Assembly (NCBI RefSeq): GCF_988243305.1 | Contig: NZ_OZ547136.1 | Length of the DNA stretch: 64,000 bases | Direction: 5' to 3' (one strand) | Shown: positions 1 to 64,000 of the stretch, in pieces | Numbering within the stretch: position 1 is the stretch's first letter | Layout: the number at the start of each line of letters is the position of its first letter | Made by a program: the position numbers and the translations under genes | Notes under the pieces: generated by a model | Database searches by the model: none | What the model saw: only the letters and a program-made list of their open reading frames with translations | What the model was told of the DNA's origin: nothing

Positions 1-234
1 GTAATCGCAGCGGCATGGAAGTATTAAGACCAAAACAGCACGAGATAAAGCGGCTGAACGTCAGATGAGCCACATGGAACGTAATTCATTAAGGGCGGCT
101 TATATCCATAAAACAGAACACCTGGAATAGCGTCGGTTGATGCTACAGTGGTGGGGGGATTTTCTGGATACAAACTCGAAAGAAAATACCAGCCCCTTTG
201 AGTATACGAAGATTAACAATCCATTAAAATATTA

Positions 235-263
235 AGCACTCCGGGCAATCTGCCCGGAGTGCT
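235..263. repeat. Perfect 13-bp inverted repeat with 3-nt loop (AGCACTCCGGGCA-atc-TGCCCGGAGTGCT); possible terminator or operator
   Basis: Palindrome read directly from sequence; A/T-rich flank on the left side; lies ~200 bp upstream of the first CDS. Confidence 0.3.
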
Positions 264-463
264 TTAGCTGGCATAACGGGCTACTGATCTCCTCTGGTTA
301 CAGATAACGACTTCAGCCCTCTGAAAGAGAAAAGCGGAAGCTCAGGAAGGTTGTGATTTGCTTTTAACCTTTTTAATTTAGAAGTATTATTTTGAGATTA
401 ATCCACTTCCCATCGTCATCCTTTTTGGTGTGCGTGAAAAGCTATTTTTAAGGTTACTGCCTC

Positions 464-2773
464 ATGGAGTTATGGATATTTATAGTAGCTATTTATTTGA
501 TTTATATTCTTTTTTTCAAAAAGAAGAAAACTAAGTCCGCGGGCTCTTATACTTCCGCTCCTGTGAAAGCACCACCTAAAGAATGGCTTGCTAACAACAA
601 AAAAAATCAGTCTGTAATGCAAAACGAGGACAGCGAAGATGACAATCTGGCTACGTTTACACTAAGTGGCGGGCGGAATGTCGAATACAGCATAACAGCC
701 ACTCAACGCCAGAATTTCTCAAAAACTACCGGTGCTTTGGCTCGTTGGATTTTTCCGGGAGAGATGATCACAATCAGTGGGATAGAGGTTACCGGCGGTC
801 ACTTCTATCTTGGGCAGCGTATGAAACCTGCCGGGCATAACTCAGGCGGTTATTATGATGGCAATAACGAGGCATCGCTAGTTGACGACACGCTTAAAAT
901 ATACCCCACACCTTACATTTACGAAGATAGTTCATTAGGGTATTGGCCCAGTTTTTCCTCACTTTCACCTGAAGCTCGTGGTGCGTACCTGAGTTGGCTT
1001 GCCAGCGACAGATGCGACACTTCCTGCCCAATTGGTTACGTTTTCATTTATCTGTATGGTCTGGAAAGAAGGGCGCTTGTTGACAGCAGGGACAACAATA
1101 TATCCGACGATGAGTTCTATTCTCTTTTCAAAGAGATCTGCCGTCTCAGATCGGTTTTCAATGAAAACCGATCTTTCCGGAATTACTCATCCCAGTTACT
1201 TGAAGCGATGTCCATTCTTCGTCTGAACGAAAATCTTGCAGCAGCTCTCAACGATGATTCGGAGTTCAGCAATAGCATGCAGTTCAGGTTAATCCTGGCA
1301 AAGACTGTTGATACAGGAGCCCCGGTTCCAGCGGATCTGGCTCTGACGTGGGTGACAAACCATGCTGAATACTCATTACGAACCCCCGCCCGCCGCTGTG
1401 CGAAAGAATTTGCTGCACTATTTAAACGGCGTTACACCCTTAAATACGGTGAAGGGATGGTAGTGAAGCCGAATAAAGCGCGTCTGCGTTTAGATTACAC
1501 GCCTGCAAGTCCCAGTTTGCGAGGTATTCGGCTTCCTGTTCCCGACTTGCCTGATCCAGGTGCATTGAAAGGCCCTGTTCAGAAGCTTATGGCCATTGCC
1601 GATATATGCACAGGTGAACTGGATGCTTACAGTCGTTACCTTGGTAGAAAAGGTACTTCAGCAAATGATACCGCTGCAATTTTGTTGCTGCCTTCAGAAA
1701 TCGTTAACGAAAGCGCAGAAAAAATATTAAGTACATTCAAACACTGGGCTGATGACGCAATCCGCAGTAAGGGTGGGATAGTTTCAGTTGCTGACTACTG
1801 GTCACATATGAATGCCACCTGTCCGGCGAAGATCAATAAAAAAGAGGCCGACTTAATGCAAGCCTTTGCACAGAAAATGGGATACTGTCTGGCTCCTGAC
1901 CCCTATCACCACCACGTAAAGGCAGATGTCGATGGTGTACTTGTTTTATTCCCTGCTGGTGAAAGAGGACGTTTCTCACCTTCTCCTGAATTTATCACAG
2001 CTGTATTGACGCTCCGATTAGGTTCGGTAGTCGCCTTGATTGACAATTCTCTCGATCAAGCCGAACAGAAAGTGCTTGAGAATGCCATCAACAACAATGC
2101 CAGCTTCAGCGATGATGAAAAGCGCTCTCTGCACGCATATTTAACGTGGCAGCTTCATACTCCGGCGAATATGACGGGAATGAAAAGCCGGATTGAATTA
2201 CTCGGTGCAGCGGAAAAATCAGCTGTGGGTAAGGTTATCGTTAGTGTCGCTTGCTCTGACGGCAGAATTACGCCTGCCGAAATCAAACAGCTTGAGAAGA
2301 TTTATACAAGCCTGGGACTGGATCCCTCATCCGTATCAAGCAATATCCATCAGCATTCCGCAACTGAAACTGCTCTCGTTTCATCTGTACCAGCTAATCA
2401 GTCGACGGCAGGATTTACGCTGGATGCCAACGTACTTGCCCGCCACGAATCTGCCACTGATGATGTTCGTAAATTACTGAACTCAATTTTCACTGAAGAA
2501 GAACCAGAACAACCAGAAAGCGCTCCAGCCTCATTAACCGGGGAAGGGGGACTTGACTCCGCTCATAGCCAACTTTATCGCAGGTTGCTGGAGAAAGAAC
2601 AATGGTCCAGAAAAGAGGCGACAGAGTTGTGTAGTAACTGGAACCTGATGCTCGGCGGTGCGCTTGAGGTGATTAACGATTGGTCCTATGCGGTGGTTGA
2701 TGCACCAGTGCTGGAAGATGCTGATGATCACATTTGGATTGACCTGGAAATAGCCAAAGAATTAGAGGGTTAG
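464..2773 (+). CDS. Membrane-anchored TerB-domain protein (TerB plus TerB-C-like C-terminus); SngA-like component of a Shango-type defense operon
   Basis: 769-aa ORF; N-terminal hydrophobic helix (LWIFIVAIYLIYILFF); TerB-like motif VACSDGRITPAEIKQLEKIYTSLGLD; 3-bp gap to next gene. Confidence 0.7.
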   Translation: MELWIFIVAIYLIYILFFKKKKTKSAGSYTSAPVKAPPKEWLANNKKNQSVMQNEDSEDDNLATFTLSGGRNVEYSITATQRQNFSKTTGALARWIFPGEMITISGIEVTGGHFYLGQRMKPAGHNSGGYYDGNNEASLVDDTLKIYPTPYIYEDSSLGYWPSFSSLSPEARGAYLSWLASDRCDTSCPIGYVFIYLYGLERRALVDSRDNNISDDEFYSLFKEICRLRSVFNENRSFRNYSSQLLEAMSILRLNENLAAALNDDSEFSNSMQFRLILAKTVDTGAPVPADLALTWVTNHAEYSLRTPARRCAKEFAALFKRRYTLKYGEGMVVKPNKARLRLDYTPASPSLRGIRLPVPDLPDPGALKGPVQKLMAIADICTGELDAYSRYLGRKGTSANDTAAILLLPSEIVNESAEKILSTFKHWADDAIRSKGGIVSVADYWSHMNATCPAKINKKEADLMQAFAQKMGYCLAPDPYHHHVKADVDGVLVLFPAGERGRFSPSPEFITAVLTLRLGSVVALIDNSLDQAEQKVLENAINNNASFSDDEKRSLHAYLTWQLHTPANMTGMKSRIELLGAAEKSAVGKVIVSVACSDGRITPAEIKQLEKIYTSLGLDPSSVSSNIHQHSATETALVSSVPANQSTAGFTLDANVLARHESATDDVRKLLNSIFTEEEPEQPESAPASLTGEGGLDSAHSQLYRRLLEKEQWSRKEATELCSNWNLMLGGALEVINDWSYAVVDAPVLEDADDHIWIDLEIAKELEG

Positions 2774-2776
2774 TGA

Positions 2777-4093
2777 ATGTCTGTAACACGTATAAGAGTG
2801 AAAGAGCGCGACGCTATCATTCAGTCACTTAAGTCGGGAGTAACGCCAAGAATAGGTATTCAGCATATCCAGGTTGGCCGCGTGAATGAGATAACCGCCC
2901 TCCATCAGGATATTGAACGGATTGCTGATGGCGGGGCAAGCTTCAGACTTATCATTGGTGAGTACGGTTCCGGGAAAACATTCTTTTTAAGTGTTGTACG
3001 GTCTATTGCGTTAGAGAAGAAGCTGGTCACGGTCAGTGCAGACCTTTCTCCCGACAGACGTATCCACTCATCGGGAGGTCAGGCTCGTAATCTCTACTCA
3101 GAGCTTATGAAAAATATGTCCACCAGAAACAAACCAGATGGCAATGCATTACTTAGCGTTGTGGAAAGGTTTGTTACTGAGGCAAGGAAGGAAGCTGATG
3201 CGAACGGCTCCCTGGTCTCATCCGTTATTCATAAACGCCTTGCTGCTTTGTCAGATATGGTGGGAGGATATGACTTTGCGAAGGTCATTGACGCATTCTG
3301 GCGCGGGCATGAGCAGGATAACGAAACCTTAAAATCCAATGCTATTCGCTGGTTGCGGGGCGAGTACACCACAAAAACTGATGCCCGTAATGATCTTGAC
3401 GTCCGAACGATTATCTCAGACGCCTCGTTCTATGATTCTTTGAAGTTGATGAGCCTTTTTGTCCGTCAGGCAGGCTATGCCGGACTTTTAGTTAGCCTCG
3501 ACGAGATGGTGAACCTCTTCAAGTTGAATAATACGCAAGCGAGAACGGCCAACTACGAACAAATTTTGCGGATCCTGAATGACTGCCTGCAAGGCTCCGC
3601 TGAAAATATTGGTTTTATCCTCGGGGGGACGCCAGAATTTCTTTTCGATCCACGTAAGGGGCTCTACAGCTATGAAGCGCTCCAGTCGCGTCTGGCAGAA
3701 AACCGATTCGCACAGAAAGCTGGCGTGATTGACTACTCGTCCCCCACGCTGCATCTTGCCAGCCTCACTCCTGAGGAACTGTATATTTTACTGAAAAACC
3801 TTCGTCATGTTTATGCTGGTGGAGATCCCGCAAATTATCTGGTGCCAGATGATGCTCTGACCGGGTTTCTGCATCACTGCAGCAAAACCATCGGAGATGC
3901 TTACTTTCGAACTCCCCGCAATACCATAAAAGGTTTTCTGGATATGCTGGCTGTGCTGGAACAAAACAGAACGATGAACTGGCAAACCCTCATTGAGGGG
4001 GTGGCGATTGAAGAAGACAAGCTCAGCGATATGGATGATGCCATTGTGGAGGAAAGTGATGACGATGATGGCCTGGCGAATTTCAGATTATGA
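2777..4093 (+). CDS. P-loop ATPase (DUF2791/BrxC-like), SngB-like
   Basis: 438-aa ORF with Walker A GEYGSGKT; stop overlaps start of the helicase gene (ATGA at 4090). Confidence 0.7.
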   Translation: MSVTRIRVKERDAIIQSLKSGVTPRIGIQHIQVGRVNEITALHQDIERIADGGASFRLIIGEYGSGKTFFLSVVRSIALEKKLVTVSADLSPDRRIHSSGGQARNLYSELMKNMSTRNKPDGNALLSVVERFVTEARKEADANGSLVSSVIHKRLAALSDMVGGYDFAKVIDAFWRGHEQDNETLKSNAIRWLRGEYTTKTDARNDLDVRTIISDASFYDSLKLMSLFVRQAGYAGLLVSLDEMVNLFKLNNTQARTANYEQILRILNDCLQGSAENIGFILGGTPEFLFDPRKGLYSYEALQSRLAENRFAQKAGVIDYSSPTLHLASLTPEELYILLKNLRHVYAGGDPANYLVPDDALTGFLHHCSKTIGDAYFRTPRNTIKGFLDMLAVLEQNRTMNWQTLIEGVAIEEDKLSDMDDAIVEESDDDDGLANFRL

Positions 4094-6288
4094 GTAGTGC
4101 CTACAATAGTCTTGATCCCCGTGTCCGTAAGTGGGTTTATAAGCAGGGCTGGTCATCCTTAAGGCCCTTGCAGGAAAGCTCTATTCCGGCAATTTTAGCC
4201 CGTGATCGTGATGTACTAATTAGTGCAGGTACAGCTGCGGGTAAAACAGAGGCTTTCTTTCTTCCTGCCTGTTCAGCGATTGCAGATCTCACTGGTGGAT
4301 TTGGCATTATCTATATCAGTCCATTGAAGGCATTAATTAACGATCAACACCGTCGTCTTGAGAGTCTTGGTGAAGCCCTGGAAATGCAAGTGACGCCCTG
4401 GCACGGGGATGTACCACAAAGCAAAAAGAAGAAAGCACGGACAACCCCTTCTGGCATCTTACTTATCACACCTGAATCACTTGAGTCTTTGCTCATAAAC
4501 TCATTGGGTTGGCTCAAACAGGCGTTTTCTTCTGTGGCATACATTGTTATTGATGAGTTCCATGCTTTTATTGGCTCAGAGCGTGGTATACAGCTGCTTT
4601 CTCTGCTTAACAGAATTGACCATGTGCTGGGACGCCAGTTGAATCCAGTTCCCCGTGTCGCGTTGAGTGCCACGCTGGGAGAGCTGGAAAAAGTACCAGA
4701 ACTATTGCGCCCGGATAAGAGATTACCTTGTGAAACGGTAACAGACAGTAATAGCAAAGCCACACTACAGGTTCAGGTTAAAGGTTATCTTGAGCGGGTG
4801 CCCGAAAAAGGAGAAGAGCTCCAGAGCTCTGCTGAACAGCTCGTCTGCGCGGATATTTTCAGGCTCTGCCGTGGCGATTCCCACCTGGTCTTTGCTAACA
4901 GTCGAAAGCGTACTGAAAGCATAGCGGCAACACTGAGCGACATGTGTGAAGCAAATGTCGTTCCTAATGAATTCTTTCCTCATCATGGTTCCCTTGCAAG
5001 GGAGTTGCGTGAGGCGCTTGAAGCCCGACTGCAGAAAGGGAATTTGCCCACAACCGCTGTTTGTACAATGACGCTGGAGCTGGGTATTGATATTGGTAAG
5101 GTGCAGTCTGTCATACAAGTGACACCTCCGCATTCTGTTTCCAGTCTGCGTCAACGCATGGGACGTTCAGGGCGGCGCGATTCCCCATCGGTGCTGAGAA
5201 TGTTAATTACTGAACCTGAACTTACCGCAACCAGCAGCATTGTGGATCATTTACGGCTGCAGTTGGTTCAGGCGATGGCAATGATCAGGTTGATGATCTC
5301 TAAGCGCTGGTTCGAGCCTGCAGATATCCGGCAGAAACATTACTCCACACTACTACACCAGATCCTGGCTATTACTGCGCAATGGGGAGGTGTTCGTGCC
5401 GATCAGCTCTGGTCACAACTTTGCCAGACAGGTCCGTTCCGGAATGTGGATATAAATGACTTCAAAAGTCTGCTTAAACATATGGGGACATGTGGCCTGC
5501 TCACTCAACTAACCAGCGGTGAAATAGTTGTCGGGGCTGAGGGGGAGAAGCTGACTAATCACTACACGTTTTATGCCGTATTCAATACACCTGAGGAGTT
5601 TCGCATTGTAACGGGAAACCGAACTCTTGGCACAGTGCCTGTAGACTCCCCACTTTTGCCGGAGCAGCACATCATCTTCGGCGGACGGCGCTGGAAAGTG
5701 ACAGAGATCGAGGTTGAAAAAAAGGTTATCTATGTTGAGACGACTAAAGGCGGTCAGCCGCCACTATTCAGTGGTACCGGGATGTCTGTTCATGATGTTG
5801 TTCGCCAGGAAATGCTCACTATCTACAGGGAAAATGATTACCGTATCGCGGTAGGCAACAAGAGAGTCGATTATGCTGATGCCGCAGCCAGAAGCCTCTT
5901 CGCGGAAGGAAGTGACAACTTCCAACGCTACAATCTACAAAATGACTGTTTTATTGCCAGTGGTCAGAACTGCTACGTGATCCCGTGGATGGGGGATAAA
6001 ATTGTCAATACAATTACGTCCCTGATTATACGTTGTGGCTTTAAAGCCAGTTCATTTGCAGGTGTGATAGAGGTAGAGGACTCAGGCGTTGCCTCTGTCC
6101 AGCGTGCACTTAAGAAAATGCTATTGTCGGGGCTACCTTCAGAGTTTGAGCTTGCTGCAGTTGTTCCCGACAAGTATCTGGATAAATATGACGAGTATTT
6201 ACCAGAGACTTTGCTTGCTAAAGGGTATGGGGCACAGGCGTATGATATAGAAGGAACGTGCATCTGGCTGCAGAAACACCTTCAGTAG
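4090..6288 (+). CDS. DEAD/DEAH-box superfamily-2 helicase with C-terminal extension (DUF1998-like), SngC-like
   Basis: 732-aa ORF; motif I GTAAGKTEAF, motif II VIDEFHAF; third gene of overlapping operon. Confidence 0.75.
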   Translation: MSSAYNSLDPRVRKWVYKQGWSSLRPLQESSIPAILARDRDVLISAGTAAGKTEAFFLPACSAIADLTGGFGIIYISPLKALINDQHRRLESLGEALEMQVTPWHGDVPQSKKKKARTTPSGILLITPESLESLLINSLGWLKQAFSSVAYIVIDEFHAFIGSERGIQLLSLLNRIDHVLGRQLNPVPRVALSATLGELEKVPELLRPDKRLPCETVTDSNSKATLQVQVKGYLERVPEKGEELQSSAEQLVCADIFRLCRGDSHLVFANSRKRTESIAATLSDMCEANVVPNEFFPHHGSLARELREALEARLQKGNLPTTAVCTMTLELGIDIGKVQSVIQVTPPHSVSSLRQRMGRSGRRDSPSVLRMLITEPELTATSSIVDHLRLQLVQAMAMIRLMISKRWFEPADIRQKHYSTLLHQILAITAQWGGVRADQLWSQLCQTGPFRNVDINDFKSLLKHMGTCGLLTQLTSGEIVVGAEGEKLTNHYTFYAVFNTPEEFRIVTGNRTLGTVPVDSPLLPEQHIIFGGRRWKVTEIEVEKKVIYVETTKGGQPPLFSGTGMSVHDVVRQEMLTIYRENDYRIAVGNKRVDYADAAARSLFAEGSDNFQRYNLQNDCFIASGQNCYVIPWMGDKIVNTITSLIIRCGFKASSFAGVIEVEDSGVASVQRALKKMLLSGLPSEFELAAVVPDKYLDKYDEYLPETLLAKGYGAQAYDIEGTCIWLQKHLQ

Positions 6289-6302
6289 ACTGGATATGTA
6301 GT

Positions 6303-6340
6303 CAGGGTATAAATAAGTATTTATACCCTTATTTTTTACT
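6303..6340 (+). terminator. Rho-independent terminator after the helicase gene
   Basis: Hairpin AGGGTATAAATA-ag-TATTTATACCCT followed by TATTTTTT, 15 bp after stop codon at 6286-6288. Confidence 0.6.
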
Positions 6341-6659
6341 TACCTGTGGACTTACTTGGCTTTAATCCCGGAGTATTGCCAGGAGTATCTTTATTATCGC
6401 GTCGGCGTTGATCCGGTTTTCCTGTTGACTTAGCAATTGGTTTTGGACCTGGTTTTAGACCCATGATAGTTATCCTTCGAGATGTAAGAGGAATGCCCTC
6501 AACATTGGTATATTCTATACTGAGAAATTTTTCAATGGGAATGTTCAACGGCCGAATGATTAACTCGATATTGTGAGCAATGTCTTTTTTTGGCACAGAG
6601 CGAACCGTTAGATTGCGCGTATTTTTATGGAAGGAGATCATCCAATAACGGTTATTCAC
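6336..6659 (-). CDS. Hypothetical protein, Lys/Pro/Gly-rich C-terminus; last gene of the ParB/PAPS-reductase operon
   Basis: 107-aa ORF; N-terminal peptide MISFHKNT shared with the ORF starting at 11417; no recognisable domain. Confidence 0.35.
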   Translation of the reverse strand: MNNRYWMISFHKNTRNLTVRSVPKKDIAHNIELIIRPLNIPIEKFLSIEYTNVEGIPLTSRRITIMGLKPGPKPIAKSTGKPDQRRRDNKDTPGNTPGLKPSKSTGK

Positions 6660-6723
6660 CGTTCTCCTTTATGGTAATACGAACCTGTTTTTTTAATATA
6701 TAGAAAAATTACTCCGACATGTT

Positions 6724-7368
6724 TTATCTTTTTGAAATCAGGACATTTACCAACTCACTTAAAACTCTCTTTTGTTCTTCATCCTGAAGATATTGAATCC
6801 GGAATTTAATCTCTTCTGCAACCCGCCTTGTATCGGACTCATTAAGTATTTTTGTTATTCGCTGTCTCTGATGTTCAGGCTGGTCTTCCATATTTCGTAA
6901 AACCAGATGAAATAATATATCATAAAGTGCGCAATGCCATGAATAACCATCATTGGTTAGAATAAGCTCCCAAACCCGCTCCTGTTCGGCAATAAGCTGC
7001 AGAACAAAGGATTCAACCTGTTCTGATTGTCCGGGGACAACCCGGTATAGCGGCGCAATCACAGCAAAAAACAGTTCATTTAGCCAGGATTCCGCCTCTT
7101 TCTCGCTCCTGAAAGATGGACAGTTCTGTATTCTTCGTTCGTATTCACGGGTAACCTGCTCCGGAATATCCTCCGGCGGTGTCAGCCACTTATTCCTGAG
7201 CAATATACTGGTTGACGGATGGCAGCAGGCTATTTCAGCAATAATTTCACGTAATGCCTCCGGGCTGAATTTCTTCAGCTGATTGTAGTGCTCCCGGGTA
7301 AAACCATGATCATCGCATAAAAGTTGCCATGTCATTGATATACTGTTTGCCATTCCTTTCTTCATCAT
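6724..7368 (-). CDS. Hypothetical protein (214 aa), operon partner of ParB-like/PAPS-reductase-like genes
   Basis: Intact ORF 20 bp downstream of preceding gene on same strand; no recognised domain. Confidence 0.5.
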   Translation of the reverse strand: MMKKGMANSISMTWQLLCDDHGFTREHYNQLKKFSPEALREIIAEIACCHPSTSILLRNKWLTPPEDIPEQVTREYERRIQNCPSFRSEKEAESWLNELFFAVIAPLYRVVPGQSEQVESFVLQLIAEQERVWELILTNDGYSWHCALYDILFHLVLRNMEDQPEHQRQRITKILNESDTRRVAEEIKFRIQYLQDEEQKRVLSELVNVLISKR

Positions 7369-7388
7369 TAATACCTGTTACCTGAATA

Positions 7389-7697
7389 TCAACAGACCGG
7401 TGTACCTTTTCTGAATACCTCCCCGGACGGACTGGCAATCCCCATTCGCCTCAGCGTGGCATCTGCAGCTTTCGCCACTTCGCTGATATCCAGCTTTTCA
7501 GGTAGCGGCGGGGACGATATCTGCGCCAGACAATAATTCCTGCGCAACAACAACCACTCCCGTTGTGCTTCTGTACATTCAACATTTCCCATAACAAAAA
7601 GCCAGCGGGCGGAAGCTCTGCGCCAGCAACCCGCAGCCTCCAGCTTCTGTGCAACCATGTCTTCCACGACTTCCGGGGTACTCTTTTTCCTGCTCAA
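7389..7697 (-). CDS. Hypothetical small protein (102 aa)
   Basis: ORF 39 bp downstream of ParB-like gene, same strand; no recognised domain. Confidence 0.45.
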   Translation of the reverse strand: MSRKKSTPEVVEDMVAQKLEAAGCWRRASARWLFVMGNVECTEAQREWLLLRRNYCLAQISSPPLPEKLDISEVAKAADATLRRMGIASPSGEVFRKGTPVC

Positions 7698-7736
7698 AAC
7701 ATTAACTCACTGAAATAATATACATATATGACGGTC

Positions 7737-8375
7737 TCAGCGAACCGTCCATGCCGGACTGAAATCCTCTTCCAGAAACAGCTCCGTCAGCCCGCTAATC
7801 TGTTTCAACCTGAGAACTTCATCCTGGTCCATACCCAGCTCCGTACCAATACGTTCATCCGTCCAGCCCAGCCGCGACAGGTCCCTGACAATATCAGACA
7901 TTGAAGTTATCTGGTGCTTCCCCCTGGCCCGGTTATGTCTAATGGTTGCAGCAATACGTGAGGCCTGTCCCTTTCTTTCCGGATTAATACAGGTCACTGG
8001 CAACCAGCCCTTCAGGCGTTTTCCCGTACCTGCTTCCCTGCCCAGTAATTGACGATGAAAACCATCCACGACCAGATAATGCTCCTTCTCTTCCGAGACA
8101 ACCACAGGCTGCGTGAACCCATCCTGCTCCAGTGAATGTTTCAGCAGTTTCTTCTCACCCGGCGCCATGACATTGGGGTTATAATCGTTGGCCACCACCT
8201 CATCTGCTTTCACCCACAGCACACAGTCCACAGGCTCCTGTGCAAATGGACTGACCTCATGAAGCACCCTGCGCAGATGATTCAGGGCCTGTATGGCCTC
8301 TTCTTCTGGTCGTTCCTGGCTGAAGTACTGACGAATCATGTTGCTCAGTATCTCCGGTGTCACAGAATCCCCCAT
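7737..8375 (-). CDS. ParB/Srx-like nuclease-domain protein (IbrB/YbdM family)
   Basis: 212-aa ORF with ParB-like core (YLVVDGFHR); overlaps upstream PAPS-reductase-like gene by 16 nt. Confidence 0.8.
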   Translation of the reverse strand: MGDSVTPEILSNMIRQYFSQERPEEEAIQALNHLRRVLHEVSPFAQEPVDCVLWVKADEVVANDYNPNVMAPGEKKLLKHSLEQDGFTQPVVVSEEKEHYLVVDGFHRQLLGREAGTGKRLKGWLPVTCINPERKGQASRIAATIRHNRARGKHQITSMSDIVRDLSRLGWTDERIGTELGMDQDEVLRLKQISGLTELFLEEDFSPAWTVR

Positions 8376-9592
8376 TCCTTCCTCCTTTCTTTCATACGCT
8401 GCAGATAACGTTCATAGTGCCGGGGTTTGTTCGGACTGAAGGAGAGGGTACGGCACCAGAAATCATTCTTTATAAGTGTCTTACAGATACGCCGCCAGGA
8501 CGGAATATCCCGGCTCCCCAGGTCATTCTCCTGTTCATCCGGGATGTCATCCGGGAAGCCCCGCGTCTGATACCAGCGCAGGTAGACAGCAATTTTATTA
8601 CGGTAATGTTCTGCCGTTCTTTCCGGCATCACATCCAGCAGGAACATCGCATAGCTGCGCCAGGTATGATGGGCTGGTTTTGATATACGTTTACGCAGGG
8701 CAAAATAGGCACCGCTTTCATTGGCATAAAGCGCCCCGCTGGCAGCGCCTGACACCCGCTCACACATCCTGGCCCAGGTTTCCGGTTCCAGAACATGGTA
8801 AAGCCACAGTCCCTTACGTTGTTCAGGACCAAAAGGTTCACAGACACGCATGTTGCGTAACGGTACGCCGGCACGGTACATCAGATCATACAGGGGATTG
8901 TAGATGGCACGGGTTCTGGTGTGATATATCCAGATATCACGAGTTTTCCAGTCATACAGCGGATACATAGTGTAGTAAAACCCTTCAGGCGATGCCGTGG
9001 TCCAAGGCTTATCATCGGCATATCTCAGTTTGCGCTGGGACACCAGTCCCATAAAGCGGTTGAGGGATTCATCCGCCCGAACACCGGTCAGCACTGCCAC
9101 TCCACACCGGTTGCCAGCAAACCAGGAAGAAAATGCCGGAACAAATTCTTCAAACGTCATGGCATACCGGTAAAAGGGAAAATACGCCATATCCGTAATG
9201 GCCTCTTCCGGTGGCTGGCGAACCCAGGTCACACGAGGCTCCCAGCATATCCACTCCGGTTGAAACTGCGAGACACCGTTTACCGTGGTCAGGGGAAGCG
9301 CCACCCAGTAAAAGGTTTCCGTCACATCATGGTACATTTCCCGCATCTTCTGAATATGTTCAATGGTGCACTGGTACTGAGCCTCCCAGTCAATGAACAG
9401 TACAGAGAAACGACGTCTTTTCCTGCGGGCCACATCAGCCACAAGATGGAAAAGCACGGTGGAATCTTTACCACCGGAAAAAGAGAGACAAACTGATGGA
9501 AATGTTTCAAAAATCCACTCAATACGAGCAATTGCTGCACGCAGAACATTCTCTCCAGTAAGGACTTTCTCCGTTAAAAAATTATCATTCAT
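8360..9592 (-). CDS. PAPS reductase-like / adenine nucleotide alpha-hydrolase protein (IbrA/YbdN family, DndC-like fold)
   Basis: 410-aa ORF with PP-loop SFSGGKDS near N-terminus; translationally coupled to the ParB-like gene. Confidence 0.8.
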   Translation of the reverse strand: MNDNFLTEKVLTGENVLRAAIARIEWIFETFPSVCLSFSGGKDSTVLFHLVADVARRKRRRFSVLFIDWEAQYQCTIEHIQKMREMYHDVTETFYWVALPLTTVNGVSQFQPEWICWEPRVTWVRQPPEEAITDMAYFPFYRYAMTFEEFVPAFSSWFAGNRCGVAVLTGVRADESLNRFMGLVSQRKLRYADDKPWTTASPEGFYYTMYPLYDWKTRDIWIYHTRTRAIYNPLYDLMYRAGVPLRNMRVCEPFGPEQRKGLWLYHVLEPETWARMCERVSGAASGALYANESGAYFALRKRISKPAHHTWRSYAMFLLDVMPERTAEHYRNKIAVYLRWYQTRGFPDDIPDEQENDLGSRDIPSWRRICKTLIKNDFWCRTLSFSPNKPRHYERYLQRMKERRKEWGIL

Positions 9593-9732
9593 TTATTTTT
9601 ACTTTATGCAAAAGAAACCTGTTTATGCTTTCAACATATAGCAACAAACATTAAATGACGTTTAATTAGCCACTACTAAAATTGCTTACTTTCATCCTGA
9701 TGAACATATAAAACATATTACAAACATATTTA

Positions 9733-22308: not shown

Positions 22309-22590
22309 ATGCAACAAGAAGCATTAGGAATGGTTGAAACGAAAGGTCTGGTTTCTGCAATTGAAGCTGCAGATACCATGGTGAAATCTGCCAACGTGAC
22401 CCTAGTGGGTTATGAAAAAATCGGCTCCGGCTTGGTGACTGTGATGGTTCGCGGCGACGTTGGCGCAGTGAAAGCCGCGACAGATGCGGGCTCCGCTGCT
22501 GCGAGTAAAGTGGGAGAACTGGTCTCCGTACATGTTATTCCACGCCCACACATTGAGGTGGAAAAAATTCTACCGAAGGCTATCGGTTAA
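22309..22590 (+). CDS. BMC-H hexameric shell protein (PduA/EutM-like)
   Basis: Start at ATG 22309 preceded by [25 protein letters not shown]... canonical BMC domain. Confidence 0.85.
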
Positions 22591-22611
22591 TAACAATAAA
22601 GGATACTGATC

Positions 22612-23397
22612 ATGAGAGATAATCTTGTTGAGCAGATTATATCTGACGTAATGAATAAACAAACCGATATCTCACCGGAAGCTAAAACAGCAGCGAATTT
22701 CGCTGGTTGCGGTATTACGGAATTTGTCGGCACTGCGTTGGGCCACACTATCGGCCTAGTGATTGCCAATGTTGATAATCAATTGCATGAAGTCATGAAT
22801 ATCGACAAGAAATATCGCTCTATCGGTATTCTTGGCGCACGTACTGGCGCAGGCCCGCAAATTTTTGCGGCTGACGAAGCGATTAAAGCAACCAACAGCG
22901 AAATTATTTCTATTGAGCTGGCCCGCGATACCGAAGGAGGTGGCGGACACGGTTGCTTAATTATTTTTGGTGCGTCTGATGTTTCCGACGTCAGGCGTGC
23001 GGTTGAAGTGGCGCTGTCTGAAATTGAACGCACCATGGGTGACGTTTATGGCTCGTCAGCCGGACATCTTGAATTCCAGTACACCGCTCGTGCCAGCTAC
23101 GCGCTGAATAAAGCGCTGGGTGCGCCGATTGGTAAATCCTTCGGGATGACCTGTGCCTCGCCTGCGGCGATTGGCCTAGTGATTGCCGACGCTGCGGCGA
23201 AATCCGCCGTGATTGACCCGGTGGGTTATGCCAGCCCGTCGCAAGGCACCAGCTTTAGTAACGAAGTGATCTTCACCTTCTCCGGTGATTCCGGTGCAGT
23301 ACGTCAGGCGGTGATTGCCGCGCGTGAAGTCGGTCTACAACTGCTCTCCACGTTAGATCCGGTGGAAATTAAATCCACCACGACGCCATATATCTAA
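22612..23397 (+). CDS. Tandem-BMC-domain shell protein (BMC-T, PduB-like)
   Basis: 261-aa ORF with two BMC-like repeats (GTALGHTIGLVIANVD / GMTCASPAAIGLVIADAAAK). Confidence 0.8.
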   Translation: MRDNLVEQIISDVMNKQTDISPEAKTAANFAGCGITEFVGTALGHTIGLVIANVDNQLHEVMNIDKKYRSIGILGARTGAGPQIFAADEAIKATNSEIISIELARDTEGGGGHGCLIIFGASDVSDVRRAVEVALSEIERTMGDVYGSSAGHLEFQYTARASYALNKALGAPIGKSFGMTCASPAAIGLVIADAAAKSAVIDPVGYASPSQGTSFSNEVIFTFSGDSGAVRQAVIAAREVGLQLLSTLDPVEIKSTTTPYI

Positions 23398-23457
23398 GCA
23401 TCTGATGACGATGCACGCGGCGCGGTCGGCAGATGAAGAGTAGTAAGGAATTTAAAG

Positions 23458-24975
23458 ATGAATGATATTGAAATCGCTCAGGCTGTCTCGACCATTCTGA
23501 GCAAATTCACCAAAACAACACCGGATGAAGCTCCCGCCACGTCAGAAGCAGCGCGGGTCGAAGGGTTGGATGAAATTGTCGCTAAGGCGTTGGCGCAGCA
23601 CTCTTCCGTGCGCGACGCCAGTGCGATCTCTCAGGTAGCGAAGGTAGCGAATGCTAGCACTGGAGCATTCGATACCATGGATGAGGCGATTTCCGCCGCC
23701 GTCTTGGCACAGGTGCAGTATCGCCACTGTTCTATGCAAGACCGCGCCTCGTTTATCAATGGCATTCGCGATGTCTTCCTGCAGGAAGATGTGCTGTGTG
23801 CCCTTTCCCGTATGGCGGTGGAAGAGACCGGCATGGGGAATTACGAGGACAAACTGATCAAAAACCGCGTCGCAGCGCTGAAAACGCCAGGTATCGAAGA
23901 TCTGACCACCAGCGCGGTTTCCGGAGACGGGGGTTTAACGTTGATCGAATACTCTGCGTTCGGAGTGATTGGTTCGATTACACCAACGACTAACCCGACC
24001 GAAACTATTATCAACAACAGCATAGGCATGCTGGCGGCAGGCAACACTGTGGTGTTCAGTCCACATCCGCGCTCGCGCAAAGTGTCGCTGTACGCGGTTG
24101 AGCTGATCAACAACAAGCTTGCCCAGTTGGGCGCACCGGCGAACATGGTGGTAACGGTGACCAAACCGTCCATCGACAATACCAACGTCCTGATCAACGA
24201 CCCACGTATCAACATGCTGGTAGCGACTGGCGGTCCAGCCATCGTGAAAACCGTGATGTCATCAGGTAAAAAAGCGATTGGTGCAGGCGCAGGTAACCCG
24301 CCAGCTGTGGTAGATGAAACGGCGGATATCGAAAAAGCAGCCCGCGACATCATTAAGGGCTGTAGCTTCGACAACAACCTGCCGTGCGTGGCGGAAAAAG
24401 AGGTGATTGTTGTGAACCAGGTAGCGGACTATCTGATTCACTGCATGAAGAAAAGCGGTGCCTATCTGTTGTGCGATAAGAAGTTAAGTCAACAACTGCA
24501 ATCGTTGGTGCTTAATGAAAAAGGCACTGGGCCGAATACCGCCTTTGTCGGCAAAGATGCGCGCTATATCCTGCAACAACTGGGAATCCAGGTTGGCGAC
24601 GATATCAAAGTCATCTTAATTGAGGCTGAGAAAACACATCCGTTTGTGGTGCATGAGCTGATGATGCCGGTCCTGCCGGTGGTGCGCGTAGACAATGTTG
24701 ATGAAGCCATTGAGCTGGCGGTGAAAGTGGAGCACGGCAATCGTCATACCGCGGTTATGCACTCCACCAACGTCGAAAAGCTGACCAAAATGGCGCGCCT
24801 GATCCAGACCACCATCTTTGTTAAAAATGGTCCCTCTTATGCAGGGCTGGGGGTGGGCGGTGAAGGACATGCCACCTTTACGATTGCCGGACCGACCGGC
24901 GAGGGACTTACGTCAGCGCGTTCGTTTGCACGCCGTCGTCGCTGTGTAATGGTTGAAGCGCTGAATATTCGCTAA
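23458..24975 (+). CDS. CoA-acylating aldehyde dehydrogenase (PduP/EutE-like) with N-terminal encapsulation-peptide-like helix
   Basis: 505-aa ORF; aldehyde dehydrogenase core; amphipathic N-terminus MNDIEIAQAVSTILSKF. Confidence 0.85.
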   Translation: MNDIEIAQAVSTILSKFTKTTPDEAPATSEAARVEGLDEIVAKALAQHSSVRDASAISQVAKVANASTGAFDTMDEAISAAVLAQVQYRHCSMQDRASFINGIRDVFLQEDVLCALSRMAVEETGMGNYEDKLIKNRVAALKTPGIEDLTTSAVSGDGGLTLIEYSAFGVIGSITPTTNPTETIINNSIGMLAAGNTVVFSPHPRSRKVSLYAVELINNKLAQLGAPANMVVTVTKPSIDNTNVLINDPRINMLVATGGPAIVKTVMSSGKKAIGAGAGNPPAVVDETADIEKAARDIIKGCSFDNNLPCVAEKEVIVVNQVADYLIHCMKKSGAYLLCDKKLSQQLQSLVLNEKGTGPNTAFVGKDARYILQQLGIQVGDDIKVILIEAEKTHPFVVHELMMPVLPVVRVDNVDEAIELAVKVEHGNRHTAVMHSTNVEKLTKMARLIQTTIFVKNGPSYAGLGVGGEGHATFTIAGPTGEGLTSARSFARRRRCVMVEALNIR

Positions 24976-24998
24976 CTATCGCGAAGGGTAACTTAAAG

Positions 24999-25298
24999 AT
25001 GAAAAAACGAATCATAAACGCACCGACCCCGGATATTTTGGCTATGTTGAAACGGCGTATGCCCGGGGAGTTTCGTTCGCGTTTGGATTTGATTCGCATC
25101 GACGCCATTGGTTTGTTAATACTGCCGGTTCCGGATCTCTATTTTTATGCCGACGTAGCCAGTAAAAGCGCCAATGTGGTGGTATCAGAAATCTTTGGCA
25201 GTTGCCCTCAGCATATCACCACATTGGCCATTTTTGGCGAAGTCGCGGCGGTGCATGAAGCCATGCGAATCATTGAGGAAGACGATAACCAGTTTTGA
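24999..25298 (+). CDS. Circularly permuted BMC shell protein (PduU/EutS-like)
   Basis: 99-aa ORF resembling EutS/PduU pattern (AIGLLILPVPD...TLAIFGEVAAVHEA). Confidence 0.6.
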   Translation: MKKRIINAPTPDILAMLKRRMPGEFRSRLDLIRIDAIGLLILPVPDLYFYADVASKSANVVVSEIFGSCPQHITTLAIFGEVAAVHEAMRIIEEDDNQF

Positions 25299-25308
25299 GA
25301 GTCCGCTT

Positions 25309-25884
25309 ATGAAGAAGATATTACTTATCACAGGCGATTTCTCTGAAGACTATGAAGTCATGGTGCCATGGCAGGCATTAAACATGTTAGGTTTCAGAGT
25401 GGATGTAGTGTGTCCGGGAAAACGTACCGGCGAGTTTATTAAAACCGCGATTCATGATTTTGAAGGTGATCAGACCTACACCGAAAAACCCGGACATCTT
25501 TTTAGATTAACTGCATCATTTGATGACATAAGGTTACAGGAATATAGTGGTGTTTATATTTCTGGTGGGCGTTCATCGGAATACTTGCGATTAAATAAGT
25601 CAGTATTGGATATCGTGCATTACGCGATGAATTTAACATTACCTGTTGCTGCAATTTGTCATGGCCCACAAATTCTGGCCGCTGCTGGGGTATTAAAAGG
25701 CCGGAAACTGACGGGATATTTTACGGTAAAACCGGAAGTGGAAATGGCGGGTGGCCAGTGGGTCACTGCCGCAGATGATGAAGCCATTGTGGATGGTAAT
25801 TTAATAACCGCGACTACCTGGATGGGGCATCCAGCAATATTACGTCACTTTATTACTCAAATGGGCACTAGCATTATTCATTAA
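25309..25884 (+). CDS. DJ-1/PfpI family protein (class I glutamine amidotransferase-like)
   Basis: Start at ATG 25309 (MKKILLITGDF); nucleophile elbow AAICHGPQIL. Confidence 0.8.
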   Translation: MKKILLITGDFSEDYEVMVPWQALNMLGFRVDVVCPGKRTGEFIKTAIHDFEGDQTYTEKPGHLFRLTASFDDIRLQEYSGVYISGGRSSEYLRLNKSVLDIVHYAMNLTLPVAAICHGPQILAAAGVLKGRKLTGYFTVKPEVEMAGGQWVTAADDEAIVDGNLITATTWMGHPAILRHFITQMGTSIIH

Positions 25885-25932
25885 TACCCTGGCATCTCCA
25901 CAAGGTTAACAAAATATATTCGGGAGTTTTAT

Positions 25933-28485
25933 ATGTTAGAGAAAGGCTTTTCTAATCCGACAGACCGTGTTGTAAGACTGAGAAATATGATCCTGACGGC
26001 GAAGCCGTATGTGGAATCAGAACGCGCGGTGTTAGCAACCGAAGCATATAAAGAAACAGAACAACTGCCCGCGATTATGCGTCGTGCTAAAGTGGTGGAA
26101 AAAATCTTTAACCAATTACCGGTAACAATTCGCCCAGACGAATTAATCGTTGGAGCGGTAACTATTAATCCTCGCTCAACTGAAATCTGCCCTGAGTTCT
26201 CCTACGACTGGGTGGAAAAAGAGTTTGAGACTATGGAACACCGTATTGCCGACCCGTTTGTTATCCCGAAAAAGACTGCTCAGGAGCTTCATGAAGCATT
26301 TAAATACTGGCCGGGTAAAACTACCAGTGCTCTGGCGGCATCTTACATGTCAGAAGGCACTAAAGAGAGTATGGCGAGCGGTGTATTCACTGTTGGTAAC
26401 TACTTCTTCGGGGGCGTCGGTCATGTCAGTGTTGACTACGGTAAAGTGCTGAAAATTGGTTTCCGTGGTATCATTAATGAAGTTAGCCGTGCCTTGGAAT
26501 CATTAGATCGCACTGAACCAGGATATATAAAGAAAGAACAGTTCTATAATGCGGTGCTGATCAGTTATAACGCAGCGATCCGTTTCGCCCATCGTTACGC
26601 TGAAGAAGCATCCCGTCTGGCGCAGCAGGAGAGCAATCCGACCCGTAAACGCGAACTGGAGCAGATTGCTCAAAACTGTACTCGCGTGCCGGAATACGGT
26701 GCTACCACATTCTGGGAAGCATGCCAGACATTCTGGTTTATTCAGAGCATGTTACAGATTGAATCCAGCGGTCATTCTATCTCCCCGGGGCGTTTCGACC
26801 AGTATATGTACCCGTATCTGGAGTCGGACAAATCTATCTCGCGTGAATTCGCGCAGGAACTGGTGGATTGCTGCTGGATCAAGCTTAACGACATTAACAA
26901 AACGCGTGACGAAGTCTCTGCCCAGGCGTTTGCCGGTTACGCAGTGTTCCAGAACCTGTGCTGTGGCGGCCAGACAGAAGACGGTCGCGACGCAACTAAC
27001 GATCTGAGCTACATGTGTATGGAAGCGACTGCCCATGTGCGTCTGCCGCAGCCATCCTTCTCAATCCGCGTATGGCAGGGTACTCCGGATGAGTTTCTGT
27101 ATCGCGCTTGCGAGCTGGTGCGTATGGGCCTGGGCGTTCCGGCAATGTACAACGATGAAGTAATCATCCCGGCGCTGCAGAACCGTGGCATTTCGCTGCG
27201 TGATGCGCGTGATTACTGTATCATCGGCTGCGTAGAGCCGCAGGCACCGCATCGCACCGAGGGCTGGCATGACGCCGCGTTCTTTAACGTTGCAAAAGTG
27301 CTGGAAATCACCCTGAACAACGGTCGCGTTGGCAATAAACAGCTAGGCCCAGTGACTGGCGAACTGACTCAGTTCACCAGCATGGAGGACTTCTACACCG
27401 CGTTCCAGAAACAGATGGCGCACTTCGTTCATCAACTGGTTGAAGCCTGTAACAGCGTGGATATTGCCCACGGCGAACGCTGCCCGCTGCCGTTCCTATC
27501 AGCACTGGTCGACGACTGTATCGGCCGTGGTAAATCTCTCCAGGAAGGCGGGGCGATTTACAACTTTACTGGGCCGCAAGCATTCGGCGTAGCCGATACC
27601 GGCGACTCCGTCTATGCCATCCAGAAACAGGTATTCGAAGATCGTAAACTGTCTTTGAGCGAACTGAAAAGCGCACTGGACGCCAACTTCGGTTATCCGG
27701 TGGGTGCGAACCCGCACACTCCAGCGGCGAAATCCTCGCTCAACGAGCAGGATATCTACGATGTGGTGAAACGCATCATTGAACATCATGGCGCGCTGGA
27801 TCCGGCAGCGATTAAAAACGAAGTTTATCGCCAGCTGACTTCCGGCAGTGCAGCACCGGTGCAATCCGGCACTATGTCCCGTCACGAGGAGATCCGTCGT
27901 ATTCTGGAAAACACACCGTGCTTCGGTAACGACATCGATGACGTGGATTTAGTAGCGCGTAAATGTGCGCTGATCTACTGCCAGGAAGTTGAGAAATATA
28001 CCAACCCGCGCGGTGGCCAGTTCCAGGCTGGTATCTATCCGGTGTCTGCGAACGTGCTGTTTGGTAAAGACGTTGCCGCACTGCCGGATGGCCGTCTGGC
28101 GAAAGAGCCGTTGGCGGATGGCGTATCTCCACGTCAGGGTAAAGACACCCTTGGCCCAACCGCCGCAGCCAACTCAGTTGCCAAACTGGATCACTTTATC
28201 GCCTCCAACGGTACGCTCTATAATCAGAAATTCCTGCCGTCTTCTTTGGCTGGCGAGAACGGTCTGCGCAACTTCAGCGGCCTGATACGTCACTACTTCG
28301 ATAAGAAAGGGATGCACGTTCAATTTAACGTTATCGACCGCAACACTTTGATCGAAGCCCAGAAAAATCCTGAGCAACATCAGGATCTGGTGGTACGCGT
28401 TGCGGGCTATAGCGCCCAGTGGGTAGTTTTAGCGAAAGAAGTTCAGGACGACATAATCAGCCGTACTGAGCAACAACTGTCGTAA
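25933..28485 (+). CDS. Glycyl radical enzyme (PFL-fold dehydratase/lyase; substrate uncertain)
   Basis: 850-aa ORF; active-site GCVEP; C-terminal glycine-radical motif RVAGYSA. Confidence 0.9.
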   Translation: MLEKGFSNPTDRVVRLRNMILTAKPYVESERAVLATEAYKETEQLPAIMRRAKVVEKIFNQLPVTIRPDELIVGAVTINPRSTEICPEFSYDWVEKEFETMEHRIADPFVIPKKTAQELHEAFKYWPGKTTSALAASYMSEGTKESMASGVFTVGNYFFGGVGHVSVDYGKVLKIGFRGIINEVSRALESLDRTEPGYIKKEQFYNAVLISYNAAIRFAHRYAEEASRLAQQESNPTRKRELEQIAQNCTRVPEYGATTFWEACQTFWFIQSMLQIESSGHSISPGRFDQYMYPYLESDKSISREFAQELVDCCWIKLNDINKTRDEVSAQAFAGYAVFQNLCCGGQTEDGRDATNDLSYMCMEATAHVRLPQPSFSIRVWQGTPDEFLYRACELVRMGLGVPAMYNDEVIIPALQNRGISLRDARDYCIIGCVEPQAPHRTEGWHDAAFFNVAKVLEITLNNGRVGNKQLGPVTGELTQFTSMEDFYTAFQKQMAHFVHQLVEACNSVDIAHGERCPLPFLSALVDDCIGRGKSLQEGGAIYNFTGPQAFGVADTGDSVYAIQKQVFEDRKLSLSELKSALDANFGYPVGANPHTPAAKSSLNEQDIYDVVKRIIEHHGALDPAAIKNEVYRQLTSGSAAPVQSGTMSRHEEIRRILENTPCFGNDIDDVDLVARKCALIYCQEVEKYTNPRGGQFQAGIYPVSANVLFGKDVAALPDGRLAKEPLADGVSPRQGKDTLGPTAAANSVAKLDHFIASNGTLYNQKFLPSSLAGENGLRNFSGLIRHYFDKKGMHVQFNVIDRNTLIEAQKNPEQHQDLVVRVAGYSAQWVVLAKEVQDDIISRTEQQLS

Positions 28486-28593
28486 ATACCAGACGGGCTA
28501 TGTATCAATATATAGCCCGTTACTTTCTCCACGACTTCTGGTTGTTACTTTTATCTGAAAAGGTAATTCATCTGGTAAATATAGAGTGATGTT

Positions 28594-29511
28594 ATGAATA
28601 AAGTTGAGTACGAAACCGAAGGCGTCATATTTAATATTCAACGCTATTCTTTGCATGATGGTCCAGGCATTCGAACCATTCCTTTTTTTAAAGGCTGCCC
28701 GCTGTCCTGCAAATGGTGTAGTAATCCTGAATCACAACGTCACAGCCCAGAGTTATTATTTAAAAAGAATGATTGCATCCGCTGTGGGAAATGTATTGAT
28801 GCTTGCCCACAACAGGCTCTTTCCACTACTAATGCCTGGTTTATCAATCGCGACCGCTGTATTCAGTGTGGGAAATGTACTGAGATTTGCCCTACCCGTG
28901 CGCTGGAAATGAAGGGCAAGCGTATGTCGGTAACGGCAGTGATGCGCGAACTGGAAAAAGAAGAGAATTTATACCGGCGTTCAGGCGGCGGGATTACCCT
29001 GTCCGGTGGTGAACCGCTGGCGCAGCCGGAATTTGCCCGCGAGCTGCTTAAAGCCTGTAAAGCCAAAGGCTGGCACACCGCTATTGAAACAAGCGGCTTC
29101 ACCACCAAAGCGGTGATTGATGAGGTATTTCCCTATGTCGATCTTGCTCTGACCGATATTAAAGCCATCGATCCGGAAATCCATGAGCGCAACACCGGCG
29201 TGAATAACAGAGTGATTCTGGAGAATCTGCTGCGCATCTCCTTTTTAACCAAAGTGGTTGTGCGTATTCCTGTGATCCCAGGAGTGAATGACAATTCGCA
29301 GGAAATCCATAATATTGCGGAGTTCGCCCGCCTGATGCAGAACGTCGATACCATTCACTTATTGCCTTATCACAGCTTCGGTGAAAATAAATATAATCTG
29401 CTTGGTCGCCAGTATCCGATGGGCGATACAAAAAGTATCGAAGAAGCCCAAATGGCAGAGTTAAAAGCAATGGTTGAATCCTTAGGTTTTAACTGCCATA
29501 TCGGCGGTTAA
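28594..29511 (+). CDS. Glycyl-radical enzyme activating enzyme (radical SAM)
   Basis: 305-aa ORF; CxxxCxxC-type cluster CPLSCKWCSNPE plus ferredoxin-like Cys clusters. Confidence 0.9.
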   Translation: MNKVEYETEGVIFNIQRYSLHDGPGIRTIPFFKGCPLSCKWCSNPESQRHSPELLFKKNDCIRCGKCIDACPQQALSTTNAWFINRDRCIQCGKCTEICPTRALEMKGKRMSVTAVMRELEKEENLYRRSGGGITLSGGEPLAQPEFARELLKACKAKGWHTAIETSGFTTKAVIDEVFPYVDLALTDIKAIDPEIHERNTGVNNRVILENLLRISFLTKVVVRIPVIPGVNDNSQEIHNIAEFARLMQNVDTIHLLPYHSFGENKYNLLGRQYPMGDTKSIEEAQMAELKAMVESLGFNCHIGG

Positions 29512-29647
29512 TAAAAGATGTAATAAGAGTGCAAAAAAATGCTGCGCTTGTTTATTTGTTACGCATGAATACTATTTCAATTTTAAAAATATAGAGCAAT
29601 CTGCATTACTTATATTGTCATTTGATTTAATTACAGAGGTAAGCTAG

Positions 29648-30553
29648 ATGAATAGCTTAGATATTGTAGTTGCCTTCGGCGGCGGCATATTTGGTGCGGC
29701 TGTTGGAGCGCTGGCGGCGTTTGAATTCGTTGGGCTTCTGGTTATCGCCATGACGGTAGTGCAAATTATTACCGGAGCATCATCGGACTTTATTACTTTT
29801 CCGTTTGGACTGTTTGGCCCGCACACCGGCGGCTTTGCCGCTGGGGTTGCGGCGACGGCGTATGCAGCGAAGAAAGGCAAGCTGGGTTCCGGGCGTGATA
29901 TCACTGCCGGGTTGAGCGGTCTGGCGGCTTACGATGTGCTGCTGGTAGGCGGGGTTTTTGGGGCGGTTGGTTACATCATCGCCTGGGGGTTGAACCAGAT
30001 TCCGGCCTTCCCGTCCGGCAATGCTTGGACCGATACCGTGGCACTAACCGTGGTGATTTCTGGCGTGGTCTCGCGTCTGGTTTTCGGTAAAACTGGCCTG
30101 TTTGGAAAACCGGAGCAGGGAATTCGTCACTGCTATCCGCCGCAGGATAAGTGCTGGATACCTTACCATAGCCGCATTCCGCAGCTTTCCGTGCTGGGCT
30201 TGGGTATTGGCTTGATGGCAGGCTTTTTAGGCCTGAAGTTTGGCGGCAACGGCGCGCTGCTGGCGTTTGGTATTTCCGCGTTCTCACTGATTTTCCTGCA
30301 TTTCAATACTCAGGTACCGGTGTCACATCATATTTCGCTGCCTGCCGCGTTGGTAGCGGTGCCATCAGGTAGCCTGATTTGGGCTGCTATCGTTGGCATA
30401 ATTTGCGCGATATTGGGTGAACTGATGTCGCGTATCTTCCTGATCCACGGCGATACACATATTGACCCGCCGGCGATGGTCATCACCATTATGACCACGA
30501 TGATTAATCTGTTGGCGACCATTGGATTATTTACCTTGGTTCCCCTGTTTTAA
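29648..30553 (+). CDS. Polytopic integral membrane protein (possible substrate/product channel of the GRM locus)
   Basis: 301-aa highly hydrophobic ORF, Gly/Ala-rich helices; good RBS. Confidence 0.65.
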   Translation: MNSLDIVVAFGGGIFGAAVGALAAFEFVGLLVIAMTVVQIITGASSDFITFPFGLFGPHTGGFAAGVAATAYAAKKGKLGSGRDITAGLSGLAAYDVLLVGGVFGAVGYIIAWGLNQIPAFPSGNAWTDTVALTVVISGVVSRLVFGKTGLFGKPEQGIRHCYPPQDKCWIPYHSRIPQLSVLGLGIGLMAGFLGLKFGGNGALLAFGISAFSLIFLHFNTQVPVSHHISLPAALVAVPSGSLIWAAIVGIICAILGELMSRIFLIHGDTHIDPPAMVITIMTTMINLLATIGLFTLVPLF

Positions 30554-30565
30554 TCCCGCCATAAC

Positions 30566-30600
30566 AAAAAGCCAGCAGTGTCTGCCTGCTGGCTTTTTGT
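30566..30600 (+). terminator. Rho-independent terminator (also the probable group II intron target)
   Basis: Hairpin GCCAGCAG-tgtctgc-CTGCTGGC followed by TTTTT, 13 bp after stop codon. Confidence 0.7.
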
Positions 30601-30603
30601 TAT

Positions 30604-32406
30604 GTGCGCCGTGACTGGCGCTGTTCTTCAACTGTGGTGGCAGAAGAACGACTAAGAGGTGAAAGTCCTCCACACACCCGGTGAGGGGAAGTGTTAGCGG
30701 AAGGCAAGGGTGTTCATCGCGAGGTGAAATCTGAAGGAAGCTGGATGCAAAATGCTGGCCTGACGAACAGGAAGCGGTTAAGTCGGCGCAGCAGGGTAAG
30801 GTGGCACAAATCACCAAAGCCCGATACTCACACGGAACGCTGTGACGTAAAGCCGACAGGCATAAGCAGGAAAGTCGCGTGAATTACCCCGGGAGATCTG
30901 TCGCCCTGCCAGTGTGCTACCGGCGCCGTGAGGCGCCGGGATGGGGCGGCAGAAGTCAGCCGACGCCGTAGTAGTGCTGCAAAACCGGCAGCATGAAGGG
31001 CCGAACATGATTAACTGTGATTAGGACATCCGAACCCGATGATGATTAATGAAGCACAAGCGCAGGCAACTGCGACCAGCGGCAGAGGAGACGGACAGTA
31101 TCCGTCAGGGCTGCATGATGGCGCTGAAATCAGCACGGCGGCGGGTGGGCAAACGAAAGCGGAAGTGCCGCTGACGATGGAAGCGGTGATAACGAGAGAA
31201 AACCTGATGCTGGCTTATCAGCGCGTGGTGGAAAACAAAGGCACGGCGGGGGTGGATAACCTCAGCGTGGCGGAGTTGAAACCGTGGCTGAAGAAGAACT
31301 GGCGCAGCGTCAGGCAGGCATTGATTGACGGAAACTACCAGCCGCGGGCAATACGCCGGATGGATATCCCGAAGCCGCATGGCGGCGTGAGAACCTCAGG
31401 CATCCCGACGGTGGTGGACAGGCTTATCCAGCAGGCGGTGCAACAGGCACAGCGTTACATACGGGGTGGCAAACGGTGGGTGGTGGATATGGATCTGGAG
31501 AAGTTCTTCGACCGTGTGGATCACAGACTCCTGATGACGCGTCTGGCCAGAACGATAAAGGACAGGCGGGTGCTGTGACTGATACGCCGCTACCTGAAAG
31601 CGGAAATGGTTAAAGACGGGCAAAGGGAGAAACGGCAGGCGGGCATGCTGCAGGGCGGCCCACTGTCGCCGTTACTGTCGAACATCCTGCTGGATGAACT
31701 GGATAAAGAACTGGAGCGTCGTGGACACAGCTTCTGCCGCTACGCAGACGACTGCAACATCTACGTAAGCAGCCGGAAAGCGGGCGACCATCTGCTGAAG
31801 AACATCAGGGCGTTCGTGGAGAACAAACTGAAGGTGAATGAGAAGAAGAGCGCGGTGGCGCGCCCGTGGGATCGGAAGTTCCTCGGGTACAGTGTGACAT
31901 GGCACAAACAGGCGAAGCTGAAGATAGCCCTGACGAGCGTGAACAGGCTGAAGGAGAAAGTCCACAGTCTGACGACGGGAAACCGGAGCAAATCAGTGAA
32001 AGCGACAATCAATGCTCTGACACCAGTGCTGTGTGGATGGATAAGCTACTTCAGGCTGACGGAAGTCAGAGGAGTGCTGGAGGAGCTGGATGGCTGGATC
32101 AAACGGAAACTGCGTTGCTTGTTGTAGCGGCAGTGGAAGAGACCGCTAACCCGGGCAAAGAACCTGCAAAGAGCAGGACTGAGTAAGGACAGGGCAATGA
32201 TCTCTGCGTACAACAACCACGGGCCATGGTGGAACTCAGGGTCAAGCCATATGAATCAGGCGATAAAGAATACATGGTTCAGGAGGCAGGGTCTGATATC
32301 ACTGCTGGAACAGTAGAGGCAGTTCCAGAGTTAACATGAACCGCCGTATGCGGAACCGCACGTACGGTGGTGTGAGAGGACGGCGGGAGTGATCCCGCCT
32401 CCTACT
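30604..32406 (+). mobile_element. Group II intron (bacterial class C-like, inserted just downstream of a terminator hairpin), degenerate
   Basis: 5' end GTGCG at 30604; domain V-like hairpin at ~32341-32372; internal RT/maturase ORF; 3' boundary approximate. Confidence 0.7.
31039..32316 (+). pseudogene. Group II intron reverse transcriptase/maturase with two in-frame stop codons and an internal deletion
   Basis: RT motifs (LEKFFDRVDH, QGGPLSPLLSNILLD, YADD); in-frame TGA at 31576-31578 and TAG at 32125-32127 with homology continuing downstream (GPWWNSGSSHMN); ~30 aa missing after LIQQAV. Confidence 0.75.
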
Positions 32407-32676
32407 CGATCAATTTTAAAACACCTCCTATGTAGGTGGTGATCGTTCATGTGGGGCTTTCTGACAGACTGCCTCGTCATTCCATTCGTATCGCCAGTAA
32501 CTGGCGTTTGTATTGTGGCAGTTCTGGTATACGTTTCCCTGTGTATCTGCACTGGTTCAGCAAGGTTTGAAAAGGAGTATCCCTTGCAAATAACCGAAGC
32601 ATTACTTTCAGAGCCGGAGCTGTTTTTGTTGCTGTGATCCATTTCAATTTTTTCGTGACAAATTATTTATAAATAT

Positions 32677-33939
32677 ATGATTATGTTTTTAAAAATGCAG
32701 GCTGAAAGTATGAAGAATAAATACAAATTAAATGAGTTTTTGGATGTAAAACGCCTTCAGACCCTGCAGGACAACTTTTCAAAATCAATGATGATCGCGC
32801 TCGTGGTTGTGGATGAGAATGGTATCCCGGTCACTAAGCCCAGCGGTTTTTCAGACTTCTGCATGCGTTCGCGTCTCAACCCGACACTGGCGCACCACTG
32901 TTATGAAAGCGACAACGCTGGTGGCCGGGCCGCGATGCACGCTCGCAAACCGGTGGTTTATCGCTGCCACTGCGGTTTTGTCGAATTCGCTGTCCCAATC
33001 ATGATTAACGATCATTATCTCGGTGCTTTTATTTCCGGTCAGGTAAAAGTCGAAGAAGAGAAAGAACAGAGCATTTCCTATATTCTGAATAATAATGACG
33101 TCTGGAAAGATAATCCTTGGTTAATTAATTTGCACCAGAATACACGTCGCATGCCGTATGAGCGTTTTGAGTCTACTGCCTCGACGTTACTACACGTATC
33201 GTCTTATCTGGTCGAACAAGCGCACACCAATAATATCCAACGCGAACTTCGTAAAAAGGATCTTGCACTGGCTAATGAGTTAAGAAAACGTGTAGAGATA
33301 GAACGCTCACTACATGAAGCTGAATTTAAAGCGCTCTCTTATCAGATAAATCCGCACTTTTTATTTAACGTATTAAATACCATTGGCCGGTTAGCTTTTC
33401 TTGAAGATGCGCAGCGTACCGAAACAATGGTGCACGATTTCTCTGACATGATGCGCTATTTGTTACGTAAAAATAGTCACGGCCTGATTACTCTGCGTAA
33501 TGAAATAAATTACGTCAACAACTATATGTCGATCCAAAAAGTGCGTATGAGAGACCGTTTCGATTACCTGTGCGATATCCCGGAAAAATATCTGGATGTA
33601 GTCTGCCCGTTTTTGATCCTGCAACCGCTGGTGGAAAACTTCTTTAACTACGTAGTGGAGCCAAGGGATAGCAATAGTCATCTGCTGATCCGTGCCACGG
33701 ACGATGGCCTGAACGTGATTATTGAAGTCACTGACAATGGCGACGGCATCGCACCAGATACCATTAATCGCATTTTATCAGGCGACCAAAAATTGCAAAA
33801 AGGCAGTATTGGCATTAACAACATAAAAAATAGATTGAAGTTGTTATTTGGCGAGAGCTATGGCTTGGAAATAATGAGCCCTAACAAACCCAGGATGGGT
33901 ACAACCATTAAACTTCGGTTCCCAATGCAGGAAGCCTGA
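32677..33939 (+). CDS. Sensor histidine kinase with N-terminal PocR ligand-binding domain
   Basis: 420-aa ORF; PocR-like N-terminus, His-kinase region ([11 protein letters not shown]) and HATPase_c; start may be at 32695 or 32710. Confidence 0.8.
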
Positions 33940-33955
33940 TACAGGAAAAGGACAT

Positions 33956-35011
33956 ATGTTTACCATTGTTATCGTTGAAGATGAGCCCATCGAATTAGAA
34001 TCCCTGCGGCAGATTATCTCCCAGTGTGTGGAAAACGCTGCGATCCATGAAGCCTCAACCGGTAAAAAAGCGATTCACTTAATTGACCAACTGAGTCAAA
34101 TCGATATGATCTTAGTGGACATTAATATTCCGTTGCCGAACGGTAAACAGGTGATTGAATATCTGAAGAAAAAAAACAGCGATACTAAAATCATCGTAAT
34201 CACGGCCAATGATGACTTTGATATAGTACGCAGCATGTACAACCTTAAAGTGGATGATTATCTGCTCAAACCAGTGAAAAAATGTATCTTGACCGACACC
34301 ATCAAAAAAACCCTAGCATTCGACGAAGGAGAAAATGAAAAATCCCGCGCCCTAAAACAGAAAGTGTTCGCCATGATAGACGATTGCGATTACACCCAGT
34401 GGCACAACTTTATTTTTGACACGCTCAACGGTGCCTGTCCGGTGGATATGATAGAAGAGGATAAGCGCAAAGACGTGATCGATTTTCTGGAAATAGTTAG
34501 CCAGTATATGACCGCCAAAGGGGAAAAGTTAATGCCGACTAACCGTAAAGTCGCCGCGCTGATCAAAGACATCAACCAGTATGGCATGATGGAAAGCCGC
34601 TATTTCCGCATCATGATCAGCCTGCTGACCATTAGCGAAGAGCTGTTTGATTACGCATTAAAAGGCTATACAGGCAATATCGATTTTATCGAACGAGCGA
34701 AATTCCATATTGAGAAAAATATTCTCAGAAACTTGACGCTCGATGACGTGGCAGCAAAATCGTTTGTCAGTGCCTGCTATTTGAGCCGTACCTTTAAGAA
34801 AATTACCGGGTTCGGGTTTTCGAACTATATTGCCACGCGTAAAATTACTATCGCCAAATCGTTATTGCGGTTCAGTGACTTACAAGTAAATACCATTGCG
34901 CTGGAACTGGCATACCAGGATTCAAACTATTTTTGCCGCATCTTCAAAAAAGATACTGGCATGACCCCCTCTGATTATCGAAAAGTCGTGTCCCCGGGAA
35001 TTACACGGTGA
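33956..35011 (+). CDS. Response regulator with AraC-type HTH output domain
   Basis: 351-aa ORF; receiver domain (IVIVEDEP...LVDINIP) and C-terminal AraC HTH. Confidence 0.85.
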   Translation: MFTIVIVEDEPIELESLRQIISQCVENAAIHEASTGKKAIHLIDQLSQIDMILVDINIPLPNGKQVIEYLKKKNSDTKIIVITANDDFDIVRSMYNLKVDDYLLKPVKKCILTDTIKKTLAFDEGENEKSRALKQKVFAMIDDCDYTQWHNFIFDTLNGACPVDMIEEDKRKDVIDFLEIVSQYMTAKGEKLMPTNRKVAALIKDINQYGMMESRYFRIMISLLTISEELFDYALKGYTGNIDFIERAKFHIEKNILRNLTLDDVAAKSFVSACYLSRTFKKITGFGFSNYIATRKITIAKSLLRFSDLQVNTIALELAYQDSNYFCRIFKKDTGMTPSDYRKVVSPGITR

Positions 35012-35078
35012 TGGCGTGATTTTGCATTGGCCCGATAATGAAAGCAAAATAGTCCAACACGCCCGCAAGATAGTTTAC

Positions 35079-35134
35079 GCCCACTTGTCAGGTTCCTATC
35101 CTAAGATAGGAATAAACTTCCCAAACAAGTGGGC
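35079..35134 (+). promoter_or_regulatory. Nested inverted repeat immediately upstream of the MetK-paralog start codon (candidate RNA structure or operator)
   Basis: Outer stem GCCCACTTGT/ACAAGTGGGC enclosing inner palindrome TTCCTATC-ctaa-GATAGGAA; ends 6 nt before the TTG start; no SD visible. Confidence 0.35.
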
Positions 35135-35139
35135 TCGCT

Positions 35140-36291
35140 TTGAACGATTACCTGTTTACCTCCGAATCCGTTGCCGAAGGGCATCCCGATAAAATGGCGG
35201 ACCAAATTTCTGATGCCATTTTGGATGCGATACTCCTACAGGACCCGTGGGGTAAGGTTGCCTGTGAATGCTTGGTGAAAACTGGTGCCACTATTGTTGC
35301 CGGAGAAATATCTACCCATGCCGCCGTGGATATTGAGAAGATTGTCCGCAACACCATAAAAGAGATTGGTTACGACCATTCGCGATTGGGGTTTGATGGC
35401 AATACCTGCTGTGTATTAAATATCCTTGGCAAACAGTCCGCCAATATTGCTGACGGCATTCGCGGCCACTCGATGGAAGAACTGGGGGCGGGCGATCAGG
35501 GCATCACCTTCGGTTACGCCTGTGATGAAACGTCGGAACTGATGCCCGCCACGCTGGTATACGCCCATCGTCTGATGGAGCGCCAGGCGCAGTTGCGTAA
35601 ATCCCAACGGTTACCATTTTTACTCCCTGATGCCAAAAGCCAGGTTACCCTGCGCTATCAGGATAATCGTGTTCATTCAGTAGATACCGTTGTGGTGTCT
35701 ACCCAACACAGCCCTGACGTTTCTCTGGACGCGCTACGGGAAGCGGTCATCGAAGAAATTGTTAAACCTGTGATGCCTTCGCACTGGCTCACGCCACAAA
35801 CCCGCTTTCTGGTGAACCCTGCAGGCAGTTTTGTGATTGGCGGGCCGGTGGGTGACTGCGGGCTAACGGGGCGTAAAATTATTGTTGATACCTATGGCGG
35901 CGCGGCTTGCCATGGCGGCGGCGCGTTTTCAGGCAAAGATCCGTCGAAAGTCGATCGTTCCGCCGCCTACGCTGCTCGCTATGTGGCGAAAAACATCGTC
36001 GCCGCTGGGCTTGCCTCACGCTGTGAAGTCCAGTTGGGATGGGCCATCGGCCTGCCCCGCCCTGTTTCCGTCAGGATTAACACCTTCGGTACACAAACAG
36101 TGTCATCTGAAGCGTTGCTGAGAGGCGTTAACAGCCATTTCGATCTTAGCGTGTTCGGCATCATTACTACGCTTGATCTGCTGGTCCCCCGCTATCGTAA
36201 AACAGCCTGCTATGGTCACTTTGGTCGCGACAGCTTTCCGTGGGAAGTTACGGACAAAGCGGCGCTATTATACGAAGACGTTGGACGTTAA
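35140..36291 (+). CDS. metK: S-adenosylmethionine synthetase (MetK paralog embedded in GRM locus)
   Basis: 383-aa ORF with MetK motifs [23 protein letters not shown] start inferred from alignment to MetK N-terminus; diverges from E. coli MetK as recalled. Confidence 0.85.
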
Positions 36292-36335
36292 GCCGACGAC
36301 GCGCAGCACAGTTGAATTTATTACAGGAGAAATTT

Positions 36336-36881
36336 ATGTCTGGGAAAAGTTTAGGCTTAATCGAAACCGTCGGGATGTCTGCGGCGGTAGAAGCCGCCGA
36401 TGCCGCAATGAAATCCGCTAACGTTAGTCTGGTAGGCTATGAATTGACGAAAGGCGGCGGGATGGTGACCGTGAAGCTGGAAGGGGAAGTGGGCGCAATT
36501 AACGCGGCGGTAGCGGCAGCCATCAGCGCGGCAAGCCGGGTTGGCGAGGTGTATGCCCATAAGGTGATCGCCCGCACCGCGCAGCATATCGAGCAGATTA
36601 TTCACTCTAAAGTGACCGCCGGCGTCGCAGAACCTCAACCTGAAGTGCCTGCTGCACAACCGACACTGCAGGCTGAAAACGCGCCTTCACAGACATTCCC
36701 GGTGGTTAACCTTGATACGTCAATCAGCGCATCCTGTATGGATGTCACTGATGAAACGCTGAAGTCCATGGAGCAGCATCAACCGGTTAAACCCTCAATA
36801 GAAAACACTAAACCTACAAAATCTGATGTACCGCAGGAGGCAGCAAAGAAAGGTCCTCGTTCCAGCGGCAAGAAAAAATAA
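36336..36881 (+). CDS. BMC-H shell protein with long low-complexity C-terminal extension
   Basis: Start at ATG 36336 with RBS ACAGGAGA; BMC domain (MSGKSLGLIETVGMSAAVEAAD) then ~90-aa Pro/Ser/Lys-rich tail. Confidence 0.8.
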   Translation: MSGKSLGLIETVGMSAAVEAADAAMKSANVSLVGYELTKGGGMVTVKLEGEVGAINAAVAAAISAASRVGEVYAHKVIARTAQHIEQIIHSKVTAGVAEPQPEVPAAQPTLQAENAPSQTFPVVNLDTSISASCMDVTDETLKSMEQHQPVKPSIENTKPTKSDVPQEAAKKGPRSSGKKK

Positions 36882-36899
36882 GTAAATTGCTATGACGCT

Positions 36900-36937
36900 G
36901 CCGCGATAACAATTTCTTTATCGCGGCATTTTTTTGC
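36900..36937 (+). terminator. Rho-independent terminator at end of GRM locus
   Basis: Hairpin GCCGCGATA...TATCGCGGC followed by ATTTTTTT, 19 bp after stop. Confidence 0.65.
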
Positions 36938-37237
36938 TTAACAGATAAAGTAAAAAACCATCTGCATAGCGGGCGGCTTTGACACGGCCCCCTGAAAGGG
37001 GGCTTAAACACTACCCTTTCAGGCCCAGTTGTATTTGTCTTTCTTCTTCCTCTTTTGCTACCTTGTTCGAAAAGGGACGCTCGTCCTCGCCCACTGTTCT
37101 GTATGCATACCTGCTCCCACTGCAAATTATATTGCTGGGCTATGTTAACAAGCCTATATGCTATTAAAAACTCATGAGCAACATATTGATAATACCATTC
37201 TTATATATCCACGCTTAAGTAAATAACTCTTACATAA

Positions 37238-37582
37238 CTAACTATTCCATCTCACTTCTTCCTTAGCGAGTTTTCGGTATGCAATAGGAGCTATACCAAA
37301 GCGGCGAGTAAATGCCCTTGTAAATGTCTGCTGAAAATCAAACTGATATTTAAAAGTGATAGTCGTGACCGATTCAGTAGTAGAACGTAGTTCTTCTGCT
37401 GCATTTATTAATATACCTACCAATAGAAATACCAATGATATGTTTAAACAATTTCTGTAAATACCATTTTGAATATCCAGCTTTTTTGCCTCAATATTTA
37501 TTGAGAGTTCTACCTCAAGATTTTCATCAATTCATTTAGCAAGCTCATTGATATCAGCGCTGTTTTTTATAGTAGCGTTCAT
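37238..37582 (-). pseudogene. MarA/SoxS-family AraC-type regulator with in-frame premature TGA codon
   Basis: Translation MNATIKNSADINELAK-stop-IDENLEV...QQTFTRAFTRRFGIAPIAYR aligns with SoxS/MarA; stop sits where homologs have Trp; start overlaps 3' end of TetR-family gene. Confidence 0.5.
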
Positions 37583-38225
37583 TTTTATCGATGCCTGTGA
37601 AGGTTGATTGGGTCAACTCCAGTACTATGCAACCCTCTCTGAAAAGGGATTTATTATCAGGTTGCAGAATGCAACTTCGCACCACCCCCGTAAACAAAGA
37701 AAAAAGCAGGAACGCCAGAGCCTCACTACGAATTTCCGAACATATTTCTCTATATAACTTACCTTTTTCGAAAATATAACATAGTAATTTCACAAAATTA
37801 TTGACATCCACCATTTTTTGTAAGAAATTTATTCTTATATCATCCGGACATTCTTCACAAAAAAACACAATATAAATTACATTCCGTAAGTGTACATTAT
37901 ATTGTAATTTAATCAGGCTACGTGATAAGCAACGATACATCGCTTTAACCGGTTCAGAAACTCTCCCATTTTTGATGGCTGTAAGCTCATCAAATAATGA
38001 TAGTGGTACCCGCTCGATGACTTGTCGCAGAAGATCTTTTTTTTCGTTGAAATACCAGTATATGGCCCCCCGAGTACAACCTGCGCGCACCGCAATCATC
38101 TCCAGTGTCGTCTTCGAAAAGCCCGTCTCACAAAAGCAGAACTCTGCCGCATCCAGGATTTGTTTGCGGGTTTCTTCCGCTGCAAATTTTGTGTGCCGCA
38201 CCACTGTTGAAATCTCCATTGACAT
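37554..38225 (-). CDS. TetR-family transcriptional regulator (AcrR/EnvR-like)
   Basis: 223-aa ORF with N-terminal TetR HTH (TRKQILDAAEFCFCETGFSKTTLEMIAVRAGCTRGAIYWYF). Confidence 0.8.
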   Translation of the reverse strand: MSMEISTVVRHTKFAAEETRKQILDAAEFCFCETGFSKTTLEMIAVRAGCTRGAIYWYFNEKKDLLRQVIERVPLSLFDELTAIKNGRVSEPVKAMYRCLSRSLIKLQYNVHLRNVIYIVFFCEECPDDIRINFLQKMVDVNNFVKLLCYIFEKGKLYREICSEIRSEALAFLLFSLFTGVVRSCILQPDNKSLFREGCIVLELTQSTFTGIDKNERYYKKQR

Positions 38226-38324
38226 CTTATTTCAGGAAATATCTCTGGGGCATTTAGTACCAACCCAACAGCCATTTACTCAGGCGCAGTATGTTGTTTA
38301 CTGCACCTGAATATTTACTCATGC

Positions 38325-39481
38325 TTATGATTGCTCAGCTTCAGTCTTATCCGATGATTTCTTATTTCTGCGGCTGAAGAACCCGGCAATTAACATATAG
38401 AAGAGAGGAATATAAAAGATTGCCAGTATCGTAGCAGTGATCATCCCTCCAACCACACCAGTACCGATGGCATGTTTACTTCCGGAACTTGCTCCAGTCG
38501 AGACAGCCAGTGGGATAACCCCCATTACAAATGCCAGCGAAGTCATAATTATCGGTCTTAACCTCACTCTCGCCGCTTCAACAGCAGCCTCTTTAATGCT
38601 TAGTCCTTCTTTCTCATGCAATTCACGAGCAAACTCCACGATAAGTATGGCATTTTTCGCAGACAGCCCTATTGTTGTTAATAAACCGACCTGGAAAAAG
38701 ACATCGTTACCAAGGCCGCGCAACAAAGTAGCACAGACAGCCCCCAGGACACCAAGCGGAACAACCAGCATGACCGAGAAAGGAATGCTCCAGCTTTCAT
38801 ACAGTGCAGCCAGACACAGAAAGACGATCAACAGTGAAAGTGCATATAGTGCAGGAGCCTGAGAACCTGAAAGTCGTTCCTCAAAAGACAAACCTGTCCA
38901 GGAAATATGGAAACCTTCGGGAAGTCTTGCCGCAATATCCTCAATTGCTTTCATTGCATCCCCGGAACTGTATCCTGGTGCCGGTTCCCCCAGGATTTCG
39001 ACAGCAGAGATACCATTATATTGCTCCAGTTTTGGTGAGCCATAAATCCATTTGCCTGTTGCAAAAGAGGCAAAGGAAACCATGTCGCCATCACTGTTAC
39101 GGACATACCATTTATCAAAATCCTGCGGTGATATACGTGAGCCGGGTTCGCCCTAAATATAGACTTTTTTCACCCGTCCACGATCGTTAAAATCATTTAC
39201 ATACATCGAACCCCAGGCTGCTGGCATTATGTTGTCGACGTCGCTCATGCTCAGTTTAAGCGCCTGAACTTTCTCGTCATCAATCAGAATCTGGAACTGA
39301 GGCTCATCGTTCATGCCGTTAGGACGAACCATGTTTAACGCTGGACTTTTCGCCGCTTCAGCAAGAAGCTGATTTCGGGCCTGGATCATTTTTTCATGGC
39401 CAGCTCCGCTACGATCCTCGAGGAACAGGTCAAACCCTGTAGCATTCCCCAGTTCTGATACGGCAGGGGGCGTTTTAAAAC
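38325..39481 (-). pseudogene. RND efflux transporter (AcrB/AcrF-like) 3' remnant, frameshifted and truncated by IS2
   Basis: 252-aa ORF matches AcrB C-terminal TM bundle; adjacent 78-aa ORF (39153-39389) matches an internal AcrB segment in another frame; 5' end replaced by IS2 at 39482. Confidence 0.75.
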
Positions 39482-39833
39482 TAGACTAGCCCCCAGAATC
39501 TCCAGACAACCAATATCACTTAAATAAGTGATAGTCTTAATACTAGTTTTTAGACTAGTCATTGGAGAACAGATGATTGATGTCTTAGGACCGGAGAAAC
39601 GCAGACGGCGTACTACACAGGAAAAGATCGCTATTGTTCAGCAGAGCTTTGAGCCGGGAATGACGGTCTCCCTTGTTGCCCGGCAACACGGTGTGGCAGC
39701 CAGCCAGTTATTTCTCTGGCGCAAGCAATACCAGGAGGGAAGTCTTACTGCTGTGGCCGCAGGAGAACAGGTCGTTCCTGCCTCTGAACTTGCTGCTGCC
39801 ATGAAGCAGATTAAAGAACTCCAGCGCCTGCTG
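39482..39833 (+). mobile_element. IS2 left-end fragment with truncated orfA (InsC-like)
   Basis: Terminal sequence TAGACTAGCCCCCAGAATCTCCAGACAACC and InsC N-terminus [26 protein letters not shown]...; homology ends near 39833. Confidence 0.8.
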
Positions 39834-40137
39834 AACAAAACGCCGGATGTCTCCCGGCTCTGAAATTAAGGCTTCGGTTATTTGCACGAAATGTTCCTTT
39901 TCAAACCCTGTTGAATTTTGTTAAGCCGGTGCAGACACACGGAAAACGCACATCAACACCGGACGGTACGATACAAACACCAGTGACTGGCGGGACGAAG
40001 GGAATGACGAATCAGTCAGGAAATGATGACAAACAGTTGGCAGACCAGAGGAGTCAGCAGAAAGATGAGCGGGAGTGTCGCCAGCATCGGGGACAGGGCT
40101 GATTTCCGCAATACCAGCGCCGGCATTGCAACACGTT

Positions 40138-40311
40138 TCATGCTGCTGCTCCTCGTGATTCCTCAATTCGCTGCTGCATCCACTGCTCCACTTCACTTTT
40201 GTACCAGCGGCTGCTGCGCCCCAGTTTGATGGGTTTAGGGAAATGACCTTCACTGATCAGCTTGTAAAACCATTTATCGGTCATACCGGTGAAACTGGTG
40301 ATGTAGTTCAT
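40138..40311 (-). CDS. AlpA-family prophage transcriptional regulator
   Basis: MNYITSFTGMTDKWFYKLISEGHFPKPIKLGRSSRWYKSEVEQW matches AlpA-type HTH pattern. Confidence 0.7.
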   Translation of the reverse strand: MNYITSFTGMTDKWFYKLISEGHFPKPIKLGRSSRWYKSEVEQWMQQRIEESRGAAA

Positions 40312-40439
40312 GTCGATCAGGGGATCGTCGGCACGCAGTAACACGCTGTCGTGGCTTGTTGTGGTCAACATGGTCAGAATGTCCTTTGTGAGATTTATGA
40401 AGTTTGTGCGAATGCAGGGAAAGATGCTGAACCGAGCTT

Positions 40440-41045
40440 TCAGAACGGTCCTGCAGATCCGGGATAGCCGGGATTACCGGCGAGGCAACGGGCTTCCGGA
40501 TCGCACACACCACGACGATCGCGGGCGAAATCACTGAACGCCCATATCAACTCTTTGAGGATGTTTTCACAGTCCGGTGAACGACTGTCCAGCACCACAT
40601 CCCGGGTGATCTGCTTCTGATACTGCTTTGCTTCACCCGGTGACGCGAAGCCCAGTACGTTGCTCCAGGCATCCAGAATCAGCCGGTCCAGTTCAGGGCC
40701 GTCGAAATACTCCTGTCTGACACACAGCACCACGTGGTATTCCGGCTTTTCAGGATGACGGGTCAGGAGCCAGCAGAGATCTCGTCCAGGTGTTGCATTC
40801 ATCAGCGCACTGACGGTTTCGATAAAGTCCATACCGAACCAGATCTTTCTGCTGCTGAAGGTACGGTCATATTCACATGGCAGACGAAGCAGGATCCGTC
40901 GTATCCGGGAGCCGGACTGCTCACGCAGCGCACGCTCAAGGACACCGATGATTTTGTTCTGATAAGACGGCCAGAAGGGTGCCAGGCTATAGTCGAAATA
41001 AGGGATAGCATTCATAAGATATGCTCCGTTATGCGCAGCCCACAA
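40440..41045 (-). CDS. YfjJ/YagK-family (inovirus Gp2-like) prophage protein, paralog 1
   Basis: 201-aa ORF with family motif EYHVVLCV; conserved leader motif upstream. Confidence 0.55.
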   Translation of the reverse strand: MWAAHNGAYLMNAIPYFDYSLAPFWPSYQNKIIGVLERALREQSGSRIRRILLRLPCEYDRTFSSRKIWFGMDFIETVSALMNATPGRDLCWLLTRHPEKPEYHVVLCVRQEYFDGPELDRLILDAWSNVLGFASPGEAKQYQKQITRDVVLDSRSPDCENILKELIWAFSDFARDRRGVCDPEARCLAGNPGYPGSAGPF

Positions 41046-41272
41046 TGCGTCCTGCCCGTGAATGAGCTGACGTGTTATAGCTTGCGGATGGGGTTGATGG
41101 AATAAGTGAAGAACCGAAGCAGAACGGGAAGATCAGGTCACCGACAAGGGACAGAACACCGGATGTGGTTAAGAGTGAATGATCTCCGTTGACTTCAGTT
41201 CACATCATTAAGCAAGGTGGTAAGGTTTTACCGACGGAATGTTTCCAGGACAGGAAGCTCAGGATTTAAGCT

Positions 41273-41839
41273 TCAGAAGTGAGGGTTACGAGGACGCCCT
41301 GCAGCAGGACGTTCAGGAACTTCATTGCAGCCGTAGGCACACAGCCCGTCTTTTTGCTCTTCTTTTGCCAGATAATGCAGGGCACCGCGAATATTATCGA
41401 TGCTTTCAGGATCGTTGTGGCGCACAGGAATGTTGATGTTGTATGTATAATGCGGCTGATATGTACAGCGGTGTGCCGAACCGCTGTTATGTGTAATAGA
41501 CCGCCAGCATTCCGTAATCCGCTCCGCAAAGGGATATATTTTTTTAACCCTCTGACGATCGATCCACAAAACCGCATGCGCATGAAAACCATGATCAGCC
41601 GTCCATTCAATCACCCAGAAGAAACCAACGATATTTTCAAATTGTTCCACCTGCTCCAGCAGCATACGCAACTGCAATTCAAGCCAGCGATGATCAGGTT
41701 GTAAGAAATCGGGCGTATCTTTCCTGTAGAAGAAATCCATCCGTAAGGCCCGCAGGCAGGAATAGCGTGCCATCATTTGATTGATGTGATTGTCAAGTAA
41801 AGCGGTAAAAAACCAGTTTGGTGTGTAAGATTTAGGCAT
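41273..41839 (-). CDS. YfjJ/YagK-family prophage protein, paralog 2
   Basis: 188-aa ORF with HAHAVLWI motif. Confidence 0.55.
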   Translation of the reverse strand: MPKSYTPNWFFTALLDNHINQMMARYSCLRALRMDFFYRKDTPDFLQPDHRWLELQLRMLLEQVEQFENIVGFFWVIEWTADHGFHAHAVLWIDRQRVKKIYPFAERITECWRSITHNSGSAHRCTYQPHYTYNINIPVRHNDPESIDNIRGALHYLAKEEQKDGLCAYGCNEVPERPAAGRPRNPHF

Positions 41840-42670
41840 GTTGATGACTCCTGAAAGTTAATGATGTTTTAAGCTCTGTGAACGAATTAATGCTTTCGCT
41901 CATAACGGTAATAACTTACAGATGGTATTTATCAGGCATGCTGTAGCAGAATGGATACGACGGGTTATTAACGATACGCAGCATTATGCAGAAAGAAATG
42001 GATTATCTGATGGTATTAGCTAAAGAGATGAGATAAACGAGGAGTAAAGAAAATACAGACTCAATAAAACATCACGAAATACTGTAAAATACGAGCTAAA
42101 ACCCCACTACCTGGAGATTAAGAAACATATTGCGACCAATCACATCATAAACTACAAACTTGCTCTCAGTGAGTCTGCAAAAACGTGTACAAGGCCAACA
42201 CATATCTGTAACCTGATAAAATCATACACTCTCATTTAATCTGTTAAAAACAACTCACTTCAAAACATGAGCGTTAACGGGTACACGGTACCAGAATAAA
42301 ATATACCATGGATGGATAATTTTCATTTTGTTTAACATACAAGATAATCAGAAACGAACAAATATAATCAGGAATTCACTCTGTTAATTTCATTGTTTAT
42401 CCTGCGCTGTTAAACATGACGAAATCATGGATACCTTATCAAAGAGTAAACATCCAGTTAATCAGTGATGACAGAAGTATTGATATTTACCAGAATAGTT
42501 AAAACACTTCAGGTCAACAACAATCATCGTTAAGTCAATACAGTTCATTATGGATAATGACTAAAATCAATTGCTGTTTCAGTGAAGACTGATAACAGGT
42601 AGATATTAGCAACAACGTAGTAAAATAACTTATCTGAGTATCGTATGAATTACAGTAGTTATGATTGAAT

Positions 42671-42721
42671 GAAGGAGAAGGTGGAGAAGGTGGAGAAGGT
42701 GGAGAAGGTGGAGAAGGTGGA
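42671..42721. repeat. Short tandem repeat, 9-bp unit GAAGGTGGA x5 plus partial copy
   Basis: Read directly from sequence in AT-rich ORF-free region; explains spurious Pro/Ser-repeat ORF on minus strand. Confidence 0.9.
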
Positions 42722-43157
42722 TACCATGATAATGGTGGCAATGAAGATTAGACAAGGAAGGGAGTAAGTATAATCGGGTGAGGGTCAGAGTAATGGAATG
42801 AGTAAAGATAGAGAGTAAGTAAAAACAGAGTGAATAAAGACAAAGTGAATATAATTATAGTAATAAACCTAAATTAAAAATACTTGCGTATAATGGAAAG
42901 AAATAAGAATTAAGAATAGCGTATGAGTCGTAGTCATGACCTGGCTACAAAAAGTCATTCCATCTGGCTGTCATTCAGACACACTCCCCAAACATTCGAC
43001 TACAAAGTACTAACAGAAAATTAACTGATGTATTATTCTTCTGCCCTGAATGAACATCCGGAAGTATAATCTCCCCTAGCTTCACGTTCACCGGGAAAAA
43101 CGAAGCTATTTACTTTGATGATCGCTGACGAAAAACCGAACAGGCAGTTGCATAATC

Positions 43158-44252
43158 ATGGACAACAGAGAAAAAGAGATACTCAGGATCCTGCGTCACA
43201 ACCCACTGATCCAGCAGAATGAAATTGCTGAGATTTTACAAATCAGTCGGTCGCGTGTTGCTGCACACATTATGGATCTGATGCGCAAAGGTGCGATTAA
43301 AGGGAAAGGCTACATCCTGACAGAACAGGAATACTGTGTTGTTCTTGGGGCGATTAACATGGATATCCGTGGGGTGGCGGATATCCATTATCCACAGAAA
43401 TCCTCCAGTCCGGGCAGTATTTACTGCTCTGCCGGAGGTGTCGGACGCAACATCGCCCATAATCTCGCCCTTCTGGGCCGCAATGTGCATCTGATATCTG
43501 CTGTAGGCAATGATTTTTATGGCGAAACATTACTGGAGCAGACCCGCCTGGCCGGCGTTAATGTCACCAATTGTATTCGACTGAACGGACAAAATACTTC
43601 AACTTATGTCTCCATCGCCGACCTACAGGCAGAAACAGTGATGGCGATTAATGATACCCATATTCTGCAACAACTGACGCCGCAGTTGCTGGACGCCTCA
43701 CGTATGTTAATCCGTCACGCTGGCGTGGTGCTGGCTGACTGTAATCTGACACCTGCCGCCCTTGAATGGATCTTTACGGTCGCTGACGGCATTCCCGTTT
43801 TTATTGATACAGTGTCGAAATTTAAGGCTGTTAATGTAAAAAACTGGCTTCCGCATATCCATACCCTGAAACCCACACAAAAAGAACTGGAGATATTATG
43901 GGGTTCCCCTGTCAACAATGAGACCGATCTACTCACCGCAGTGAACGCACTACATCAGCAGGGTGTGCAACAGATTTTTGTCTGGATGGGAGATGAATCC
44001 GTTTTCTGTAGCCAAAGAGAGGGAGAACAATTTCTGCTCACACCGCCCGTTCATGCCGTTGTGGACAGCTTTGGTGCAGATGATGGCTTTATGGCAGGTC
44101 TGCTTTACAGTTTTCTGGAAGGAAGTAGTTTCCAGGAAAGTGCTCACTTTGCGATGGCATGTGCAGCACTGTCACGTGCCAGCACCAGCATCAATAACCC
44201 AACACTTTCCGTTAATAACGCGCAATATCTGTTAAAAACATCCCGGGGGTAA
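43158..44252 (+). CDS. YeiI-like protein: N-terminal winged-helix HTH fused to PfkB-family sugar/nucleoside kinase
   Basis: 364-aa ORF; HTH (LIQQNEIAEILQISRSRVAAHIMDL) plus PfkB motifs (GGVGRNIAH, DSFGADDGFMAG). Confidence 0.8.
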   Translation: MDNREKEILRILRHNPLIQQNEIAEILQISRSRVAAHIMDLMRKGAIKGKGYILTEQEYCVVLGAINMDIRGVADIHYPQKSSSPGSIYCSAGGVGRNIAHNLALLGRNVHLISAVGNDFYGETLLEQTRLAGVNVTNCIRLNGQNTSTYVSIADLQAETVMAINDTHILQQLTPQLLDASRMLIRHAGVVLADCNLTPAALEWIFTVADGIPVFIDTVSKFKAVNVKNWLPHIHTLKPTQKELEILWGSPVNNETDLLTAVNALHQQGVQQIFVWMGDESVFCSQREGEQFLLTPPVHAVVDSFGADDGFMAGLLYSFLEGSSFQESAHFAMACAALSRASTSINNPTLSVNNAQYLLKTSRG

Positions 44253-44270
44253 CACCCGGGATTGTATTTT

Positions 44271-45521
44271 TTATGCCAGCCCAATGAAAAAACCAGCGAT
44301 AGTCGCACTCATCAGGTTTGACAGGGTGGCCGCCGCCAGTGCACGCATGCCCAGTTGTGCAATTTCAGGTGCACGCTGAGGTGATATGGCTGAAAAGGCA
44401 CCCACCACCACACCAATGGAGCCAAAGTTGGCAAAACCACACAGTGCAAAAGAAATAATTGCGGTGGTTTTCACATCAAGCGTACTGCCTGGCTGTAAAT
44501 AGGGTGAAAGATTGAGATAAGCAACAAATTCGTTAATTGCCAGCTTCTGACCAATCAGACTTCCTGCCAGTGAAGCATCCGCCCAGTCAACGCCCATGAT
44601 CCACGCAAGGGGAGCCAAAATCCAGCCGAAAATGCCCTCAAGGGTAATATTACCATAACCAAACCAGCCTCCGATACCACCGATTATACCGTTAATCAGA
44701 GCAATAATAGCAACAAAGGTCATCACTACCGTTGCAACTCCGACAGCGATTTTCAACCCGGTCATCGCCCCGCTGGCCACTGCTTCAATAACACTTTTGG
44801 GAGGAGTATCAGTGAAAGAAAGATTTTCAAAAGTGACTTTTGATTCTTCTGTGGCCGGACTCAGAATACGGGCAAAAAGGATCCCCCCCGGGATCGCCAT
44901 CAACGACGCCGCCAGCAAATAGTCAATCGGAACCCCCATCCCGGCATAGCCGATCATCATTGAACCGGCAATCGAAGCCATCCCACTGCAGATGACAGTA
45001 AATAATTCATTACGATTCAGACGATTAATAAACGGTTTTACAATTGCCGGGATCTCGTTTTGCCCCAGGAAAATTGTCGTTACTGCCACAAATGACTCAA
45101 CTTTACTTATGTTCAGAGCTTTCTGAAAAATCCCCCCCAGAATACGGATAAGCCCCCCCATCACTCTGATGTAGTACAGCAGACTGATAAGCGCTGTAAC
45201 AAAAATGATGGCAGGAAGTACACGGAAGGCGAAGATAAAACCCGCCCCATCGAACAGTACGTCCATTTTGTCCCCTACCAGAGAGCCAAAAATAAAGGCA
45301 CTGCCCGCATCACTGTAAGACATAATTTTATGTACGCCCAGTGCAGCCTGTTCAACCAGCCATTTCCCCGGGGGGAAATAGAGCATGATCCCACCAATCG
45401 CGATTTGAAGAACCAGTGCAGCTCCTGTGGTACGTAAACTGATACGTTTTTTATTCACTGATAGTAGAAATGCAATTATCAGCAATACTGCCATTCCCAC
45501 TATACTTCTCATGATGTCCAT
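44271..45521 (-). CDS. psuT: NupC-family nucleoside transporter (pseudouridine transporter PsuT-like)
   Basis: 416-aa polytopic membrane ORF of NupC/CNT family; downstream of psuG/psuK on same strand. Confidence 0.75.
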   Translation of the reverse strand: MDIMRSIVGMAVLLIIAFLLSVNKKRISLRTTGAALVLQIAIGGIMLYFPPGKWLVEQAALGVHKIMSYSDAGSAFIFGSLVGDKMDVLFDGAGFIFAFRVLPAIIFVTALISLLYYIRVMGGLIRILGGIFQKALNISKVESFVAVTTIFLGQNEIPAIVKPFINRLNRNELFTVICSGMASIAGSMMIGYAGMGVPIDYLLAASLMAIPGGILFARILSPATEESKVTFENLSFTDTPPKSVIEAVASGAMTGLKIAVGVATVVMTFVAIIALINGIIGGIGGWFGYGNITLEGIFGWILAPLAWIMGVDWADASLAGSLIGQKLAINEFVAYLNLSPYLQPGSTLDVKTTAIISFALCGFANFGSIGVVVGAFSAISPQRAPEIAQLGMRALAAATLSNLMSATIAGFFIGLA

Positions 45522-45604
45522 AATGCTCTCCCCTTATACCTGAACCAGACACGGAATCTGGTTCAGGTAATTTCGGGCGACCTCACACTGCCCGTTCATT
45601 TATA

Positions 45605-46540
45605 TCAGACAATTTGTTGATATTCTTTTGCTATCTCACAGGCCAGAACTGCGTTGTTGAATACCAGCTGAATATTTGATTTCAGACTGTCACCACCGGT
45701 TAATTCTGCCACCCGTGCCAGCAGGAACGGTGTGCTTTCTTTACCGGTAATGCCCTGCACTTCCGCTTCTTTTACGGCCTGGTCAATTGCTGCATTAATT
45801 TTCTCTTCCGCCATGGCGTAAGCTTCCGGAATCGGATTGGCAACAACCAGACCACCGTTCAGGCCGGTTTGCCATTTCACTGCCATCGCGCGGGCAATCT
45901 CTTTTGCACTGTCCAGACGTATACTGACCTCAAACGGACTGGTGCGGCAAAAAAATGCCGGCAATGATCTTGTCTGATAGCCAATTAAAGGTACACCAAA
46001 TGTTTCTAAATATTCCGTGGTTAACCCTAAATCGAGAATGGATTTCGCGCCTGCACAAACCACGGTGACATTAGTATGTGCCAGTTCCTGTAGGTCGGCT
46101 GAAATATCAAAAGTGTGTTCTGCACCGCGATGAACGCCGCCAATTCCTCCTGTGGCAAAAACTTTAATTCCGGCAAGAGCAGCAATAATCATGGTTGAAG
46201 CTACCGTTGTTGCACCATGTTTTCCTTCAGCAATAACGAAAGGTAAATCCCGGCGACTGACTTTGGTAACGTTATGTCCTTCGCGACCCAGTAATTCAAT
46301 CTCATCTTTACTTAACCCGACTTTCATTACACCGCCAATAACGGCAATGGTGGCTGGTACTGCTCCGTGTTTACGTATAGTTTCTTCGACTTCAATAGCC
46401 GTCTGAGCATTCTGAGGAAAAGGCATACCATGTGAGATAATTGTTGACTCGAGAGCAACAACAGGTTTTTTACTGTTAATGGCATCCTGTACTTCCGGTG
46501 AAATTTGCAGTAATTCAGAAGAAATGGTTATTTCAGACAT
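45605..46540 (-). CDS. psuG: Pseudouridine-5'-phosphate glycosidase
   Basis: 311-aa ORF of the PsuG/YeiN family; overlaps psuK stop by 8 nt. Confidence 0.8.
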   Translation of the reverse strand: MSEITISSELLQISPEVQDAINSKKPVVALESTIISHGMPFPQNAQTAIEVEETIRKHGAVPATIAVIGGVMKVGLSKDEIELLGREGHNVTKVSRRDLPFVIAEGKHGATTVASTMIIAALAGIKVFATGGIGGVHRGAEHTFDISADLQELAHTNVTVVCAGAKSILDLGLTTEYLETFGVPLIGYQTRSLPAFFCRTSPFEVSIRLDSAKEIARAMAVKWQTGLNGGLVVANPIPEAYAMAEEKINAAIDQAVKEAEVQGITGKESTPFLLARVAELTGGDSLKSNIQLVFNNAVLACEIAKEYQQIV

Positions 46541-47468
46541 TCTGTTTCTCCACTAAGCTTTTAACGTTAGCAACAGATAATTCAGGATTATTGGTATACT
46601 CACTGGCCAGCGCCATTGATGAACACCCCTGTGCAAATCGAATGGAATCAATAAATGGCATATTATCAACCCAGCAGGAAGCCAGCCCTGCCATCATGGC
46701 ATCCCCTGCCCCCGTAACGTTCACCACCTGTGTTTTTACTGGCGGCGACCAGCCGCTGGCTCCGTACAGTTCGCTGTAATAAACTCCATCCCCCCCCATG
46801 CTGAGCACAAGGCGATTCAGACCATGTGTATGGAACCATACCGCCACTTTTTCAGCATCATTCCGATCTGAAAGCGAAATACCACTGAGTGTTTCTGCTT
46901 CAAGCCGGTTGGGCTTGAGAGTATGAATTTGTGCTAAATGTTCACGAATTTTGACACACTTCCATGCAGATACCGGGTCAACAAATACCGGAACCTTACC
47001 TGCATTATTCAGTAGCCAGACAAGTGTTGACTCACTGATATTACAGTCTGCAACAATAACCTTCGCTCCCTGAATAAAATCAATATGCTGTGATAAAAAC
47101 TCAGCTGAAATATGTTCACTAATCGTCATGTCATTTATTGCCACCAACATTTCACCGGTTTTATCGAGAAGTGATAAATAACTTGAGGTATTTTCTCCAT
47201 TAACAATCAGACATTTATCAACATTAACGCCGGACTGAGTCGTTTGTGCTAATAATGATTGCCCGTAGAAATCATCTCCCACAGCTGACATCAGCCATGA
47301 GTTTTTACCCAGCAGAGCAAGATTATGTGCAATATTACGCCCCACACCTCCGGGCGTGAATTTAATCTTCCCCGGGTTAGAATCAGCATAATTTAAGGAG
47401 GCATACGAATATCCGGCTATATCTATATTGGCAGAGCCAATTGTGATGATGTATTCCTTATCACACAT
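46533..47468 (-). CDS. psuK: Pseudouridine kinase (PfkB family)
   Basis: Start at MCDKEYIITIGSANIDIAGY with RBS CAGGAGA; high similarity to E. coli PsuK as recalled. Confidence 0.8.
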   Translation of the reverse strand: MCDKEYIITIGSANIDIAGYSYASLNYADSNPGKIKFTPGGVGRNIAHNLALLGKNSWLMSAVGDDFYGQSLLAQTTQSGVNVDKCLIVNGENTSSYLSLLDKTGEMLVAINDMTISEHISAEFLSQHIDFIQGAKVIVADCNISESTLVWLLNNAGKVPVFVDPVSAWKCVKIREHLAQIHTLKPNRLEAETLSGISLSDRNDAEKVAVWFHTHGLNRLVLSMGGDGVYYSELYGASGWSPPVKTQVVNVTGAGDAMMAGLASCWVDNMPFIDSIRFAQGCSSMALASEYTNNPELSVANVKSLVEKQNV

Positions 47469-48003
47469 GGCACATCTCCTGACATTTAAAAACACAAAAA
47501 TAATAAATCTGTATTTCTATTCGACCACGCAGATAGAGTTGAACATATATTCAAAATCAAACATGTGTTCACTTTATGCCTGTTTTTAGAAATGTAAATA
47601 CCAGTCCAGAATCAAAAAGTGAAAAATGAAAACAGGATCACAATTTTTATCGTTAATCCATGTTGTCCTTATCCGGTTTTATGGCGTTGCCCTGTTTCAT
47701 CAGGTTATTTGCATGAACGGAATAAATACCGGAGATGACAGGAAACACCATAAGATATTCAGGATGTTACGATGAATTTCATGAGGATCGCTAAAAATGA
47801 GCCTGTTTAATAATTTTATGCAAACACCTTATACCAGGGCTTCCCTTCGGAGATATCAATGACCCCGACAGCGCTCTCACTGCCCTGGTTGCTGGTTTCC
47901 GATATCCTCTTAACTTGCAGGCTCATCCCGCATTTCACTCATGGTGAATAAGGCACATAATGGTCTGGAGTCAATTCTGGCTTACGATTTGTAAATATAA
48001 TAA

Positions 48004-48456
48004 TTAAAGCGTTCTCAAAAGTCTGGCTGGATTACCGGCATACACGCCTTTTACCAGCACGGGCTTTGTAACCACACTACCAGCCCCAATCACTGCTCCA
48101 CTGCAAATTTCTGTTGTTAAAATAGTCGCTCCGCTACCCACTGTTACAGTGTTACCTAATACGATACGTATCCAGCTTTCTGCAGAGGCATCGGGACCAC
48201 CACACTTAAAAAGATCATTAGCAAAAGTTACGCCATGACCGATGAAACAGCCATCACCTAAAATGACGTTCTCACAGATGAAACTGTGGGACTGAATTCG
48301 GCTCCGCTTGCCAATGATGCATCCCTTCTGTATTTCCACAAAGGGACCGATAAAAACATCATCCCCCAGTTCACATTCATAGAGGTTTACTGGCATGACG
48401 ACTTTCACATTTTCACCAAATTTCACATCACGAATGCCGCTGTTAATAACGTGCAT
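48004..48456 (-). CDS. Hexapeptide-repeat (left-handed beta-helix) acetyltransferase
   Basis: 150-aa ORF with repeated [LIV]G-x-x-x-x hexads (IGHGVTFANDL, VGSGATILT, IGAGSVVTK). Confidence 0.75.
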   Translation of the reverse strand: MHVINSGIRDVKFGENVKVVMPVNLYECELGDDVFIGPFVEIQKGCIIGKRSRIQSHSFICENVILGDGCFIGHGVTFANDLFKCGGPDASAESWIRIVLGNTVTVGSGATILTTEICSGAVIGAGSVVTKPVLVKGVYAGNPARLLRTL

Positions 48457-48976
48457 ATCCGTTGTATCCTCCCTCAGGATGATTCTTATCAGAACATTTC
48501 ACCTGTCAGAATATTCCCGGTAATGCGATACAAGATCCTGTCTCACCGGGTACCACGTGTTATTGCCCGTATCCTTTTGCCCGTTACGAGTGTACAACCG
48601 GTTTTGTATTTTGCAATCCAGGCCTGTTACACCAGAGCATCCTCCCACTGCCCCCTCACTGCTCAGTCCGGGATTCAAAGTCATCTTCCAGCACTAAACC
48701 TCATACCAGTTCTGAACCTTCCCTCGCCAGCAGTCAGGATCGTACGGTTCACCACTATCCTCTTCCGTGAATGGCAGTAAGTGAGCAGCACCAAAATAAA
48801 TCGGTACTTCCAATGACAGACAGTGAAAGTGTAAGGGGAAATATGAACATGAGAATGGAAGCAGATAAAAATACCGTTTCATGACTTCAGGGCGATTATC
48901 AGAAAACGAGCTAAGGGCGTCAGCCAACGTCCTGACCGTGGTATACGCTCAGGCACCGGATGCTGTTTTACCGGGT

Positions 48977-49708
48977 TCACCTGCCATCCAGTAGACGCCC
49001 CGGCCCACGACTGCAACCATAATTACGTTGCCCGGAACCGTCATGCTGCTTCGTCTCATATTTCACGAGATAACTGGCTCTGTTCCGGGCTTTCTGCAGC
49101 GCTTCCACATCACCACGCTTGATCCAGAGCACAGCGGCTTCACCTGGCTTTTTGTCTGAAGCCTTCCTGGTATCAGAACATCCACCCGACAAAGGCGTGT
49201 CATCGGAAGAAGGGCGAGCATCAGACGATGTCGGTTTACGGGAAGGCGTCCACCTGGAAAAATGGACCAGGCCATCGCCTTGCCAGGGCTCAAGATGCAG
49301 GGCGCTGCACCATGCCTCCTGGATCATCGTCGCCAGCGAAGACGGTTCGCTGAAATCCCCGAGCGAGCACCAGGTATCTTTGTTGAGCAGTAATATCACG
49401 TGATAATGTTTCCTGCCATACATCTTGCCGAACTCCCGGCACCAGAAATAACGCAGGCTGGTTGCATGCACACGCTGATTGGCCCATCTTTTTTTCCGCT
49501 GGTAAGCCTGAATTTTGGCTTTCAGGGATGCGAAAAAACGGGAAATCACCGCTGAATCCGGATCGGGATCCATGATGGTGACAGGCATATACTCAGGGAA
49601 ACGTAAATCCACCCGGATTAACGAGACGGCACGGTGTTGCACCAGGGCACTGTTGAGAATACTTTCAAAACGGGATAACCAGTAATCATTGTGTATTGGT
49701 TGATTCAT
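48977..49708 (-). CDS. YfjJ/YagK-family prophage protein, paralog 3 (full length)
   Basis: 243-aa ORF with HYHVILLL motif; conserved leader immediately upstream. Confidence 0.6.
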   Translation of the reverse strand: MNQPIHNDYWLSRFESILNSALVQHRAVSLIRVDLRFPEYMPVTIMDPDPDSAVISRFFASLKAKIQAYQRKKRWANQRVHATSLRYFWCREFGKMYGRKHYHVILLLNKDTWCSLGDFSEPSSLATMIQEAWCSALHLEPWQGDGLVHFSRWTPSRKPTSSDARPSSDDTPLSGGCSDTRKASDKKPGEAAVLWIKRGDVEALQKARNRASYLVKYETKQHDGSGQRNYGCSRGPGRLLDGR

Positions 49709-50377
49709 GATGAGAGATCTCCGTTGATTTGGATTGACTTCACATCATTAATCACTGCGGTAAAACTTTACGGCATCCCGCCATTGAGCAACGCCAATGG
49801 CTCCTGATTAAAACAGAATGAATCGTCCCGTAACGAAAAGATAATCCTGCACACGACAGCAAAACGTAAAACAACAGCATGAATGAGCTAAATGTCTAAA
49901 GAAAAACTGCCTTTTCACATTATTTTTCAGCGAGTAATCATACCAGCATCCCTAACATACGAAATCGCATCGTGATCGATCGCTGATTCGCCGAACAACT
50001 GATCGAATACACCGGAATCTGCACTAACATCCTGATGGGTAACGGAAGACTAAAAAACCAGTGTTCTATTGATTGCACGGAATGCCTGTGCGCTGGCCTG
50101 ACCAGTAAGCACAATTCTACGAGTAGTAAGATATCTACTCCAAAACCATGCGCAGTAGCCACCATATGTTGCCAGGGTGAAAAATAAGCTCAGAGCTATA
50201 GGGGAGTAATTCCCGTTAATGTCATCGCCGTACCTCAATCAGCTCACAAACTGGCTGAAACGTTAAGCTGAGGCCTTTATTCTTCAGATGTATTTTCCGG
50301 TTTACCTGTAAATTATCTTCTGATATTTATCACATTAGTAATTGTGCTGATTATCTACATACTTCAAGGTCTGAAAT

Positions 50378-50908
50378 ATGAAGCTAACAGAAGAAAGTCT
50401 GAATCTAGTCATTGACATCCTGAATGATTTGATCTGTGAAGGAAAAATGCTGAACGATGTGGAGCGCAGATCTCTGCTCAATGCAGTTATGGCAATTACA
50501 GCGGTAAAAGAACGTTCTGTCGTATCTGTATCATCCCGAAAAGAGCAAAGTAAGAAGGAGAAGAAGGAAAGAGAGATCGATCCTCGTTTCCCAAATGCTG
50601 GTGTGGCATGGAATGAGGCAGACGAGAGTTTATTGCGAGATGTTCTGGAGGATGTACCGGACGATGAAATTGGTAAACACCTTTTCTGGCTAGCAGAGAA
50701 ACTAGGGCGAACCCCGTACAGTGTAGCCTGTAAAGTCAGACAAATTAAGAAATTACCTGCAGAATGGAAGGATCAATTTCGTAAAATCTCTGACAGGATC
50801 CGTAGTTCTGGAATGTCAGTCAGTGAATATCTACAACGCCAGGGACTGTTAAGCCCAGAGTCAGGGGAAGAAAACAATCCTGTCAGTCATAACAACAATG
50901 TAGCTTAA
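50378..50908 (+). CDS. Hypothetical protein (176 aa), possible DNA-binding
   Basis: Intact ORF with plausible RBS; charged low-complexity linker; no confident family. Confidence 0.45.
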   Translation: MKLTEESLNLVIDILNDLICEGKMLNDVERRSLLNAVMAITAVKERSVVSVSSRKEQSKKEKKEREIDPRFPNAGVAWNEADESLLRDVLEDVPDDEIGKHLFWLAEKLGRTPYSVACKVRQIKKLPAEWKDQFRKISDRIRSSGMSVSEYLQRQGLLSPESGEENNPVSHNNNVA

Positions 50909-52070
50909 TCCTGAAGAAGATGAACAGTTTATACTCTTTAAACTGTTCCCTTAATTTTAGAAAAACAGTTTGTGTAAGTGCATGCTCCAACATTCTGAAG
51001 GCGTTATTTCTTACAATACATCATAATCATTGGCAGATCCTCATCTGAATCAAAACACCACAACCAATCATCACACTTTTTCTGAAAAGAGCCTTATGAT
51101 GAAGATAATCACCTTACGCTGAGAAAAAACACCAGGGCCAGTTAATCACCTTATCAATCTCGCCGTTACAAAATCATCCATAAGCCATTTAACAGTGTTA
51201 TCGCAAACTCACAGTAAATCGCATCAGGTTACCTCAATCGGATTTGAGTTAATTCACTGGGCTTTACGTAAAGATACTTTTCTCAGGTTAACGACTAAAA
51301 CACGAAAACTCAGAAAAGGTTAAACACAGGTTCAGTAAAATCGAATATCATCTTGATTGCTTAAACAGGACAGAGGGTTTTGTAGTGAGGTTAACTGATT
51401 TTAGCGATCGTAAAAAAAGGACTAACAAATTTACTAAACTGGATGTGTTTCAGACAAAGCAATGTGTACAGCAATGCTTAATGAAAATACTTGTATGATT
51501 GTCTATGAAAATGCGTGTATAACACTTAGTGAAGATATGTCTGTATAATACGTATATAGTACCATTCCCGACATTCTCAATATCTTCAGACATCCATGCA
51601 GACTGAGTGTTGATTTCAGTTTTTCACGGCCAGCATGGATCTTTACTGGTCAAAAAACAGACAGGTTTACTCTGGAATTATTTTTTTGATTCCGTCTTCA
51701 GAACAACAAAAACTCGTGATAACTCTACAACAAACTATCGTAATTGGCTTCTGTAACCCCGTCACTTTTCCTAAGAAACGTGCCCCCATATGATGCGGGA
51801 GAGATAAGTCATCGTATACAGGAAACACTGCCAATCATAATATGGCGTCATTCAGTAATTTTTATCCATAATCAGATTAGCATATCATGATTATTGAATA
51901 TTATGATATATAGCTCATATGAATGTGTTATTATCTGTAAGCGTTAAGCATCACATTGCATAACCATACTAAGCTGGCTAATCATCAACATTTTTATATG
52001 TAACTCATTGAAATTAATTATATGTTTTTTGTGAATAATTAATATGTAATGTGAAATTAATATTTTTACA

Positions 52071-53294
52071 TCATGAGCGCCATTTAAAATTACCATCCTG
52101 AATATCATATGACAATATATTTTCACTAAAGCATGAATTGTATATGTCTATTAACTCTGGAAAATTATCAGGATTCACCTTCAAATTCACTTGAATGTTA
52201 CGCTTAATTTCACCCAGCAGTTCTTCATGTGTGGATTTTATTATCCCTTTCTCATAATCGATAAATACACACATGTTCTTTATGAATTCAAAACCTTTTC
52301 CTGTATACAGTTTAATGAATGCCACCAGAGCAAACATTTCAAGATATAGCCATAATGCCACGTTAGTTTTTTGCAAAGTATAAAAAATTGAATTCGCCAC
52401 TCTTTTACTTATTGCTCTTTTATACTGTGATCGAGCAAGATTCAGTAGCGGAAGCTCTCGTTCAATAAATGAATGTGAAAAGACTGGATAAATTGATGTA
52501 GGAAACCTTTCAGGTCTTATGATATTTTCTATTTCCACCATAAATCTATCCATAGAAAGAAAGTCACTTTCTTTTTTTATTCTGGTATAGAGACCGCCTT
52601 TATTTCTTTCTGAGGTTTGTTTTCGTGCTATCCCCCCCAACACTTTCTCTAATTGTTTATTTATCTTCGTATAATTAAATACAACCATTCTTCTTATCAT
52701 CCTCGGAAGGATAATAATATCAGTGCTTGAATCACTTGAGCGGCAATTATTATTTATCCATGCAACTTCAAGTTGCAGTATCGGAACATTAACTTTTCTG
52801 GGGTGAATATCTCTCTGATATCGTTTTTTGTATGCGTTTTCATTAAGATATTCTCTGCTGTAGAGAAACTTATAGCAATATAATCTGATAATATCTTTTA
52901 TGTAAAATTTAAATAGTTCACCTGTAACAGATATATGTTTTCTGCTCAGTAACTCCTGTGTATTAAGCCATTCCCGTGACCGAAGCACACCCTTGTGAAA
53001 ACTTTTTCTTACTTGCTTTGAAGCACGCCATTGATGTAATATTTTTGCGTCCTCAATAATTCTCTTTCCCGTTTTATTTTTTGCAGCATCTCTTACTCTA
53101 TAAAATATCTCCCAGTCCAGACTTTTGTCATATCTACTAATTATACGACAAATATTCCTGACCCGACGATTCTCTTTATTTCGCTTCCATAGCTTATAAT
53201 GATCATCGCATAACCTTAAGGCATTTGCCTCATCAAATTCTGAAACAGGATTACTGCATTTTTTATTCCGACAGATACCTTTGTTTTTAGCCAT
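52071..53294 (-). CDS. Hypothetical Cys-rich protein (407 aa) encoded in strongly AT-rich DNA; orphan cargo gene
   Basis: Long intact ORF with RBS; N-terminal putative zinc-binding motif CRNKKCSNP...CDDH; no recognised domain; divergent from yfjP-like gene. Confidence 0.6.
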   Translation of the reverse strand: MAKNKGICRNKKCSNPVSEFDEANALRLCDDHYKLWKRNKENRRVRNICRIISRYDKSLDWEIFYRVRDAAKNKTGKRIIEDAKILHQWRASKQVRKSFHKGVLRSREWLNTQELLSRKHISVTGELFKFYIKDIIRLYCYKFLYSREYLNENAYKKRYQRDIHPRKVNVPILQLEVAWINNNCRSSDSSTDIIILPRMIRRMVVFNYTKINKQLEKVLGGIARKQTSERNKGGLYTRIKKESDFLSMDRFMVEIENIIRPERFPTSIYPVFSHSFIERELPLLNLARSQYKRAISKRVANSIFYTLQKTNVALWLYLEMFALVAFIKLYTGKGFEFIKNMCVFIDYEKGIIKSTHEELLGEIKRNIQVNLKVNPDNFPELIDIYNSCFSENILSYDIQDGNFKWRS

Positions 53295-53394
53295 ACTCTT
53301 CTTCCCGTCAATGGAAAAATTTTCACACCCATATTACCTGAATGATAAACCGGATTAGTGTGATCCGGTTCAGTGAAATCAACAGGATACCGGT

Positions 53395-54279
53395 ATGCCA
53401 TTCAGCAATTCTTCCCTCTCCGCGCAAGTGAAATCATATCTGACGTTTCTTCCTGAAGAAATTCGCCAGAAAATCCTTGAACATCTCCACGGTGTTATTC
53501 ATTACGAGCCCGTGATTGGCATTATGGGTAAATCCGGCACCGGCAAAAGCAGTCTGTGTAATGCCATTTTTCAGTCCCGTATCTGCGCCACGCATCCCCT
53601 GAACGGCTGCACCCGCCAGGCTCATCGCCTCACCCTGCAGATTGGTGAACGCAGAATGACGCTGGTCGATCTGCCCGGCATTGGTGAGACACCGCAGCAT
53701 GATCAGGAATACCGGGAGCTTTACCGTCAGTTACTGCCGGAACTGGATCTGATTATCTGGATCCTGCGGGCTGATGAACGTGCGTATGCTGCCGATATTG
53801 CCATGCATCAGTTTTTACTGAATGAAGGTGCAGATCCCTCGCGTTTTCTGTTTGTTCTCAGCCATGCCGATCGCGTGTTTCCTGCTGAAGAATGGAATGC
53901 CACAGAAAAATGCCCATCCCGTCACCAGGAACTCTCACTGGCAACTGTTACAGCCAGGGTGGCAACCCTGTTCCCGTCATCATTTCCGGTACTCCCCGTT
54001 GCTGCGCCTGTCGGCTGGAATCTTCCGGCGTTTGTGTCGCTGATGATCCACGCCCTGCCACCGCAGGCAACCAGTGCGGTTTATTCACATATCCGGGGGG
54101 AAAACCGCTCTGAACAGGCCCAGAAACACGCACAACAGACTTTTGGTGACGCCATCGGGAAAAGTTTTGACGACGCCGTTGCCCGGTTCACTTTTCCGGT
54201 CTGGATGTTACAGCTTCTGCGTAAAGCCCGGGACCGCATTATCCGCCTGCTAGAAACACTGTGGGATCGTCTGTTCTGA
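53395..54279 (+). CDS. YfjP/YkfA-family prophage GTPase
   Basis: 294-aa ORF with P-loop GKSGTGKSSLCNAIF and DLPGIGE switch region. Confidence 0.8.
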   Translation: MPFSNSSLSAQVKSYLTFLPEEIRQKILEHLHGVIHYEPVIGIMGKSGTGKSSLCNAIFQSRICATHPLNGCTRQAHRLTLQIGERRMTLVDLPGIGETPQHDQEYRELYRQLLPELDLIIWILRADERAYAADIAMHQFLLNEGADPSRFLFVLSHADRVFPAEEWNATEKCPSRHQELSLATVTARVATLFPSSFPVLPVAAPVGWNLPAFVSLMIHALPPQATSAVYSHIRGENRSEQAQKHAQQTFGDAIGKSFDDAVARFTFPVWMLQLLRKARDRIIRLLETLWDRLF

Positions 54280-54481
54280 CACACTCACGCCGACAGGATG
54301 TGTCGCTGGATTAATGAGTATTCTTCTTTTTATGAAATCATCATTAAAAATCAGATAATTAAAGGAATATTTTTTCTGCTGCATTTTATTCCTGATTATT
54401 CAGATACGACACATCCTTTCAACACCATGAGGCATAATAACATCATGAAATAAAAGATGTTTTCTTACGGAGTGCACATCT

Positions 54482-55162
54482 ATGTCTGATAATCGTTCCC
54501 GGCATGATCGCCTGGCGGTTCGCTTATCACTCATTATCAGCCGACTGATGGCCGGAGAATCTCTGTCACTAAAAACACTGTCAGATGAATTTGGCGTTAC
54601 AGAACGTACTTTACAGCGCGATTTTCATCAGCGTCTGGTTCACCTGGATTTAGAGTACAGAAATGGCAGGTACAGCCTCAGACGACAGAGCAGCCCAGGT
54701 GCGATCCCTGAAATGCTTTCTTTTATACAGAATACCGGGATCGCACGGATACTTCCGCTCCGGAACGGACGACTGATAACCTGTCTTACCGACAACCAGG
54801 AGCCCTCTCCCTGCCTTATCTGGCTACCGGCGCCGAATATCACTGCAACGTTCCCCGAGTGTTTCTCGCAACTCATCCTGGCAATAAGACAGTGTATCCA
54901 CATCTCTCTGATGACTGAGCGATGGTATCCGTCACTGGAGCCCTGCCGGCTCATTTATTACAGCGGTAGCTGGTATCTGATCGCGTTACAGAAGGGAAAA
55001 CTGCAGGTCTTTCCTCTGGCAGATATCAAATCAGTCAGCCTGACATCAGAACGGTTTGAACGGAGAGGCCACATCCACAGTCTGGTCGCTGAAGAGCGTT
55101 TTATCTCCGCCCTGCCACATTTCTCTTTCATCCATAAACTTATCAACACCTTTAACCTGTGA
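54482..55162 (+). CDS. YfjR-like transcriptional regulator (HTH plus WYL-type domain)
   Basis: 226-aa ORF; N-terminal HTH (LKTLSDEFGVTERTLQRD), C-terminal segment YYSGSWYLIA. Confidence 0.65.
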   Translation: MSDNRSRHDRLAVRLSLIISRLMAGESLSLKTLSDEFGVTERTLQRDFHQRLVHLDLEYRNGRYSLRRQSSPGAIPEMLSFIQNTGIARILPLRNGRLITCLTDNQEPSPCLIWLPAPNITATFPECFSQLILAIRQCIHISLMTERWYPSLEPCRLIYYSGSWYLIALQKGKLQVFPLADIKSVSLTSERFERRGHIHSLVAEERFISALPHFSFIHKLINTFNL

Positions 55163-55309
55163 TCGCCGGCCTGCCAAAGCCGTCCCGACAGGTATGGAGA
55201 CAATATGTTGAACAGAAAACTAAATATACGGCTACGTCATTCCCTGAACAGTCACTGCATACCTTCCATCATTATCAATAACACCGTACGTTCATTTCAG
55301 AGGTCAGTC

Positions 55310-55987
55310 ATGAATACCAGAGCTCTTTTTCCCCTGCTGTTCACTGTGGCATCATTCTCCGCCTCCGCCGGCAACTGGGCTGTCAAAAACGGCTGGTGTC
55401 AGACCATGACGGAAGATGGTCAGGCGCTGGTAATGCTGAAAAATGGCACGATTGGTATTACCGGCCTGATGCAGGGATGCCCGAATGGCGTACAGACGCT
55501 CCTGGGCAGCCGTATCAGTATTAACGGTAACCTGATCCCCACATCACAAATGTGTAATCAGCAGACGGGATTCAGGGCTGTTGAGGTGGAAATCGGACAG
55601 GCGCCGGAAATGGTCAAAAAAGCCGTTCACTCCATAGCAGAGCGTGATGTGTCCGTTTTACAGGCATTTGGTGTACGAATGGAATTCACCCGCGGTGATA
55701 TGCTGAAGGTCTGTCCGAAATTTGTCACATCACTTGCCGGTTTTTCCCCGAAACAGACGACCACTATTAATAAAGACTCCGTCCTGCAGGCTGCCCGGCA
55801 GGCATACGCCCGGGAATATGACGAGGAAACAACAGAAACCGCTGATTTTGGCTCTTACGAAGTAAAAGGCAATAAGGTTGAGTTTGAAGTATTCAATCCT
55901 GAAGACCGTGCGTACGACAAAGTGACCGTCACGGTTGGTGCTGACGGTAATGCCACCAGTGCCAGCGTTGAATTTATCGGAAAATAG
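55310..55987 (+). CDS. Secreted/periplasmic prophage protein with signal peptide (YafY/YfjT-like position)
   Basis: Start at ATG 55310 ([21 protein letters not shown]); RBS GAGGTCAG. Confidence 0.6.
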
Positions 55988-55992
55988 CCGGT

Positions 55993-56226
55993 ATGTCGGA
56001 CTGTCACCCTGTTTTATTGCCCGAAGGCCCTTTCTCACGCAAACAGGCAATGGCTGCCACAACAGCTTACCGCAATGTGCTTATTGAAGATGACCATGGA
56101 ACGCATTTCCTGCTGGTTATCCGCAATGCCGAAGGGCAGCTACGCTGGCGGTGCTGGAATTTTGAGTCTGACGCCGGAAAACAGCTAAATTCGTACCTCG
56201 CCAGTGAGGGAATTCTCAGGCAATAA
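55993..56226 (+). CDS. Small hypothetical prophage protein (77 aa)
   Basis: ORF tightly following previous gene; no domain recognised. Confidence 0.35.
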
Positions 56227-56315
56227 ACGTCTTCATTTCATCCATCAGGCCGCGTCTTCTCCGGGAGACGCGGCCTTTTCGTTTATACCGCTAATTCATT
56301 CATAAGGAGCAAAGT

Positions 56316-57134
56316 ATGCAATTAGCCAGTCGTTTTGGTCATGTAAATCAGATCCGTCGGGAGCGCCCACTGACACGCGAAGAACTGATGTACCACGTCC
56401 CGAGTATTTTTGGAGAAGACCGGCACACCTCCCGCAGTGAACGGTATGCGTACATTCCCACCATCACCGTCCTGGAAAATCTGCAGCGGGAAGGCTTTCA
56501 GCCGTTCTTCGCCTGCCAGACCCGTGTGCGCGACCAGAGCCGCCGGGAATATACCAAACATATGCTGCGTCTGCGGCGGGCCGGACAGATAACCGGTCAG
56601 CATGTGCCTGAAATTATTCTGCTCAACTCCCATGACGGTTCATCCAGCTACCAGATGTTACCCGGATATTTTCGTGCCATTTGTACCAATGGCCTGGTCT
56701 GCGGTCAGTCGCTGGGAGAAGTCCGGGTGCCACACCGGGGAAACGTGGTGGACAGGGTCATAGAAGGTGCTTACGAAGTGGTGGGCGTGTTTGACCGGAT
56801 TGAGGAAAAGCGTGATGCCATGCAGTCGCTGGTCCTGCCGCCACCGGCACGCCAGGCGCTGGCACAGGCGGCGCTGACTTACCGTTATGGTGATGAACAT
56901 CAGCCCGTCACCACTACCGACATTCTGACGCCACGACGCCGGGAGGATTACGGTAAGGACCTGTGGAGTACTTATCAGACCATCCAGGAGAATATGCTGA
57001 AAGGCGGAATTTCCGGTCGCAGTGCCAGAGGAAAACGTATCCACACCCGTGCCATTCACAGCATCGACACCGACATTAAGCTCAATCGCGCATTGTGGGT
57101 GATGGCAGAAACGCTACTGGAGAGCCTGCGCTGA
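56316..57134 (+). CDS. YafZ/YfjQ-family prophage protein
   Basis: 272-aa ORF with strong similarity to K-12 YfjQ/YafZ as recalled (RRERPLT, EIILLNSHDGSSSYQMLPG, ICTNGLVCG). Confidence 0.6.
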   Translation: MQLASRFGHVNQIRRERPLTREELMYHVPSIFGEDRHTSRSERYAYIPTITVLENLQREGFQPFFACQTRVRDQSRREYTKHMLRLRRAGQITGQHVPEIILLNSHDGSSSYQMLPGYFRAICTNGLVCGQSLGEVRVPHRGNVVDRVIEGAYEVVGVFDRIEEKRDAMQSLVLPPPARQALAQAALTYRYGDEHQPVTTTDILTPRRREDYGKDLWSTYQTIQENMLKGGISGRSARGKRIHTRAIHSIDTDIKLNRALWVMAETLLESLR

Positions 57135-57399
57135 TGCAATCTGTCCCTGAAGGCGTGATTCAGGCACCAGAATCACCCGACGCCCCGGAGAACTCAGTCT
57201 GTGCAGACTGAGTACAGGCAATGGCATCTTCTGGCCATCCGTCTGTGACCGGAACGGTTACGCGTACGGCTGTCCGGAATTTCAGCCGAATATCATTCAT
57301 CCCTGATATTGCCGGGTCTCACGGTCAGTGATGAACGTGATGTTGTCAGCCCCCGGCCTTTATTTCCTCTCATTTATACACATTGTAAGGATTTCACTC

Positions 57400-57879
57400 A
57401 TGAAAATCGTTTCTCAGAACACAACTGCTCTTTCTTCAGCCACAGCACCAGGGAATAACCAGCCCCAACTGGTTGCTACTCCCGTCCCTGATGAACAACG
57501 TATCAGCTTCTGGCCGCAGCATTTTGGCCTCATTCCACAGTGGGTGACCCTGGAGCCCCGTGTCTTCGGCTGGATGGACCGTCTGTGTGAAGACTACTGC
57601 GGTGGTATCTGGAATCTGTACACCCTGAACAACGGCGGGGCATTTATGGCACCCGAACCGGATGACGATGATGACGAAACATGGGTACTGTTCAATGCCA
57701 TGAACGGTAACCGCGCTGAAATGAGTCCGGAAGCTGCCGGCATTGCTGCCTGTCTGATGACGTACAGTCATCATGCCTGTCGTACGGAGTGTTATGCCAT
57801 GACGGTCCATTATTACCGGCTGCGGGATTACGCCCTGCAGCATCCGGAATGCAGCGCCATTATGCGCATCATCGACTGA
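57400..57879 (+). CDS. Antirestriction protein (YfjX/YafX family)
   Basis: Start at ATG 57400; acidic stretch EPDDDDDE; typical CP4-type position. Confidence 0.7.
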   Translation: MKIVSQNTTALSSATAPGNNQPQLVATPVPDEQRISFWPQHFGLIPQWVTLEPRVFGWMDRLCEDYCGGIWNLYTLNNGGAFMAPEPDDDDDETWVLFNAMNGNRAEMSPEAAGIAACLMTYSHHACRTECYAMTVHYYRLRDYALQHPECSAIMRIID

Positions 57880-57894
57880 ATGGAGAGAAGTACA

Positions 57895-58371
57895 ATGCAA
57901 CAGCTTTCCTTTCTGCCCGGAGAGATGACGCCCGGCGAGCGCAGCCTCATTCAACGGGCCCTGAAAACCCTGGACCGCCATCTTCATGAACCCGGCGTGG
58001 CCTTCACCTCCACCCGTGCGGCACGAGAATGGCTGATTCTGAACATGGCGGGACTGGAGCGTGAAGAGTTCCGGGTGCTGTATCTGAACAACCAGAATCA
58101 GCTGATTGCCGGTGAAACCCTCTTCACCGGCACCATCAACCGCACGGAAGTCCATCCCCGTGAAGTGATTAAACGCGCCCTGTATCACAATGCCGCTGCT
58201 GTGGTGCTGGCACACAATCACCCGTCCGGTGAAGTCACACCCAGCAAGGCAGACCGCCTTATCACGGAACGTCTGGTACAGGCACTGGGCCTGGTGGATA
58301 TCCGGGTGCCGGACCATCTGATAGTCGGTGGCAGCCAGGTTTTCTCCTTTGCCGAACATGGTCTGCTTTAA
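57895..58371 (+). CDS. RadC-like JAB-domain protein (YeeS/YfjY/YkfG family)
   Basis: JAMM-like motif HNHPSGEVTPSKAD; RBS GGAGAGAAG before ATG 57895. Confidence 0.8.
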   Translation: MQQLSFLPGEMTPGERSLIQRALKTLDRHLHEPGVAFTSTRAAREWLILNMAGLEREEFRVLYLNNQNQLIAGETLFTGTINRTEVHPREVIKRALYHNAAAVVLAHNHPSGEVTPSKADRLITERLVQALGLVDIRVPDHLIVGGSQVFSFAEHGLL

Positions 58372-58433
58372 CCCGTCACAACCACATCACACCTGTTTTC
58401 ACTTTTATCTTCTGTCTTCAGAGGTATCCCACC

Positions 58434-58655
58434 ATGAAAATCATCACCCGTGGCGAAGCCATACATATTCACCGTCAGCATCCGGCATCCCGTCTTTTTC
58501 CGTTCTGTACCGGCAAATACCGCTGGCACGGCAGTGCTGAAGCGTATACCGGTCGTGAAGTGCAGGATATTCCCGGTGTGCTGGCCGTGTTTGCAGAACG
58601 CCGTAAGGACAGTTTTGGTCCGTATGTCCGGCTGATGAGCGTCACCCTGAACTGA
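58434..58655 (+). CDS. DUF987-type small protein (YeeT/YpjJ/YkfH family)
   Basis: 73-aa ORF in canonical position between RadC-like and antitoxin genes. Confidence 0.55.
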   Translation: MKIITRGEAIHIHRQHPASRLFPFCTGKYRWHGSAEAYTGREVQDIPGVLAVFAERRKDSFGPYVRLMSVTLN

Positions 58656-58817
58656 TGTTCCGTCACCCGGAAAACGAGTACGACTGGCTGAGCTCAGACG
58701 CCGCTGTGGATGAGGTCCTGCTCATCAACGAATACACCTTTACCGAAGCCGGTCTGCGCGCCGGCTGACCCGTCATCGTTAAACTATCATTCACCGATTT
58801 TCTGTGAGGATTTTATC

Positions 58818-59186
58818 GTGTCAGACACACTTTCCGGGACAACGCATCCCGATGACAATGACGACCATCCCTGGTGGGGACTACCCTGCACAGTGACGCC
58901 CTGTTTCGGCGCCCGTCTGGTGCAGGAGGGTAACCGGTTGCATTACCTTGCCGACCGTGCCGGTATCAGAGGCCGGTTCAGAGATGCGGATGCGTACCCT
59001 CTGGACCAGGCCTTTCCGCTGCTGATGAAACAACTGGAATTAATGCTCACCAGTGGTGAACTGAATCCCCGCCATCAGCATACCGTGACACTGTATGCGA
59101 AGGGGCTGACCTGTGAAGCCGACACCCTCGGCTCCTGTGGTTACGTTTATCTGGCTGTTTATCCGACACCTGAAACGAAAAAGTAA
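58818..59186 (+). CDS. Type IV toxin-antitoxin antitoxin, CbeA/YeeU/YfjZ family
   Basis: GTG start; sequence SDTL.GTT.PDDN...[33 protein letters not shown] closely matches YeeU-family antitoxins as recalled. Confidence 0.8.
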
Positions 59187-59275
59187 ACCACCGGAATAAC
59201 CTTCTGCTCCGGCCTGGTGTTTTCACCACGCCACTGTCCCATTTTTTATCTCTGCATATCAGGAAAATCTTCAGT

Positions 59276-59597
59276 ATGAAAACATTACCCGACACGCATG
59301 TACGGGAGGTATCGTGCTGCCCGTCTCCCGTCACCATCTGGCAGACACTGCTCACCCGGTTACTGGACCAGCATTACAGCCTTACGCTGAATGACACACC
59401 GTTCGCCGATGAACGTGTGATTGAGCAGCATATTGAGGCAGGTATTGCACTGTGTGATGCGGTGAACTTTCTCGTGGAAAAATACGCACTGGTACGAACC
59501 GACCAGCCGGGATTCAGCGCAGGAACTTCGTCGCAGTTAATCAACAGCATTGATATTCTCCGGGCACGCCGGGCAACAGGTCTGATGACCCGCAGCA
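59276..59597 (+). pseudogene. CbtA/YeeV/YpjF-family toxin gene, 3'-truncated by IS10 insertion
   Basis: MKTLP...[29 protein letters not shown] matches CbtA family; reading frame runs into IS10 outside end at 59598. Confidence 0.75.
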
Positions 59598-60926
59598 CTG
59601 ATGAATCCCCTAATGATTTTTATCAAAATCATTAAGTTAAGGTAGATACACATCTTGTCATATGATCAAATGGTTTCGCCAAAAATCAATAATCAGACAA
59701 CAAGATGTGCGAACTCGATATTTTACACGACTCTCTTTACCAATTCTGCCCCGAATTACACTTAAAACGACTCAACAGCTTAACGTTGGCTTGCCACGCA
59801 TTACTTGACTGTAAAACTCTCACTCTTACCGAACTTGGCCGTAACCTGCCAACCAAAGCGAGAACAAAACATAACATCAAACGAATCGACCGATTGTTAG
59901 GTAATCGTCACCTCCACAAAGAGCGACTCGCTGTATACCGTTGGCATGCTAGCTTTATCTGTTCGGGCAATACGATGCCCATTGTACTTGTTGACTGGTC
60001 TGATATTCGTGAGCAAAAACGACTTATGGTATTGCGAGCTTCAGTCGCACTACACGGTCGTTCTGTTACTCTTTATGAGAAAGCGTTCCCGCTTTCAGAG
60101 CAATGTTCAAAGAAAGCTCATGACCAATTTCTAGCCGACCTTGCGAGCATTCTACCGAGTAACACCACACCGCTCATTGTCAGTGATGCTGGCTTTAAAG
60201 TGCCATGGTATAAATCCGTTGAGAAGCTGGGTTGGTACTGGTTAAGTCGAGTAAGAGGAAAAGTACAATATGCAGACCTAGGAGCGGAAAACTGGAAACC
60301 TATCAGCAACTTACATGATATGTCATCTAGTCACTCAAAGACTTTAGGCTATAAGAGGCTGACTAAAAGCAATCCAATCTCATGCCAAATTCTATTGTAT
60401 AAATCTCGCTCTAAAGGCCGAAAAAATCAGCGCTCGACACGGACTCATTGTCACCACCCGTCACCTAAAATCTACTCAGCGTCGGCAAAGGAGCCATGGG
60501 TTCTAGCAACTAACTTACCTGTTGAAATTCGAACACCCAAACAACTTGTTAATATCTATTCGAAGCGAATGCAGATTGAAGAAACCTTCCGAGACTTGAA
60601 AAGTCCTGCCTACGGACTAGGCCTACGCCATAGCCGAACGAGCAGCTCAGAGCGTTTTGATATCATGCTGCTAATCGCCCTGATGCTTCAACTAACATGT
60701 TGGCTTGCGGGCGTTCATGCTCAGAAACAAGGTTGGGACAAGCACTTCCAGGCTAACACAGTCAGAAATCGAAACGTACTCTCAACAGTTCGCTTAGGCA
60801 TGGAAGTTTTGCGGCATTCTGGCTACACAATAACAAGGGAAGACTTACTCGTGGCTGCAACCCTACTAGCTCAAAATTTATTCACACATGGTTACGCTTT
60901 GGGGAAATTATGAGGGGATCTCCTTA
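59598..60926 (+). mobile_element. IS10 (Tn10 flanking copy), outside end at 59598
   Basis: Outside-end sequence CTGATGAATCCCCTAATGATTTTTATCAAAATCATTAAG; 1329-bp span; inner terminus reads GGGGATCTCC rather than the inside end as I recall it. Confidence 0.85.
59705..60913 (+). CDS. IS10 transposase
   Basis: 402-aa ORF matching IS10 transposase (MCELDILHDSLYQFCPELHLKRLNSL...). Confidence 0.9.
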   Translation: MCELDILHDSLYQFCPELHLKRLNSLTLACHALLDCKTLTLTELGRNLPTKARTKHNIKRIDRLLGNRHLHKERLAVYRWHASFICSGNTMPIVLVDWSDIREQKRLMVLRASVALHGRSVTLYEKAFPLSEQCSKKAHDQFLADLASILPSNTTPLIVSDAGFKVPWYKSVEKLGWYWLSRVRGKVQYADLGAENWKPISNLHDMSSSHSKTLGYKRLTKSNPISCQILLYKSRSKGRKNQRSTRTHCHHPSPKIYSASAKEPWVLATNLPVEIRTPKQLVNIYSKRMQIEETFRDLKSPAYGLGLRHSRTSSSERFDIMLLIALMLQLTCWLAGVHAQKQGWDKHFQANTVRNRNVLSTVRLGMEVLRHSGYTITREDLLVAATLLAQNLFTHGYALGKL

Positions 60927-61926
<1,000 letters not shown>

Positions 61927-61941
61927 CTAATTTTTGTTGAC

Positions 61942-61990
61942 ACTCTATCATTGATAGAGTTATTTTACCACTCCCTATCAGTGATAGAGA
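61942..61990. promoter_or_regulatory. tet operators in divergent tetR-tetA promoter region
   Basis: Palindromes ACTCTATCATTGATAGAGT and TCCCTATCAGTGATAGAGA between tetR and tetA starts. Confidence 0.9.
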
Positions 61991-61998
61991 AAAGTGAA

Positions 61999-63204
61999 AT
62001 GAATAGTTCGACAAAGATCGCATTGGTAATTACGTTACTCGATGCCATGGGGATTGGCCTTATCATGCCAGTCTTGCCAACGTTATTACGTGAATTTATT
62101 GCTTCGGAAGATATCGCTAACCACTTTGGCGTATTGCTTGCACTTTATGCGTTAATGCAGGTTATCTTTGCTCCTTGGCTTGGAAAAATGTCTGACCGAT
62201 TTGGTCGGCGCCCAGTGCTGTTGTTGTCATTAATAGGCGCATCGCTGGATTACTTATTGCTGGCTTTTTCAAGTGCGCTTTGGATGCTGTATTTAGGCCG
62301 TTTGCTTTCAGGGATCACAGGAGCTACTGGGGCTGTCGCGGCATCGGTCATTGCCGATACCACCTCAGCTTCTCAACGCGTGAAGTGGTTCGGTTGGTTA
62401 GGGGCAAGTTTTGGGCTTGGTTTAATAGCGGGGCCTATTATTGGTGGTTTTGCAGGAGAGATTTCACCGCATAGTCCCTTTTTTATCGCTGCGTTGCTAA
62501 ATATTGTCGCTTTCCTTGTGGTTATGTTTTGGTTCCGTGAAACCAAAAATACACGTGATAATACAGATACCGAAGTAGGGGTTGAGACGCAATCGAATTC
62601 GGTATACATCACTTTATTTAAAACGATGCCCATTTTGTTGATTATTTATTTTTCAGCGCAATTGATAGGCCAAATTCCCGCAACGGTGTGGGTGCTATTT
62701 ACCGAAAATCGTTTTGGATGGAATAGCATGATGGTTGGCTTTTCATTAGCGGGTCTTGGTCTTTTACACTCAGTATTCCAAGCCTTTGTGGCAGGAAGAA
62801 TAGCCACTAAATGGGGCGAAAAAACGGCAGTACTGCTCGGATTTATTGCAGATAGTAGTGCATTTGCCTTTTTAGCGTTTATATCTGAAGGTTGGTTAGT
62901 TTTCCCTGTTTTAATTTTATTGGCTGGTGGTGGGATCGCTTTACCTGCATTACAGGGAGTGATGTCTATCCAAACAAAGAGTCATCAGCAAGGTGCTTTA
63001 CAGGGATTATTGGTGAGCCTTACCAATGCAACCGGTGTTATTGGCCCATTACTGTTTGCTGTTATTTATAATCATTCACTACCAATTTGGGATGGCTGGA
63101 TTTGGATTATTGGTTTAGCGTTTTACTGTATTATTATCCTGCTATCGATGACCTTCATGTTAACCCCTCAAGCTCAGGGGAGTAAACAGGAGACAAGTGC
63201 TTAG
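61999..63204 (+). CDS. tetA: Tetracycline efflux MFS transporter TetA class B
   Basis: 401-aa ORF starting MNSSTKIALVITLLDAMGIGLIMPVLPTLL; matches TetA(B). Confidence 0.95.
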   Translation: MNSSTKIALVITLLDAMGIGLIMPVLPTLLREFIASEDIANHFGVLLALYALMQVIFAPWLGKMSDRFGRRPVLLLSLIGASLDYLLLAFSSALWMLYLGRLLSGITGATGAVAASVIADTTSASQRVKWFGWLGASFGLGLIAGPIIGGFAGEISPHSPFFIAALLNIVAFLVVMFWFRETKNTRDNTDTEVGVETQSNSVYITLFKTMPILLIIYFSAQLIGQIPATVWVLFTENRFGWNSMMVGFSLAGLGLLHSVFQAFVAGRIATKWGEKTAVLLGFIADSSAFAFLAFISEGWLVFPVLILLAGGGIALPALQGVMSIQTKSHQQGALQGLLVSLTNATGVIGPLLFAVIYNHSLPIWDGWIWIIGLAFYCIIILLSMTFMLTPQAQGSKQETSA

Positions 63205-63316
63205 TTATTTCGTCACCAAATGATGTTATTCCGCGAAATATAATGACCCTCTTGATAACCCAAGAGGGCATTTTTTACGATAAAGAAGATTTAGCTTCAA
63301 ATAAAACCTATCTATT

Positions 63317-63910
63317 TTATTTATCTTTCAAGCTCAATAAAAAGCCGCGGTAAATAGCAATAAATTGGCCTTTTTTATCGGCAAGCTCTTTTAGGTTTTT
63401 CGCATGTATTGCGATATGCATAAACCAGCCATTGAGTAAGTTTTTAAGCACATCATCATCATAAGCTTTAAGTTGGTTCTCTTGGATCAATTTGCTGACA
63501 ATGGCGTTTACCTTACCAGTAATGTATTCAAGGCTAATTTTTTCAAGTTCATTCCAACCAATGATAGGCATCACTTCTTGGATAGGGATAAGGTTTTTAT
63601 TATTATCAATAATATAATCAAGATAATGTTCAAATATACTTTCTAAGGCAGACCAACCATTTGTTAAATCAGTTTTTGTTGTGATGTAGGCATCAATCAT
63701 AATTAATTGCTGCTTATAACAGGCACTGAGTAATTGTTTTTTATTTTTAAAGTGATGATAAAAGGCACCTTTGGTCACCAACGCTTTTCCCGAGATCTCA
63801 TCTATTGAAACAGCTTGATAGCCTTTTTCAACAAACAATATTCGTGCTGAGTTAACCAGTGATTGATAGGTACTCTTAAAATTTTCTTGTTGATGATTTT
63901 TATTTTCCAT
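63317..63910 (-). CDS. tetC: Tn10 TetC (TetR-family regulator)
   Basis: 197-aa ORF from MENKNHQQ; position and orientation downstream of tetA as in Tn10. Confidence 0.8.
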   Translation of the reverse strand: MENKNHQQENFKSTYQSLVNSARILFVEKGYQAVSIDEISGKALVTKGAFYHHFKNKKQLLSACYKQQLIMIDAYITTKTDLTNGWSALESIFEHYLDYIIDNNKNLIPIQEVMPIIGWNELEKISLEYITGKVNAIVSKLIQENQLKAYDDDVLKNLLNGWFMHIAIHAKNLKELADKKGQFIAIYRGFLLSLKDK

Positions 63911-64000
63911 GATAGATTTAAAATAACATACCGTCAGTATGTTTATGGTATCATGATGATGTGGTCGTGACAATCTTAAGAACATTTAGGTTATTTTATG

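Follow-up and report, generated by a model that had tools for sequence, protein, structure and literature searches.

The window analysed here is a stretch of 64,000 nucleotides whose first 700 positions are 100% identical to many E. coli chromosomes, that of strain 042 among them. The stretch is a pheV island of E. coli: in 042, tRNA-Phe (pheV) is followed by an intact tyrosine integrase, then on the minus strand by a phosphoethanolamine transferase and an outer-membrane protein, and then on the plus strand by an integrase pseudogene and a TerB-domain gene (sngA). The pseudogene consists of the last 61 codons of a P4-type tyrosine integrase at 50-235 on the plus strand; an in-frame TAG interrupts it at 128-130, and it ends with TAA at 233-235. 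RefSeq labels this remnant in E. coli 042 "integrase, internal stop; incomplete; missing N-terminus", and the translation of 50-235 (AAERQMSHMERNSLRAAYIHKTEHLE*RRLMLQWWGDFLDTNSKENTSPFEYTKINNPLKY*) aligns with the C-terminus of an intact integrase.

A perfect hairpin follows the remnant directly. Because the TAA stop of the dead integrase occupies 233-235, the start of the hairpin falls within that stop codon, and the left arm shares its last two bases. A repeat search delimits two 14-nt arms, AAGCACTCCGGGCA at 234-247 and TGCCCGGAGTGCTT at 251-264, that are 100% complementary and belong to neither strand in particular; between them lies the loop ATC (248-250), so that the hairpin reads AAGCACTCCGGGCA/ATC/TGCCCGGAGTGCTT. 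In the nearest relative with an intact integrase the loop is GAT, the reverse complement. An earlier reading from the sequence alone (hereafter the sequence-only reading) had described a perfect 13-bp stem at 235-263; its perfection and its 3-nt loop hold, but the stem is really 14 bp long and spans 234-264.

Nine of the 14 pairs are G-C, giving the stable, GC-rich stem-loop expected of an intrinsic terminator. In a 71-nt context the RNA folds at -33 kcal/mol on the plus strand (z = -5.8) and at -31.9 kcal/mol on the minus strand (z = -5.1), and none of 200 shuffles folds as stably. The pattern occurs once in the window and in none of 100 shuffles. The hairpin ranks as the second-longest perfect hairpin of the 64-kb window, and the longest perfect stem in 60 Markov-1 simulated windows never exceeded 12 bp. 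The palindrome is real and beyond chance. A permissive scan of 1-700 against Rfam 15 returned best scores of 20-25 bits against gathering scores of 55-79, the level of generic hairpin-only matches.

Downstream lies a Shango defence operon, given here as context only. Three plus-strand ORFs spanning 464-6288, sngA (464-2773), sngB (2777-4093) and sngC (4090-6288), match PADLOC SngA, SngB and SngC with E-values of 6e-100, 9e-187 and 4e-278, which bears out the label "Shango-like" in the sequence-only reading; its distance of about 200 bp between the hairpin and the operon is also right, the first long ORF beginning at 464. The region at 325-463 (plus strand), presumably the promoter region, moves with the Shango cassette and lies outside the hairpin element. 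Between the hairpin and the left edge of the cassette is a strandless 60-nt spacer (265-324), delimited by alignment with hairpin-less Shango loci. A sigma-70 promoter scan of 1-3000 found no convincing site between the hairpin and sngA; its lone match, at 479-508, is inside the ORF. SngA residues 1-40 (window 464-590) fall outside the PADLOC SngA profile match and carry the hydrophobic stretch LWIFIVAIYLIYILFF. The promoter-like match falls within this N-terminal part, which may either precede the true start of sngA or form an N-terminal membrane anchor.

The hairpin travels with integrase genes. A survey of 5,426 complete E. coli genomes was carried out for matches to window 226-272, with sampled matches listed; among the matches listed, those to 226-272 lie at integrase 3' ends, with a median of one place per matching genome. 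Listed matches annotated "none" span just the 31-nt palindrome, and the one that was fetched (L008) is a flipped palindrome beside an integrase gene. Where the integrase at pheV, pheU or leuX is intact, a homologous hairpin begins 0-3 nt past its stop codon. In the window the hairpin shares the TAA stop of the same-strand integrase fragment, the position just downstream of a gene that an intrinsic terminator takes, and the adjacent P4-type integrase C-terminus and a hairpin homologous to those of intact members assign the locus to the intP4-type module. Both features, with the C-terminus at 50-235, recall GI-pheV and the K-12 intB module of KpLE2; unlike these, the module here is truncated, internal to an island and 3.1 kb from a second, intact integrase.

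The association extends beyond complete E. coli genomes. Metagenomes, scanned with the last integrase codons plus CCGGGC as the anchor, yielded 120 loci with about 27 distinct integrase-associated hairpin variants, and a scan of viral contigs recovered one locus, of the K-12 intB type. Window 130-300 had no counterpart in a phage collection, which leaves sequenced P4-like phages without a direct link. Members of the hairpin family also precede unrelated cargo, including an AAA protein, a transposase remnant and IS elements. The hairpin belongs to the integrase module, whatever the cargo, and not to Shango. GI-pheV is modular, with intP4 as its only conserved gene, and the paper on its evolution makes no mention of a hairpin or palindrome after intP4 (PMC11537424).

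The arrangement in 042 accounts for the presence of a dead integrase in this position. There, the 3' end of the intact integrase and the remnant form a 199-nt direct repeat with 77% identity, its copies 3,119 bp apart, and both copies (L001 2931-3129 and 6050-6248) terminate in the hairpin core. This repeat is the signature of two islands stacked at pheV, the inner integrase having decayed. A second island with its own integrase would have settled next to tRNA-Phe (pheV), after which the inner integrase would have been reduced to 61 codons; the local architecture is explained as tandem island accretion. The sequence-only reading had suggested that the hairpin might terminate a gene off the left edge of the window. 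The terminator type of the hairpin stands, but the location of the gene does not: the left-flanking gene in the 042 annotation is the integrase pseudogene, which lies inside the window at 50-235. The palindrome was also considered as an att or dif-like site, an idea set aside because it lies on the wrong side of the integrase and a repeat of the tRNA 3' end was not found.

The same reading had raised an operator as the other option, that is, a regulatory palindrome of Shango to which a dimeric regulator would bind some 200 bp before sngA. The one observation in its favour is the perfect palindrome itself, which precedes the operon on the same DNA. In about 164 E. coli genomes a Shango cassette of 94% identity lies elsewhere in the chromosome, among Mu-transposase remnants and without the hairpin. 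In the alignment, homology of these hairpin-less loci to the window starts at about 325 (L212 3001-3569), which sets the left boundary of the mobile Shango cassette near that position. In strain OkiPb01717, tRNA-Phe and an intact integrase are followed by a chimeric hairpin (L010 2493-2547) and, after it, by a Shango upstream region identical to the one here. The chimera joins a type C left arm (the K-12 intB type) to the loop and right arm of the window, its stem is cut to 7-8 bp, and it is the product expected from deletion between the two 199-nt repeats of a 042-like ancestor. The hairpin and the Shango cassette thus do not co-occur as an operator and its operon would: since Shango cassettes exist without the hairpin or with half of it, and the hairpin is tied to integrases before unrelated cargo as well, the operator reading fails the comparative test and is extremely improbable. 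A candidate regulatory element is thereby removed from the Shango defence operon.

A further match to this region occurs in strain S1-CAM-01-A, where window 325-733 matches at 96% (L213 2501-2907) in a gene annotated "outer membrane protein". The match adjoins IS remnants and a phosphoethanolamine transferase and may represent a rearranged or truncated Shango locus.

The hairpin family falls into several types. Type A, the sequence of this window, is known in the 042-like arrangement only, and type A' has the stem of type A with the loop GAT and stands behind an intact integrase. Types B1 and B2 (AAGCAGTCCGGGC-TGATT/AATCA-GCCCGGACTGCTT) differ in loop orientation. Type C (TCCCGGGC-AAAT-GCCCGGGA) is found at K-12 intB and in O157. 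Type D (TCCCGGGCT-GCC-AGCCCGGGA) is followed by ATTATTTT, and type E contains G-U pairs and is followed by ATTATTTTTTTG. Type F (ATTCTCCCGGCA-GAAA/TTCC-TGCCGGGAGAAT) comes from Siccibacter and Enterobacter.

Variation among these types preserves pairing. Pairs were counted outward from the GGGC/GCCC anchor; a MAFFT alignment put the type with a 4-nt loop one column out of register. Hairpins of the integrases at pheV, pheU and leuX have the common core CCCGGGC/GCCCGGG and an outer stem that varies on both sides yet stays paired. Among the integrase-associated variants sampled, an 8-bp core is nearly invariant across E. coli and E. albertii genomes, an uncultured Enterobacteriaceae bacterium and metagenome contigs, and variants with a disrupted core are rare singletons; the core of type F differs slightly (CCCGGC/GCCGGG). 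Stem position 7 is T-A or C-G, and position 8 is C-G, G-C, T-A or T-G. At positions 9-12, types A and B pair other bases than type F does, and types C and D are unpaired; two lineages have different extended stems of 12-13 bp. Changes on the two sides of the stem thus leave the pairing intact. G-U wobbles on the plus strand occur in several variants (L093, L173, L176, L014). A.C mismatches, which are G-U wobbles on the minus strand, occur only in L095 and in the already damaged L135 and L145; wobbles are therefore commoner on the plus strand.

As a terminator, the copy in the window has mixed properties. On the plus strand, the short T run TTT at 263-265 would serve as a U-tail if the two outer A-U pairs open and is weak by simple criteria. 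On the minus strand, the T-rich tail AATATTTTAATGG (221-233) is the complement of the last integrase codons, P-L-K-Y. A simple terminator scan makes no plus-strand call at the hairpin and calls a minus-strand terminator-like site at 264..234 with the tail AATATTTTAA. A d'Aubenton-Carafa-type score, a rough guide since the formula is approximate, comes to +16.5 on the plus strand (stem trimmed to 236-262, tail TTTAGCTGG) and +14.6 on the minus strand. As rough a guide for the K-12 homologue, the score there is -5.2, lower despite a mapped 3' end. From its letters, this copy is a plausible candidate for a bidirectional terminator, whose A-rich 5' flank could allow the hairpin to stop leftward transcription as well.

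Relatives extend the comparison. By the simple criterion, type D and, within type C, the K-12 intB form (L006) are terminator-like on the plus strand; in type E a long run of T follows the stem. The type C copies L001b and L007 are called in neither direction, and the closest intact relative (L003) lacks the plus-strand T run. Across 76 distinct P4-like integrase loci of Enterobacterales, a plus-strand terminator-like site lies at most 120 nt past the stop codon in 20, compared with 1/76 and 3/76 in control segments inside coding sequence and 5/74 farther downstream. Minus-strand sites after integrase stops number 13/76 versus 6/76, 4/76 and 1/74 in the controls. Many of the plus-strand sites are unrelated in sequence to the hairpin, and distant integrases often have canonical terminators there.

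Transcript mapping is available for the K-12 homologue. The M63 0.4 sheet of a Term-seq study of K-12 MG1655 records a 3' end at 4497967 (plus strand), classed as "primary, intB" (Adams et al., eLife 2021, PMC7815308), and the region listed for it is ...TCATCCCGGGCAAATGCCCGGGAATTA/TTCTAGGATT (PMC7815308, Supplementary file 1). That file lists 50 nt upstream and 10 nt downstream of each end, a layout by which the intB transcript ends 27 nt beyond its stop codon and 4 nt beyond the type C hairpin. The end is weak, with about 970 reads, was recorded in M63 medium, one of three conditions (PMC7815308), and could mark where a stable hairpin halted exonuclease trimming instead of where transcription terminated; a further Term-seq resource has no intB entry. 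Three lines, namely the U-tails of relatives, the enrichment at the 76 loci and the K-12 Term-seq end, point to integrase RNA 3'-end formation. The RNA 3' end itself is mapped at the homologue, by analogy with which the copy in the window may be able to terminate transcription. The K-12 data also contain a Rho-termination region inside intB (4497091, plus strand) and an antisense 3' end (4497144, minus strand), intB corresponding to L006 1397-2605 (PMC7815308). To judge from these two sites, intB transcription in K-12 may be curtailed within the gene as well.

The hairpin might instead be mainly a minus-strand terminator that shields the integrase gene from antisense transcription arising in the cargo. 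The simple scan calls the minus strand only, with the tail AATATTTTAA here and likewise in types A' and B, and minus-strand sites are enriched after integrase stops. Yet conserved integrase codons (NPLK) account for this T-tail, which is just their complement, and no convergent transcript is evident, since the next downstream gene is on the plus strand both in the window and at those type B loci that were examined. The K-12 3' end sits on the plus strand, and a single A.C mismatch variant fits minus-strand G-U pairing against several cases of plus-strand G-U. A mainly minus-strand function is unlikely on this evidence.

The loops of the family point to an unusual mode of change. Between close relatives they are exactly reverse-complemented, as ATC/GAT (A/A'), AATCA/TGATT (B2/B1) and GCC/GGC (D/D'), and the type F loops GAAA/TTCC are nearly so; inversions occur in at least three stem backgrounds (L003; L002/L004/L005/L009; L138; L014/L016). 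The pheV and pheU islands L004 and L005 show no differences over 1,550 nt of tRNA-Phe and integrase, then a flipped 5-nt loop past the integrase, and a cargo that diverges by about 2%. Loop orientation mostly tracks the downstream haplotype group across 32 type B loci, and one near-identical pair differs by the loop flip alone. Two recombination junctions map inside the hairpin, one in the OkiPb01717 chimera (L010) and one between L004 and L005, the latter the end of a recombination or conversion tract that stops exactly at the hairpin.

Replication template switching at inverted repeats homogenises arms, extends stems and inverts spacers (PMC8794818, PMC8604942). The loop flips look like recurrent template-switch inversion, given loops that are exact reverse complements and arms that are perfectly complementary; such quasipalindrome mutation accounts for the evolution of the palindrome, not for its function, and its mechanism is read from sequence patterns. 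The flips and junctions also fit recombination tracts that stop where integrase-module homology stops. Perfect palindromes with flipped loops can arise by template switching (PMC8794818), so the double-sided changes in the stem are no proof of selection on RNA pairing.

Taken to its end, this line of reasoning makes the palindrome functionless, created and kept perfect by template switching while hitch-hiking with the integrase 3' end. The inversions in at least three stem backgrounds and the perfectly homogenised arms are what template switching leaves behind (PMC8794818, PMC8604942). Against this, the 8-bp core persists among the integrase-associated variants sampled, with disrupted cores as rare singletons, analogous hairpins are enriched after many unrelated integrase genes, and the K-12 homologue marks an RNA 3' end. 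A palindrome without function is accordingly very unlikely, if less so than a Shango operator.

A role at the DNA level could take the form of a palindrome of the integrase module bound by a protein (Int, an excisionase or AlpA-type protein, or a host protein) or of a structure-prone recombination boundary. Such a role would suit the 13-14 bp of perfect Watson-Crick pairing in types A and B, the two junctions within the hairpin and a loop orientation that mostly follows the downstream haplotype. The junctions, however, are expected at the hairpin anyway because integrase-module homology stops there. At distant integrases this place is taken by unrelated hairpins with ordinary U-tracts, a pattern that suits a role in RNA better than a specific binding site; several variants have plus-strand G-U wobbles, and an RNA 3' end has been mapped at the K-12 homologue. 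Palindromes known to be cleaved by SbcCD are far longer than the 31 bp found here. A DNA-level role is improbable overall, and there is a similarly small chance that the palindrome, beyond any terminator function, is a structure-prone boundary for cargo swapping by P4-type modules. Were this so, crossovers and conversion tracts would end inside the palindrome while its loop flips repeatedly, making it a natural "joint" of tRNA-Phe/Leu islands. As a natural illustration of template switching and recombination at a palindrome, the flips and junctions are neat, though still anecdotal.

REP/BIME palindromes resemble the hairpin in being GC-rich, intergenic and able to stabilise upstream mRNA. Unlike them, the hairpin is not dispersed: it has a single copy in the window, and the matches listed lie at integrase 3' ends only. 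A REP/BIME element or a MITE end was rejected for these reasons; the sequence is also presumably dissimilar to the REP consensus.

The palindrome is probably the 3'-end stem-loop, of the intrinsic-terminator type, of a P4-type island integrase (intP4 family), here surviving as a relic. Like Rho-independent terminators of E. coli, it is a GC-rich stem-loop at a stop codon with a T-rich 3' side and an A-rich 5' flank, it scores positive both ways, and at its K-12 homologue Term-seq maps a 3' end 4 nt beyond the stem. Unlike them, it has a plus-strand U-tract of 3 nt and an unusually long, perfect stem of 14 bp, and the gene it served is a pseudogene fragment. In intact relatives, the hairpin after the stop codon would end or stabilise the integrase transcript and insulate the cargo from integrase read-through. 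In the window, the integrase is dead, the upstream genes of 042 point leftward and the next gene to the right points rightward, so there is no obvious transcript to terminate, and with its gene dead the hairpin is probably a relic. It would be a leftover at the boundary of integrase and cargo, outside the Shango cassette, and probably does little or no work here. It is an ordinary terminator-type integrase hairpin and matters little for biology at large. Its value is for annotation: the conserved terminator-type hairpin of intP4-type integrase genes marks the junction of integrase and cargo and can serve as a landmark for island modules.

Other perfect palindromes occur in the window. One lies in the sngA coding sequence at 1148-1174, with 13-nt arms 1 nt apart (AGATCGGTTTTCA-A-TGAAAACCGATCT), and another at 45537-45569 has a 13-bp stem and a 7-nt loop. 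The longest perfect hairpin of the window, at 30560-30604, has a 19-bp stem and a 7-nt loop (CATAACAAAAAGCCAGCAG-TGTCTGC-CTGCTGGCTTTTTGTTATG); with A and T runs within its stem ends, it resembles a bidirectional terminator.

Follow-up and report, generated by a model that had tools for sequence, protein, structure and literature searches.

An intact Shango anti-phage defence operon, sngA-sngB-sngC, and a proposed mode of action for its three proteins

Experiments in two species have demonstrated that the Shango system acts against phages. The operon of E. coli KTE113 was cloned (construct SG206) and is entered as “observed defense = v” in Table S2 of Millman et al. 2022 (10.1101/2022.05.11.491447), while that of P. 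aeruginosa PA14 (PA14_RS11735-11745) gave a 10- to 100-fold EOP change as well as protection in liquid culture (Johnson et al. 2023, PMC10250203). Protection in E. coli is modest, about 10-fold against two phages (PMC10250203). A sequence-only reading of the DNA studied here had described the mechanism of this system as poorly understood and, indeed, we found no mechanistic paper on Shango in the literature searched. Homologues of SngB and SngC occur in type-2 BREX (Pgl), namely BrxD and BrxHI, respectively. BrxD has been classed as an ORC/Cdc6 AAA+ protein that forms a tightly linked dyad with BrxHI, with a proposed role as helicase loader, and BrxHI has the same layout as SngC, namely an SF2 core, a wHTH, a small beta-barrel, and an Lhr-CTD-like domain (PMC12839542). 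One defence-specific clade of SF2 helicases unites SngC with BrxHI, DruE, and DpdJ (PMC12278908).

The window analysed here is a stretch of 64,000 nucleotides (RefSeq assembly GCF_988243305.1, contig NZ_OZ547136.1), in which positions 464-6288 of the + strand are, with near certainty, an intact Shango operon, as had been proposed from its gene architecture; the identification is thus correct, but the system is already known and not new. The PADLOC Shango models match all three proteins near full length, with 334 bits for SngA (6.4e-100; residues 41-768 on profile positions 12-524 of 528), 619.5 bits for SngB (8.7e-187), and 923.2 bits for SngC (4e-278), far above the BREX models discussed below. 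The three ORFs are intact and tightly packed; the 3-bp gap between sngA and sngB (TAG-TGA-ATG) and the 4-bp overlap between sngB and sngC (ATGA) are exactly as first read. All catalytic motifs of SngB and SngC are intact, including the Walker A GEYGSGKT that had been picked out in SngB, and dN/dS values of 0.21, 0.09, and 0.12 for sngA, sngB, and sngC indicate purifying selection on each gene, SngB being the most conserved of the three proteins, followed by SngC and then SngA. Of 69 homologous loci, drawn from Proteobacteria, Bacteroidota, Chloroflexota, Actinomycetota, and other phyla, 68 keep the genes colinear in the order A-B-C, which argues that the arrangement is not due to chance. Taking the identification together with the mechanism proposed below, we consider this the best overall explanation of the locus, with a probability of roughly 0.85. 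Features are listed in Table 1.

Table 1. Features of the Shango operon, in window coordinates.
Feature	Residues	Position	Strand	Basis or remark
Conserved Shango cassette		325..6597	+	139 bp upstream, three genes, ~300 bp downstream
sngA, membrane-anchored TerB_N / TerB / TerB_C protein	769 aa	464..2773	+	PADLOC, Pfam, AF2 model
SngA N-terminal transmembrane helix	2-18	467..517	+	hydropathy, model
KKKK directly after the helix		518-529	+	
SngA linker motif EDSEDDNLATFTL	55-67	626..664	+	inside disordered linker 22-90
SngA TerB_N domain	98-309	755..1390	+	Pfam 2.9e-47
SngA TerB domain	519-624	2018..2335	+	Pfam 1e-5; two conserved D...E helix-start motifs
SngA TerB_C domain	644-768	2393..2767	+	Pfam 3e-27
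sngB, BrxD-family (ORC/Cdc6-type) AAA+ ATPase	438 aa	2777..4093	+	PADLOC, Pfam
SngB Walker A, GEYGSGKT	61-68	2957-2980	+	
SngB Walker B, GLLVSLDE	236-243	3482-3505	+	
SngB C-terminal acidic tail ESDDDDGLANFRL-COOH	426-438	4052..4090	+	
sngC, Lhr-type DExH SF2 helicase	732 aa	4090..6288	+	
SngC C-terminal module		5257..6282	+	modelled secondary structure, superposition on Lhr core
Terminator-like hairpin (11-bp stem) and T-run		6304..6339	+	consensus scan, sequence; pattern match only; begins 16 bp 3' of the sngC stop codon

Alignment to the validated KTE113 operon leads to the same identification. Genes, gene order, and the three protein lengths are those of KTE113, with identities of 91.5% (SngA), 99.0% (SngB), and 97.7% (SngC) over the first 399 residues of each protein, so that the operon in the window is an allelic variant of the KTE113 one. 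The 34 SngA substitutions found in these 399 residues cluster at the start of TerB_N, where allelic changes concentrate at residues 97-140. The upstream block of the KTE113 clone is shared with the window from about position 324, i.e., some 139 bp before sngA, and presumably holds the promoter; the DNA further upstream differs, as does the genomic context. The PA14 operon is described as the same triad of a TerB-like protein, an ATPase, and a DEAD/DEAH helicase, but it belongs to another species and another locus (core defence hotspot cDHS1). By analogy with these two operons, the allele in the window would be expected to protect against phages.

As BrxD (148.4 bits, 8.7e-44) and BrxHI (385.2 bits, 1.4e-115) are the second-best PADLOC models and SngB falls in the Pfam family BrxC_BrxD (1.3e-150), one could also take the SngB-SngC pair for what remains of a type-2 BREX (Pgl) system after the loss of its other partners. 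The Shango models, however, outscore these BREX models in bits by factors of 4.2 (SngB) and 2.4 (SngC), SngB reaches only 143.9 bits against the curated cut-off of 350 of the NCBIfam BrxD equivalog (NF033438), and a TerB gene accompanies the pair in all but one of the homologous loci. We reject this reading, to which we give next to no chance, because the core genes PglZ, PglX, BrxC, and PglW are absent from the annotation of 20 kb upstream and about 58 kb downstream (identical RefSeq region). PADLOC likewise finds no BREX core match among the neighbouring ORFs, the only BREX-related match there being IbrA, with a weak PAPS-reductase-type similarity to BrxP. Unlike type-2 BREX, Shango lacks these four genes, hence methylation-based self-marking, and couples the ATPase-helicase pair to a TerB_N/TerB/TerB_C protein.

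SngA, for which RefSeq gives the product name “tellurite resistance TerB family protein”, had been read as a membrane-anchored TerB protein, and both halves of that description hold. The hydropathy maximum of the protein (Kyte-Doolittle 19-residue mean of 2.07) falls on a single N-terminal hydrophobic helix, modelled at pLDDT 83-91 within an AF2 model of 86.4 overall; according to the positive-inside rule, the lysines that follow suggest an N-out/C-in topology that would leave most of the protein on the cytoplasmic side. Behind it come a linker of low pLDDT in the monomer model and the three Pfam domains. TerB_N contains an E201/R202 pair, in GYVFIYLYGLERR, that is invariant in an alignment of 77 sequences; the helix-start motifs of TerB are D527/E534 and D599-G600/E606; the final ~70 residues of TerB_C are modelled with a winged-helix-like H-E-H-H-E-E topology. 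Winged-helix-like folds are present in the model and no enzyme fold is. A DjlA-like co-chaperone, the alternative initially considered for SngA, is rejected, as Pfam finds no DnaJ domain and the C-terminus is TerB_C. Judging from published descriptions, Bunzi (BnzA) and Dionysus (DinB) resemble SngA in combining a TerB domain with membrane association, but they lack its TerB_N and TerB_C flanks and, where Shango has an ATPase and a helicase, are accompanied by membrane proteins or pore-forming toxins.

The properties ascribed to TerB domains, metal binding and membrane association, agree with a trigger that senses membrane or ions no less well than with one that senses DNA. The operon could be a Shango system in which the TerB domain of SngA surveys membrane or ions, at injection or at the late disturbance of lysis, and releases SngB and SngC to attack all DNA, the host's included, with abortive infection by death or growth arrest as the result. 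Several observations point this way: at least 90 of 150 family representatives (at least 60%) have an N-terminal transmembrane segment, the TerB domain retains its two conserved acidic motifs, and the operon contains no self/non-self mark such as a methyltransferase. Membrane surveillance was proposed for TerB-containing systems by Millman et al. (10.1101/2022.05.11.491447), and Dionysus, which also contains TerB, works at an early infection-vesicle stage (10.1101/2025.09.30.679545). Nevertheless, the operon encodes no toxin-like or pore-forming effector, and SngA variants devoid of the transmembrane segment bear DNA-binding domains instead; we, thus, consider abortive surveillance unlikely, although it is the rival to be taken most seriously. 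The helix is missing in about a third of family members, so that the core mechanism must be able to do without a membrane anchor, a point that also weighs against the mechanism favoured below. DNA-binding modules are found in the N-terminal extensions of SngA homologues, with ScoMcrA_N and HARE-HTH in one homologue without the helix and HhH in 3 of 24 long variants.

The third protein, read at first as a DEAD-box helicase with a C-terminal extension, is indeed an SF2 helicase (Pfam DEAD and Helicase_C) with the GTAAGKT (residues 47-53) and DEFH (155-158) motifs then recognized, to which we add motif III SAT (193-195) and motif VI QRMGRSGR (355-362); DEFH is nonetheless a DExH sequence, as in Lhr, and the strict DEAD-box label does not stand. 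The extension exists as well, and its nature is that of an Lhr module (in the model, a winged helix at ~390-481, a small beta-barrel at ~503-551, and an alpha+beta domain at ~569-731, corresponding to Lhr domain 4) and not a nuclease, for which Pfam finds no domain in SngC. The model superposes over its full length on the Lhr core, whose four-domain fold it shares. SngC is only 23% identical to the mycobacterial Lhr core (PDB 5v9x) and to MrfA/YprA (6znp), and it is encoded in a mobile defence cassette, unlike these repair helicases.

This likeness bears on a reading without any defence, where a housekeeping or stress operon would serve tellurite/metal resistance or Lhr-like DNA repair: the RefSeq name of SngA can be cited for it, and the best NCBIfam matches of SngC are repair helicases (ligase-associated DEXH and Lhr). 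All these matches are, however, far below their cut-offs (TIGR04121, 237 bits against 850; PRK09751 (Lhr), 103.5 against 1496), and no other ter genes (terC, terD, terZ, etc.) are found in the surrounding island; the Ter tellurite cluster (terZABCDEF) has a stand-alone TerB of about 150 aa, as opposed to the 769-aa multidomain SngA. The operon is accessory, being complete in 442 of 5,426 complete genomes (8% of E. coli genomes) and reduced to decayed remnants in hundreds, and the near-identical KTE113 operon protects against phage. The evidence on ter genes, cut-offs, accessory status, and KTE113 defence effectively refutes a housekeeping role, which we hold to be very improbable.

The operon DNA is 100% identical to that of many E. 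coli chromosomes, where it lies within a tRNA-Phe genomic island, and the 6.3-kb cassette moves between unrelated contexts; the window and E. coli strain C7, for instance, have in common one block of 96.75% identity with unrelated DNA on both flanks. It also occurs on 602 plasmid records, 535 of them predicted conjugative, and in none of 50,697 phage genomes. Such a distribution would suit a system directed mainly at plasmid or conjugative DNA entering the cell, Shango being chiefly a weapon between mobile elements on islands and large plasmids. It shares E. coli genomic islands with the antiplasmid system ApsAB (PMC11096173), and DNA transferred as a single strand would readily come within reach of an ssDNA translocase tethered to the membrane. 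One has to keep in mind, however, that plasmid carriage is common among defence systems generally, that the activity demonstrated in two species is directed against phages, and that we found no anti-plasmid phenotype of Shango in the literature searched; we, therefore, regard plasmids as an improbable main target.

We return to the mechanism that we favour for the Shango operon, most likely that of a membrane-tethered scaffold, an ORC-like loader, and a 3'-5' DNA translocase acting on incoming phage DNA. SngA would sit at the cytoplasmic face of the inner membrane, held by its signal-anchor helix, from which some 70 residues of flexible, acidic linker would extend to a TerB_N / winged-helix / TerB / TerB_C body serving as a sensing and regulatory scaffold near the site of phage DNA entry. 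SngB would dock by its invariant acidic L-x-x-F-x-L C-terminal peptide and spend ATP to load or switch on SngC, a presumed Lhr-type 3'-to-5' ssDNA translocase starting at exposed 3' ends or single-stranded regions of phage DNA. By unwinding this DNA or stripping proteins off it, SngC would cause replication or circularisation to fail, and infected cells would be directly immune instead of killing themselves. For the three-protein complex, DNA binding, helicase polarity, and the fate of phage DNA, we rely on homologues or predicted structures, and the full chain from SngA through SngB and SngC to phage DNA, which we infer, is tentative, the odds being somewhat against its holding at every step. 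The membership of SngB in the BrxD family supports the loader step, and the DNA-binding modules of SngA homologues and the winged-helix-like folds support the mechanism as well.

Physical assembly of the three proteins is suggested by a shared peptide. The SngB C-terminus reads L-x-x-F-x-[LI] in 70/70 sequences (-6 is L in 70, -3 is F in 69, and -8 is D in 63 of the 70), and 44 of 68 SngA linkers contain the same core motif, L-x-x-F-x-L, where shuffles predict 0.41. The acidic L-A-x-F-x-L of the SngB tail and SngA linker might then be a docking or hand-off switch in which both copies compete for a single site provided by either the helicase or the SngA body, and by which the membrane-tethered SngA restrains the SngB-SngC motor until infection, the output being 3'-end-directed unwinding and degradation of phage DNA; this is more speculative still, and rather doubtful. 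If true, the switch would provide a concrete assembly logic for Shango, and possibly for BrxD-BrxHI of type-2 BREX too.

As the E. coli operon encodes no nuclease, destruction of the DNA would presumably be left to host nucleases there, whereas actinobacterial versions could rely on an exonuclease of their own. Indeed, a C-terminal DEDDh 3'-5' exonuclease (E-values down to 6e-50) is fused to SngC in three actinobacterial proteins, only 3 of the 48 SngC sampled; these fusions support the proposed mechanism and suggest a 3'-end-directed unwinding and degradation of phage DNA.

The operon at 464-6288 (+) is an allele of Shango, a known and experimentally supported defence system, as follows from profile matches, from comparison with the validated operon of E. 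coli KTE113 and from the validation of a homologue in P. aeruginosa PA14. Its three genes are separated by a 3-bp gap (TAG-TGA-ATG, sngA/sngB) and a 4-bp overlap (ATGA, sngB/sngC), which is the layout described by the sequence-only reading; the motifs quoted there are all present, namely GEYGSGKT in SngB (61-68) and GTAAGKT and DEFH in SngC (47-53 and 155-158), together with a Walker B GLLVSLDE in SngB (236-243) and helicase motifs III and VI in SngC. That reading had named Shango from architecture, and the searches bore it out: PADLOC profiles matched SngA (6.4e-100), SngB (8.7e-187) and SngC (3.5e-278), with full-length coverage for the latter two, and Pfam placed TerB_N (98-309), TerB (519-624) and TerB_C (644-768) on SngA, BrxC_BrxD (1.3e-150) on SngB, and DEAD and Helicase_C on SngC. 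Every mark of Shango membership that can be checked in silico was found. The second-best PADLOC models were BrxD (8.7e-44) and BrxHI (1.4e-115), the ATPase and helicase of type-2 BREX; that the operon is a fragment of BREX is nevertheless much less likely than the mechanisms weighed below.

The KTE113 proteins have the same lengths as those of the window (769, 438, and 732 aa), with identities of 91.5% for SngA, 99.0% for SngB and 97.7% for SngC over the first 399 residues of each. Table S2 of Millman et al. 2022 (10.1101/2022.05.11.491447) lists the KTE113 operon as construct SG206, “Shango”, with the entry “observed defense v”, and the same authors cite Anantharaman et al. 2012 for the original TerB-ATPase-helicase prediction; the homologous PA14 operon was validated independently (PMC10250203). 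Identification by itself adds little, as both PADLOC and DefenseFinder cover Shango, and an almost identical operon from E. coli was validated earlier; the locus is an already known system, and the remaining interest is in mechanistic leads rather than in the locus. The practical value is a correct defence annotation for three genes that RefSeq calls “tellurite resistance TerB family protein”, “ATP-binding protein” and “DEAD/DEAH box helicase”, generic names explained by NCBIfam, which lacks an SngA model and matches SngB (BrxD) and SngC (repair-helicase families) only below threshold. Feature coordinates are collected in the table.

Features of the Shango operon, its surroundings and homologous loci (positions in the window unless a comparison locus, L, is named)
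Feature	Position	Strand	Details
sngA (TerB-domain protein)	464-2773	+	ORF, 769 aa
SngA linker peptide	626-664		SngA residues 55-67; EDSEDDNLATFTL in the window
sngB (BrxD-family ATPase)	2777-4093	+	ORF, 438 aa
SngB tail peptide	4052-4090		SngB residues 426-438
sngC (Lhr-type SF2 helicase)	4090-6288	+	ORF, 732 aa
Terminator-like hairpin	6304-6329		3' of sngC; pattern match
PerC-family regulator	7389-7697	-	small cluster just downstream of Shango
IbrB-like ParB-domain protein	7737-8375	-	same cluster
IbrA-like PAPS-reductase protein	8360-9592	-	same cluster
IS4-family (IS10-like) transposase	59705-60913		within 59705-63985
208-aa ORF	61294-61920	opposite strand	between transposase and tet(B)
tet(B) tetracycline efflux gene	61951-63204		910 bits, above curated cut-off
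SngC-DEDDh fusions (Nonomuraea, Blastococcus)	L083 5197-8115; L084 10589-14335; L085 10424-13363
TM-less SngA homologues	L006 7001-9970; L007 767-3736		SngA family alignment

A scan of reference genomes by SngA alignment gave 80 loci (L010-L089) from many phyla, and the order sngA-sngB-sngC was colinear in 68 of the 69 with enough downstream sequence. Median global identity to the E. coli proteins was 45% for SngA, 77% for SngB and 62% for SngC, with the ranking SngB > SngC > SngA holding in 62/65 loci; within E. coli, dN/dS values were 0.21, 0.09 and 0.12 for SngA, SngB and SngC, respectively, with SngA substitutions concentrated at residues 97-140. Taken together, these data indicate that SngA is the adaptable part of the system and SngB the most constrained one. 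Actinomycetota SngB proteins share 58-63% identity with that of E. coli, and for a defence protein about 60% between such distant hosts is exceptionally high; this conservation (at least 58% between E. coli and other phyla) is a testable mechanistic handle, as are the SngC-exonuclease fusions described below. Two rare departures from the usual layout were seen: in one divergent lineage (L008 10504-10863; L009 6434-6793) a further gene, encoding 119 aa, lies between sngB and sngC, and there is a gap of ~6 kb between sngA and sngB at L087 9076-15288, possibly an insertion.

SngB belongs to the BrxD family. BrxD itself has been placed among the stand-alone ORC/Cdc6 AAA+ ATPases; it occurs in tight linkage with BrxHI and may serve to load a helicase (PMC12839542). 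The C-terminal extension noted earlier on SngC is indeed there and can now be named: it consists of an Lhr-type winged helix, a small beta-barrel and an alpha+beta domain, a layout like that described for BrxHI (PMC12839542). No nuclease was found in this extension. Lhr is a 3'-to-5' single-stranded DNA translocase and, given the Lhr-type layout, SngC is predicted to be one too. In three actinobacterial loci (Nonomuraea and Blastococcus), SngC is longer (973-1249 aa) and carries a C-terminal DEDDh (DnaQ-like) 3'-5' exonuclease (E down to 6e-50), a possible clue to the effector missing from the E. coli operon.

The AF2 model of SngA (mean pLDDT 86.4) comprises a helix (2-18), a disordered stretch (~22-90), a confidently folded body (90-640) and then the TerB_C region. 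Since KKKK comes after, and not before, the hydrophobic helix, we infer from the positive-inside rule that the helix is a signal anchor and that the bulk of the protein is cytoplasmic. The SngA family (1,769 clusters at 50% identity, E <= 1e-30) has a conserved core at residues ~90-767 and a variable N-terminus: a TM segment is present in no fewer than 90 of 150 representatives, one TM-less representative carries ScoMcrA_N and HARE-HTH domains there instead, and HhH domains occur in 3/24 long variants. Many TM-less forms begin with M-x-F-[LF]-D-[RK]-[FLW], which may be an amphipathic membrane-binding helix. This exchangeable N-terminal module, membrane anchor or DNA-binding domains, is a further handle on the mechanism. 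So is a short peptide shared by two of the proteins: all 70 SngB compared (70/70) end in an acidic run followed by L-x-x-F-x-[LI]-COOH (typically L-[AT]-x-F-[KR]-L), and an acidic L-A-x-F-x-L motif lies in the disordered SngA linker at 44/68 loci vs 0.41 expected from shuffles. The very divergent Persicobacter Shango (L090), the most distant well-covered plasmid match, has another SngB tail (...ALVDGIEEL). We found no prior description of the acidic LxxFxL peptide in the literature searched; sequence searches of solved structures with SngA and SngB returned nothing usable, and there is no deposited Shango or BrxD structure.

We tentatively propose that SngA would act as a membrane-tethered cytoplasmic scaffold and sensor, and that SngB, an ORC-like ATPase, would dock via its C-terminal peptide and load or activate SngC; the latter would translocate 3'-to-5' on phage DNA and block phage replication, with degradation of this DNA left to the fused exonuclease in some lineages and to host nucleases in others. 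To the whole chain from scaffold through loader to translocase we give a probability of roughly 35%. In the main rival, the system would be triggered by membrane or ion sensing and end in abortive infection, as suggested by Millman et al. for TerB-containing systems (10.1101/2022.05.11.491447); we consider it somewhat less likely. We favour direct immunity, since protection of liquid cultures by the PA14 system extended over a wide range of phage doses (PMC10250203).

Many E. coli chromosomes match the 5.8-kb operon stretch at 100% identity, and at least 80% of it is present in 442 of 5,426 complete genomes, in two main allele classes (~100% and ~97% identity); that it is a housekeeping operon is much less probable than a role in defence. 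Several hundred more genomes have only remnants of the sngC 3' end, which in E. coli, CFT073 among others, take the form of 792 bp directly bordering an IS3 element (L003 5001-5792) or of the last ~150 bp of the gene; as the remnant adjoins the same IbrAB/PerC neighbours, the cassette has been lost repeatedly from this island. In the near-identical strain CFSAN061761, which the window matches to about 41.2 kb before diverging, the operon is within an island running from tRNA-Phe (after dsbD-dicD) to before cadC. E. coli C7 has the same operon between unrelated genes, and the block common to both is 325-6597, so the mobile unit is the three genes with ~139 bp upstream and ~300 bp downstream. 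A consensus scan of the conserved upstream block (325-463) gave no convincing sigma-70 promoter, which was therefore left unannotated; a weak candidate, TTTAAC-N16-TATTAT, was read by eye around 366-393.

Plasmid records with the operon number 602 (80-99% DNA identity), mostly conjugative Klebsiella and Salmonella plasmids: carriers include 466 Klebsiella, 144 Salmonella (megaplasmids of ~300 kb) and others, and 535 are predicted to be conjugative. A primary role against plasmids is, in our opinion, far less likely than one against phages. The presence of Shango on such large plasmids is relevant to phage therapy against these hosts. Neither the operon nor full-length SngA was found in 50,697 phage genomes.

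The opposite-strand genes at 6336-10440 were considered as Shango accessories and rejected, as they lie mostly outside the cassette and the neighbours differ in C7; none matched a defence family, except for weak PADLOC similarity of IbrA to the PAPS-reductase components BrxP and DndC. The cassette end (6597) falls inside the first of their ORFs, a putative 107-aa one (6336-6659, -; RefSeq hypothetical, no PADLOC match) lying partly in the conserved 3' flank. Further along, a 595-aa protein (12235-14022, -), a “3'-5' exonuclease” in RefSeq, matches the PADLOC candidate family C3a187 (NERD + UvrD helicase, 4.6e-138) and could represent another defence candidate of this island, one made of a single gene. 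The glycyl-radical propanediol microcompartment locus (about 16.5-36.9 kb) has, between grpO and grpP, two adjacent short ORFs annotated as reverse-transcriptase family (31039-31578 and 31606-32127, +); these resemble one RT gene that has been split or has decayed. The 7.6 kb at 41258-48857, missing from the otherwise near-identical CFSAN061761, encode a pseudouridine kinase, a NupC-family nucleoside transporter and a PRK09954-type sugar kinase, and look like a pseudouridine-utilisation cluster. Finally, the arrangement at 59705-63985 resembles that of a Tn10-type resistance transposon, which would have inserted into the island.

Follow-up and report, generated by a model that had tools for sequence, protein, structure and literature searches.

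The ibrA-ibrB gene pair received its name in 2002, when it was described as co-activating the prophage eib genes, which encode trimeric autotransporters, and this role goes back to a single source (Sandt et al. 2002, as cited in PMC7649339). According to PMC7649339, RNA-seq of STEC showed that ibrB, perC and the hypothetical gene after it, which carry consecutive locus tags, were all up-regulated after adherence to host cells. The names IbrA and IbrB are also used by RefSeq and SEED. The ybdNM pair of E. coli K-12 is repressed by the LysR regulator YbdO/CitR and has been linked to metabolism-type regulation. A ParB-like protein is also found beside a DNA-modifying enzyme: the ParB-like NTPase DpdB is the obligatory partner of DpdA (7-deazaguanine; PMC12839542).

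In this work, a 64,000-nt stretch of E. coli DNA (NZ_OZ547136.1 of GCF_988243305.1; hereafter the window) was analysed. A first reading of this DNA, hereafter the original prediction, had proposed a five-gene system around a PAPS-reductase-like and a ParB-like gene. It was found that the five ORFs fall into three separate evolutionary layers and do not make up a novel system of five genes for defence or DNA modification. We consider the locus to be composite and mostly a known kind of regulatory cassette on a genomic island, with a probability of roughly 0.55. No paper or solved structure assigning a biochemical function to IbrA or IbrB was found, in line with the original prediction; the family does have a published genetic phenotype, eib activation (Sandt et al. 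2002, as cited in PMC7649339). The window locus itself is ordinary: hundreds of sequenced E. coli genomes carry it in identical form, and its gene pair, of a known family, was named more than 20 years ago.

Gene organization and genomic context

All five ORFs that had been predicted on one strand were present on the minus strand, in a tRNA-Phe island of E. coli (Table 1). The intergenic gaps were 39 nt between ibrB and perC (78 nt with the NCBI start at ATG 7658), 20 nt between perC and ORF4, and 64 nt between ORF4 and ORF5. Many sequenced E. coli chromosomes were 100% identical across the locus. An Rfam search of 5800-10600 gave no match, and no relation to ORF4 was found for the 235-aa ORF located upstream (9733-10440).

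Table 1. Features of the ibr region in window coordinates
Feature	Position	Strand	Description
ibrA (first ORF)	8360-9592	-	410 aa
ibrB (second ORF)	7737-8375	-	212 aa; 16-nt overlap with ibrA
PerC-family regulator gene (third ORF)	7389-7697	-	102 aa from a TTG start
ORF4	6724-7368	-	214 aa, all-alpha (alpha-solenoid/HEAT-like); Escherichia-restricted; tight linkage to perC
ORF5 as originally called	6336-6659	-	107 aa
Micro-ORF	6336-6464	-	42 aa (MGLKPGPKPIAKSTGKPDQRRRDNKDTPGNTPGLKPSKSTGK); sole conserved part of ORF5; Shango-side neighbour
Hairpin	6304-6329		11-bp stem; between the convergent stop codons of sngC and the micro-ORF
Conserved ibrA-ibrB-perC-ORF4 block	6684-9636		Common to O157-type islands; flanks differ

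The window copy occupies the pheU tRNA-Phe island, where it is flanked by Shango on one side and by T6SS remnants on the other. Both neighbours named in the original prediction were recovered: the convergent genes matched SngA (E = 6e-100), SngB (E = 9e-187) and SngC (E = 4e-278) of Shango, and a NERD+UvrD helicase is encoded at 12235-14022. The island was rich in defence genes, as had been suggested, and the Shango/NERD helicase setting (elsewhere cas3 and type I R-M) would also suit a role in defence or counter-defence.

IbrA and IbrB as an obligate pair

IbrA consisted of an N-terminal PP-loop PAPS_reduct domain in two segments, with the motif SFSGGKDS, and a C-terminal DUF3440 domain (Pfam, E = 1.5e-24). 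Followed by an overlapping ParB/Srx-like gene, this is the architecture of the IbrA/IbrB family, to which the pair had originally been referred. IbrA matched PHROG 2302 (E = 3e-83), and its family comprised 1866 clusters at 50% identity. IbrB, labelled 'IbrB-like domain-containing protein' by RefSeq, contained a ParB/Srx-like N-terminal domain and a C-terminal HTH-like segment; it matched PHROG 2159 with E = 1e-81, whereas the Pfam ParB_N match was merely E = 0.013. The IbrB motifs NxYNPN, DGFHR, TIRHNRARGxH and GMxxDExLRLKQ were at least 85% conserved and largely invariant among 78 homologues. The dN/dS values were 0.07-0.11 for ibrA and 0.05-0.08 for ibrB.

In the AF2 model of IbrA (pLDDT 87.5), the N-terminal ∼250 aa superposed on CysH, APS reductase, the PAPS domain of FAD synthase, TtuA and LarE, while a PDB sequence search with IbrA, IbrB and ORF4 returned marginal matches only. 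SGGKDS, D68, E70, R172, E175 and S176 were invariant in the IbrA family, and the RxDES motif was kept. No cysteine was invariant among 31 diverse homologues; C251 was present in 21 of them. Because the family has no invariant cysteine, IbrA is predicted to be neither a sulfonucleotide reductase nor a DndC-type Fe-S sulfurtransferase.

The fold of IbrA also matched that of the tRNA thiolase NcsA, and there was a weak match to the N-terminus of TilS. Together with the superposition on TtuA, this would fit a PP-loop enzyme of the TtcA, TtuA or TilS kind, modifying RNA (tRNA) and raising the translation of foreign genes, with IbrB as its specificity or regulatory subunit. Genes for tRNA modification are often carried by phages, and the activation of Eib expression in 2002 was reportedly measured at the protein level. 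Nevertheless, such a role is unlikely: the best structural matches of IbrA were PAPS/APS reductases and FAD synthase rather than enzymes acting on tRNA, no conserved Cys/Fe-S site for thiolation was found in IbrA, and the ParB-type and HTH-like motifs of IbrB are typical of DNA binders.

The ibrA-ibrB pair is ancient: the two genes form an obligate bicistron whose frames overlap or nearly abut. In 77 of the 80 species loci, the gene immediately after ibrA on the same strand was ibrB; the other three were short contigs or contig ends. IbrA matched 224 phage records, one of them from an E. coli phage with 91% identity. Two phage loci, those of PhiR5_2 and Streptococcus phage PY1, were inspected, and in both ibrA was followed by an IbrB/ParB-like gene in an overlapping frame. 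Carriers of ibrAB were phages, prophages and islands, ranging from Bacteria, including phages of Firmicutes and Bacteroidota, to an Asgard archaea virus. Other ibrAB copies were seen to adjoin cas3, a type I R-M system or a DUF2726 AAA_11/12 helicase.

A phage-type helicase was encoded upstream in 16 of 80 IbrA loci, and this frequent neighbourhood points to DNA as the target of IbrAB. IbrAB might be primarily a DNA modification or anti-restriction module that marks or protects the DNA of its own mobile element, with gene activation as a side effect and perC-ORF4 as unrelated cargo. The helicase and replication genes next to phage and prophage copies of ibrAB, the obligate pairing of enzyme-like proteins with invariant active-site-type motifs and the precedent of DpdB aiding DpdA (PMC12839542) are in its favour. 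We nevertheless consider it rather doubtful, as modification by IbrAB is nowhere reported, core ybdNM is under LysR repression and has been tied to regulation of a metabolism type, and the near-perfect linkage of perC-ORF4 behind ibrAB (969 genomes) argues for regulatory coupling.

perC and ORF4 as an Escherichia-specific addition

The 102-aa ORF, originally counted among three uncharacterised partners with no recognisable domains, turned out to be a full-length PerC regulator (Pfam PF06069, E = 6e-36, model positions 2-89 of 90). RefSeq also annotates it as PerC family, starting at ATG 7658 and giving 89 aa. Its dN/dS was 0.12-0.15. Identification of this linked perC as pchE was rejected, because pchE sits behind two small ORFs, ECs1586 and ECs1587.

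ORF4 was modelled as an alpha-solenoid, and all of its named homologues were from Escherichia. Its fold search gave generic alpha-solenoid matches only, from which no function could be assigned, and neither ORF4 nor ORF5 had matches in PADLOC, NCBIfam, PHROGs or Pfam. The top AFDB50 match of ORF4 was named 'SpnT protein', a name that recalls SpnT of TnTIR in Serratia, and the UniProt entry of that name was 96% identical. The spnT primers used for E. coli 4972 (PMC11064533) had no match in the window, so the spnT phenotypes of that study were not carried over to ORF4. ORF4-like genes of 54-57% identity were also found directly after an intact T6SS ImpA_N/VasL gene without ibrAB or perC; therefore, ORF4 may be a T6SS-border gene that is merely hitch-hiking.

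Among 5426 E. coli genomes, ibrAB was detected in 2010, perC in 1037 and ORF4 in 1037, with perC and ORF4 contiguous in 1033. They stood behind ibrAB in 969 of the 2010 ibrAB-positive genomes (969/5426 for the whole block), and their absence from about half of the ibrAB-positive genomes was judged at megablast sensitivity. The cobUST-linked ibrAB copy of clone D i14 had no perC-ORF4. PerC, ORF4 and ORF5 were all absent from the 80 species-level IbrA loci outside E. coli. The five genes as one system were thus not borne out, the downstream trio being co-conserved with the pair in 0/80 species loci; the original prediction had itself named such a lack of co-conservation as the finding that would speak against it, and this is largely what was found. 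Within E. coli, co-conservation was confined to perC and ORF4 and to about half of the ibrAB-positive genomes; it did not extend to ORF5, which was linked to sngC without ibrAB.

By megablast match of the O157, O111 and O145 loci, the conserved block spanned query positions 685-3637, which correspond to window 6684-9636. Its ends were flush in three or more distinct flanking contexts, and it was also found in an ICE-like Escherichia sp. context. perC and ORF4 are an Escherichia-specific two-gene addition, and the four-gene block moves between islands as a unit. No shared promoter was found upstream of ibrA across contexts, the 5' DNA being unrelated past ∼45 nt; since this promoter DNA differs, co-regulation must be context-specific. 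In strains C10 and C11, ibrAB-perC was located directly upstream of a YadA-family adhesin gene and an OmpA/TpgA-like gene, and in strain 32F4 a YadA-like gene was near ibrAB-perC. Such adjacency to YadA was seen in only ∼6 genomes, with an IS3 fragment between perC and the adhesin gene. The near one-to-one linkage of perC and ORF4 defines a four-gene cassette, which may control adhesin and virulence genes of E. coli.

The pseudogenes and T6SS remnants in which the surrounding island is rich, and the degraded derivatives (ibrA deleted and ibrB truncated in L009; ibrA frameshift-split or uncalled in the O157-type L014, L015 and L017), could be taken to indicate that the four-gene block is island cargo in decay that no longer has a function. 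This is hardly credible, as all four genes are intact in the window and under purifying selection (dN/dS 0.05-0.39), the block is kept in 969 genomes and several contexts, and host-cell contact induces ibrB, perC and the next hypothetical gene in STEC (PMC7649339).

ORF5 and the Shango side

ORF5 did not stand as a 107-aa gene, because its conservation was confined to the C-terminal 42 codons; in an E. coli allele of 91% identity, the N-terminal extension was frame-shifted and contained a stop. The micro-ORF showed 10 synonymous and 0 non-synonymous differences from E. coli C9, and its dN/dS against Klebsiella and Vibrio was 0.01-0.06. In E. coli C9 and on a Salmonella plasmid, it followed sngC by 50-60 nt in the absence of ibrAB, and on a Klebsiella plasmid it lay next to a truncated sngC. 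ORF5 was assigned to the Shango side because its DNA travels with the sngC 3' end on enterobacterial chromosomes and plasmids without ibrAB: the call was too long, its real content being a 42-aa micro-gene of the adjacent Shango block, and it does not belong to the ibr cassette. This unannotated micro-gene beside sngC may matter for Shango biology. The hairpin (AGGGTATAAATAAGTATTTATACCCT) resembles a terminator, its T tail being on the plus strand, and is kept together with the sngC/micro-ORF block in two further loci (L108 and L118). It is predicted to be, and likely is, a bidirectional terminator.

Possible mode of action of the cassette

The best reading of the ibr region is that of a mobile regulatory cassette switching on horizontally acquired genes, and for IbrAB we infer a DNA-directed enzymatic step. 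IbrB would bind DNA through its HTH, with the ParB/Srx motifs (DGFHR, RHNRARG) acting as an NTP-dependent switch, and could then recruit IbrA, a PP-loop enzyme that would adenylate a substrate. The action of IbrA may alter foreign promoters, either in their DNA or in a factor bound to it, and so relieve silencing. PerC would add conventional activation, and ORF4 is probably a protein-binding adaptor.

A more specific version is tentative and rather unlikely to be right in full. IbrA-IbrB might be a so far undescribed module of two enzymes that came from viruses and modifies nucleic acid at the expense of NTP, composed of a ParB/Srx-type DNA-loading subunit and a cysteine-independent PP-loop adenylating enzyme. 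Its DNA mark would relieve xenogeneic silencing or protect the DNA of the element, and in Escherichia it would be wired to the PerC activator and the alpha-solenoid adaptor controlling island-encoded adhesins. The interest of IbrAB is that a strictly conserved, enzyme-like pair occurs from phages to an Asgard archaea virus; the kept ParB/Srx nucleotide-site motifs and the HTH-like segment of IbrB narrow the question of its biochemistry.

Comparison with known systems

Like ibrAB, DndC/DndB of DNA phosphorothioation combine a PP-loop enzyme of the PAPS-reductase fold with a ParB-superfamily protein, and the fold and the defence-island setting are shared with DndC/DndB, SspD and BrxP. The locus could accordingly be read as a novel multi-gene anti-phage or R-M-like system in which IbrA (DndC-like) and IbrB (DndB/ParB-like) mark host DNA and the downstream genes are effectors or sensors, a reading to which the Shango and NERD+UvrD helicase neighbours, and cas3, type I R-M or the DUF2726 AAA_11/12 helicase beside copies elsewhere, also lend themselves. 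In PADLOC-DB v2, IbrB, PerC, ORF4 and ORF5 had no match and IbrA had weak PP-loop matches only, namely to BrxP (residues 20-98, the PP-loop segment; 29 bits, E = 7e-8) and DndC (E = 1e-4, no significant stretch). No defence model fitted the five proteins in this search, which the original prediction had proposed.

The suggested analogy to DndC did not survive scoring, since IbrA reached 15 bits on TIGR03183, far under the curated cut-off of 290, and its family has no conserved cysteines. The C-terminal DUF3440 and the absence of a conserved cysteine pair or Fe-S site distinguish IbrA from DndC, SspD and BrxP. The annotated genes of the island showed no dndA/D/E, sspABC, pglZ, cysteine desulfurase or DUF4007 partners, and the BrxD-like neighbour, which recalls BREX type 4, is SngB of Shango. 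The missing co-conservation of the five genes (0/80 species loci), the ibrAB-positive E. coli without megablast-detectable perC-ORF4 (about half), the lack of nuclease- or effector-like genes downstream (PerC being a regulator and ORF4 a protein of helical repeats, with ORF5 foreign), the core-genome context of the paralogue ybdNM and the frequency of the pair in phages themselves also argue against a defence system, which we regard as very improbable. IbrA was also far from CysH (NF002537, 36.8 bits against 154; TIGR02057, 35.4 against 254), with no conserved C-terminal catalytic Cys. The 'NAP + PAPS reductase (+Arc, ParBc)' clusters of the PANGU preprint were rejected as a candidate, because they centre on a YejK-like NAP, which is absent here.

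DpdA and DpdB may serve as a working analogy for how IbrB could help IbrA. DpdA is, however, a transglycosylase and not a PP-loop enzyme; there is no sequence relation, and preQ0 pathway genes are absent here. As for PerC, the Pch genes of EPEC/EHEC are likewise carried on prophage-like elements, whereas the window perC is tied to ibrAB and ORF4.

YbdN/YbdM, the core paralogue in K-12, form the same two-domain pair in the same overlapping gene order (in L047 and other enterobacterial loci). They are ∼60% identical to the window proteins and are fixed in a conserved part of the core genome next to a LysR regulator. The window copy, by contrast, is accessory and carried by islands or phages; the pair is thus distinct from core ybdNM, as originally supposed. 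IbrA/IbrB of ECOR-9 and O157:H7 belong to the same family and have the same architecture, the window copy being ∼95% identical at the amino acid level to the O157-type, and the O157 copy is followed by perC and ORF4 as in the window. The window ibrAB does not differ in kind from known IbrA/IbrB; what is particular to it is the location in the pheU island.

The five ORFs and the surrounding island

The locus is a member of a known gene family, carried on a common island (see table). Window positions 6000–10000 matched many complete E. coli chromosomes, e.g. FDAARGOS_448, at 100% identity, and the full region was present in 488 of 5426 complete E. coli genomes (at least 80% query coverage). The island of FDAARGOS_448 starts with a tRNA-Phe gene and an integrase, just after dsbD and dicD, and ends before cadC. 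All five minus-strand ORFs that the original prediction had grouped into one operon were found to be real, and ibrA and ibrB overlap by 16 nt. The three downstream ORFs had been described as having no recognisable domains. This was incorrect for the first of them, which encodes a complete PerC-family regulator; ORF4 and ORF5 gave zero matches in Pfam, NCBIfam, PHROGs and PADLOC. The G+C content changes from ∼0.52 over ibrAB to ∼0.40–0.42 over ORF4 and ORF5.

Features of the locus and its surroundings in the window
Feature	Position	Strand	Remarks
Shango sngABC	464–6288	+	convergent neighbour; island cargo
Hairpin	6304–6329		11-bp stem, between convergent stop codons
Micro-ORF	6336–6464	-	42 aa, basic, proline-rich, unannotated (MGLKPGPKPIAKSTGKPDQRRRDNKDTPGNTPGLKPSKSTGK)
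ORF5	6336–6659	-	conserved only in last 42 codons
ORF4	6724–7368	-	helical, Escherichia homologues
perC	7389–7697	-	complete PerC-family regulator, PF06069 E = 6e-36; same name in RefSeq
ibrB	7737–8375	-	ParB-like; PHROG 2159 E = 1e-81; Pfam ParB_N only E = 0.013
ibrA	8360–9592	-	SFSGGKDS; Pfam PAPS_reduct and DUF3440
235-aa ORF	9733–10440	-	directly 5' of ibrA; 214 aa in RefSeq; stretch of 34% G+C
T6SS cluster edge remnants	9733–14022	-	
T6SS ImpA_N/VasL gene fragments	10494–11841	-	island cargo
VasL-domain ORF	10494–11417	-	POTRA pseudogene fragment annotated inside
ImpA_N fragment	11401–11841	-	
NERD+UvrD helicase	12235–14022	-	island cargo; PADLOC candidate C3a187, E = 9e-139
173-aa 'reverse transcriptase domain-containing protein' and 179-aa hypothetical gene	∼31800–32320	+	between grpO and grpP; 1801–2322 in comparison locus L115
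Phosphoethanolamine transferase			island cargo
grp glycyl-radical propanediol microcompartment cluster			island cargo
CP4-like end: antirestriction gene and YeeU/CbtA pair			island cargo

The NERD helicase is part of a complete T6SS cluster in other strains, where it is flanked by TssE on one side and an intact ImpA_N/VasL gene on the other. The 235-aa ORF upstream of ibrA matched nothing in the libraries searched, did not resemble ORF4 and lies outside the conserved four-gene block ibrA-ibrB-perC-ORF4.

Distribution of the ibrAB pair

An exhaustive search with IbrA yielded 1866 clusters at 50% identity, of which 325 reached E ≤ 1e-30. A separate scan, limited to one genome per species, gave 80 loci, which came from Enterobacteriaceae, Lentisphaerae, Bacteroidota, Firmicutes, Alphaproteobacteria, Verrucomicrobia and two Asgard archaeal MAGs. 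It was found that an IbrB homologue followed directly on the same strand in 77/80 loci, mostly overlapping or within ∼15 nt, and the remaining three were short contigs or contig ends. IbrA also matched 224 phage records (Flavobacterium, Mycobacterium, Streptococcus and others), including an E. coli phage copy with 91% identity. Both phage loci inspected, those of E. coli phage PhiR5_2 and Streptococcus phage PY1, carried ibrA followed by an overlapping IbrB/ParB-like gene. Of the 80 species loci, 16 had a phage-type DNA helicase just upstream, as did phage PY1. These results demonstrated that ibrAB is an ancient, obligately paired gene pair with a largely viral and mobile distribution.

Enterobacterial loci with ∼60% identity grouped apart: they share syntenic core surroundings that include a LysR gene, and are of the ybdNM type (in K-12, the repressor of ybdNM is YbdO/CitR). 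The window pair is therefore not ybdNM but the accessory ibrAB paralogue.

Linkage of the downstream genes

PerC, ORF4 or ORF5 homologues were found at none of the 80 species loci (0/80), and the downstream genes are in general not partners of ibrAB. Within E. coli (5426 complete genomes, at least 80% query coverage), ibrAB was present in 2010 genomes, and the window perC allele and ORF4 in 1037 each; perC and ORF4 were contiguous in 1033 genomes, 969 carried the four-gene stretch as a whole, and ORF5 DNA occurred in 706. A spread sample of the matches contained nested forms of five, four, three and two genes. The four-gene form occurred in O157, O111 and O145, with match limits at window 6684–9636; the three-gene form was ibrAB-perC, e.g. 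beside cas3, and in the two-gene form ibrAB stood on its own, for example close to cobUST in clone D i14. The four-gene block recurred with differing flanks, namely a POTRA and AAA_11/AAA_12 helicase island in O157-type strains and an integrase/TraI element in Escherichia sp., and no similarity of the DNA upstream of ibrA was detected between contexts beyond ∼45 nt. The proposed five-gene system is therefore not an evolutionary unit, given the 0/80 count and the foreign origin of ORF5.

Upstream of the block in the O157-type loci (L014–L017; L016, 2021–4189) were genes for a POTRA_2/3 protein and a 722–893-aa AAA_11/AAA_12 helicase with DUF2726, together with a 171-aa ORF, a set which may represent an uncharacterised defence-like pair. 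In L014, L015 and L017, ibrA was either interrupted by a frameshift or missing from the gene calls.

Origin of ORF5

Only the last 42 residues of ORF5 were common to its homologues. This micro-ORF has a start of its own, an internal Met served by an AGGA ribosome-binding site, and its matches extended to Klebsiella, Raoultella, Vibrio, Pseudomonas and Xanthomonas. Comparison with E. coli C9 revealed 10 synonymous and 0 non-synonymous differences over the 42 codons, and dN/dS was 0.06 against Vibrio and 0.01 against Klebsiella, indicating strong purifying selection. The N-terminal extension of ORF5 was out of frame in C9 and contained a stop. C9 carried the micro-ORF element ∼50 nt past sngC and had no ibrAB; a Salmonella IncFIB plasmid carried sngB, sngC and the micro-ORF 50–60 nt after sngC, and the Klebsiella IncFII plasmid pBK32179 a truncated sngC beside it. 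This recurrent position beside sngC placed the junction between the Shango side and the ibr cassette at ∼6600–6684; ORF5 lies outside the cassette and is foreign to it.

By tblastn, the micro-ORF was detected in 1424 plasmid records, 694 of them at 99% identity or more and mostly from Klebsiella; in these records it is usually unannotated. It was also observed in defence-gene islands of Klebsiella, Pseudomonas, Vibrio and Xanthomonas without adjacent Shango, and Pfam PF28031 was assigned to one homologue. Its product could be a Shango-associated factor or that of an independent island gene.

Properties of IbrA, IbrB and ORF4

Across 31 diverse IbrA sequences, the PP-loop residues G41, K42, D43 and S44 were invariant, as were D68, E70, R172, E175, S176, D219, Y235, R249 and R279. 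No cysteine was invariant among them: C251 was present in 21/31, and the commonest cysteine column is alanine in the window protein. IbrA scored 36.8 bits as CysH (curated cut-off 154) and 15 bits as DndC (cut-off 290). The lack of an invariant cysteine, together with the widely missed cut-offs, argued that IbrA is neither a sulfonucleotide reductase nor a DndC-type Fe-S enzyme. In the AF2 model (pLDDT 87.5), the first ∼250 residues superposed on CysH, APS reductase, the PAPS domain of FAD synthase, CysD, TtuA and LarE; the DUF3440 part was covered by no solved structure in this model-based fold search. IbrA is a predicted PP-loop adenylating enzyme, judged from sequence and model. In 78 IbrB sequences, the motifs NxYNPN, DGFHR and TIRHNRARGxH, at ParB/Srx nucleotide-site positions, were kept at 85% or more and largely invariant. 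A C-terminal GMxxDExLRLKQ segment was also kept and matched an HTH regulator profile. Both ibrA and ibrB are under strong purifying selection (dN/dS 0.05–0.11), and no solved structure of a close homologue of either protein was found.

ORF4 is a real gene: its length was conserved and dN/dS was 0.20–0.39, including 0.20–0.25 at dS > 1. All homologues with a source name (40/40) were from Escherichia, with 53–100% identity. Its model (pLDDT 77) showed eleven helices and matched only alpha-solenoid/HEAT-like proteins. H27, C49, H50 and C83 were invariant in this otherwise fast-evolving helical protein, which suggests a putative structural metal site. In locus L009, an intact VasL gene was followed by a truncated ibrB, perC and ORF4, an arrangement that is a deletion derivative. 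In L005 and L008, ORF4 (54–57% identical) directly followed intact VasL without ibrAB or perC, which implied that it does not strictly depend on ibrAB. ORF4 may have originated as a T6SS-border gene.

Possible function of the cassette

No published reaction was found for IbrA or IbrB. A defence role may be considered from the neighbourhood of the locus, although nothing other than the neighbourhood specifically supports it; PADLOC defence models gave no match to the five proteins, except weak PP-loop matches for IbrA. As for regulation, IbrAB are regarded in the literature as co-activators of prophage gene expression (Sandt et al. 2002, as cited in PMC7649339). In two STEC strains kept on epithelial cells for 3 h, expression rose for ibrB, perC and the hypothetical gene that follows them, three genes whose locus tags are consecutive (PMC7649339); this is consistent with co-transcription of the cassette. 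In the favoured reading, IbrB would load onto DNA in an NTP-dependent manner and bring in IbrA, which would adenylate a DNA-associated substrate and so activate foreign genes. PerC and ORF4 would contribute a further layer of control specific to E. coli.

In E. coli C10 (locus L113, 1473–7066) and in C11, ibrA-ibrB-perC was located directly upstream of genes for a 1002-aa YadA-family trimeric autotransporter and an OmpA/TpgA-like protein. Strain 32F4 had a YadA-like gene near the ibr cassette, with an IS110 fragment and an HTH gene between. The ibr/YadA-family arrangement was rare (6 genomes), with an intervening IS3 fragment. Eib proteins belong to the YadA-family class of trimeric autotransporter adhesins. 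The arrangement in C10 and C11 thus links the ibr cassette physically to the adhesin class reported as IbrAB-activated.

Follow-up and report, generated by a model that had tools for sequence, protein, structure and literature searches.

The grp microcompartment locus of Escherichia coli raises the question of what occupies the DNA between grpO and grpP, whether it is still active, and whether it has altered the genes around it. In the window (the whole analysed stretch of 64,000 nt, from contig NZ_OZ547136.1 of assembly GCF_988243305.1), a first-pass annotation had placed a degenerate class C group II intron at 30566-32406, just after a terminator in this locus. Covariance models, RVT_1 and GIIM domain matches, IIC relatives of the reverse transcriptase (RT) and the published class all bear out that description. 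As for the boundaries, the element was real but its start had included the exon hairpin and its end fell 4 nt short, the proper limits being 30604-32410 (1807 nt; this and all features below are on the plus strand unless stated otherwise). There is little doubt that these limits enclose E.c.I6, a class C (IIC) retroelement of bacteria whose protein gene is destroyed and which persists as an immobile fossil on the grp/selC island.

The termini of group II introns read GUGYG (5') and AY (3'), the D5 hairpin carries a catalytic triad and a 2-nt bulge, D6 has its branch A bulged out 7-8 nt ahead of the 3' end, and an ORF in domain IV encodes RT and maturase (X) domains. IIC introns insert 3-11 nt downstream of an intrinsic terminator or other stem-loop, which replaces IBS2, and they use an IBS1-EBS1 pairing of 3-4 bp only, with IBS3-EBS3 for the 3' exon; class C IEPs have no endonuclease domain. 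The group II features present in the window element are the termini (GTGCG at 30604-30608, and ..GAT at 32408-32410, RNA ...CUCGAU), D1-D4, D5/D6, and an ORF with RT and maturase domains, here a pseudogene. Its boundaries, also indicated by the Rfam matches, are the points where homology to independent copies starts and stops, and the published interval NC_004431 4320108-4321914 maps exactly onto them, with 4 differences between the CFT073 and window copies over 1807 positions. E.c.I6 (E.c.I6-1a in the Zimmerly-type nomenclature) was listed for E. coli CFT073 and ED1a by Leclercq and Cordaux (2012; PMC3522654), as a class C intron of the selC PAI with a "disrupted ORF / inactivated". The window element is this already catalogued intron, equal to it in boundaries and class, and the intron itself is not new.

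Among the hallmarks of IIC introns are a D5 basal stem with CGC instead of AGC, a D5 distal stem shorter by 2 bp, and an 11-nt bulge with a conserved AGGAA (PMC1702495). Domain V of E.c.I6 was found at 32340-32371 from the RF00029 alignment and the fold, where a domain V-like hairpin had been noticed near 32341-32372. It has CGC (32342-32344) aligned to the AGC of the model, a distal stem of 3 bp (seen as a gap of 4 columns in the alignment), and a GAAC loop. The 11-nt bulge UCUGAAGGAAG (30730-30740), an unpaired stretch of the RF02001 alignment, contains AGGAA at 30735-30739, and the post-terminator insertion and absence of an endonuclease domain are likewise IIC hallmarks. The assignment to class C follows from these D5 and bulge features, from IIC RTs being the best solved relatives of its protein family, and from the published class. 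Domain VI (32373-32408; fold and RF00029) has its bulged A at 32404, position -7.

Both D1-D4 and D5/D6 scored above the Rfam gathering scores (32 for group-II-D1D4-3, 35 for group-II-D1D4-1 and 40 for Intron_gpII). The first model (RF02001) matched 30713-30882 with 134.7 bits, the second (RF01998) 30917-31001 with 73.8 bits, and Intron_gpII (RF00029, D5/D6) 32339-32410 with 50.4 bits. The two D1-D4 matches together cover the ribozyme from the 3' part of D1 to the D3/D4 stem (30713-31001), and their scores are about equal in copies with intact ORFs (139.3/72.1 and 137/71.4). By these models the ribozyme part of E.c.I6 looks intact, a statement limited to the modelled RNA as the first 109 nt (30604-30712) are left uncovered. 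The 5' end is a 19-nt-shorter form without CCGGGCAYGG and, because a 78%-identical Klebsiella relative conserves this motif, the ribozyme may also be impaired. The short form is present at several sites, including that of a copy with an intact IEP (L044) which shares its site with a long-form copy (L005), and this points to a recurrent deletion between GCGCCG repeats.

The 5' exon (30561-30603) consists of the intrinsic, bidirectional-type terminator hairpin of grpO with its U-tail and IBS1 (TTAT, 30600-30603). The 18-bp hairpin has a folding energy of -26.6 kcal/mol (z -8.1; none of 200 shuffles folded as well), and its GC core (GCCAGCAG/CTGCTGGC) ends at 30593, followed by TTTTTGTTAT, so that GTGCG begins 10 nt after a canonical terminator hairpin, just as the first-pass annotation had it. 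A Thr_leader match at 30562-30662 (minus strand, 37 bits against a gathering score of 55) is simply this hairpin. In Atlantibacter the grpO hairpin is kept and the intron is missing (GGCTTTTTGTTAT adjoining CTCTCAGG), and terminator-like hairpins also occur upstream of related introns at six other sites. The EBS1 hairpin, GGUG-GCACAAAU-CACC (30800-30815), presents EBS1 as ACAA (30806-30809). It was recognized by covariation, as its loop covaries with IBS1 among eight related copies, which occupy seven different sites, with EBS1/5' exon pairs such as AUAC/GUAU, ACAA/UUGU and CAAU/UUUG. In the window copy, UUAU faces ACAA with three of four pairs and an internal A.C mismatch at -2, while in CFT073 only two of four positions pair.

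The intron-encoded RT/maturase survives as a pseudogene at 31039-32315 (1277 nt), whose translation matches RVT_1 (5e-28) and GIIM (2e-18), followed by about 50 aa and no endonuclease domain. At the DNA level it shares 96% identity with the undamaged ltrA gene of strain M11, and the lesions were mapped by comparison with intact IEP genes of 462 and 448 aa. An in-frame deletion of 87 nt (29 aa relative to the 462-aa protein) between 7-nt direct repeats GCAGGCG, with its junction at 31431-31437 (M11 alignment and two translations), removes IAQQLSAIVDKSFSDSSYGFRPGRNAWQA, the conserved YGFRPGR block of the RT domain, and the RVT_1 score drops from 153 bits in the intact protein to 98.6 bits. The translation and M11 alignment show an in-frame TGA at 31576-31578, where the intact relative has AGA (Arg), and an in-frame TAG at 32125-32127, where it has TGG (Trp), in the maturase domain region. 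The earlier reading of a frame kept over 1.28 kb, with these two stops and about 30 aa missing from the finger/palm region, holds in every part. A third stop (CAG>TAG at 32313) leaves the frame 6 codons short, and there is also a 6-nt indel. With one deletion and three stops, the intact IEP frame needed for autonomous mobility is absent from E.c.I6. A published class F fragment, E.c.F10a, was also sought around 6933-7109, but the ORF that overlaps this interval had no match to RTs.

The way in which IIC introns work suggests how E.c.I6 arrived. An intron RNA-protein particle would have recognized the grpO terminator stem-loop together with the 3-4 nt IBS1 (..UUAU) and a single nucleotide (C) on the 3' side. 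The intron would then have entered the DNA by reverse splicing immediately behind the terminator tail, to be copied into DNA by its own reverse transcriptase. Since the YGFRPGR block is deleted and the frame contains nonsense codons, E.c.I6 is unable to supply the protein that efficient splicing and mobility require, and it is most probably an immobile element that travels with the grp/selC genomic island. The host has no need to splice it, given its intergenic position behind a terminator.

Of 5426 complete E. coli genomes, about 540 have the grp locus; all of these carry the intron, and its fixation is explained by inheritance of the island from a single origin. Intron-free alleles were sought with a joined-flank query, which had no contiguous match among the 5426 genomes; an exact empty-site 24-mer was absent from the GTDB species representatives, and neither the ancestral-type junction pattern nor a "hairpin followed by a non-G" pattern occurred in JGI metagenomes (0 and 0). 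Among these E. coli genomes no intron-free allele turned up, but the intron is absent from the grp loci of other enterobacterial genera. Between two strains the intron diverges by 0.22% and the flanking genes by 0.15-0.18%. Related introns are widespread, with at least 80% of the intron covered in 155 plasmids, and sister introns with intact RT/maturases are found in the M11 chromosome, p13C1065T-3, pF1253-2 and p18B233LT3, an E. fergusonii plasmid being among their carriers.

Such sisters raise the possibility that E.c.I6 is dormant and not dead, its RNA being a working ribozyme that is spliced or mobilized in trans by the 94-96% identical RT/maturases of these introns. The near-equal scores of its ribozyme domains and those of intact copies, the abundance of ltrA-bearing relatives on chromosomes and plasmids, and a second match to the intron, full or partial, on some grp-bearing chromosomes would all suit such a state. 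It is nevertheless unlikely, because little precursor RNA is expected behind a strong terminator, the EBS1-IBS1 pairing is mismatched, and the 5' end is of the shorter form. Nor were new insertions of the 99%-identical type seen outside grp, the 549 records with an intron of at least 99% identity being about as many as the grp loci. An immobile passenger of the island remains the preferred reading.

Elements of the IS200/IS605 family have subterminal hairpins at both ends around a Y1 tnpA, and insert 3' of a short specific target. The 3' exon (32411-32462) is the left end of a decayed element of this type, sharing 30 of 32 nt with the corresponding end of an IS200-family element carried by a Photobacterium plasmid. 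An Edwardsiella plasmid has an intact, tnpA-bearing relative, inserted after ...TTTTTTTGTTGT, and in all three occurrences the left end is preceded by TTTTTGTT(G/A)T. The right end of the same element, with the last ~45 nt of tnpA (all that is left of that gene), lies inverted 4.5 kb away at 36945-37065 on the minus strand, matching L039 over 53 of 59 nt and L040 over 90 of 104. It abuts the ancestral 3' exon (CTGTTAAGC, the reverse complement of 36936-36944). The remnant fits the IS200/IS605 family in that both end hairpin sequences match elements with an annotated IS200/IS605 tnpA. The left end is followed by segX (32463-32618), a repeated island-backbone fragment without homology to the grp loci of other genera, copies of which (70-90% identical) occur in 3492 of 5426 E. 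coli genomes, one of them flanked by genes for an HTH regulator and a UCP030791-family member. Small ORFs in 32331-32642 belong to no NCBIfam family.

The next block, comprising the grpP upstream region, grpPQRS and the grpS terminator (32619-36944), runs opposite to its counterpart in every other genus compared by blastn. In one of these grp loci (L009), positions 1-5455 correspond to window 25158-30603, synteny stopping exactly at the intron 5' junction, and 5442-9784 match the reverse strand of the window from 36960 to 32623; L008, L010-L013 and L016-L022 likewise match the grpPQRS block in reverse. In other genera grpPQRS is on the opposite strand, convergent with grpA-O, and only in E. 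coli are the two co-directional. Because one IS200-like end follows the intron and the other, inverted, stands beside the ancestral 3' exon, the layout of the sequence sets the inversion breakpoint inside the IS200-like element (32462/32463), 52 nt past the intron.

Both IS200-like elements and IIC introns are believed to act where DNA is single-stranded or forms hairpins, and the grpO terminator tail (ending in TTTTTGTTAT) might have been a landing site for the two, their pile-up then seeding the E. coli-specific inversion of grpPQRS and allowing read-through to couple GrpP/GrpQ to microcompartment expression. We consider this sequence of events very doubtful. If it were true, read-through of the terminator via the still-foldable 1.8-kb ribozyme could couple a virulence regulator to the microcompartment.

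Whether the intron itself affects expression is a related matter, as a role in read-through or regulation had been proposed for it. E.c.I6 lies in non-coding DNA downstream of the grpO terminator and ahead of grpP, and the 58 nt upstream of grpP, conserved with other genera and including a promoter-like site at 32655-32684, are undisturbed by the insertion. Its effect on grp expression is most likely none or small, judging from this arrangement. A stronger version, in which the structured 1.8-kb RNA or DNA and the terminator have been exapted to insulate the grpA-O operon and grpPQRS from each other or to regulate them, might draw on the fixation of the intron in every E. coli grp locus examined, on the co-directional arrangement peculiar to E. 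coli, and on GrpP/GrpQ being a virulence-relevant two-component system (PMC11724981). It is very improbable, as single-origin inheritance of the island accounts for fixation, the intron diverges no differently from its flanks, its ORF is decaying freely, grpP retains its own conserved upstream region, and the intron is not mentioned in the GrpP/GrpQ paper (PMC11724981).

Nor does the intron appear to have driven the rearrangement. That synteny with other genera ends precisely at its 5' junction, and that TTAT precedes both inversion junctions, could be taken to mean that E.c.I6 inverted grpPQRS by recombination between inverted copies or by aberrant reverse splicing. This is extremely unlikely, since the breakpoint lies within the IS200-like element, whose ends occupy the two sides of the block, the second TTAT, at the far end of the block, is that element's terminus, and the window contains no second copy or fragment of the intron. 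We also considered the intron 3' end as the breakpoint, with a second IIC target (..TTTTTTACTTTAT joined to CAATTTT), and rejected it, as the hypothetical join is the right end of the IS200-like element followed by its left end; the joined sequence is contiguous in no genome.

A retron or other stand-alone RT has no maturase domain or D5/D6, and is adjacent to an msr/msd-type ncRNA. Assignment of the RT-like ORF to a retron, to a defence RT or to any other non-intron RT, as the NCBI label of its fragments ("reverse transcriptase family protein") would allow, is refuted practically beyond doubt by its GIIM domain, by the Rfam D1-D4 and D5/D6 matches on either side, by the lack of any retron RNA family in an Rfam search of the window, and by the far weaker matches of the intact homologue to retron RTs (1e-6 to 1e-9) than to the IIC enzyme GsI-IIC RT (6AR1; 7e-141), LtrA scoring 1e-42.

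As an intron, then, E.c.I6 offers nothing beyond its catalogue entry as an inactivated class C element, passive on the selC island, and it is a textbook illustration of the fate described for group II introns in Enterobacterales, which settle behind a terminator, lose their protein gene and then ride along on a mobile island. What is added here is that other enterobacterial genera have intron-free grp loci in which grpPQRS occupies the opposite strand, and that the 3' flank of the intron is an IS200-like left end, which places the inversion breakpoint inside that element. Relative to other genera, the E. coli locus thus has an inverted grpPQRS and, between grpO and grpP, mobile-element debris (the intron, IS200-like ends and an island-backbone fragment). 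Constructs and transcript maps used in work on the Grp microcompartment and GrpP/GrpQ should allow for both, which makes this mildly useful context.

Compared with the E.c.I6 of PMC3522654, the window copy is the same element, of the same class, ORF status and island, and nothing essential differs; that account does not itemize the lesions, and does not include the IS200-like neighbor or the inverted block. Di.ze.I1 and So.gl.I1, also from Enterobacterales, resemble E.c.I6 in being class C introns that sit, in few copies, downstream of Rho-independent terminators, but have intact ORFs and were regarded as potentially active (PMC3522654). The model IIC introns B.h.I1 (Bacillus halodurans) and O.i.I1 (Oceanobacillus iheyensis) differ in host and sequence and are biochemically active, whereas the IEP gene of E.c.I6 is dead. 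As for the solved IIC RTs (GsI-IIC, PDB 6AR1; 7UIM; 5HHJ/5HHL), the E.c.I6 IEP family aligns over its full length with GsI-IIC RT at the E value given above. The intact sisters from E. coli, E. fergusonii and plasmids, at 94-96% DNA identity, share with E.c.I6 the upstream terminator-like hairpin, D5/D6 and the position of the EBS1 hairpin. They differ from it in their full 448-462-aa RT/maturases, in the 19-nt longer 5' end of most of them (GTGCGCC[GGGCATGGCGCGTAGCGCC]GTGACTGG), and in an EBS1 that pairs with their own 5' exon at three exon-proximal positions (3-4 of 4 bp), where E.c.I6 is mismatched at -2.

Positions 30604–32410 of the plus strand hold a complete 1807-nt group II intron, which begins with GTGCG at 30604 and ends with CUCGAU at 32410. 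An Rfam scan of the whole window at gathering thresholds matched group-II-D1D4-3 (30713–30882, 134.7 bits), group-II-D1D4-1 (30917–31001, 73.8 bits) and Intron_gpII, covering domains V/VI (32339–32410, 50.4 bits), all on the plus strand, so that the covariance models bear out the first-pass annotation of a group II intron. Domains D5 (32340–32371) and D6 (32373–32408), the latter with a bulged A at 32404 (position -7), fold at -43.8 kcal/mol (z -6.5), well beyond shuffles. Immediately 5' of the intron is the grpO terminator (grpO ORF 29648–30553), an 18-bp hairpin (30561–30603; -26.6 kcal/mol, z -8.1). Its GC core stops 10 nt short of the intron, with TTTTTGTTAT coming next. The intron, terminator, D5 and ORF lesions described in the first-pass annotation are all present, and only its boundaries (30566–32406) were slightly off.

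The intron belongs to class C (IIC), as had been proposed, and the features that define this class (Toor et al. 2006, PMC1702495) are present. The D5 triad is CGC (32342–32344) instead of AGC, the distal stem of D5, short by 2 bp (it opens a 4-column gap in the Rfam alignment), has 3 bp and a GAAC loop, an 11-nt sequence, UCUGAAGGAAG, is unpaired at 30730–30740, and the insertion site lies a few nt 3' of a terminator stem-loop. Domain searches of the intact and window forms of the intron-encoded RT/maturase (IEP) found RVT_1 and GIIM only, and no endonuclease domain. An intact IEP homologue aligns over its full length with the GsI-IIC RT (6AR1, E 7e-141), and matches other IIC maturases (7UIM, 5HHJ, 5HHL) at 1e-107 to 5e-85 and LtrA at 1e-42. 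Retron RTs match it at only 1e-6 to 1e-9, which excludes the retron alternative. By analogy with IIC biology (PMC1702495), the terminator stem-loop and a short IBS1 would have been recognized before the intron reverse-spliced into the DNA.

The IEP gene is degenerate when mapped against the intron of E. coli M11 (96% identical; ltrA of 462 aa). An 87-nt in-frame deletion (junction 31431–31437), lying between 7-nt direct repeats (GCAGGCG), has taken out IAQQLSAIVDKSFSDSSYGFRPGRNAWQA, including the conserved YGFRPGR block, and the RVT_1 score falls from 153 bits in the intact protein to 98.6 bits. The deletion corresponds to the loss of about 30 aa already noted, as do the TGA at 31576 (from AGA) and the TAG at 32125 (from TGG) to the two in-frame stops; a third nonsense change, CAG to TAG, is found at 32313, and a 6-nt indel also separates the two genes. 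YADD is kept in the translation. The Rfam-covered parts of the ribozyme score the same as those of copies with intact genes (139.3/72.1/48.5 and 137/71.4/50.4 bits). From IIC biology, splicing in vivo and mobility would depend on the IEP, and we infer that the window copy, sharing this dependence, is immobile.

EBS1 is provisionally assigned to the loop of the hairpin at 30800–30815, since this loop covaries with the 5' exon among eight related copies at seven insertion sites. EBS1 AUAC is found with IBS1 GUAU in M11, 10R and a plasmid fragment, and with UUAU in an E. fergusonii plasmid; ACAA is found with UUGU in plasmids p13C1065T-3 and pF1253-2 and in VE-T2, and CAAU with UUUG in a Klebsiella plasmid (78% identical). 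In the window copy, ACAA stands opposite UUAU, giving three of four pairs with an internal A.C mismatch, and the CFT073 copy has an additional loop change at 30808.

The 5' end of the window copy (GTGCGCC^GTGACTGG) is 19 nt shorter than that of most intact copies, the absent unit being CCGGGCAYGGCGCG, which is conserved in the Klebsiella relative and whose loss may impair the ribozyme. This polymorphism lies at the extreme 5' end of the intron family, GTGCGCC[GGGCATGGCGCGTAGCGCC]GTGACTGG, with GCGCCG repeats on both sides, and divides comparison records L001 (2980–3000), L004, L005 and L045 from the window (30604–30625), L006, L007 and L044. In L044, however, an intact IEP accompanies the short form, at the same site where plasmid L005 has the long form. 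The presence of both forms at one insertion site on two plasmids suggests a recurrent deletion.

The surrounding locus, grpA-grpS, specifies a glycyl-radical propanediol microcompartment. The intron is absent from the grp loci of other genera: GrpO relatives came from 28 species representatives, and none of their loci has it. In the Atlantibacter locus (L009), positions 1–5455 correspond to window 25158–30603, and 5442–9784 to window 36960–32623 in reverse orientation, the synteny break falling exactly at the intron 5' junction. The ancestral junction, GGCTTTTTGTTAT|CTCTCAGG.., joins the grpO terminator directly to the reverse-strand grpS terminator. All 13 enterobacterial loci with grpP within reach carry it on the opposite strand. 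In E. coli the grpP-grpQ-grpR-grpS block (32619–36944) has the reverse of its orientation in these 13 loci (L008–L013, L016–L022), where it converges with grpA-O; E. coli alone has its two-component regulator genes running in the same direction as the microcompartment operon. The 58 nt 5' of grpP, with a promoter-like site at 32655–32684, are conserved with other genera. Co-transcription of grpP and grpQ has been reported (PMC11724981), in a paper with no mention of the intron. The already annotated grpR (35140–36291) is a second S-adenosylmethionine synthetase gene, beside those for the glycyl-radical enzyme and its radical-SAM activase.

At 32411–32462 (plus strand, 30/32 nt identical) lies the left end of an IS200/IS605-family element, and at 36945–37065 (minus strand, 53/59 and 90/104 nt) its right end with the last ~45 nt of tnpA. 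The right end adjoins the ancestral 3' exon CTGTTAAGC. These two ends of one decayed element are now 4.5 kb apart and mutually inverted, which places an inversion breakpoint inside the IS. An inversion mediated by the intron itself is rejected, since 32411–32462 is an IS left end with its right end beside the ancestral 3' exon. In the most economical history, the IS200-like element and the intron would both have entered one and the same bond just 3' of the grpO terminator tail; an IS-first order is the better fit to the IS target. A segment of ~4.6 kb (32463 to about 37067) would later have inverted, with one breakpoint in the IS, 52 nt past the intron, and the other where an SLC13 permease gene, now truncated, begins.

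Intact IS200-like relatives in Photobacterium and Edwardsiella plasmids are placed after ..TTTTTGTTGT, one right behind a terminator hairpin. Relatives sit after TTTTTGTT(G/A)T tails, that in L041 directly 3' of a terminator hairpin. IS200-family left ends recur at intron insertion points (L005 3357–3487, the same site in L044, L039 ~925–937, L041 ~290–301 and window 30594–30603), and bona fide IS200 starts at most 8 nt from the intron 3' end in p13C1065T-3 and pF1253-2 (Rfam STnc490, L005 3364–3487). From these placements, IS200-family elements and the class C intron seem to have a landing site in common.

Positions 32463–32618, which separate the IS left end from the region upstream of grpP, hold part of a sequence that recurs in E. 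coli island backbones (70–90% identity in 3492 of 5426 genomes, at most six places per genome); in other islands, an HTH regulator gene and a UCP030791-family gene flank this sequence. An RND-efflux/TetR/HTH/SLC13-permease cluster, whole in E. coli strain 10 (L038), is decayed here (~37070–39900; L002 27639–29871), and the right-hand inversion breakpoint falls about 39 nt into its SLC13 gene. Collinearity with the otherwise 99–100% identical strain PRO_A-1401-6M-A stops at 59598, where an IS10 end (CTGATGAATCCCCTAATGATTTT, region 59598–59760) and an RNA-OUT match (59643–59712, minus strand, 99.5 bits) indicate that IS10/Tn10 has inserted into the island's CP4-like toxin-antitoxin part. A second group II remnant published for this island, E.c.F10a (177 bp, class F, 77% similar to D.a.I1; Table S3, PMC3522654), at CFT073 4296437–4296613, would by offset lie at ~6933–7109 (minus strand); the annotated ORF overlapping it (6724–7368) has no RT match.

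Of 5426 complete E. coli genomes, 1247 match the intron at least in part; 549 records reach at least 99% intron identity, and 447 genomes contain 80% or more of the stretch from grpO through the intron to grpP. The grp flanks occur in about 535–540 of the 5426 genomes, none with an empty site in which the flanks are joined without the intron. Between the window and CFT073, the intron diverges by 0.22% and the flanking grp genes by 0.15–0.18%, and this similarity is consistent with passive co-inheritance of the intron with the locus. The IS200-like neighbor and the E. coli-specific grpPQRS inversion are of modest value as side observations. The intron itself is of low interest, being an ordinary, inactivated class C copy that was already catalogued: E.c.I6-1a (NC_004431 4320108–4321914; Leclercq & Cordaux 2012, PMC3522654) is listed there as class C, in the 'PAI SelC-Island', 'inactivated' and with its ORF disrupted. 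Anchored on the grpO stop, its coordinates are exactly those of window 30604–32410, and the CFT073 copy differs from the window copy at four positions.

Follow-up and report, generated by a model that had tools for sequence, protein, structure and literature searches.

The in-frame stop codons in the reverse transcriptase (RT) gene of a group II intron and in a MarA/SoxS-like regulator gene very probably mark two unrelated, long-inactive pseudogenes that have been decaying under neutral mutation on an E. coli accessory island. The DNA analysed is a stretch of 64,000 nucleotides from contig NZ_OZ547136.1 of NCBI RefSeq assembly GCF_988243305.1, hereafter the window, and the locus is the glycyl-radical propanediol (grp) microcompartment island of an E. 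coli chromosome. E. coli chromosomes carrying grpP-grpS were 100% identical to the window over 5.7 kb. A tRNA scan of the window, in which selC was sought as the attachment point of the island, found no tRNA genes. To the right of grpS stands the stump of an efflux module composed of an RND permease, a TetR regulator and a RamA-like activator.

An earlier note, made from the letters of the window, had described otherwise intact genes inactivated by single nonsense codons. All three stops that it named were present (Table 1), homology ran on past each of them, with the RT gene matching intact ltrA genes at ~96% DNA identity and the regulator aligning along its length, and both genes carried disabling lesions relative to intact homologues, as expected for pseudogenes. 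The genes were not otherwise intact, as the RT gene had also lost 87 bp and 6 bp in two deletions and gained a third stop, and the regulator gene carried a 1-bp and a 14-bp deletion, with its stop arising after a frameshift. The nonsense codons followed from relaxed selection and were not the inactivating events, an order that is shown for the regulator and the pump gene and that we infer for the RT gene. This is ordinary gene decay in an E. coli genomic island, with little biological consequence, and it illustrates cleanly how in-frame stops seen in raw sequence, although late symptoms, can pass for what inactivated a gene. It is also of value for annotation, since the fragments appear in RefSeq under the names of ordinary proteins ("maturase", "reverse transcriptase domain-containing protein", "helix-turn-helix domain-containing protein" and "AraC family transcriptional regulator") and are not marked as pseudogenes.

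Table 1 Coordinates of the features in the window and the basis on which each was assigned
Feature	Position	Strand	Basis or detail
Terminator-like grpO hairpin, then T-run	30560..30603	+	Intron directly 3'
Group II intron E.c.I6 (bacterial class C), 1807 bp, decayed, non-autonomous	30604..32410	+	Colinearity with CFT073 copy, Rfam
ltrA (RT/maturase) pseudogene	31039..32334	+	~96% DNA identity to intact 462-aa ltrA genes
87-bp in-frame deletion junction	31431..31437	+	~codons 131-160 lost; removes AIAQQLSAIVDKSFSDSSYGFRPGRNAWQ
Nonsense TGA from AGA (Arg209), A-to-T transversion	31576..31578	+	RT frame starting 31039
6-bp deletion, one AAACTG unit lost (codons 292-293)	31819..31830	+	AACAAACTGAAACTGAAG in intact copies, AACAAACTGAAG in window
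Nonsense TAG from TGG (Trp394, maturase domain), G-to-A transition	32125..32127	+	RT frame starting 31039
Third nonsense TAG from CAG (Gln457), C-to-T	32314..32316	+	Some island lineages only
RamA/MarA/SoxS-like regulator pseudogene	37238..37582	-	Homology to intact alleles along its length
14-bp deletion junction (ATCAGAGATAGCAG)	37412..37413	-	Common to all grp-island-linked alleles
A-run with 1-bp deletion	37482..37487	-	A6 in window, A7 in AF43 and CREC-532
Nonsense TGA from TGG (Trp17), coding-strand G-to-A	37532..37534	-	Codon 17 of ORF 37582-37238
TetR/AcrR-family regulator, open ORF (223 aa)	37554..38225	-	Pfam TetR_N
RND efflux permease 3' remnant, ~380 codons	38325..39472	-	Pfam ACR_tran profile positions 787-1020
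Internal TAG from CAG (Q709) in RND remnant	39153..39155	-	Comparison with AF43

The E.c.I6 intron and its ltrA gene

The 5' end of the intron, GTGCG, begins directly after the grpO hairpin and T-run, and positions 30560-30604, which include the first base of the intron, fold into a perfect 19-bp stem (-28.9 kcal/mol, z = -8.6). This plus-strand hairpin was missing from a simple terminator scan and was clear on direct folding. Class C group II introns such as B.h.I1 insert after intrinsic terminators, and E.c.I6 resembles them both in starting directly after a strong hairpin and T-run and in the domain content of its encoded protein (RT and maturase only), although, unlike them, the window copy is unable to encode its own protein. 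Three Rfam models matched over their full length above the gathering score, namely group-II-D1D4-3 at 30713-30882, group-II-D1D4-1 at 30917-31001 and Intron_gpII (D5-D6) at 32339-32410 (bit scores 134.7, 73.8 and 50.4). All 1807 positions were colinear with the published E.c.I6-1a (NC_004431:4320108-4321914), with 4 mismatches and one N. The ribozyme domains, the site directly downstream of an intrinsic terminator and the identity with a catalogued element place the intron in class C.

E.c.I6 with a disrupted ORF is already known, having been published in 2012 by Leclercq and Cordaux (PMC3522654), who described it as a class C group II intron in CFT073, ED1a, S88 and APEC O1, located the full-length, ORF-disrupted E.c.I6-1a inside a mobile element in 'PAI SelC-Island' and considered that E.c.I6 probably arrived already inactivated. 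The window intron is that element, inserted at the same site, with no substantive difference. What goes beyond that work is the identification of the individual lesions and their ancestral states, of intact relatives on plasmids, and of the lack of an empty site in E. coli: a contiguous intron-free site, sought as an artificial grpO-grpP junction in 5426 E. coli genomes, was not found. In Atlantibacter, the same terminator occurs without the intron and represents an empty site. In a report on GrpP and GrpQ of CFT073 (PMC11724981), the intron and the pseudogenes go unmentioned.

Intact 462-aa relatives of ltrA were present on E. fergusonii plasmids, on E. coli plasmids, including IncF plasmids, and on the chromosome of strain M6, and a reconstructed ltrA ancestor carried RVT_1 at residues 110-316 and GIIM at residues 332-410. 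When lesions were scored against five related copies outside the island, the window gene was found to keep its RT/maturase homology with an ORF broken by three stops and two deletions, and its product is predicted to be non-functional. The 87-bp deletion, common to all island copies, removes the conserved SYGFRPGR segment, and in intact copies a 7-bp direct repeat, GCAGGCG, flanks the lost segment, suggesting slippage or microhomology as the cause. Position 31576 is T in four island copies and A in the five copies outside the island, where codon 209 reads AGA (Arg) in four and ATA in one (pO86A1); the non-island copy of MIN11 reads AGA. The ancestral arginine proposed in the earlier note is thus supported by four of the five copies, while the proposed CGA-to-TGA change is not, the origin being an A-to-T transversion of AGA. 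The proposed TGG-to-TAG change was confirmed, position 32126 being A in all island copies and G in all five copies outside the island, each with Trp at codon 394. At the third stop, the window, M217, CFT073 and FDAARGOS_1276 have T, and ST95-32, HS13-1 and the copies outside the island have C.

Among the island copies compared (CFT073, ST95-32, HS13-1, FDAARGOS_1276, M217, 7/2 and 47258), which come from diverged E. coli lineages, the two RT stops named in the note and both RT deletions were common to every copy sampled. Exact 61-mers around the RT TGA and TAG were present in 385 and 381 complete E. coli genomes, respectively, and the identical 61-mer around the regulator TGA in 321 of 512. 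RefSeq splits the ORFs at the same places in five strains, M217, CFT073 (in two assemblies), ST95-32, HS13-1 and FDAARGOS_1276. The reading of the stops as sequencing or assembly errors in one genome is refuted by these population data from independently sequenced genomes, and its probability is negligible. The term 'recent' fared poorly for the intron, whose lesions appear old, being in every island copy examined with no empty site in E. coli; of the three stops, only the regulator TGA is younger.

Since all island copies share the RT lesions, inactivation of that gene could have begun with a nonsense codon. The window ltrA differed from the consensus at 18 synonymous and 18 nonsynonymous sites (36 in total), a mixed signal on relaxation; since pure neutrality would have left fewer synonymous differences than half, part of the divergence predates inactivation.

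On the island stem, the ribozyme part of the intron (7 substitutions in 433 bp) did not differ in substitution density from the ORF part (24 in ~1290 bp), giving no sign of constraint. This bears on whether the intron RNA keeps a function in processing or insulation between grpO and grpP, or through trans-splicing by a plasmid LtrA, as its presence in all islands with no empty site, the full-length Rfam matches of its ribozyme domains and the intact LtrA genes of ~96% DNA identity on E. coli IncF plasmids might suggest. Linkage to the island explains the fixation of the intron in all grp islands, and there is only a slim chance that these or other remnants described here are still functional. 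A similarly small likelihood attaches to E.c.I6 being spliced or mobilised in trans by plasmid LtrA, or to its structured RNA having been recruited for processing, or as a boundary, between the grp structural operon and grpPQRS.

The RamA-like regulator and the adjoining efflux genes

The intact allele of the regulator in AF43 (119 aa) aligns over its full length with RamA (E = 1.3e-29), Rob (1.2e-28), SoxS (1.9e-27) and MarA (1.4e-24), includes both helix-turn-helix motifs and matches positions 2-79 of the 80 in the Pfam HTH_18 profile. As in ramR-ramA, the AF43 activator is paired with a TetR-family gene and adjoins an RND pump gene, with the difference that ramR and ramA are divergent and that here tetR and then the activator are co-directional and overlapping. 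The window copy departs from the RamA subfamily in its stop at codon 17 and in helix-turn-helix 1, which is scrambled. Together, the 1-bp and 14-bp deletions put ~26 codons out of frame across this motif, and the form in AVS0096, which has the same two deletions and no stop, matches HTH_18 at positions 33-79 only. Judged by the homology of the intact allele and the loss of the paired motifs that typify the subfamily, the window gene appears to be a pseudogene of the MarA/SoxS/Rob/RamA subfamily and not a functional member.

Codon 17 is TGG in CFT073, CREC-532, AVS0096 and AF43 and TGA in the window and M217, and the Trp aligns with a Trp of RamA and Rob, in agreement with the TGG-to-TGA change and the ancestral residue proposed in the earlier note. 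CFT073 already carries the 14-bp deletion and still has TGG, indicating that the nonsense codon is later than the frameshift, and the sequence of events can be read from the intact, frameshifted and nonsense alleles. The regulator is broken differently in different lineages.

The regulator stop is also where translation through the stops, by UGA or UAG readthrough, by a near-cognate tRNA-Trp at UGA or by selenocysteine insertion, could be considered. Among the stops of E. coli, leakage is greatest at UGA, and its misreading by tRNA-Trp would bring back the ancestral Trp17. Full-length functional proteins would not follow, as the regulator would still have ~26 out-of-frame residues over helix-turn-helix 1, with the HTH_18 match gone over the first 32 profile positions, and the RT would require two or three separate events and would still be without 29 residues including SYGFRPGR. 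The stops are moreover polymorphic among lineages and not conserved. Decoding of the stops is extremely improbable, and the low rank that the earlier note gave both to readthrough and to artefacts was well placed.

The two regulator deletions total 15 bp and thereby restore the frame, AVS0096 keeps an open 114-aa ORF, and RefSeq annotates a 61-aa helix-turn-helix protein in the remnant. The open ORF could be a hint of residual selection on the C-terminal helix-turn-helix, and these observations would favour a C-terminal peptide with a single helix-turn-helix (37238-37435) acting as a regulator, another form of the retained function given a slim chance above. Against it stand the lineage-specific breakages and the differences from AF43, of which 12 were synonymous and 25 nonsynonymous. 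Neutral decay of the regulator remains the preferred reading.

Comparison with AF43 extended to the neighbouring genes. The TetR/AcrR ORF, with 18 synonymous and 20 nonsynonymous differences, appears to be evolving in a relaxed way, and in other strains this gene is truncated or interrupted by IS1. Homology of the RND remnant to the intact 984-aa AF43 gene ends at 39472, and RefSeq describes the remnant as 'internal stop; incomplete; missing N-terminus'; its CAG-to-TAG codon had been missed in the earlier note. The remnant had 52 synonymous and 18 nonsynonymous differences from AF43. Disabling lesions were thus present in ltrA relative to five related copies and in the regulator and RND genes relative to AF43, and relaxed selection was indicated for the regulator by its 25 nonsynonymous and 12 synonymous differences, against 18 and 52 in the RND remnant.

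Mutation spectrum and order of events

Four of the five nonsense changes were G:C-to-A:T transitions and the fifth was the A-to-T transversion in the RT gene. The share expected among nonsense changes from the local spectrum is ~72%, with 19 of 31 background substitutions (61%) on the island stem of the intron being G:C-to-A:T. Every transition that turns a sense codon into a stop is G:C-to-A:T by the structure of the genetic code, and spontaneous mutation in bacteria is AT-biased. The predominance of such changes among the stops is therefore attributed to an AT-biased spectrum acting on a GC-rich (58%) intron together with the code, a reminder that a G:C-to-A:T excess among nonsense mutations is built in. 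The earlier attribution to G:C-to-A:T transitions holds for two of the three stops that it concerned; the RT TGA falls outside it, and the excess is that of the local background.

A specific mutational episode, for example hypermutation by cytosine deamination or a transient mutator state, would also produce a 61% share of G:C-to-A:T substitutions, and a local run of G-to-A changes was observed at 32126-32178. Such an episode is nevertheless very unlikely, given that the direction of the spectrum is that of spontaneous mutation, that the per-site G:C-to-A:T rate is only ~2.7 times that of the reverse transition, that one stop is a transversion, that lineages acquired the lesions at different times and that the code leaves no other class of transition able to create a stop. 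Strand-biased deamination was ruled out, as G-to-A and C-to-T changes were balanced (10 and 9) with no strand asymmetry.

Under neutral decay, E.c.I6 would have inserted directly after the grpO terminator hairpin, and its RT/maturase gene would have lost function through the 87-bp microhomology deletion, the 6-bp slippage deletion and nonsense substitutions; alternatively, this copy may have been dead on arrival. The dead intron would then have spread as a passive passenger of the grp island to every E. coli lineage bearing that island. Separately, the pump gene, which adjoins a transposase fragment, would have lost its first ~600 codons, and the activator, then without an obvious role, would have gained the frameshifting 14-bp deletion and later, in the sublineage of the window, the 1-bp deletion and the TGG-to-TGA stop. 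The G:C-to-A:T excess, the small slippage or microhomology deletions and the lineage-specific secondary lesions are like those of neutral bacterial pseudogene decay. A possible excess of G-to-T changes private to the window strain, relative to M217, was dropped, H76 being nearly identical over the intron region.

Position and identity of the E.c.I6 intron

The locus is the glycyl-radical propanediol (grp) microcompartment island, known from the uropathogenic strain CFT073, and the segment from 32600 to 38300 is 100% identical to the chromosomes of numerous E. coli strains, being found in 544 of 5426 complete genomes. Within the island lies a group II intron, E.c.I6, carrying a pseudogene of ltrA (RT/maturase), and its start abuts a perfect 19-bp terminator-like hairpin with a T-run that closes grpO (folding -28.9 kcal/mol, z = -8.6). 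The 1807 bases of the intron are colinear, with four mismatches and one N, with E.c.I6-1a of CFT073, placed at NC_004431:4320108-4321914 by Leclercq and Cordaux (2012, PMC3522654), so that the RT half of this finding, the disrupted intron ORF, is already in the literature; the remainder is an island remnant undergoing routine decay. The same study classified E.c.I6 as class C and located it in the "PAI SelC-Island". By megablast, copies ~96% identical to it, their 462-codon ltrA intact, were found on plasmids of E. fergusonii and E. coli and on the chromosome of strain M6.

An artificial query for the intron-free grpO-grpP junction gave a contiguous match in none of the 5426 genomes. In a scan of one genome per species, the 3' half of the grpO terminator matched exactly in two Atlantibacter genomes only, and in the one that was read, Atlantibacter sp. 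RC6, no intron follows the terminator. In RC6, the grpP-grpQ-grpR-grpS block (L014, our label for this strain, 2158-7364) converges on grpO and is thus inverted relative to E. coli. M217 is nearly identical to the window until about 42256 and diverges sharply from 42704, a boundary that suggests a recombination or indel limit in the right-hand part of the island.

Features of the intron, the regulator and their neighbours (window coordinates)
Feature	Position	Strand	Details
Intron ends	30604; 32410		5' GTGCG; 3' ...CTCGAT
Intron D1-D4	30713-31001		Rfam
Intron D5-D6	32339-32410		Rfam
ltrA frame	opens 31039
87-bp in-frame deletion	junction 31431-31437		about codons 131-160; AIAQQLSAIVDKSFSDSSYGFRPGRNAWQ lost from RT domain
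AGA-to-TGA	31576 (codon 31576-31578)		codon 209; A-to-T transversion; outside island AGA in four copies, ATA in one
6-bp deletion	about 31824		one AAACTG unit lost from ltrA
TGG-to-TAG	32126 (codon 32125-32127)		codon 394; maturase domain (GIIM, residues 332-410)
CAG-to-TAG	32314-32316		codon 457; third ltrA stop; polymorphic among island lineages
Regulator ORF	37582-37238	minus
Regulator TGA	37534-37532	minus	codon 17
Regulator A-run	37482-37487	minus
TetR/AcrR ORF	37554-38225	minus	open, 223 aa
RND remnant	38325-39472	minus	homology ends at 39472; last ~380 of 984 codons left
RND CAG-to-TAG	39155-39153	minus
grpM, grpN, grpO, two RT fragments, grpP, grpQ, grpR, grpS		plus	this order; RefSeq, M217
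"helix-turn-helix domain-containing protein", TetR/AcrR regulator, RND permease		minus	this order; RefSeq, M217
RND permease		minus	RefSeq flag, M217: "internal stop; incomplete; missing N-terminus"; next, transposase fragment

Lesions in ltrA

The earlier note had described the intron RT and a MarA/SoxS-like regulator as otherwise intact genes inactivated, probably recently, by single nonsense codons. Its three stops, two in ltrA and one in the regulator, are present in frame with homology continuing beyond each, but both genes also carry deletions. The ltrA lesions were defined by aligning four island copies (window, ST95-32, HS13-1 and FDAARGOS_1276) with five from outside the island, with a codon-level comparison added. 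This corrected one of the ancestral codons proposed earlier, the RT TGA deriving from AGA and not CGA, while TGG was right for the RT TAG and the regulator TGA. In intact copies, the segment lost in the 87-bp deletion is flanked by a 7-bp direct repeat, GCAGGCG, a signature of slippage or microhomology. All island copies checked carry this deletion, TGA-209, the 6-bp deletion and TAG-394, CFT073, M217, 7/2 and 47258 among them. The TAG at codon 457, omitted by the earlier note, is shared by the window, M217, CFT073 and FDAARGOS_1276 but is missing from ST95-32 and HS13-1.

Comparison of alleles in related strains, which had been proposed as a check, found the stops widely shared, with no sign of sequence error. 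The exact 61-mers around TGA-209 and TAG-394 occur in 385 and 381 genomes, and that around the regulator stop is identical in 321 of 512; sampled near-matches to the ltrA 61-mers either kept the stop beside a neighbouring SNP or came from a different intron copy with AGA. Sequencing error, already thought unlikely, is excluded, since hundreds of independent assemblies carry the same stops. The sharing of the ltrA lesions, together with the lack of an intron-free junction in the 5426 genomes, indicates that they arose before the island spread within E. coli. These lesions are not recent, and "otherwise intact" is far from true of the ORF. The genes are pseudogenes, as had been proposed, but they are neither recent nor due to single stops. 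Readthrough or recoding, also considered unlikely before, could not rescue the RT or the regulator, as the deletions would leave both proteins damaged regardless.

Other E.c.I6-like copies (FDAARGOS_1276, MLI108K2 and pPSJ-14_2) bear independent lesions, listed as a 33-bp insertion near the ORF 3' end, an 8-bp duplication splitting the RT, and a 42-bp deletion accompanied by an internal stop. This intron family has decayed repeatedly in E. coli.

Alleles of the regulator and its neighbours

Three allele types of the E. coli regulator were distinguished besides that of the window. AF43, one of about 8 genomes matching in the 80-90% identity band, has all three genes intact, encoding a 119-aa regulator, TetR and a 984-aa RND permease, and its regulator protein has matches to RamA (E = 1.3e-29), Rob, SoxS and MarA. 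In CFT073 and CREC-532, a 14-bp deletion (ATCAGAGATAGCAG) frameshifts the regulator, while AVS0096 combines it with a 1-bp loss at an A-run and has an ORF of 114 aa that is open, with about 26 residues scrambled. The window carries the 14-bp deletion and a 1-bp deletion, and its codon 17, at the position of the conserved Trp in the WIDDNL/WLEGHL segment, has changed from TGG to TGA. The Pfam HTH_18 match spans profile positions 2-79 for the intact allele but is reduced to 33-79 when both deletions are present, indicating that helix-turn-helix 1 is destroyed. Within the 61 bp that surround the stop, the sole difference between CFT073 and the window is TGG in CFT073, and the nonsense change therefore came late, in an already frameshifted gene. 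Compared with that of AF43, the regulator gene carries 12 synonymous and 25 nonsynonymous changes. Residual function of a C-terminal helix-turn-helix peptide or of the intron RNA is conceivable but unlikely; the regulator is broken in different ways across lineages, and within the intron the ribozyme part and the ORF part have the same substitution density, both of which argue against constraint.

The A-run itself varies: the window has A6, CFT073/CREC-532 and AF43 have A7, and AVS0096 shows a C-to-A change. Its length toggles the regulator frame beyond the 14-bp deletion, the two losses together removing 15 bp and restoring the frame, which may reflect chance slippage or weak selection.

The TetR/AcrR ORF (18 synonymous and 20 nonsynonymous differences from AF43) is shortened in CFT073 and AVS0096 and interrupted by IS1 in CREC-532, and this gene, too, is probably decaying into a pseudogene. 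The RND remnant differs from AF43 by 52 synonymous and 18 nonsynonymous changes, and its nonsense codon is confined to the lineage of the window and M217, being absent from CFT073 and AVS0096. A transposase fragment lies just past the point of truncation.

Mutation spectrum of the stops and database annotation

The five nonsense codons in the stretch comprise four G:C-to-A:T transitions and one A:T-to-T:A transversion, so that G:C-to-A:T transitions, offered earlier as the cause, do not account for all of them. Of the 31 substitutions at which every island copy of the intron differs from four or more of the five outside copies, 19 were G:C-to-A:T transitions (10 G-to-A and 9 C-to-T; the intron is 58% G+C). 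When all 364 ways in which a single-base change can create a stop in the three ancestral ORFs were enumerated and weighted by this local spectrum, the predicted shares of stop-creating changes were 72% G:C-to-A:T and 14% A:T-to-T:A, close to those observed. Inspection of the genetic code shows that only CAA, CAG, CGA and TGG lie one transition from a stop, so each stop-creating transition is C-to-T or G-to-A. The excess is thus predicted by the local spectrum and the code, and the pattern is uninformative about any particular mutational process. A mutator or deamination episode is unnecessary to explain the stops, given a balanced and ordinary spectrum and lesions staggered in time.

In RefSeq records of M217, CFT073, ST95-32 and others, the pseudogene fragments are entered not as pseudogenes but as ordinary protein-coding genes with WP_ accessions, under the names maturase, reverse transcriptase domain-containing protein, helix-turn-helix domain-containing protein and AraC family transcriptional regulator.

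Follow-up and report, generated by a model that had tools for sequence, protein, structure and literature searches.

Because a nested inverted repeat straddles the core of what appears to be an activator-dependent promoter in front of grpR, an accessory methionine adenosyltransferase gene of Escherichia coli, transcripts induced at this promoter would lack the 5' arm of the repeat. Transcripts that read through from the upstream grpPQ genes would carry this arm, and in them it would pair with a weak ribosome site and block the translation of GrpR. This gives a model for how GrpR translation could be kept off in read-through transcripts. We put the probability of the whole statement, namely that grpR is a known paralog, that it has an embedded activator-dependent promoter, and that the repeat works by fold-back, at roughly 45%.

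The window (the whole 64-kb stretch of DNA that was analysed) is a genomic island of E. coli. It carries the grp locus, which serves the glycyl-radical utilisation of 1,2-propanediol with a GRM3-type microcompartment; a genetic study of this locus in E. coli CFT073 was reportedly published by Lundin et al. in 2020 in J Bacteriol. Open reading frame translation, profile search and PGAP annotation agree on grpR, a MetK paralog of 383 amino acids encoded on the plus strand at 35,140 to 36,291 from a TTG start codon. The TIGR01034 metK profile matched GrpR with 588 bits (cutoff, 309.4) and covered residues 5 to 377 of 383, and the MetK chains in the Protein Data Bank (E. coli MetK structures) gave a full-length match with an E-value of 6e-165. 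PGAP places the start at the same TTG, which is the first possible start because an in-frame TAA lies upstream at 35,113 to 35,115; grpR orthologs have TTG, GTG or ATG at this position. Hundreds of E. coli genomes have an annotated grpR with 100% identity to this sequence and with the matching neighbors grpP, grpQ, and grpS; the RefSeq annotation reads [quoted passage not shown], with grpQ and grpS on either side. In the window, grpQ (33,956 to 35,011, plus strand; open reading frame and annotation) encodes a response regulator with an AraC-type output domain, a candidate binder of the boxes described below, and grpS (36,336 to 36,881, plus strand; sequence and annotation) lies downstream of grpR, encodes a BMC shell protein, has a strong AGGAG ribosome site and is presumably cotranscribed with grpR. 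We are almost certain that this open reading frame is grpR, the accessory MetK paralog already known from Grp, a glycyl-radical 1,2-propanediol microcompartment locus of the GRM3 type. Thus far, the sequence-only reading was borne out: it had described a full-length MetK-family enzyme with its catalytic motifs, starting at TTG and placed between two-component regulators and a shell gene.

That reading had also called the gene a dedicated paralog, leaving room for it to be the only metK of its genome. A megablast search of the region against 5426 complete E. coli genomes located the grp region in 538 of them, 535 at an identity of at least 99%. A sensitive search with the coding sequence found 5964 places in 5425 of the 5426 genomes, and 5964 equals 5426 + 538. 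Carriers hold two places, grpR and metK at about 65.5% nucleotide identity, and noncarriers hold one, so grpR is a true second copy; the housekeeping metK was present in all of the carriers (538/538). The description as a dedicated paralog is therefore supported, though it was already known.

We aligned 11 GrpR orthologs with four housekeeping MetKs. The residues H14, D16, K165, D238, R244, K245, K265, K269, and D271 (E. coli MetK numbering) all fell in invariant columns, and GrpR is, as judged from this alignment, catalytically intact. A loss of the catalytic Arg244, suspected from the string GGAACH, was rejected; R244 is the Arg of the invariant LTGRK motif, and the variable Arg/Cys is at position 256, which we take to be Ala in human MAT2A. 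The alignment revealed no N-terminal or C-terminal extension of GrpR relative to MetK, and an encapsulation peptide is therefore not evident. GrpR shares 63% identity with E. coli MetK. The GrpR clade, sampled from E. coli, Enterobacter, Atlantibacter, Silvania, Buttiauxella, Dryocola, Brenneria, Rahnella, Raoultella, Pectobacterium, and Vibrio, shows 65 to 96% internal identity and at most 66% identity to any housekeeping MetK. Among themselves, the housekeeping MetKs of gammaproteobacteria share 73 to 76% identity. On these identities, GrpR forms a MetK clade of its own, which is old and moves with the locus, and is not a recent duplicate. The order of a PocR-type kinase, an AraC-type response regulator, GrpR, and a BMC shell gene was found in all 12 orthologous loci inspected in other genera, with the qualification that in one Buttiauxella locus (L085) the gene caller reported no shell gene downstream of grpR.

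That a glycyl-radical microcompartment locus can have a SAM synthetase of its own is known both from the literature and from RefSeq naming. S-adenosylmethionine synthetase was listed as an ancillary gene of GRM3 loci by Axen et al. in 2014, and the rationale, the supply of SAM for glycyl-radical enzyme activation, was given in the same paper (PMC4207490). A 2025 paper used grpR as a reporter of grp induction and found its expression lowered in a grpPQ deletion strain under anaerobic conditions with 1,2-propanediol (PMC11724981). Our literature search found no description of the grpR leader, boxes or inverted repeat. From its context, GrpR would make SAM for the radical-SAM activase GrpN, which is its presumed role; since the SAM demand of an activase is small, the physiological need for GrpR is putative. 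The age and separateness of the GrpR clade bear on the question of why an activase with a low SAM demand comes with its own synthetase.

We compared leaders from 25 distinct orthologs taken from genomes and metagenomes, 24 from Enterobacterales and one from Vibrio. The 128-bp spacer between grpQ and grpR bears no annotation, and it would be a regulated promoter region made up of two direct-repeat boxes, an upstream inverted half-site, and a −10 element of the form TAnnAT. In the ortholog alignment, the promoter-proximal putative activator box R2 (GCAAGATAGTTTAC, 35,065 to 35,078, plus strand) is centered at about −42.5 from the predicted start, and its direct repeat R1 (GCAAAATAGTCCAA, 35,044 to 35,057, plus strand) lies 21 bp upstream with its center at about −63.5; such centers are classic activator positions. 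The spacing between these 14-bp repeats was 21 bp in 25 of 25 orthologs. A repeat search also showed an inverted pair, ATTTTGC-N18-GCAAAAT (R0/R1, 35,019 to 35,050, no strand assigned), directly after the grpQ stop codon. The alignment further points to TAAGAT at 35,102 to 35,107 (plus strand), in the loop of the hairpin described below, as the proposed −10 hexamer, with a predicted start near 35,114 and a predicted 5' UTR of about 26 nt. T1, A2, A5, and T6 of the TAnnAT hexamer were invariant in 24 orthologs, and these coincide with the key positions of a −10 element. The distance from the start of R2 to the hexamer was 36 bp in 23 of the 25 orthologs, 37 bp in E. coli, and 26 bp in Vibrio; that is, the interval is fixed at 36 to 37 bp in length in 24 of 25, and the sequence within it varies freely. 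The −35 region is poor, as would suit an activator-dependent promoter. A scan of the spacer with a simple sigma-70 consensus found no promoter, a result that is compatible with an activator-dependent promoter and is no proof of one. We infer TAAGAT as the −10 hexamer and likewise the transcription start site, a protein that binds the boxes, and an effect of the hairpin in vivo; that the promoter is embedded in the inverted repeat we consider likely.

The boxes recur at other promoters of the locus. The pair TTTTGC-N18/19-GCAAAA is also found upstream of grpA and grpH, and the box consensus is matched perfectly at three sites in the window, all of them in grp intergenic regions. With a box matrix built from grpR leaders only, five of the best 18 other matches fell in the approximately 630 bp upstream of grpA and grpH, and 12 matches scored above the threshold against 2.05 expected. 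This matrix scan placed a box pair upstream of grpA at 16,387 to 16,400 on the minus strand and 16,419 to 16,432 on the plus strand, and boxes upstream of grpH at 22,131 to 22,144 (minus), 22,164 to 22,177 (plus), and 22,185 to 22,198 (plus, weak). We propose that TTTTGC-N18/19-GCAAAA together with the 21-bp direct repeat is a candidate operator common to three grp promoters and a site where the GrpPQ system, implicated in the virulence of uropathogenic E. coli, may bind. GrpQ would be the candidate activator. The published GrpQ footprint on fimS scored −5.9 with the box matrix, no better than shuffled sequences, so the only experimental site does not support GrpQ binding to the boxes.

The nested inverted repeat just before the start codon, noticed in the sequence-only reading, is real. 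Its outer arms, found by repeat search and folding on the plus strand, are GCCCACTTGT at 35,079 to 35,088, in the −35 region of the proposed promoter, and ACAAGTGGGC at 35,125 to 35,134, at +12 to +21 from the predicted start; they are exact complements (10/10). Between them is the inner palindrome TTCCTATC-CTAA-GATAGGAA (35,093 to 35,112, plus strand; repeat search and ortholog alignment), whose arms, at 35,093 to 35,100 and 35,105 to 35,112, are also exact (8/8). The nested repeat ends 5 nt before the grpR start codon. As RNA, the repeat region has a folding energy of −28.7 kcal/mol (z = −6.1), and none of 200 dinucleotide shuffles was as stable; z-scores of the E. coli hairpin ranged from −6.1 to −6.8. 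The gene had also been described as having no Shine-Dalgarno sequence, and this holds in so far as a canonical AGGAGG is missing. A weak, G-rich Shine-Dalgarno-like AAGTGGG is nevertheless present in the sequence 6 nt before the start (35,127 to 35,133, plus strand), inside the outer 3' arm, and its GTGG core is nearly invariant among 24 orthologs. In the E. coli group, AAGTGGG is paired with a predicted probability of 1.0 when the 5' arm is present.

The repeat might be functionless, a neutral by-product of a template-switch (quasipalindrome) mutation in a free promoter spacer, with the weaker pairing in other lineages due to chance between GC-rich segments. The inner palindrome occurs only in E. 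coli, and its closest relatives have TTGCC-CC where the 5' arm TTCCTATC stands; clustered changes and a 1-nt insertion relative to these sequences produce the perfect palindrome. Clustered changes that create a perfect palindrome are a signature of template switching, and the inner palindrome does look like a lineage-specific template-switch mutation that stiffened the hairpin. The hairpin z-score is also close to zero in roughly a third of lineages, as expected if the repeat were neutral; it was about 0, for a hairpin strength near random, in L067, L086, L089, L093, and L099. The leaders share no consensus structure (see below), and this and the low hairpin strength weigh against fold-back as well. 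The outer stem behaves differently. It is a perfect 12-bp stem, CCACTTGTCTGG/CCAGACAAGTGG, in a strong-hairpin group formed by E. coli, Enterobacter E76, Atlantibacter, and Silvania, and two single substitutions in relatives (L083 and L122) convert pairs to G.U on the plus strand. In Dryocola, Brenneria, Buttiauxella, and L120, arms of unrelated sequence pair at the same place. These observations argue against a neutral repeat, which we consider unlikely.

The same comparison bears on a repeat that works as DNA. A dimeric repressor could bind the two outer arms flanking the promoter core, given that the perfect repeat overlaps −35 to +21 of the proposed promoter and that the E. coli z-scores are similar on both strands. 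The arms, however, are 36 bp apart, and they are not conserved, as other lineages have complementary pairs of unrelated sequence in their place; the palindrome is found nowhere else in the window or the genome, and in a palindrome read as DNA, substitutions of the G.U type would leave mismatches. A palindromic operator, which the sequence-only reading had offered as one of two possibilities, is therefore unlikely, since the arms differ completely between lineages, and the repressor on the outer arms we regard as very improbable.

We calculated the energy needed to open the ribosome site in the two kinds of transcript. In E. coli, the computed value was 18.0 kcal/mol for the read-through transcript against 8.0 kcal/mol for the short one. 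Over the 25 orthologs, the means were 13.9 and 6.6 kcal/mol, respectively, with the read-through value higher in 25 of 25, a comparison to be read with the caution that longer RNAs always offer more pairing partners. As a control for this, the upstream sequence was shuffled; the real one gave the stronger occlusion of the ribosome site in 19 of 21 orthologs (mean z = +2.0), an effect that is modest in many lineages and reaches z-scores of at least 4 in E. coli, L082, L083, L002, and L120. This excess over shuffles also speaks against a neutral repeat. The geometry, in which the predicted start follows the 5' arm and the ribosome site is covered by the 3' arm, fits fold-back if TAAGAT is the −10 hexamer. 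Read-through from grpPQ would be in keeping with the lack of any predicted terminator between grpQ and grpR. These calculations suggest that the repeat probably acts on the ribosome site; for fold-back as its function, we infer odds slightly short of even.

A transcription start further upstream would turn the same hairpin into a 5' UTR element of the main grpR transcript. A −10 element inside R2 would set the start just after this box, near 35,077 to 35,081, and thereby put the whole hairpin into every transcript; the entire leader of approximately 60 nt would be one hairpin beginning at most 3 nt from the 5' end, and it would make translation constitutively low or conditional and perhaps protect the RNA from 5'-end-dependent decay. 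R2 does contain −10-like hexamers, CAAGAT or GATAGT, with an invariant A2 and T6, and the regions in front of grpA and grpH have AAACAT hexamers with the same spacing from R1. The 5' arm of several lineages begins at the TAC that ends R2. The complete pairing of the ribosome site in the E. coli group and the lower mean hairpin z-score on the plus strand (−2.3, against −1.5 on the minus strand) would be expected here as well. However, R2 repeats R1 at 21 bp, and a regulator that binds both boxes would therefore occupy −16 to −3 and obstruct RNA polymerase. This start would also leave the conservation of the TAnnAT loop and its fixed spacing of 36 to 37 bp from R2 unexplained, and the pairing shows no consensus structure in register. 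We therefore think a start inside the R2 region rather unlikely, and return to fold-back from the TAAGAT promoter as the preferred reading.

The leader had been called structured, and a scan for SAM riboswitch classes had been suggested. We searched Rfam with the 211-nt leader (34,990 to 35,200) at E-values up to 10, with the 10 kb from 30,000 to 40,000, and at the gathering score with 12 orthologous loci; neither a SAM riboswitch class nor any other family matched in the leader. RNAalifold predicted no consensus pairs for the 24 Enterobacterales leaders. When the E. coli outer stem was imposed in register, 55% of cells paired, against 48% in shuffles and 31 to 48% in slid controls. What stands of the structured leader is thus a real, nonrandom repeat in E. 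coli; a known RNA family and a consensus fold in 24 leaders were not found. On these results, we class the leader neither as a riboswitch nor as an RNA with a conserved fold. A ligand-sensing RNA of a new kind, such as a riboswitch that responds to SAM and has the conserved CUAAGAUAGG loop as its binding core and covarying stems gating the ribosome site, would account for loop nucleotides that are conserved beside stem sequences that vary. In other phyla, riboswitches often control genes for MetK, and to our knowledge there is no SAM riboswitch in Enterobacterales. Besides the failed matches and the missing consensus fold, the positions that do not vary match T1, A2, A5, and T6 of a −10 hexamer exactly, and the structure is a simple hairpin without a multihelix junction or a detectable pseudoknot. 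We consider a ligand-sensing RNA highly improbable.

Several other elements were considered and rejected. No terminator-like site was predicted in 34,800 to 35,300, where a GC-rich hairpin with a U-tract is lacking; CTCGCTTTG follows the 3' arm, and an intrinsic terminator or attenuator was dismissed. A repeated element of the REP or MITE type does not fit, as grp carriers have a single copy of the leader spacer and other genomes have none. MetJ met-boxes were rejected by eye, with only half-box resemblances (AGAC and GTCT), not in tandem, in the arms. A CsrA site with GGA in the loop is not kept across orthologs. Coupling to an upstream small open reading frame was set aside, since the GTG at 35,129 opens a four-codon frame in E. 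coli only and is not conserved. A sigma-54 promoter in GTGGCA was rejected because its transcription start would fall inside the coding region.

A broader claim can be made only tentatively, and we hold it to be doubtful. The grpQ–grpR spacer may be an undescribed regulatory module of Enterobacterales and possibly Vibrio, in which the −10 element is ambiguous and the promoter is deliberately embedded in a fast-evolving inverted repeat; only induced transcripts, and not those that read through from the constitutive sensor genes, would then translate the private SAM synthetase of the organelle. In a rarer version of this proposal, the conserved loop would be a ligand- or protein-binding RNA.

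Compared with known systems, GrpR belongs to the same fold family as housekeeping E. coli MetK (PDB 1FUG, 1RG9, and 7LL3) and is of nearly the same length (383 against 384 amino acids), and the GrpR clade differs from the housekeeping clade consistently at seven positions, namely, T43C, V106I, L121I, T227A, M254A, Y300W, and P337V. Its regulation is unlike that of E. coli MetK: tandem MetJ met-boxes are absent, and the gene has a TTG start and a weak ribosome site. With the SAM synthetase of GRM3 loci, there is no difference in the gene itself, which is the same one, and the proposed role is the same. Like the SAM riboswitches of metK genes (SAM-I, SAM-II, SAM/SAH, and others), the grpR leader is a structured element directly in front of a SAM synthetase gene and overlapping its ribosome site; it differs from these classes in having neither an Rfam sequence or structure match nor a conserved fold.

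The boxes resemble the AraC/XylS-type promoters represented by I1/I2 of araBAD, where direct-repeat half-sites are 21 bp apart and the proximal one abuts the −35 region. The grpR promoter would share the two direct repeats, the 21-bp spacing, the centers near −42 and −63, and the poor −35 region, and GrpQ has an AraC-type output domain, as do the regulators of such promoters. The grpR arrangement differs from the araBAD type in its extra inverted half-site upstream and in the dissimilar GrpQ footprint on fimS, and the binder of the boxes is putative. For the repeat, the closest parallel is the fold-back inhibition of transposase translation in IS10 and IS50, reportedly described by Davis, Simons and Kleckner in 1985 and by Krebs and Reznikoff in 1986. 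Unlike these transposons, grpR belongs to a metabolic operon, its transcription start is predicted, and the effect on translation is a computed one. The likeness would lie in an inverted repeat that straddles the gene's own promoter, so that only transcripts started upstream carry the 5' arm, which pairs with the ribosome site.

The interval between grpO and grpP in the glycyl-radical 1,2-propanediol microcompartment (grp) locus holds a group II intron on the plus strand (window 30713-32410). Two Rfam matches to group II intron D1-D4 cover 30713-30882 (135 bits) and 30917-31001 (74 bits); a third, to domain V/VI, covers 32339-32410 (50 bits). All three are on the plus strand. The intron is probably decayed, because its reverse-transcriptase ORF is broken into two short parts (31039-31578 and 31606-32127). 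Compared with the corresponding stretch of strain FDAARGOS_497 (L001 17163-17777), window 32128-32676 is shorter by 66 bp, a shortfall placed between the reverse-transcriptase ORF and grpP. The gene offset between the two strains changes from 14965 upstream of this stretch to 14899 downstream of it, which amounts to an indel polymorphism close to the 3' end of the intron.

Immediately 3' of grpO lies a terminator-like palindromic region (30521-30662, both strands), with weak Thr_leader matches on both strands and a GC hairpin at 30606-30621, a little upstream of the intron. This region may be the insertion target of the intron, and would stop the main grp transcript ahead of grpP. The grpPQRS genes are convergent with the main grp operon in other genera, whereas the two are co-directional in E. 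coli; given this difference in orientation, the intron in E. coli sits at a rearranged junction.

A candidate operator, TTTTGC-N18/19-GCAAAA, is common to the regions upstream of grpA (16387-16432), grpH (22131-22198), and grpR, the accessory MetK paralog gene; its extended form is GCAA[A/G]A[T/A]AGT[C/T][C/T]. It bears no resemblance to the published footprint on fimS of GrpQ, the AraC-type response regulator. A further box-like sequence, GCAATATAATTTGC (37122-37135, minus strand; score 15.0 on the matrix built from grpR leaders), sits downstream of the shell protein gene grpS, in the spacer between grpS and a divergent HTH gene, and may be a chance match. On an mRNA presumed to be shared, grpR (from 35140) has a TTG start and a weak ribosome site, whereas grpS (36336-36881) has an ATG start and a strong AGGAG site, which implies a predicted output of GrpR much lower than that of GrpS.

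GrpR residues 255-257, "AAC" (window 35905-35913), include the equivalent of MetK R256 (GGMARH). Cys occupies this position in the GrpR proteins from E. coli, Enterobacter E76, Atlantibacter, Buttiauxella, Pectobacterium, and Vibrio, and Arg occupies it in those from Silvania, Dryocola, Brenneria, Rahnella, and Raoultella: a repeated Arg/Cys flip adjoining the active-site loop. The Cys of "TACYGHF" is present in most GrpR members, and the position of MetK T43 is a fixed Cys in GrpR.

Follow-up and report, generated by a model that had tools for sequence, protein, structure and literature searches.

Decayed remnant of a probable accessory RND efflux operon, with overlapping TetR and MarA/Rob-type genes, beside an IS2 stump in Escherichia coli

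A short locus with traces of an efflux pump, a TetR-family regulator and a MarA-like activator follows the grp island (a glycyl-radical propanediol microcompartment; grpS ends at 36881) on its right and is bordered on the other side by island debris with AlpA and YagK/YfjJ-like genes. What was this locus, and can any part of it still work or be restored? It forms part of a 64,000-nucleotide stretch of DNA (the window; contig NZ_OZ547136.1 of assembly GCF_988243305.1), of which positions 37238 to 39833 are treated here. We conclude that the region is very probably the 3' part, no longer functional, of an accessory RND efflux operon that was acquired horizontally, brought to its present state by ordinary gene decay. 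All three genes lie on the minus strand, as the first-pass annotation of this DNA had it, and the features are as follows.

37238..37582, minus strand: pseudogene of an AraC-family activator resembling MarA and the N-terminal part of Rob (119 residues when intact), with three lesions
37554..38225, minus strand: intact gene of a TetR-family regulator, here called TetR2 (ORF of 223 residues)
38226..38324, minus strand: intergenic spacer between the RND remnant and TetR2 with a hairpin (inverted repeat, 15-nt arms at 38277-38291 and 38299-38313)
38325..39472, minus strand: 3' remnant of a MexB/AcrB-type (HAE-1) RND permease, residues ca. 663-1044 of 1044
39473..39481, no strand assigned: nine nucleotides of filler (TTTTAAAAC) separating the last RND homology from the IS2 repeat, from a four-way alignment of the junction
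39482..39832, plus strand: left-end remnant of an IS2-type element, with the terminal inverted repeat and the 5' part of orfA

The locus is shared by many genomes. Over positions 37000-39900, many E. coli chromosomes match the window at 99.9% identity (strains M217, NCTC86, Sanji and several AR-bank isolates), and two of 2,901 positions differ from M217, neither of them a lesion site. Searched for without its IS2 part, the remnant turns up in 541 of the 5,426 complete E. coli genomes, the match spanning 80% or more of it in 528, and identical lesions recur in hundreds of complete genomes. Homology E-values for the parts of the locus range from 1e-9 to 0. Neither the homologies nor the lesions are due to chance. 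Automatic annotation has already marked the operon remnant as pseudogenes in hundreds of genomes. An Rfam scan of 36500-43500 returned no known RNA, and the GrpP/GrpQ paper on the neighbouring island makes no mention of TetR, efflux, AraC or a pseudogene.

The pump had been described as frameshifted fragments of a decayed efflux module cut by IS2. Of this reading the cut holds, with the left end of IS2 at 39482, but the frameshifts do not: minus-strand translation of 38325-39482 yields a single continuous frame of 385 codons, the other two frames being full of stops. Its sole in-frame stop is an amber TAG at 39153-39155, where intact copies encode Q769. On the IS2 side, homology to intact genes ends at 39472, at about residue 663 of 1044, and the remaining ca. 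382 codons are collinear with an intact orthologue over 381 codons (dN 0.02). The surviving part is homologous to AcrB and MexB, while the window copy does not encode an uninterrupted ACR_tran protein of the full length of ca. 1,040 residues; PGAP describes it as 'internal stop; missing N-terminus'. The intact orthologue, measured on the 984-residue copy of strain AF43, scores 1169.8 bits against ACR_tran and 1558 bits against TIGR00915 (cutoff 940), and the 1044-residue orthologue of E. coli 02B21CPO003B (L008) finds MexB as its best solved match (1587 bits; AcrB 1400). The dN/dS ratio of the remnant against an intact copy is 0.086, close to the intact-versus-intact value of 0.072, which indicates that almost all of the divergence predates inactivation. 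On these ratios, inactivation is recent relative to the divergence of the alleles. The spacer hairpin downstream of the pump gene recurs in the intact loci of E. coli and C. koseri, a single base pair having changed on both arms, and Pectobacterium carries a different GC-rich hairpin with a T-run at the same position.

The insertion element at the other end of the pump remnant is itself a stump. Its 351 nt are 95.4% identical to K-12 IS2 and up to 99% identical to other IS2 isoforms. They hold the left terminal repeat and part of orfA (start at 39573; Pfam HTH_Tnp_1, 70.6 bits; PGAP: 'transposase, missing C-terminus'), and the orfB and right terminal repeat of a complete element are missing. 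All IS2 matches end at query position 351 (window 39832), so the right side of the element has been cut off. This second truncation and the nine-nucleotide filler at the junction make it less certain that IS2 itself caused the loss of the neighbouring genes.

TetR2 is intact, as had been annotated. Its 223-residue product carries a TetR_N domain (PF00440; residues 23-69, 52 bits against a cutoff of 24, 6e-14) and aligns over its full length with 13 relatives and with the 221-residue orthologues. It thus has both the helix-turn-helix domain and the full length of ca. 200-220 residues expected in the TetR/AcrR family. It is not an AcrR orthologue by its score against the AcrR equivalog NF007949 (81.7 bits, cutoff 271), and the closest solved structures are SmeT (2w53) and TtgR. 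It is 91% identical to its intact counterpart in E. coli and 76% identical to that of C. koseri. The family is rare, since ca. 30 relatives with more than 38% identity were found among 5.8 billion proteins. TetR2 is the fourth operon gene in intact loci and is orphaned in the window. Judging from a sample of evenly spaced genome matches, we estimate that about 60% of the genomes with the remnant have an intact copy.

Comparison with homologues bears out that the neighbouring MarA-like segment represents a genuine gene and belongs to the MarA/SoxS/Rob/RamA group. The first-pass annotation had correctly noted that its start overlaps the end of TetR2 (ATG at 37582-37580, TetR2 stop at 37554-37556, overlap 29 nt) and that codon 17 is an opal TGA (37534-37532) where relatives have TGG (W). 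When the DNA was aligned with that of strain Y5 and with the intact AF43 copy, two further lesions came to light which the annotation had missed, a shortening of an A7 tract to A6 (T6 on the plus strand, 37482-37487) and a 14-nt deletion (ATCAGAGATAGCAG) with its junction at 37412/37413. These losses of one and 14 nt sum to 15 nt and the frame stays open. Residues 35-64 (AGYSKWYLQRLYKYVIGIPLGRYIRDSRLT) of the 119-residue protein are replaced by 25 unrelated residues, making the product 5 residues shorter, and three-frame translation puts the first helix-turn-helix 'AGYSKWYLQKLFKHIIGISIGRYINK' out of frame with everything else in the gene. The scrambled stretch contains the helix 'GYSKWYLQRL'; its counterpart in alignments with RamA and Rob is the conserved 'GYSKWHLQR', which, going by published MarA structures, we take to be the first recognition helix. 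The second helix-turn-helix is intact (65-residue ORF, HTH_18 3.2e-9). The intact orthologue (HTH_18 76.7 bits; aligned with RamA over residues 11-109) has two intact helix-turn-helix motifs in a DNA-binding domain of ca. 100 residues, and the window copy does not.

Intact copies reveal what has been lost. The complete module consists of a divergent TetR1 gene (210 residues) and, in the other direction, genes for an adaptor (374 residues), the RND pump (1044 residues), TetR2 (221 residues) and the MarA-like activator (119 residues). TetR1 and TetR2 are distant relatives of each other (36% identity over 76 residues). In E. coli 02B21CPO003B the module occupies the same chromosomal site and has the same right-hand neighbours, sugar kinase/nupC/psuG. 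The left side of the window keeps the first 13 codons of an SLC13 permease gene which is a neighbour of the module in intact strains. Synteny between the window and the intact locus picks up again at 43123, so that window positions 39473-43122 have taken the place of 5.8 kb. This lost segment carried TetR1 and the adaptor gene, with the promoter region, and two-thirds of the pump gene, counted from its 5' end. Eight of 5,426 complete genomes have a divergent E. coli allele (ca. 92% identity) with a longer RND gene. In four of the eight, an IS3-family element cut off the first ca. 60 codons of the pump gene; the other four (4 of 5,426 E. coli genomes) have no such element and a complete module, at the chromosomal site where the window has its remnant. 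C. koseri carries the same five genes at 88% DNA identity to the window. Where a source is recorded, the intact E. coli and C. koseri alleles come from human isolates.

The same gene order, ending in a Rob-like activator of ca. 300 residues with a GyrI-like domain, occurs in at least seven further genera of Enterobacterales. A profile scan built on a 14-sequence alignment and one genome per species turned it up in Pectobacterium, Serratia, Acerihabitans, Kosakonia, Enterobacter mori, Erwinia and Mixta. An earlier scan of that genome collection with the single TetR2 protein had found no relative. The short activator of E. coli and C. koseri corresponds to such a Rob-like protein without its C-terminal GyrI-like domain, and a search downstream of the short gene for a remnant of this domain found none. 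The co-directional arrangement of TetR2 and activator had been remarked on as unusual compared with divergent pairs; it proves instead to be a conserved architecture. In all nine loci examined (E. coli, Citrobacter and the seven other genera) the TetR2 stop overlaps the activator start, by 11-47 nt if the first in-frame ATG is used and by 11-29 nt with annotated starts, 11 nt being common. As the overlapping pair is conserved across genera, the architecture is ancestral. An AAGGAG-like motif lies just upstream of the activator start in several of the nine loci, and together with the overlap this suggests that TetR2 and the activator are translationally coupled. The remnant probably points to an uncharacterised, sporadic Enterobacterales cassette, namely an RND operon with a 3' overlapping, probably coupled pair of TetR-family and Rob/MarA-type regulators. 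We found no paper describing this module in the literature on C. koseri RND/TetR/AraC genes, Pectobacterium Rob or MarA homologues downstream of RND genes.

The order in which the locus decayed emerges with intact E. coli and C. koseri as outgroups for lesion polarity. The window lineage and the Y5-type lineage, which are 99.2% identical, have both the IS2 cut and the 14-nt deletion. Only the window lineage has the amber, the opal and the A7 to A6 change, while the Y5 lineage instead carries +1 and -1 frameshifts in TetR2. The ancestral locus had TetR1 divergent from a four-gene unit of adaptor, MexB-like RND pump, TetR2 and short MarA/Rob-N-like activator. While the two main E. coli lineages were still one, an IS2-associated event removed TetR1, the promoter region, the adaptor and the first ca. 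662 pump codons, with IS2 being either the cause of the 5.8-kb loss or just a marker of its edge. The 14-nt deletion also frameshifted the activator gene before the split. Later, the window lineage acquired the amber in the pump gene, the opal at W17 of the activator and the 1-nt slippage in the A7 tract, which just happened to restore the downstream activator frame. We infer that neither pump nor activator can be made from the window locus.

Three other readings of the locus were weighed against plain decay. According to one of them, selection keeps TetR2 as an orphan regulator of other genes, for example other efflux operons. In its favor, TetR2 is full-length in the window lineage whereas both flanking genes carry several lesions, and its dN/dS of 0.31 does not exceed the 0.34-0.42 seen between intact copies, although the ratio is similar in every comparison and hence does not separate a maintained gene from a recently orphaned one. 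Weak promoter-like sites also lie within or upstream of TetR2 on the minus strand, but such matches are no commoner than in shuffled sequence; a scan of the locus for promoters and terminators gave counts not above the shuffled background (promoter-like 7 vs 4.9 ± 2.5). Further, the presumed cognate promoter region of TetR2 has been deleted, the two frameshifts in sister lineage Y5 indicate that the gene is dispensable there, and a gene of 672 nt is expected to stay intact for some time by chance. We thus regard selective maintenance as unlikely. Most likely, TetR2 is a still translatable leftover which has lost its operon and has not yet decayed, rather than a maintained regulator.

The remaining two readings concern the activator. 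The first-pass annotation had suggested that a single reversion could restore a MarA-type activator, i.e. that the gene is silenced by the opal at codon 17 only. The reading frame is indeed open from the opal to the natural stop and the second helix-turn-helix has survived. However, the alignment with the intact copy shows that the -1 and -14 deletions exchange residues 35-64 for the 25 unrelated ones. With its first DNA-recognition helix scrambled, reversion of the opal alone would not give a working activator, and we give this proposal next to no credence. Could the frame-restoring A7 to A6 change instead have been selected because it yields a new small protein, for example the single-helix-turn-helix ORF of 61-65 residues? 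The 1-nt loss compensates the 14-nt loss exactly, and PGAP annotates a 61-residue 'helix-turn-helix domain-containing protein' at 37238-37423. Yet a random indel restores the frame one time in three, slippage in A tracts is a common neutral change, the opal sits upstream of the small ORF, the putative start of that ORF is a non-ATG codon and MarA-type proteins need two helix-turn-helix motifs. Selection for such a protein is therefore very improbable, and ordinary decay of the operon remains our preferred reading. The window copy itself is of little weight, being just another accessory operon that turned into pseudogenes next to the scar of a mobile element. It does advise caution over calling a pseudogene 'one mutation from function' on the strength of an open frame, since in this gene the scrambled DNA-binding helix is masked by two deletions that compensate each other.

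How the intact module might work can be proposed by analogy. AcrR, TtgR and SmeT repress divergent promoters. TetR1 would similarly repress the divergent promoter until a ligand binds, and induction would then co-express TetR2, for feedback, together with the activator. The operon has no outer-membrane channel gene and would thus depend on TolC; because of this missing gene, the activator may serve to raise expression of host tolC or the mar regulon. Tentatively, and with considerable doubt, induction of the pump could in this way lead through the activator to expression of host tolC and the mar regulon, supplying the missing channel, with the E. coli/C. koseri form of the activator being a GyrI-less, MarA-sized and possibly constitutive version. 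An additional multidrug pump, as yet unstudied and equipped with its own MarA-type activator, may be encoded by the rare intact alleles, and these could bear on resistance surveillance.

Among known systems, the module resembles HAE-1 pumps of the MexAB/TtgABC/SmeDEF type, in which a TetR-family gene is likewise divergent from an adaptor-RND pair. The likeness extends to the proteins, with MexB as the best solved match of the pump and SmeT/TtgR as the best matches of TetR2. In contrast to these systems, the module has no outer-membrane channel gene and adds a second TetR gene and an AraC-type activator gene downstream in the same direction. In case of marRAB, the repressor gene precedes marA in one operon. 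The module would resemble it in having a repressor gene followed by a co-directional MarA-type activator gene, but its repressor belongs to the TetR instead of the MarR family, and its pair overlaps and, instead of being free-standing, closes a pump operon at the 3' end. As in ramR/ramA and acrR/acrAB, a TetR-family repressor is tied to a MarA-type activator or a pump operon; those pairs are divergent, whereas TetR2 and the activator are co-directional and overlapping, with TetR1 taking the divergent position.

Scores against named families set the module apart. The intact 119-residue activator aligns end to end with RamA (1.3e-29), Rob-N (1e-28), SoxS and MarA, keeps the helices 'GYSKW.LQR' and 'FDSQQTFTR' of this group and has RamA, Rob, SoxS and MarA as its closest solved structures. 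It is nevertheless a separate paralogue, since it stays below every named equivalog cutoff (RobA 135.7 against 380, RamA 122.9 against 180, SoxS 120.4 against 174 and MarA 92 against 250). The intact pump likewise falls short of the equivalog cutoffs for AcrB, AcrD and OqxB. With pump, TetR2 and activator all below the NCBIfam equivalog cutoffs of the named proteins, the module is an unnamed paralogous system and not a copy of acrAB, oqxAB or ramRA. For the Serratia copy, we considered identity with SdeAB/SdeR/SdeS or with 'Roblike', a second activator reported in 161 of 175 Serratia genomes (PMC13228086, 2026). This is unlikely, as 'Roblike' is common and the Rob-like protein of the module is rare (5 members at 98%); set apart by their frequency, the two are probably different genes.

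The efflux remnant, with its IS2 stump, is flanked by the end of the grp island on the left and by island debris on the right. Within the window, the remnant and its surroundings contain the following features:

30713-32410, plus strand: group II intron separating grpO from grpP in the grp island
32467-32617, plus strand, and 39854-40017, minus strand: imperfect inverted repeat of ca. 165 bp (BLAST, MAFFT)
37070-37108, minus strand: start of an SLC13-family permease gene, comprising its first 13 codons (MHTEQWARTSVPF), with the upstream region
38277-38313: conserved hairpin directly 3' of the RND stop codon
40138-40371, minus strand: AlpA-like gene
40440-41045, minus strand: unassigned 201-aa ORF
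41273-41839, minus strand: YagK/YfjJ/REP-like gene

In intact E. coli loci, the SLC13-family permease gene borders the module on its left. In the window, grp-side sequence stands in place of the gene beyond its first 13 codons, which places the island junction at ca. 37069. Just after grpS, a strong terminator-like hairpin is found on the plus strand (36899-36928; 11 pairs and a T7 run), and the grp operon probably ends there. On the other side of the remnant, the debris that includes the AlpA-like gene, the 201-aa ORF and the YagK/YfjJ/REP-like gene occupies 39833-43122; beyond it, the window is again syntenic with intact loci.

The hairpin at 38277-38313 separates the pump gene from the regulator genes. 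Alleles from E. coli and C. koseri differ in one of its base pairs, with both partners altered, and the equivalent position in Pectobacterium is occupied by an unrelated GC-rich hairpin with a T-run. This element may act as an attenuator or, alternatively, in mRNA processing or stability.

A rearranged variant of the module is present in Brenneria (locus L007) and Prodigiosinella (locus L011). At both homologous loci, the counterpart of the second TetR-family gene adjoins that of the divergent TetR-family gene; it is located upstream of an adaptor-RND-OMF operon that is more distant (63% RND identity), with no AraC gene following.

Within the grp island, Rfam matches to the group II intron cover D1-D4 (30713-31001) and domain V/VI (32339-32410). 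The intron looks decayed because its reverse-transcriptase/maturase gene is broken into two ORFs (31039-31578 and 31606-32127). Just 3' of it lies the plus-strand copy of the inverted repeat; the minus-strand copy directly adjoins the truncated end of IS2 on its right. The two copies share 74% identity by BLAST, with a mean column identity of 83% in a padded MAFFT alignment. They may be left over from a different mobile element or may once have served as a substrate for recombination.
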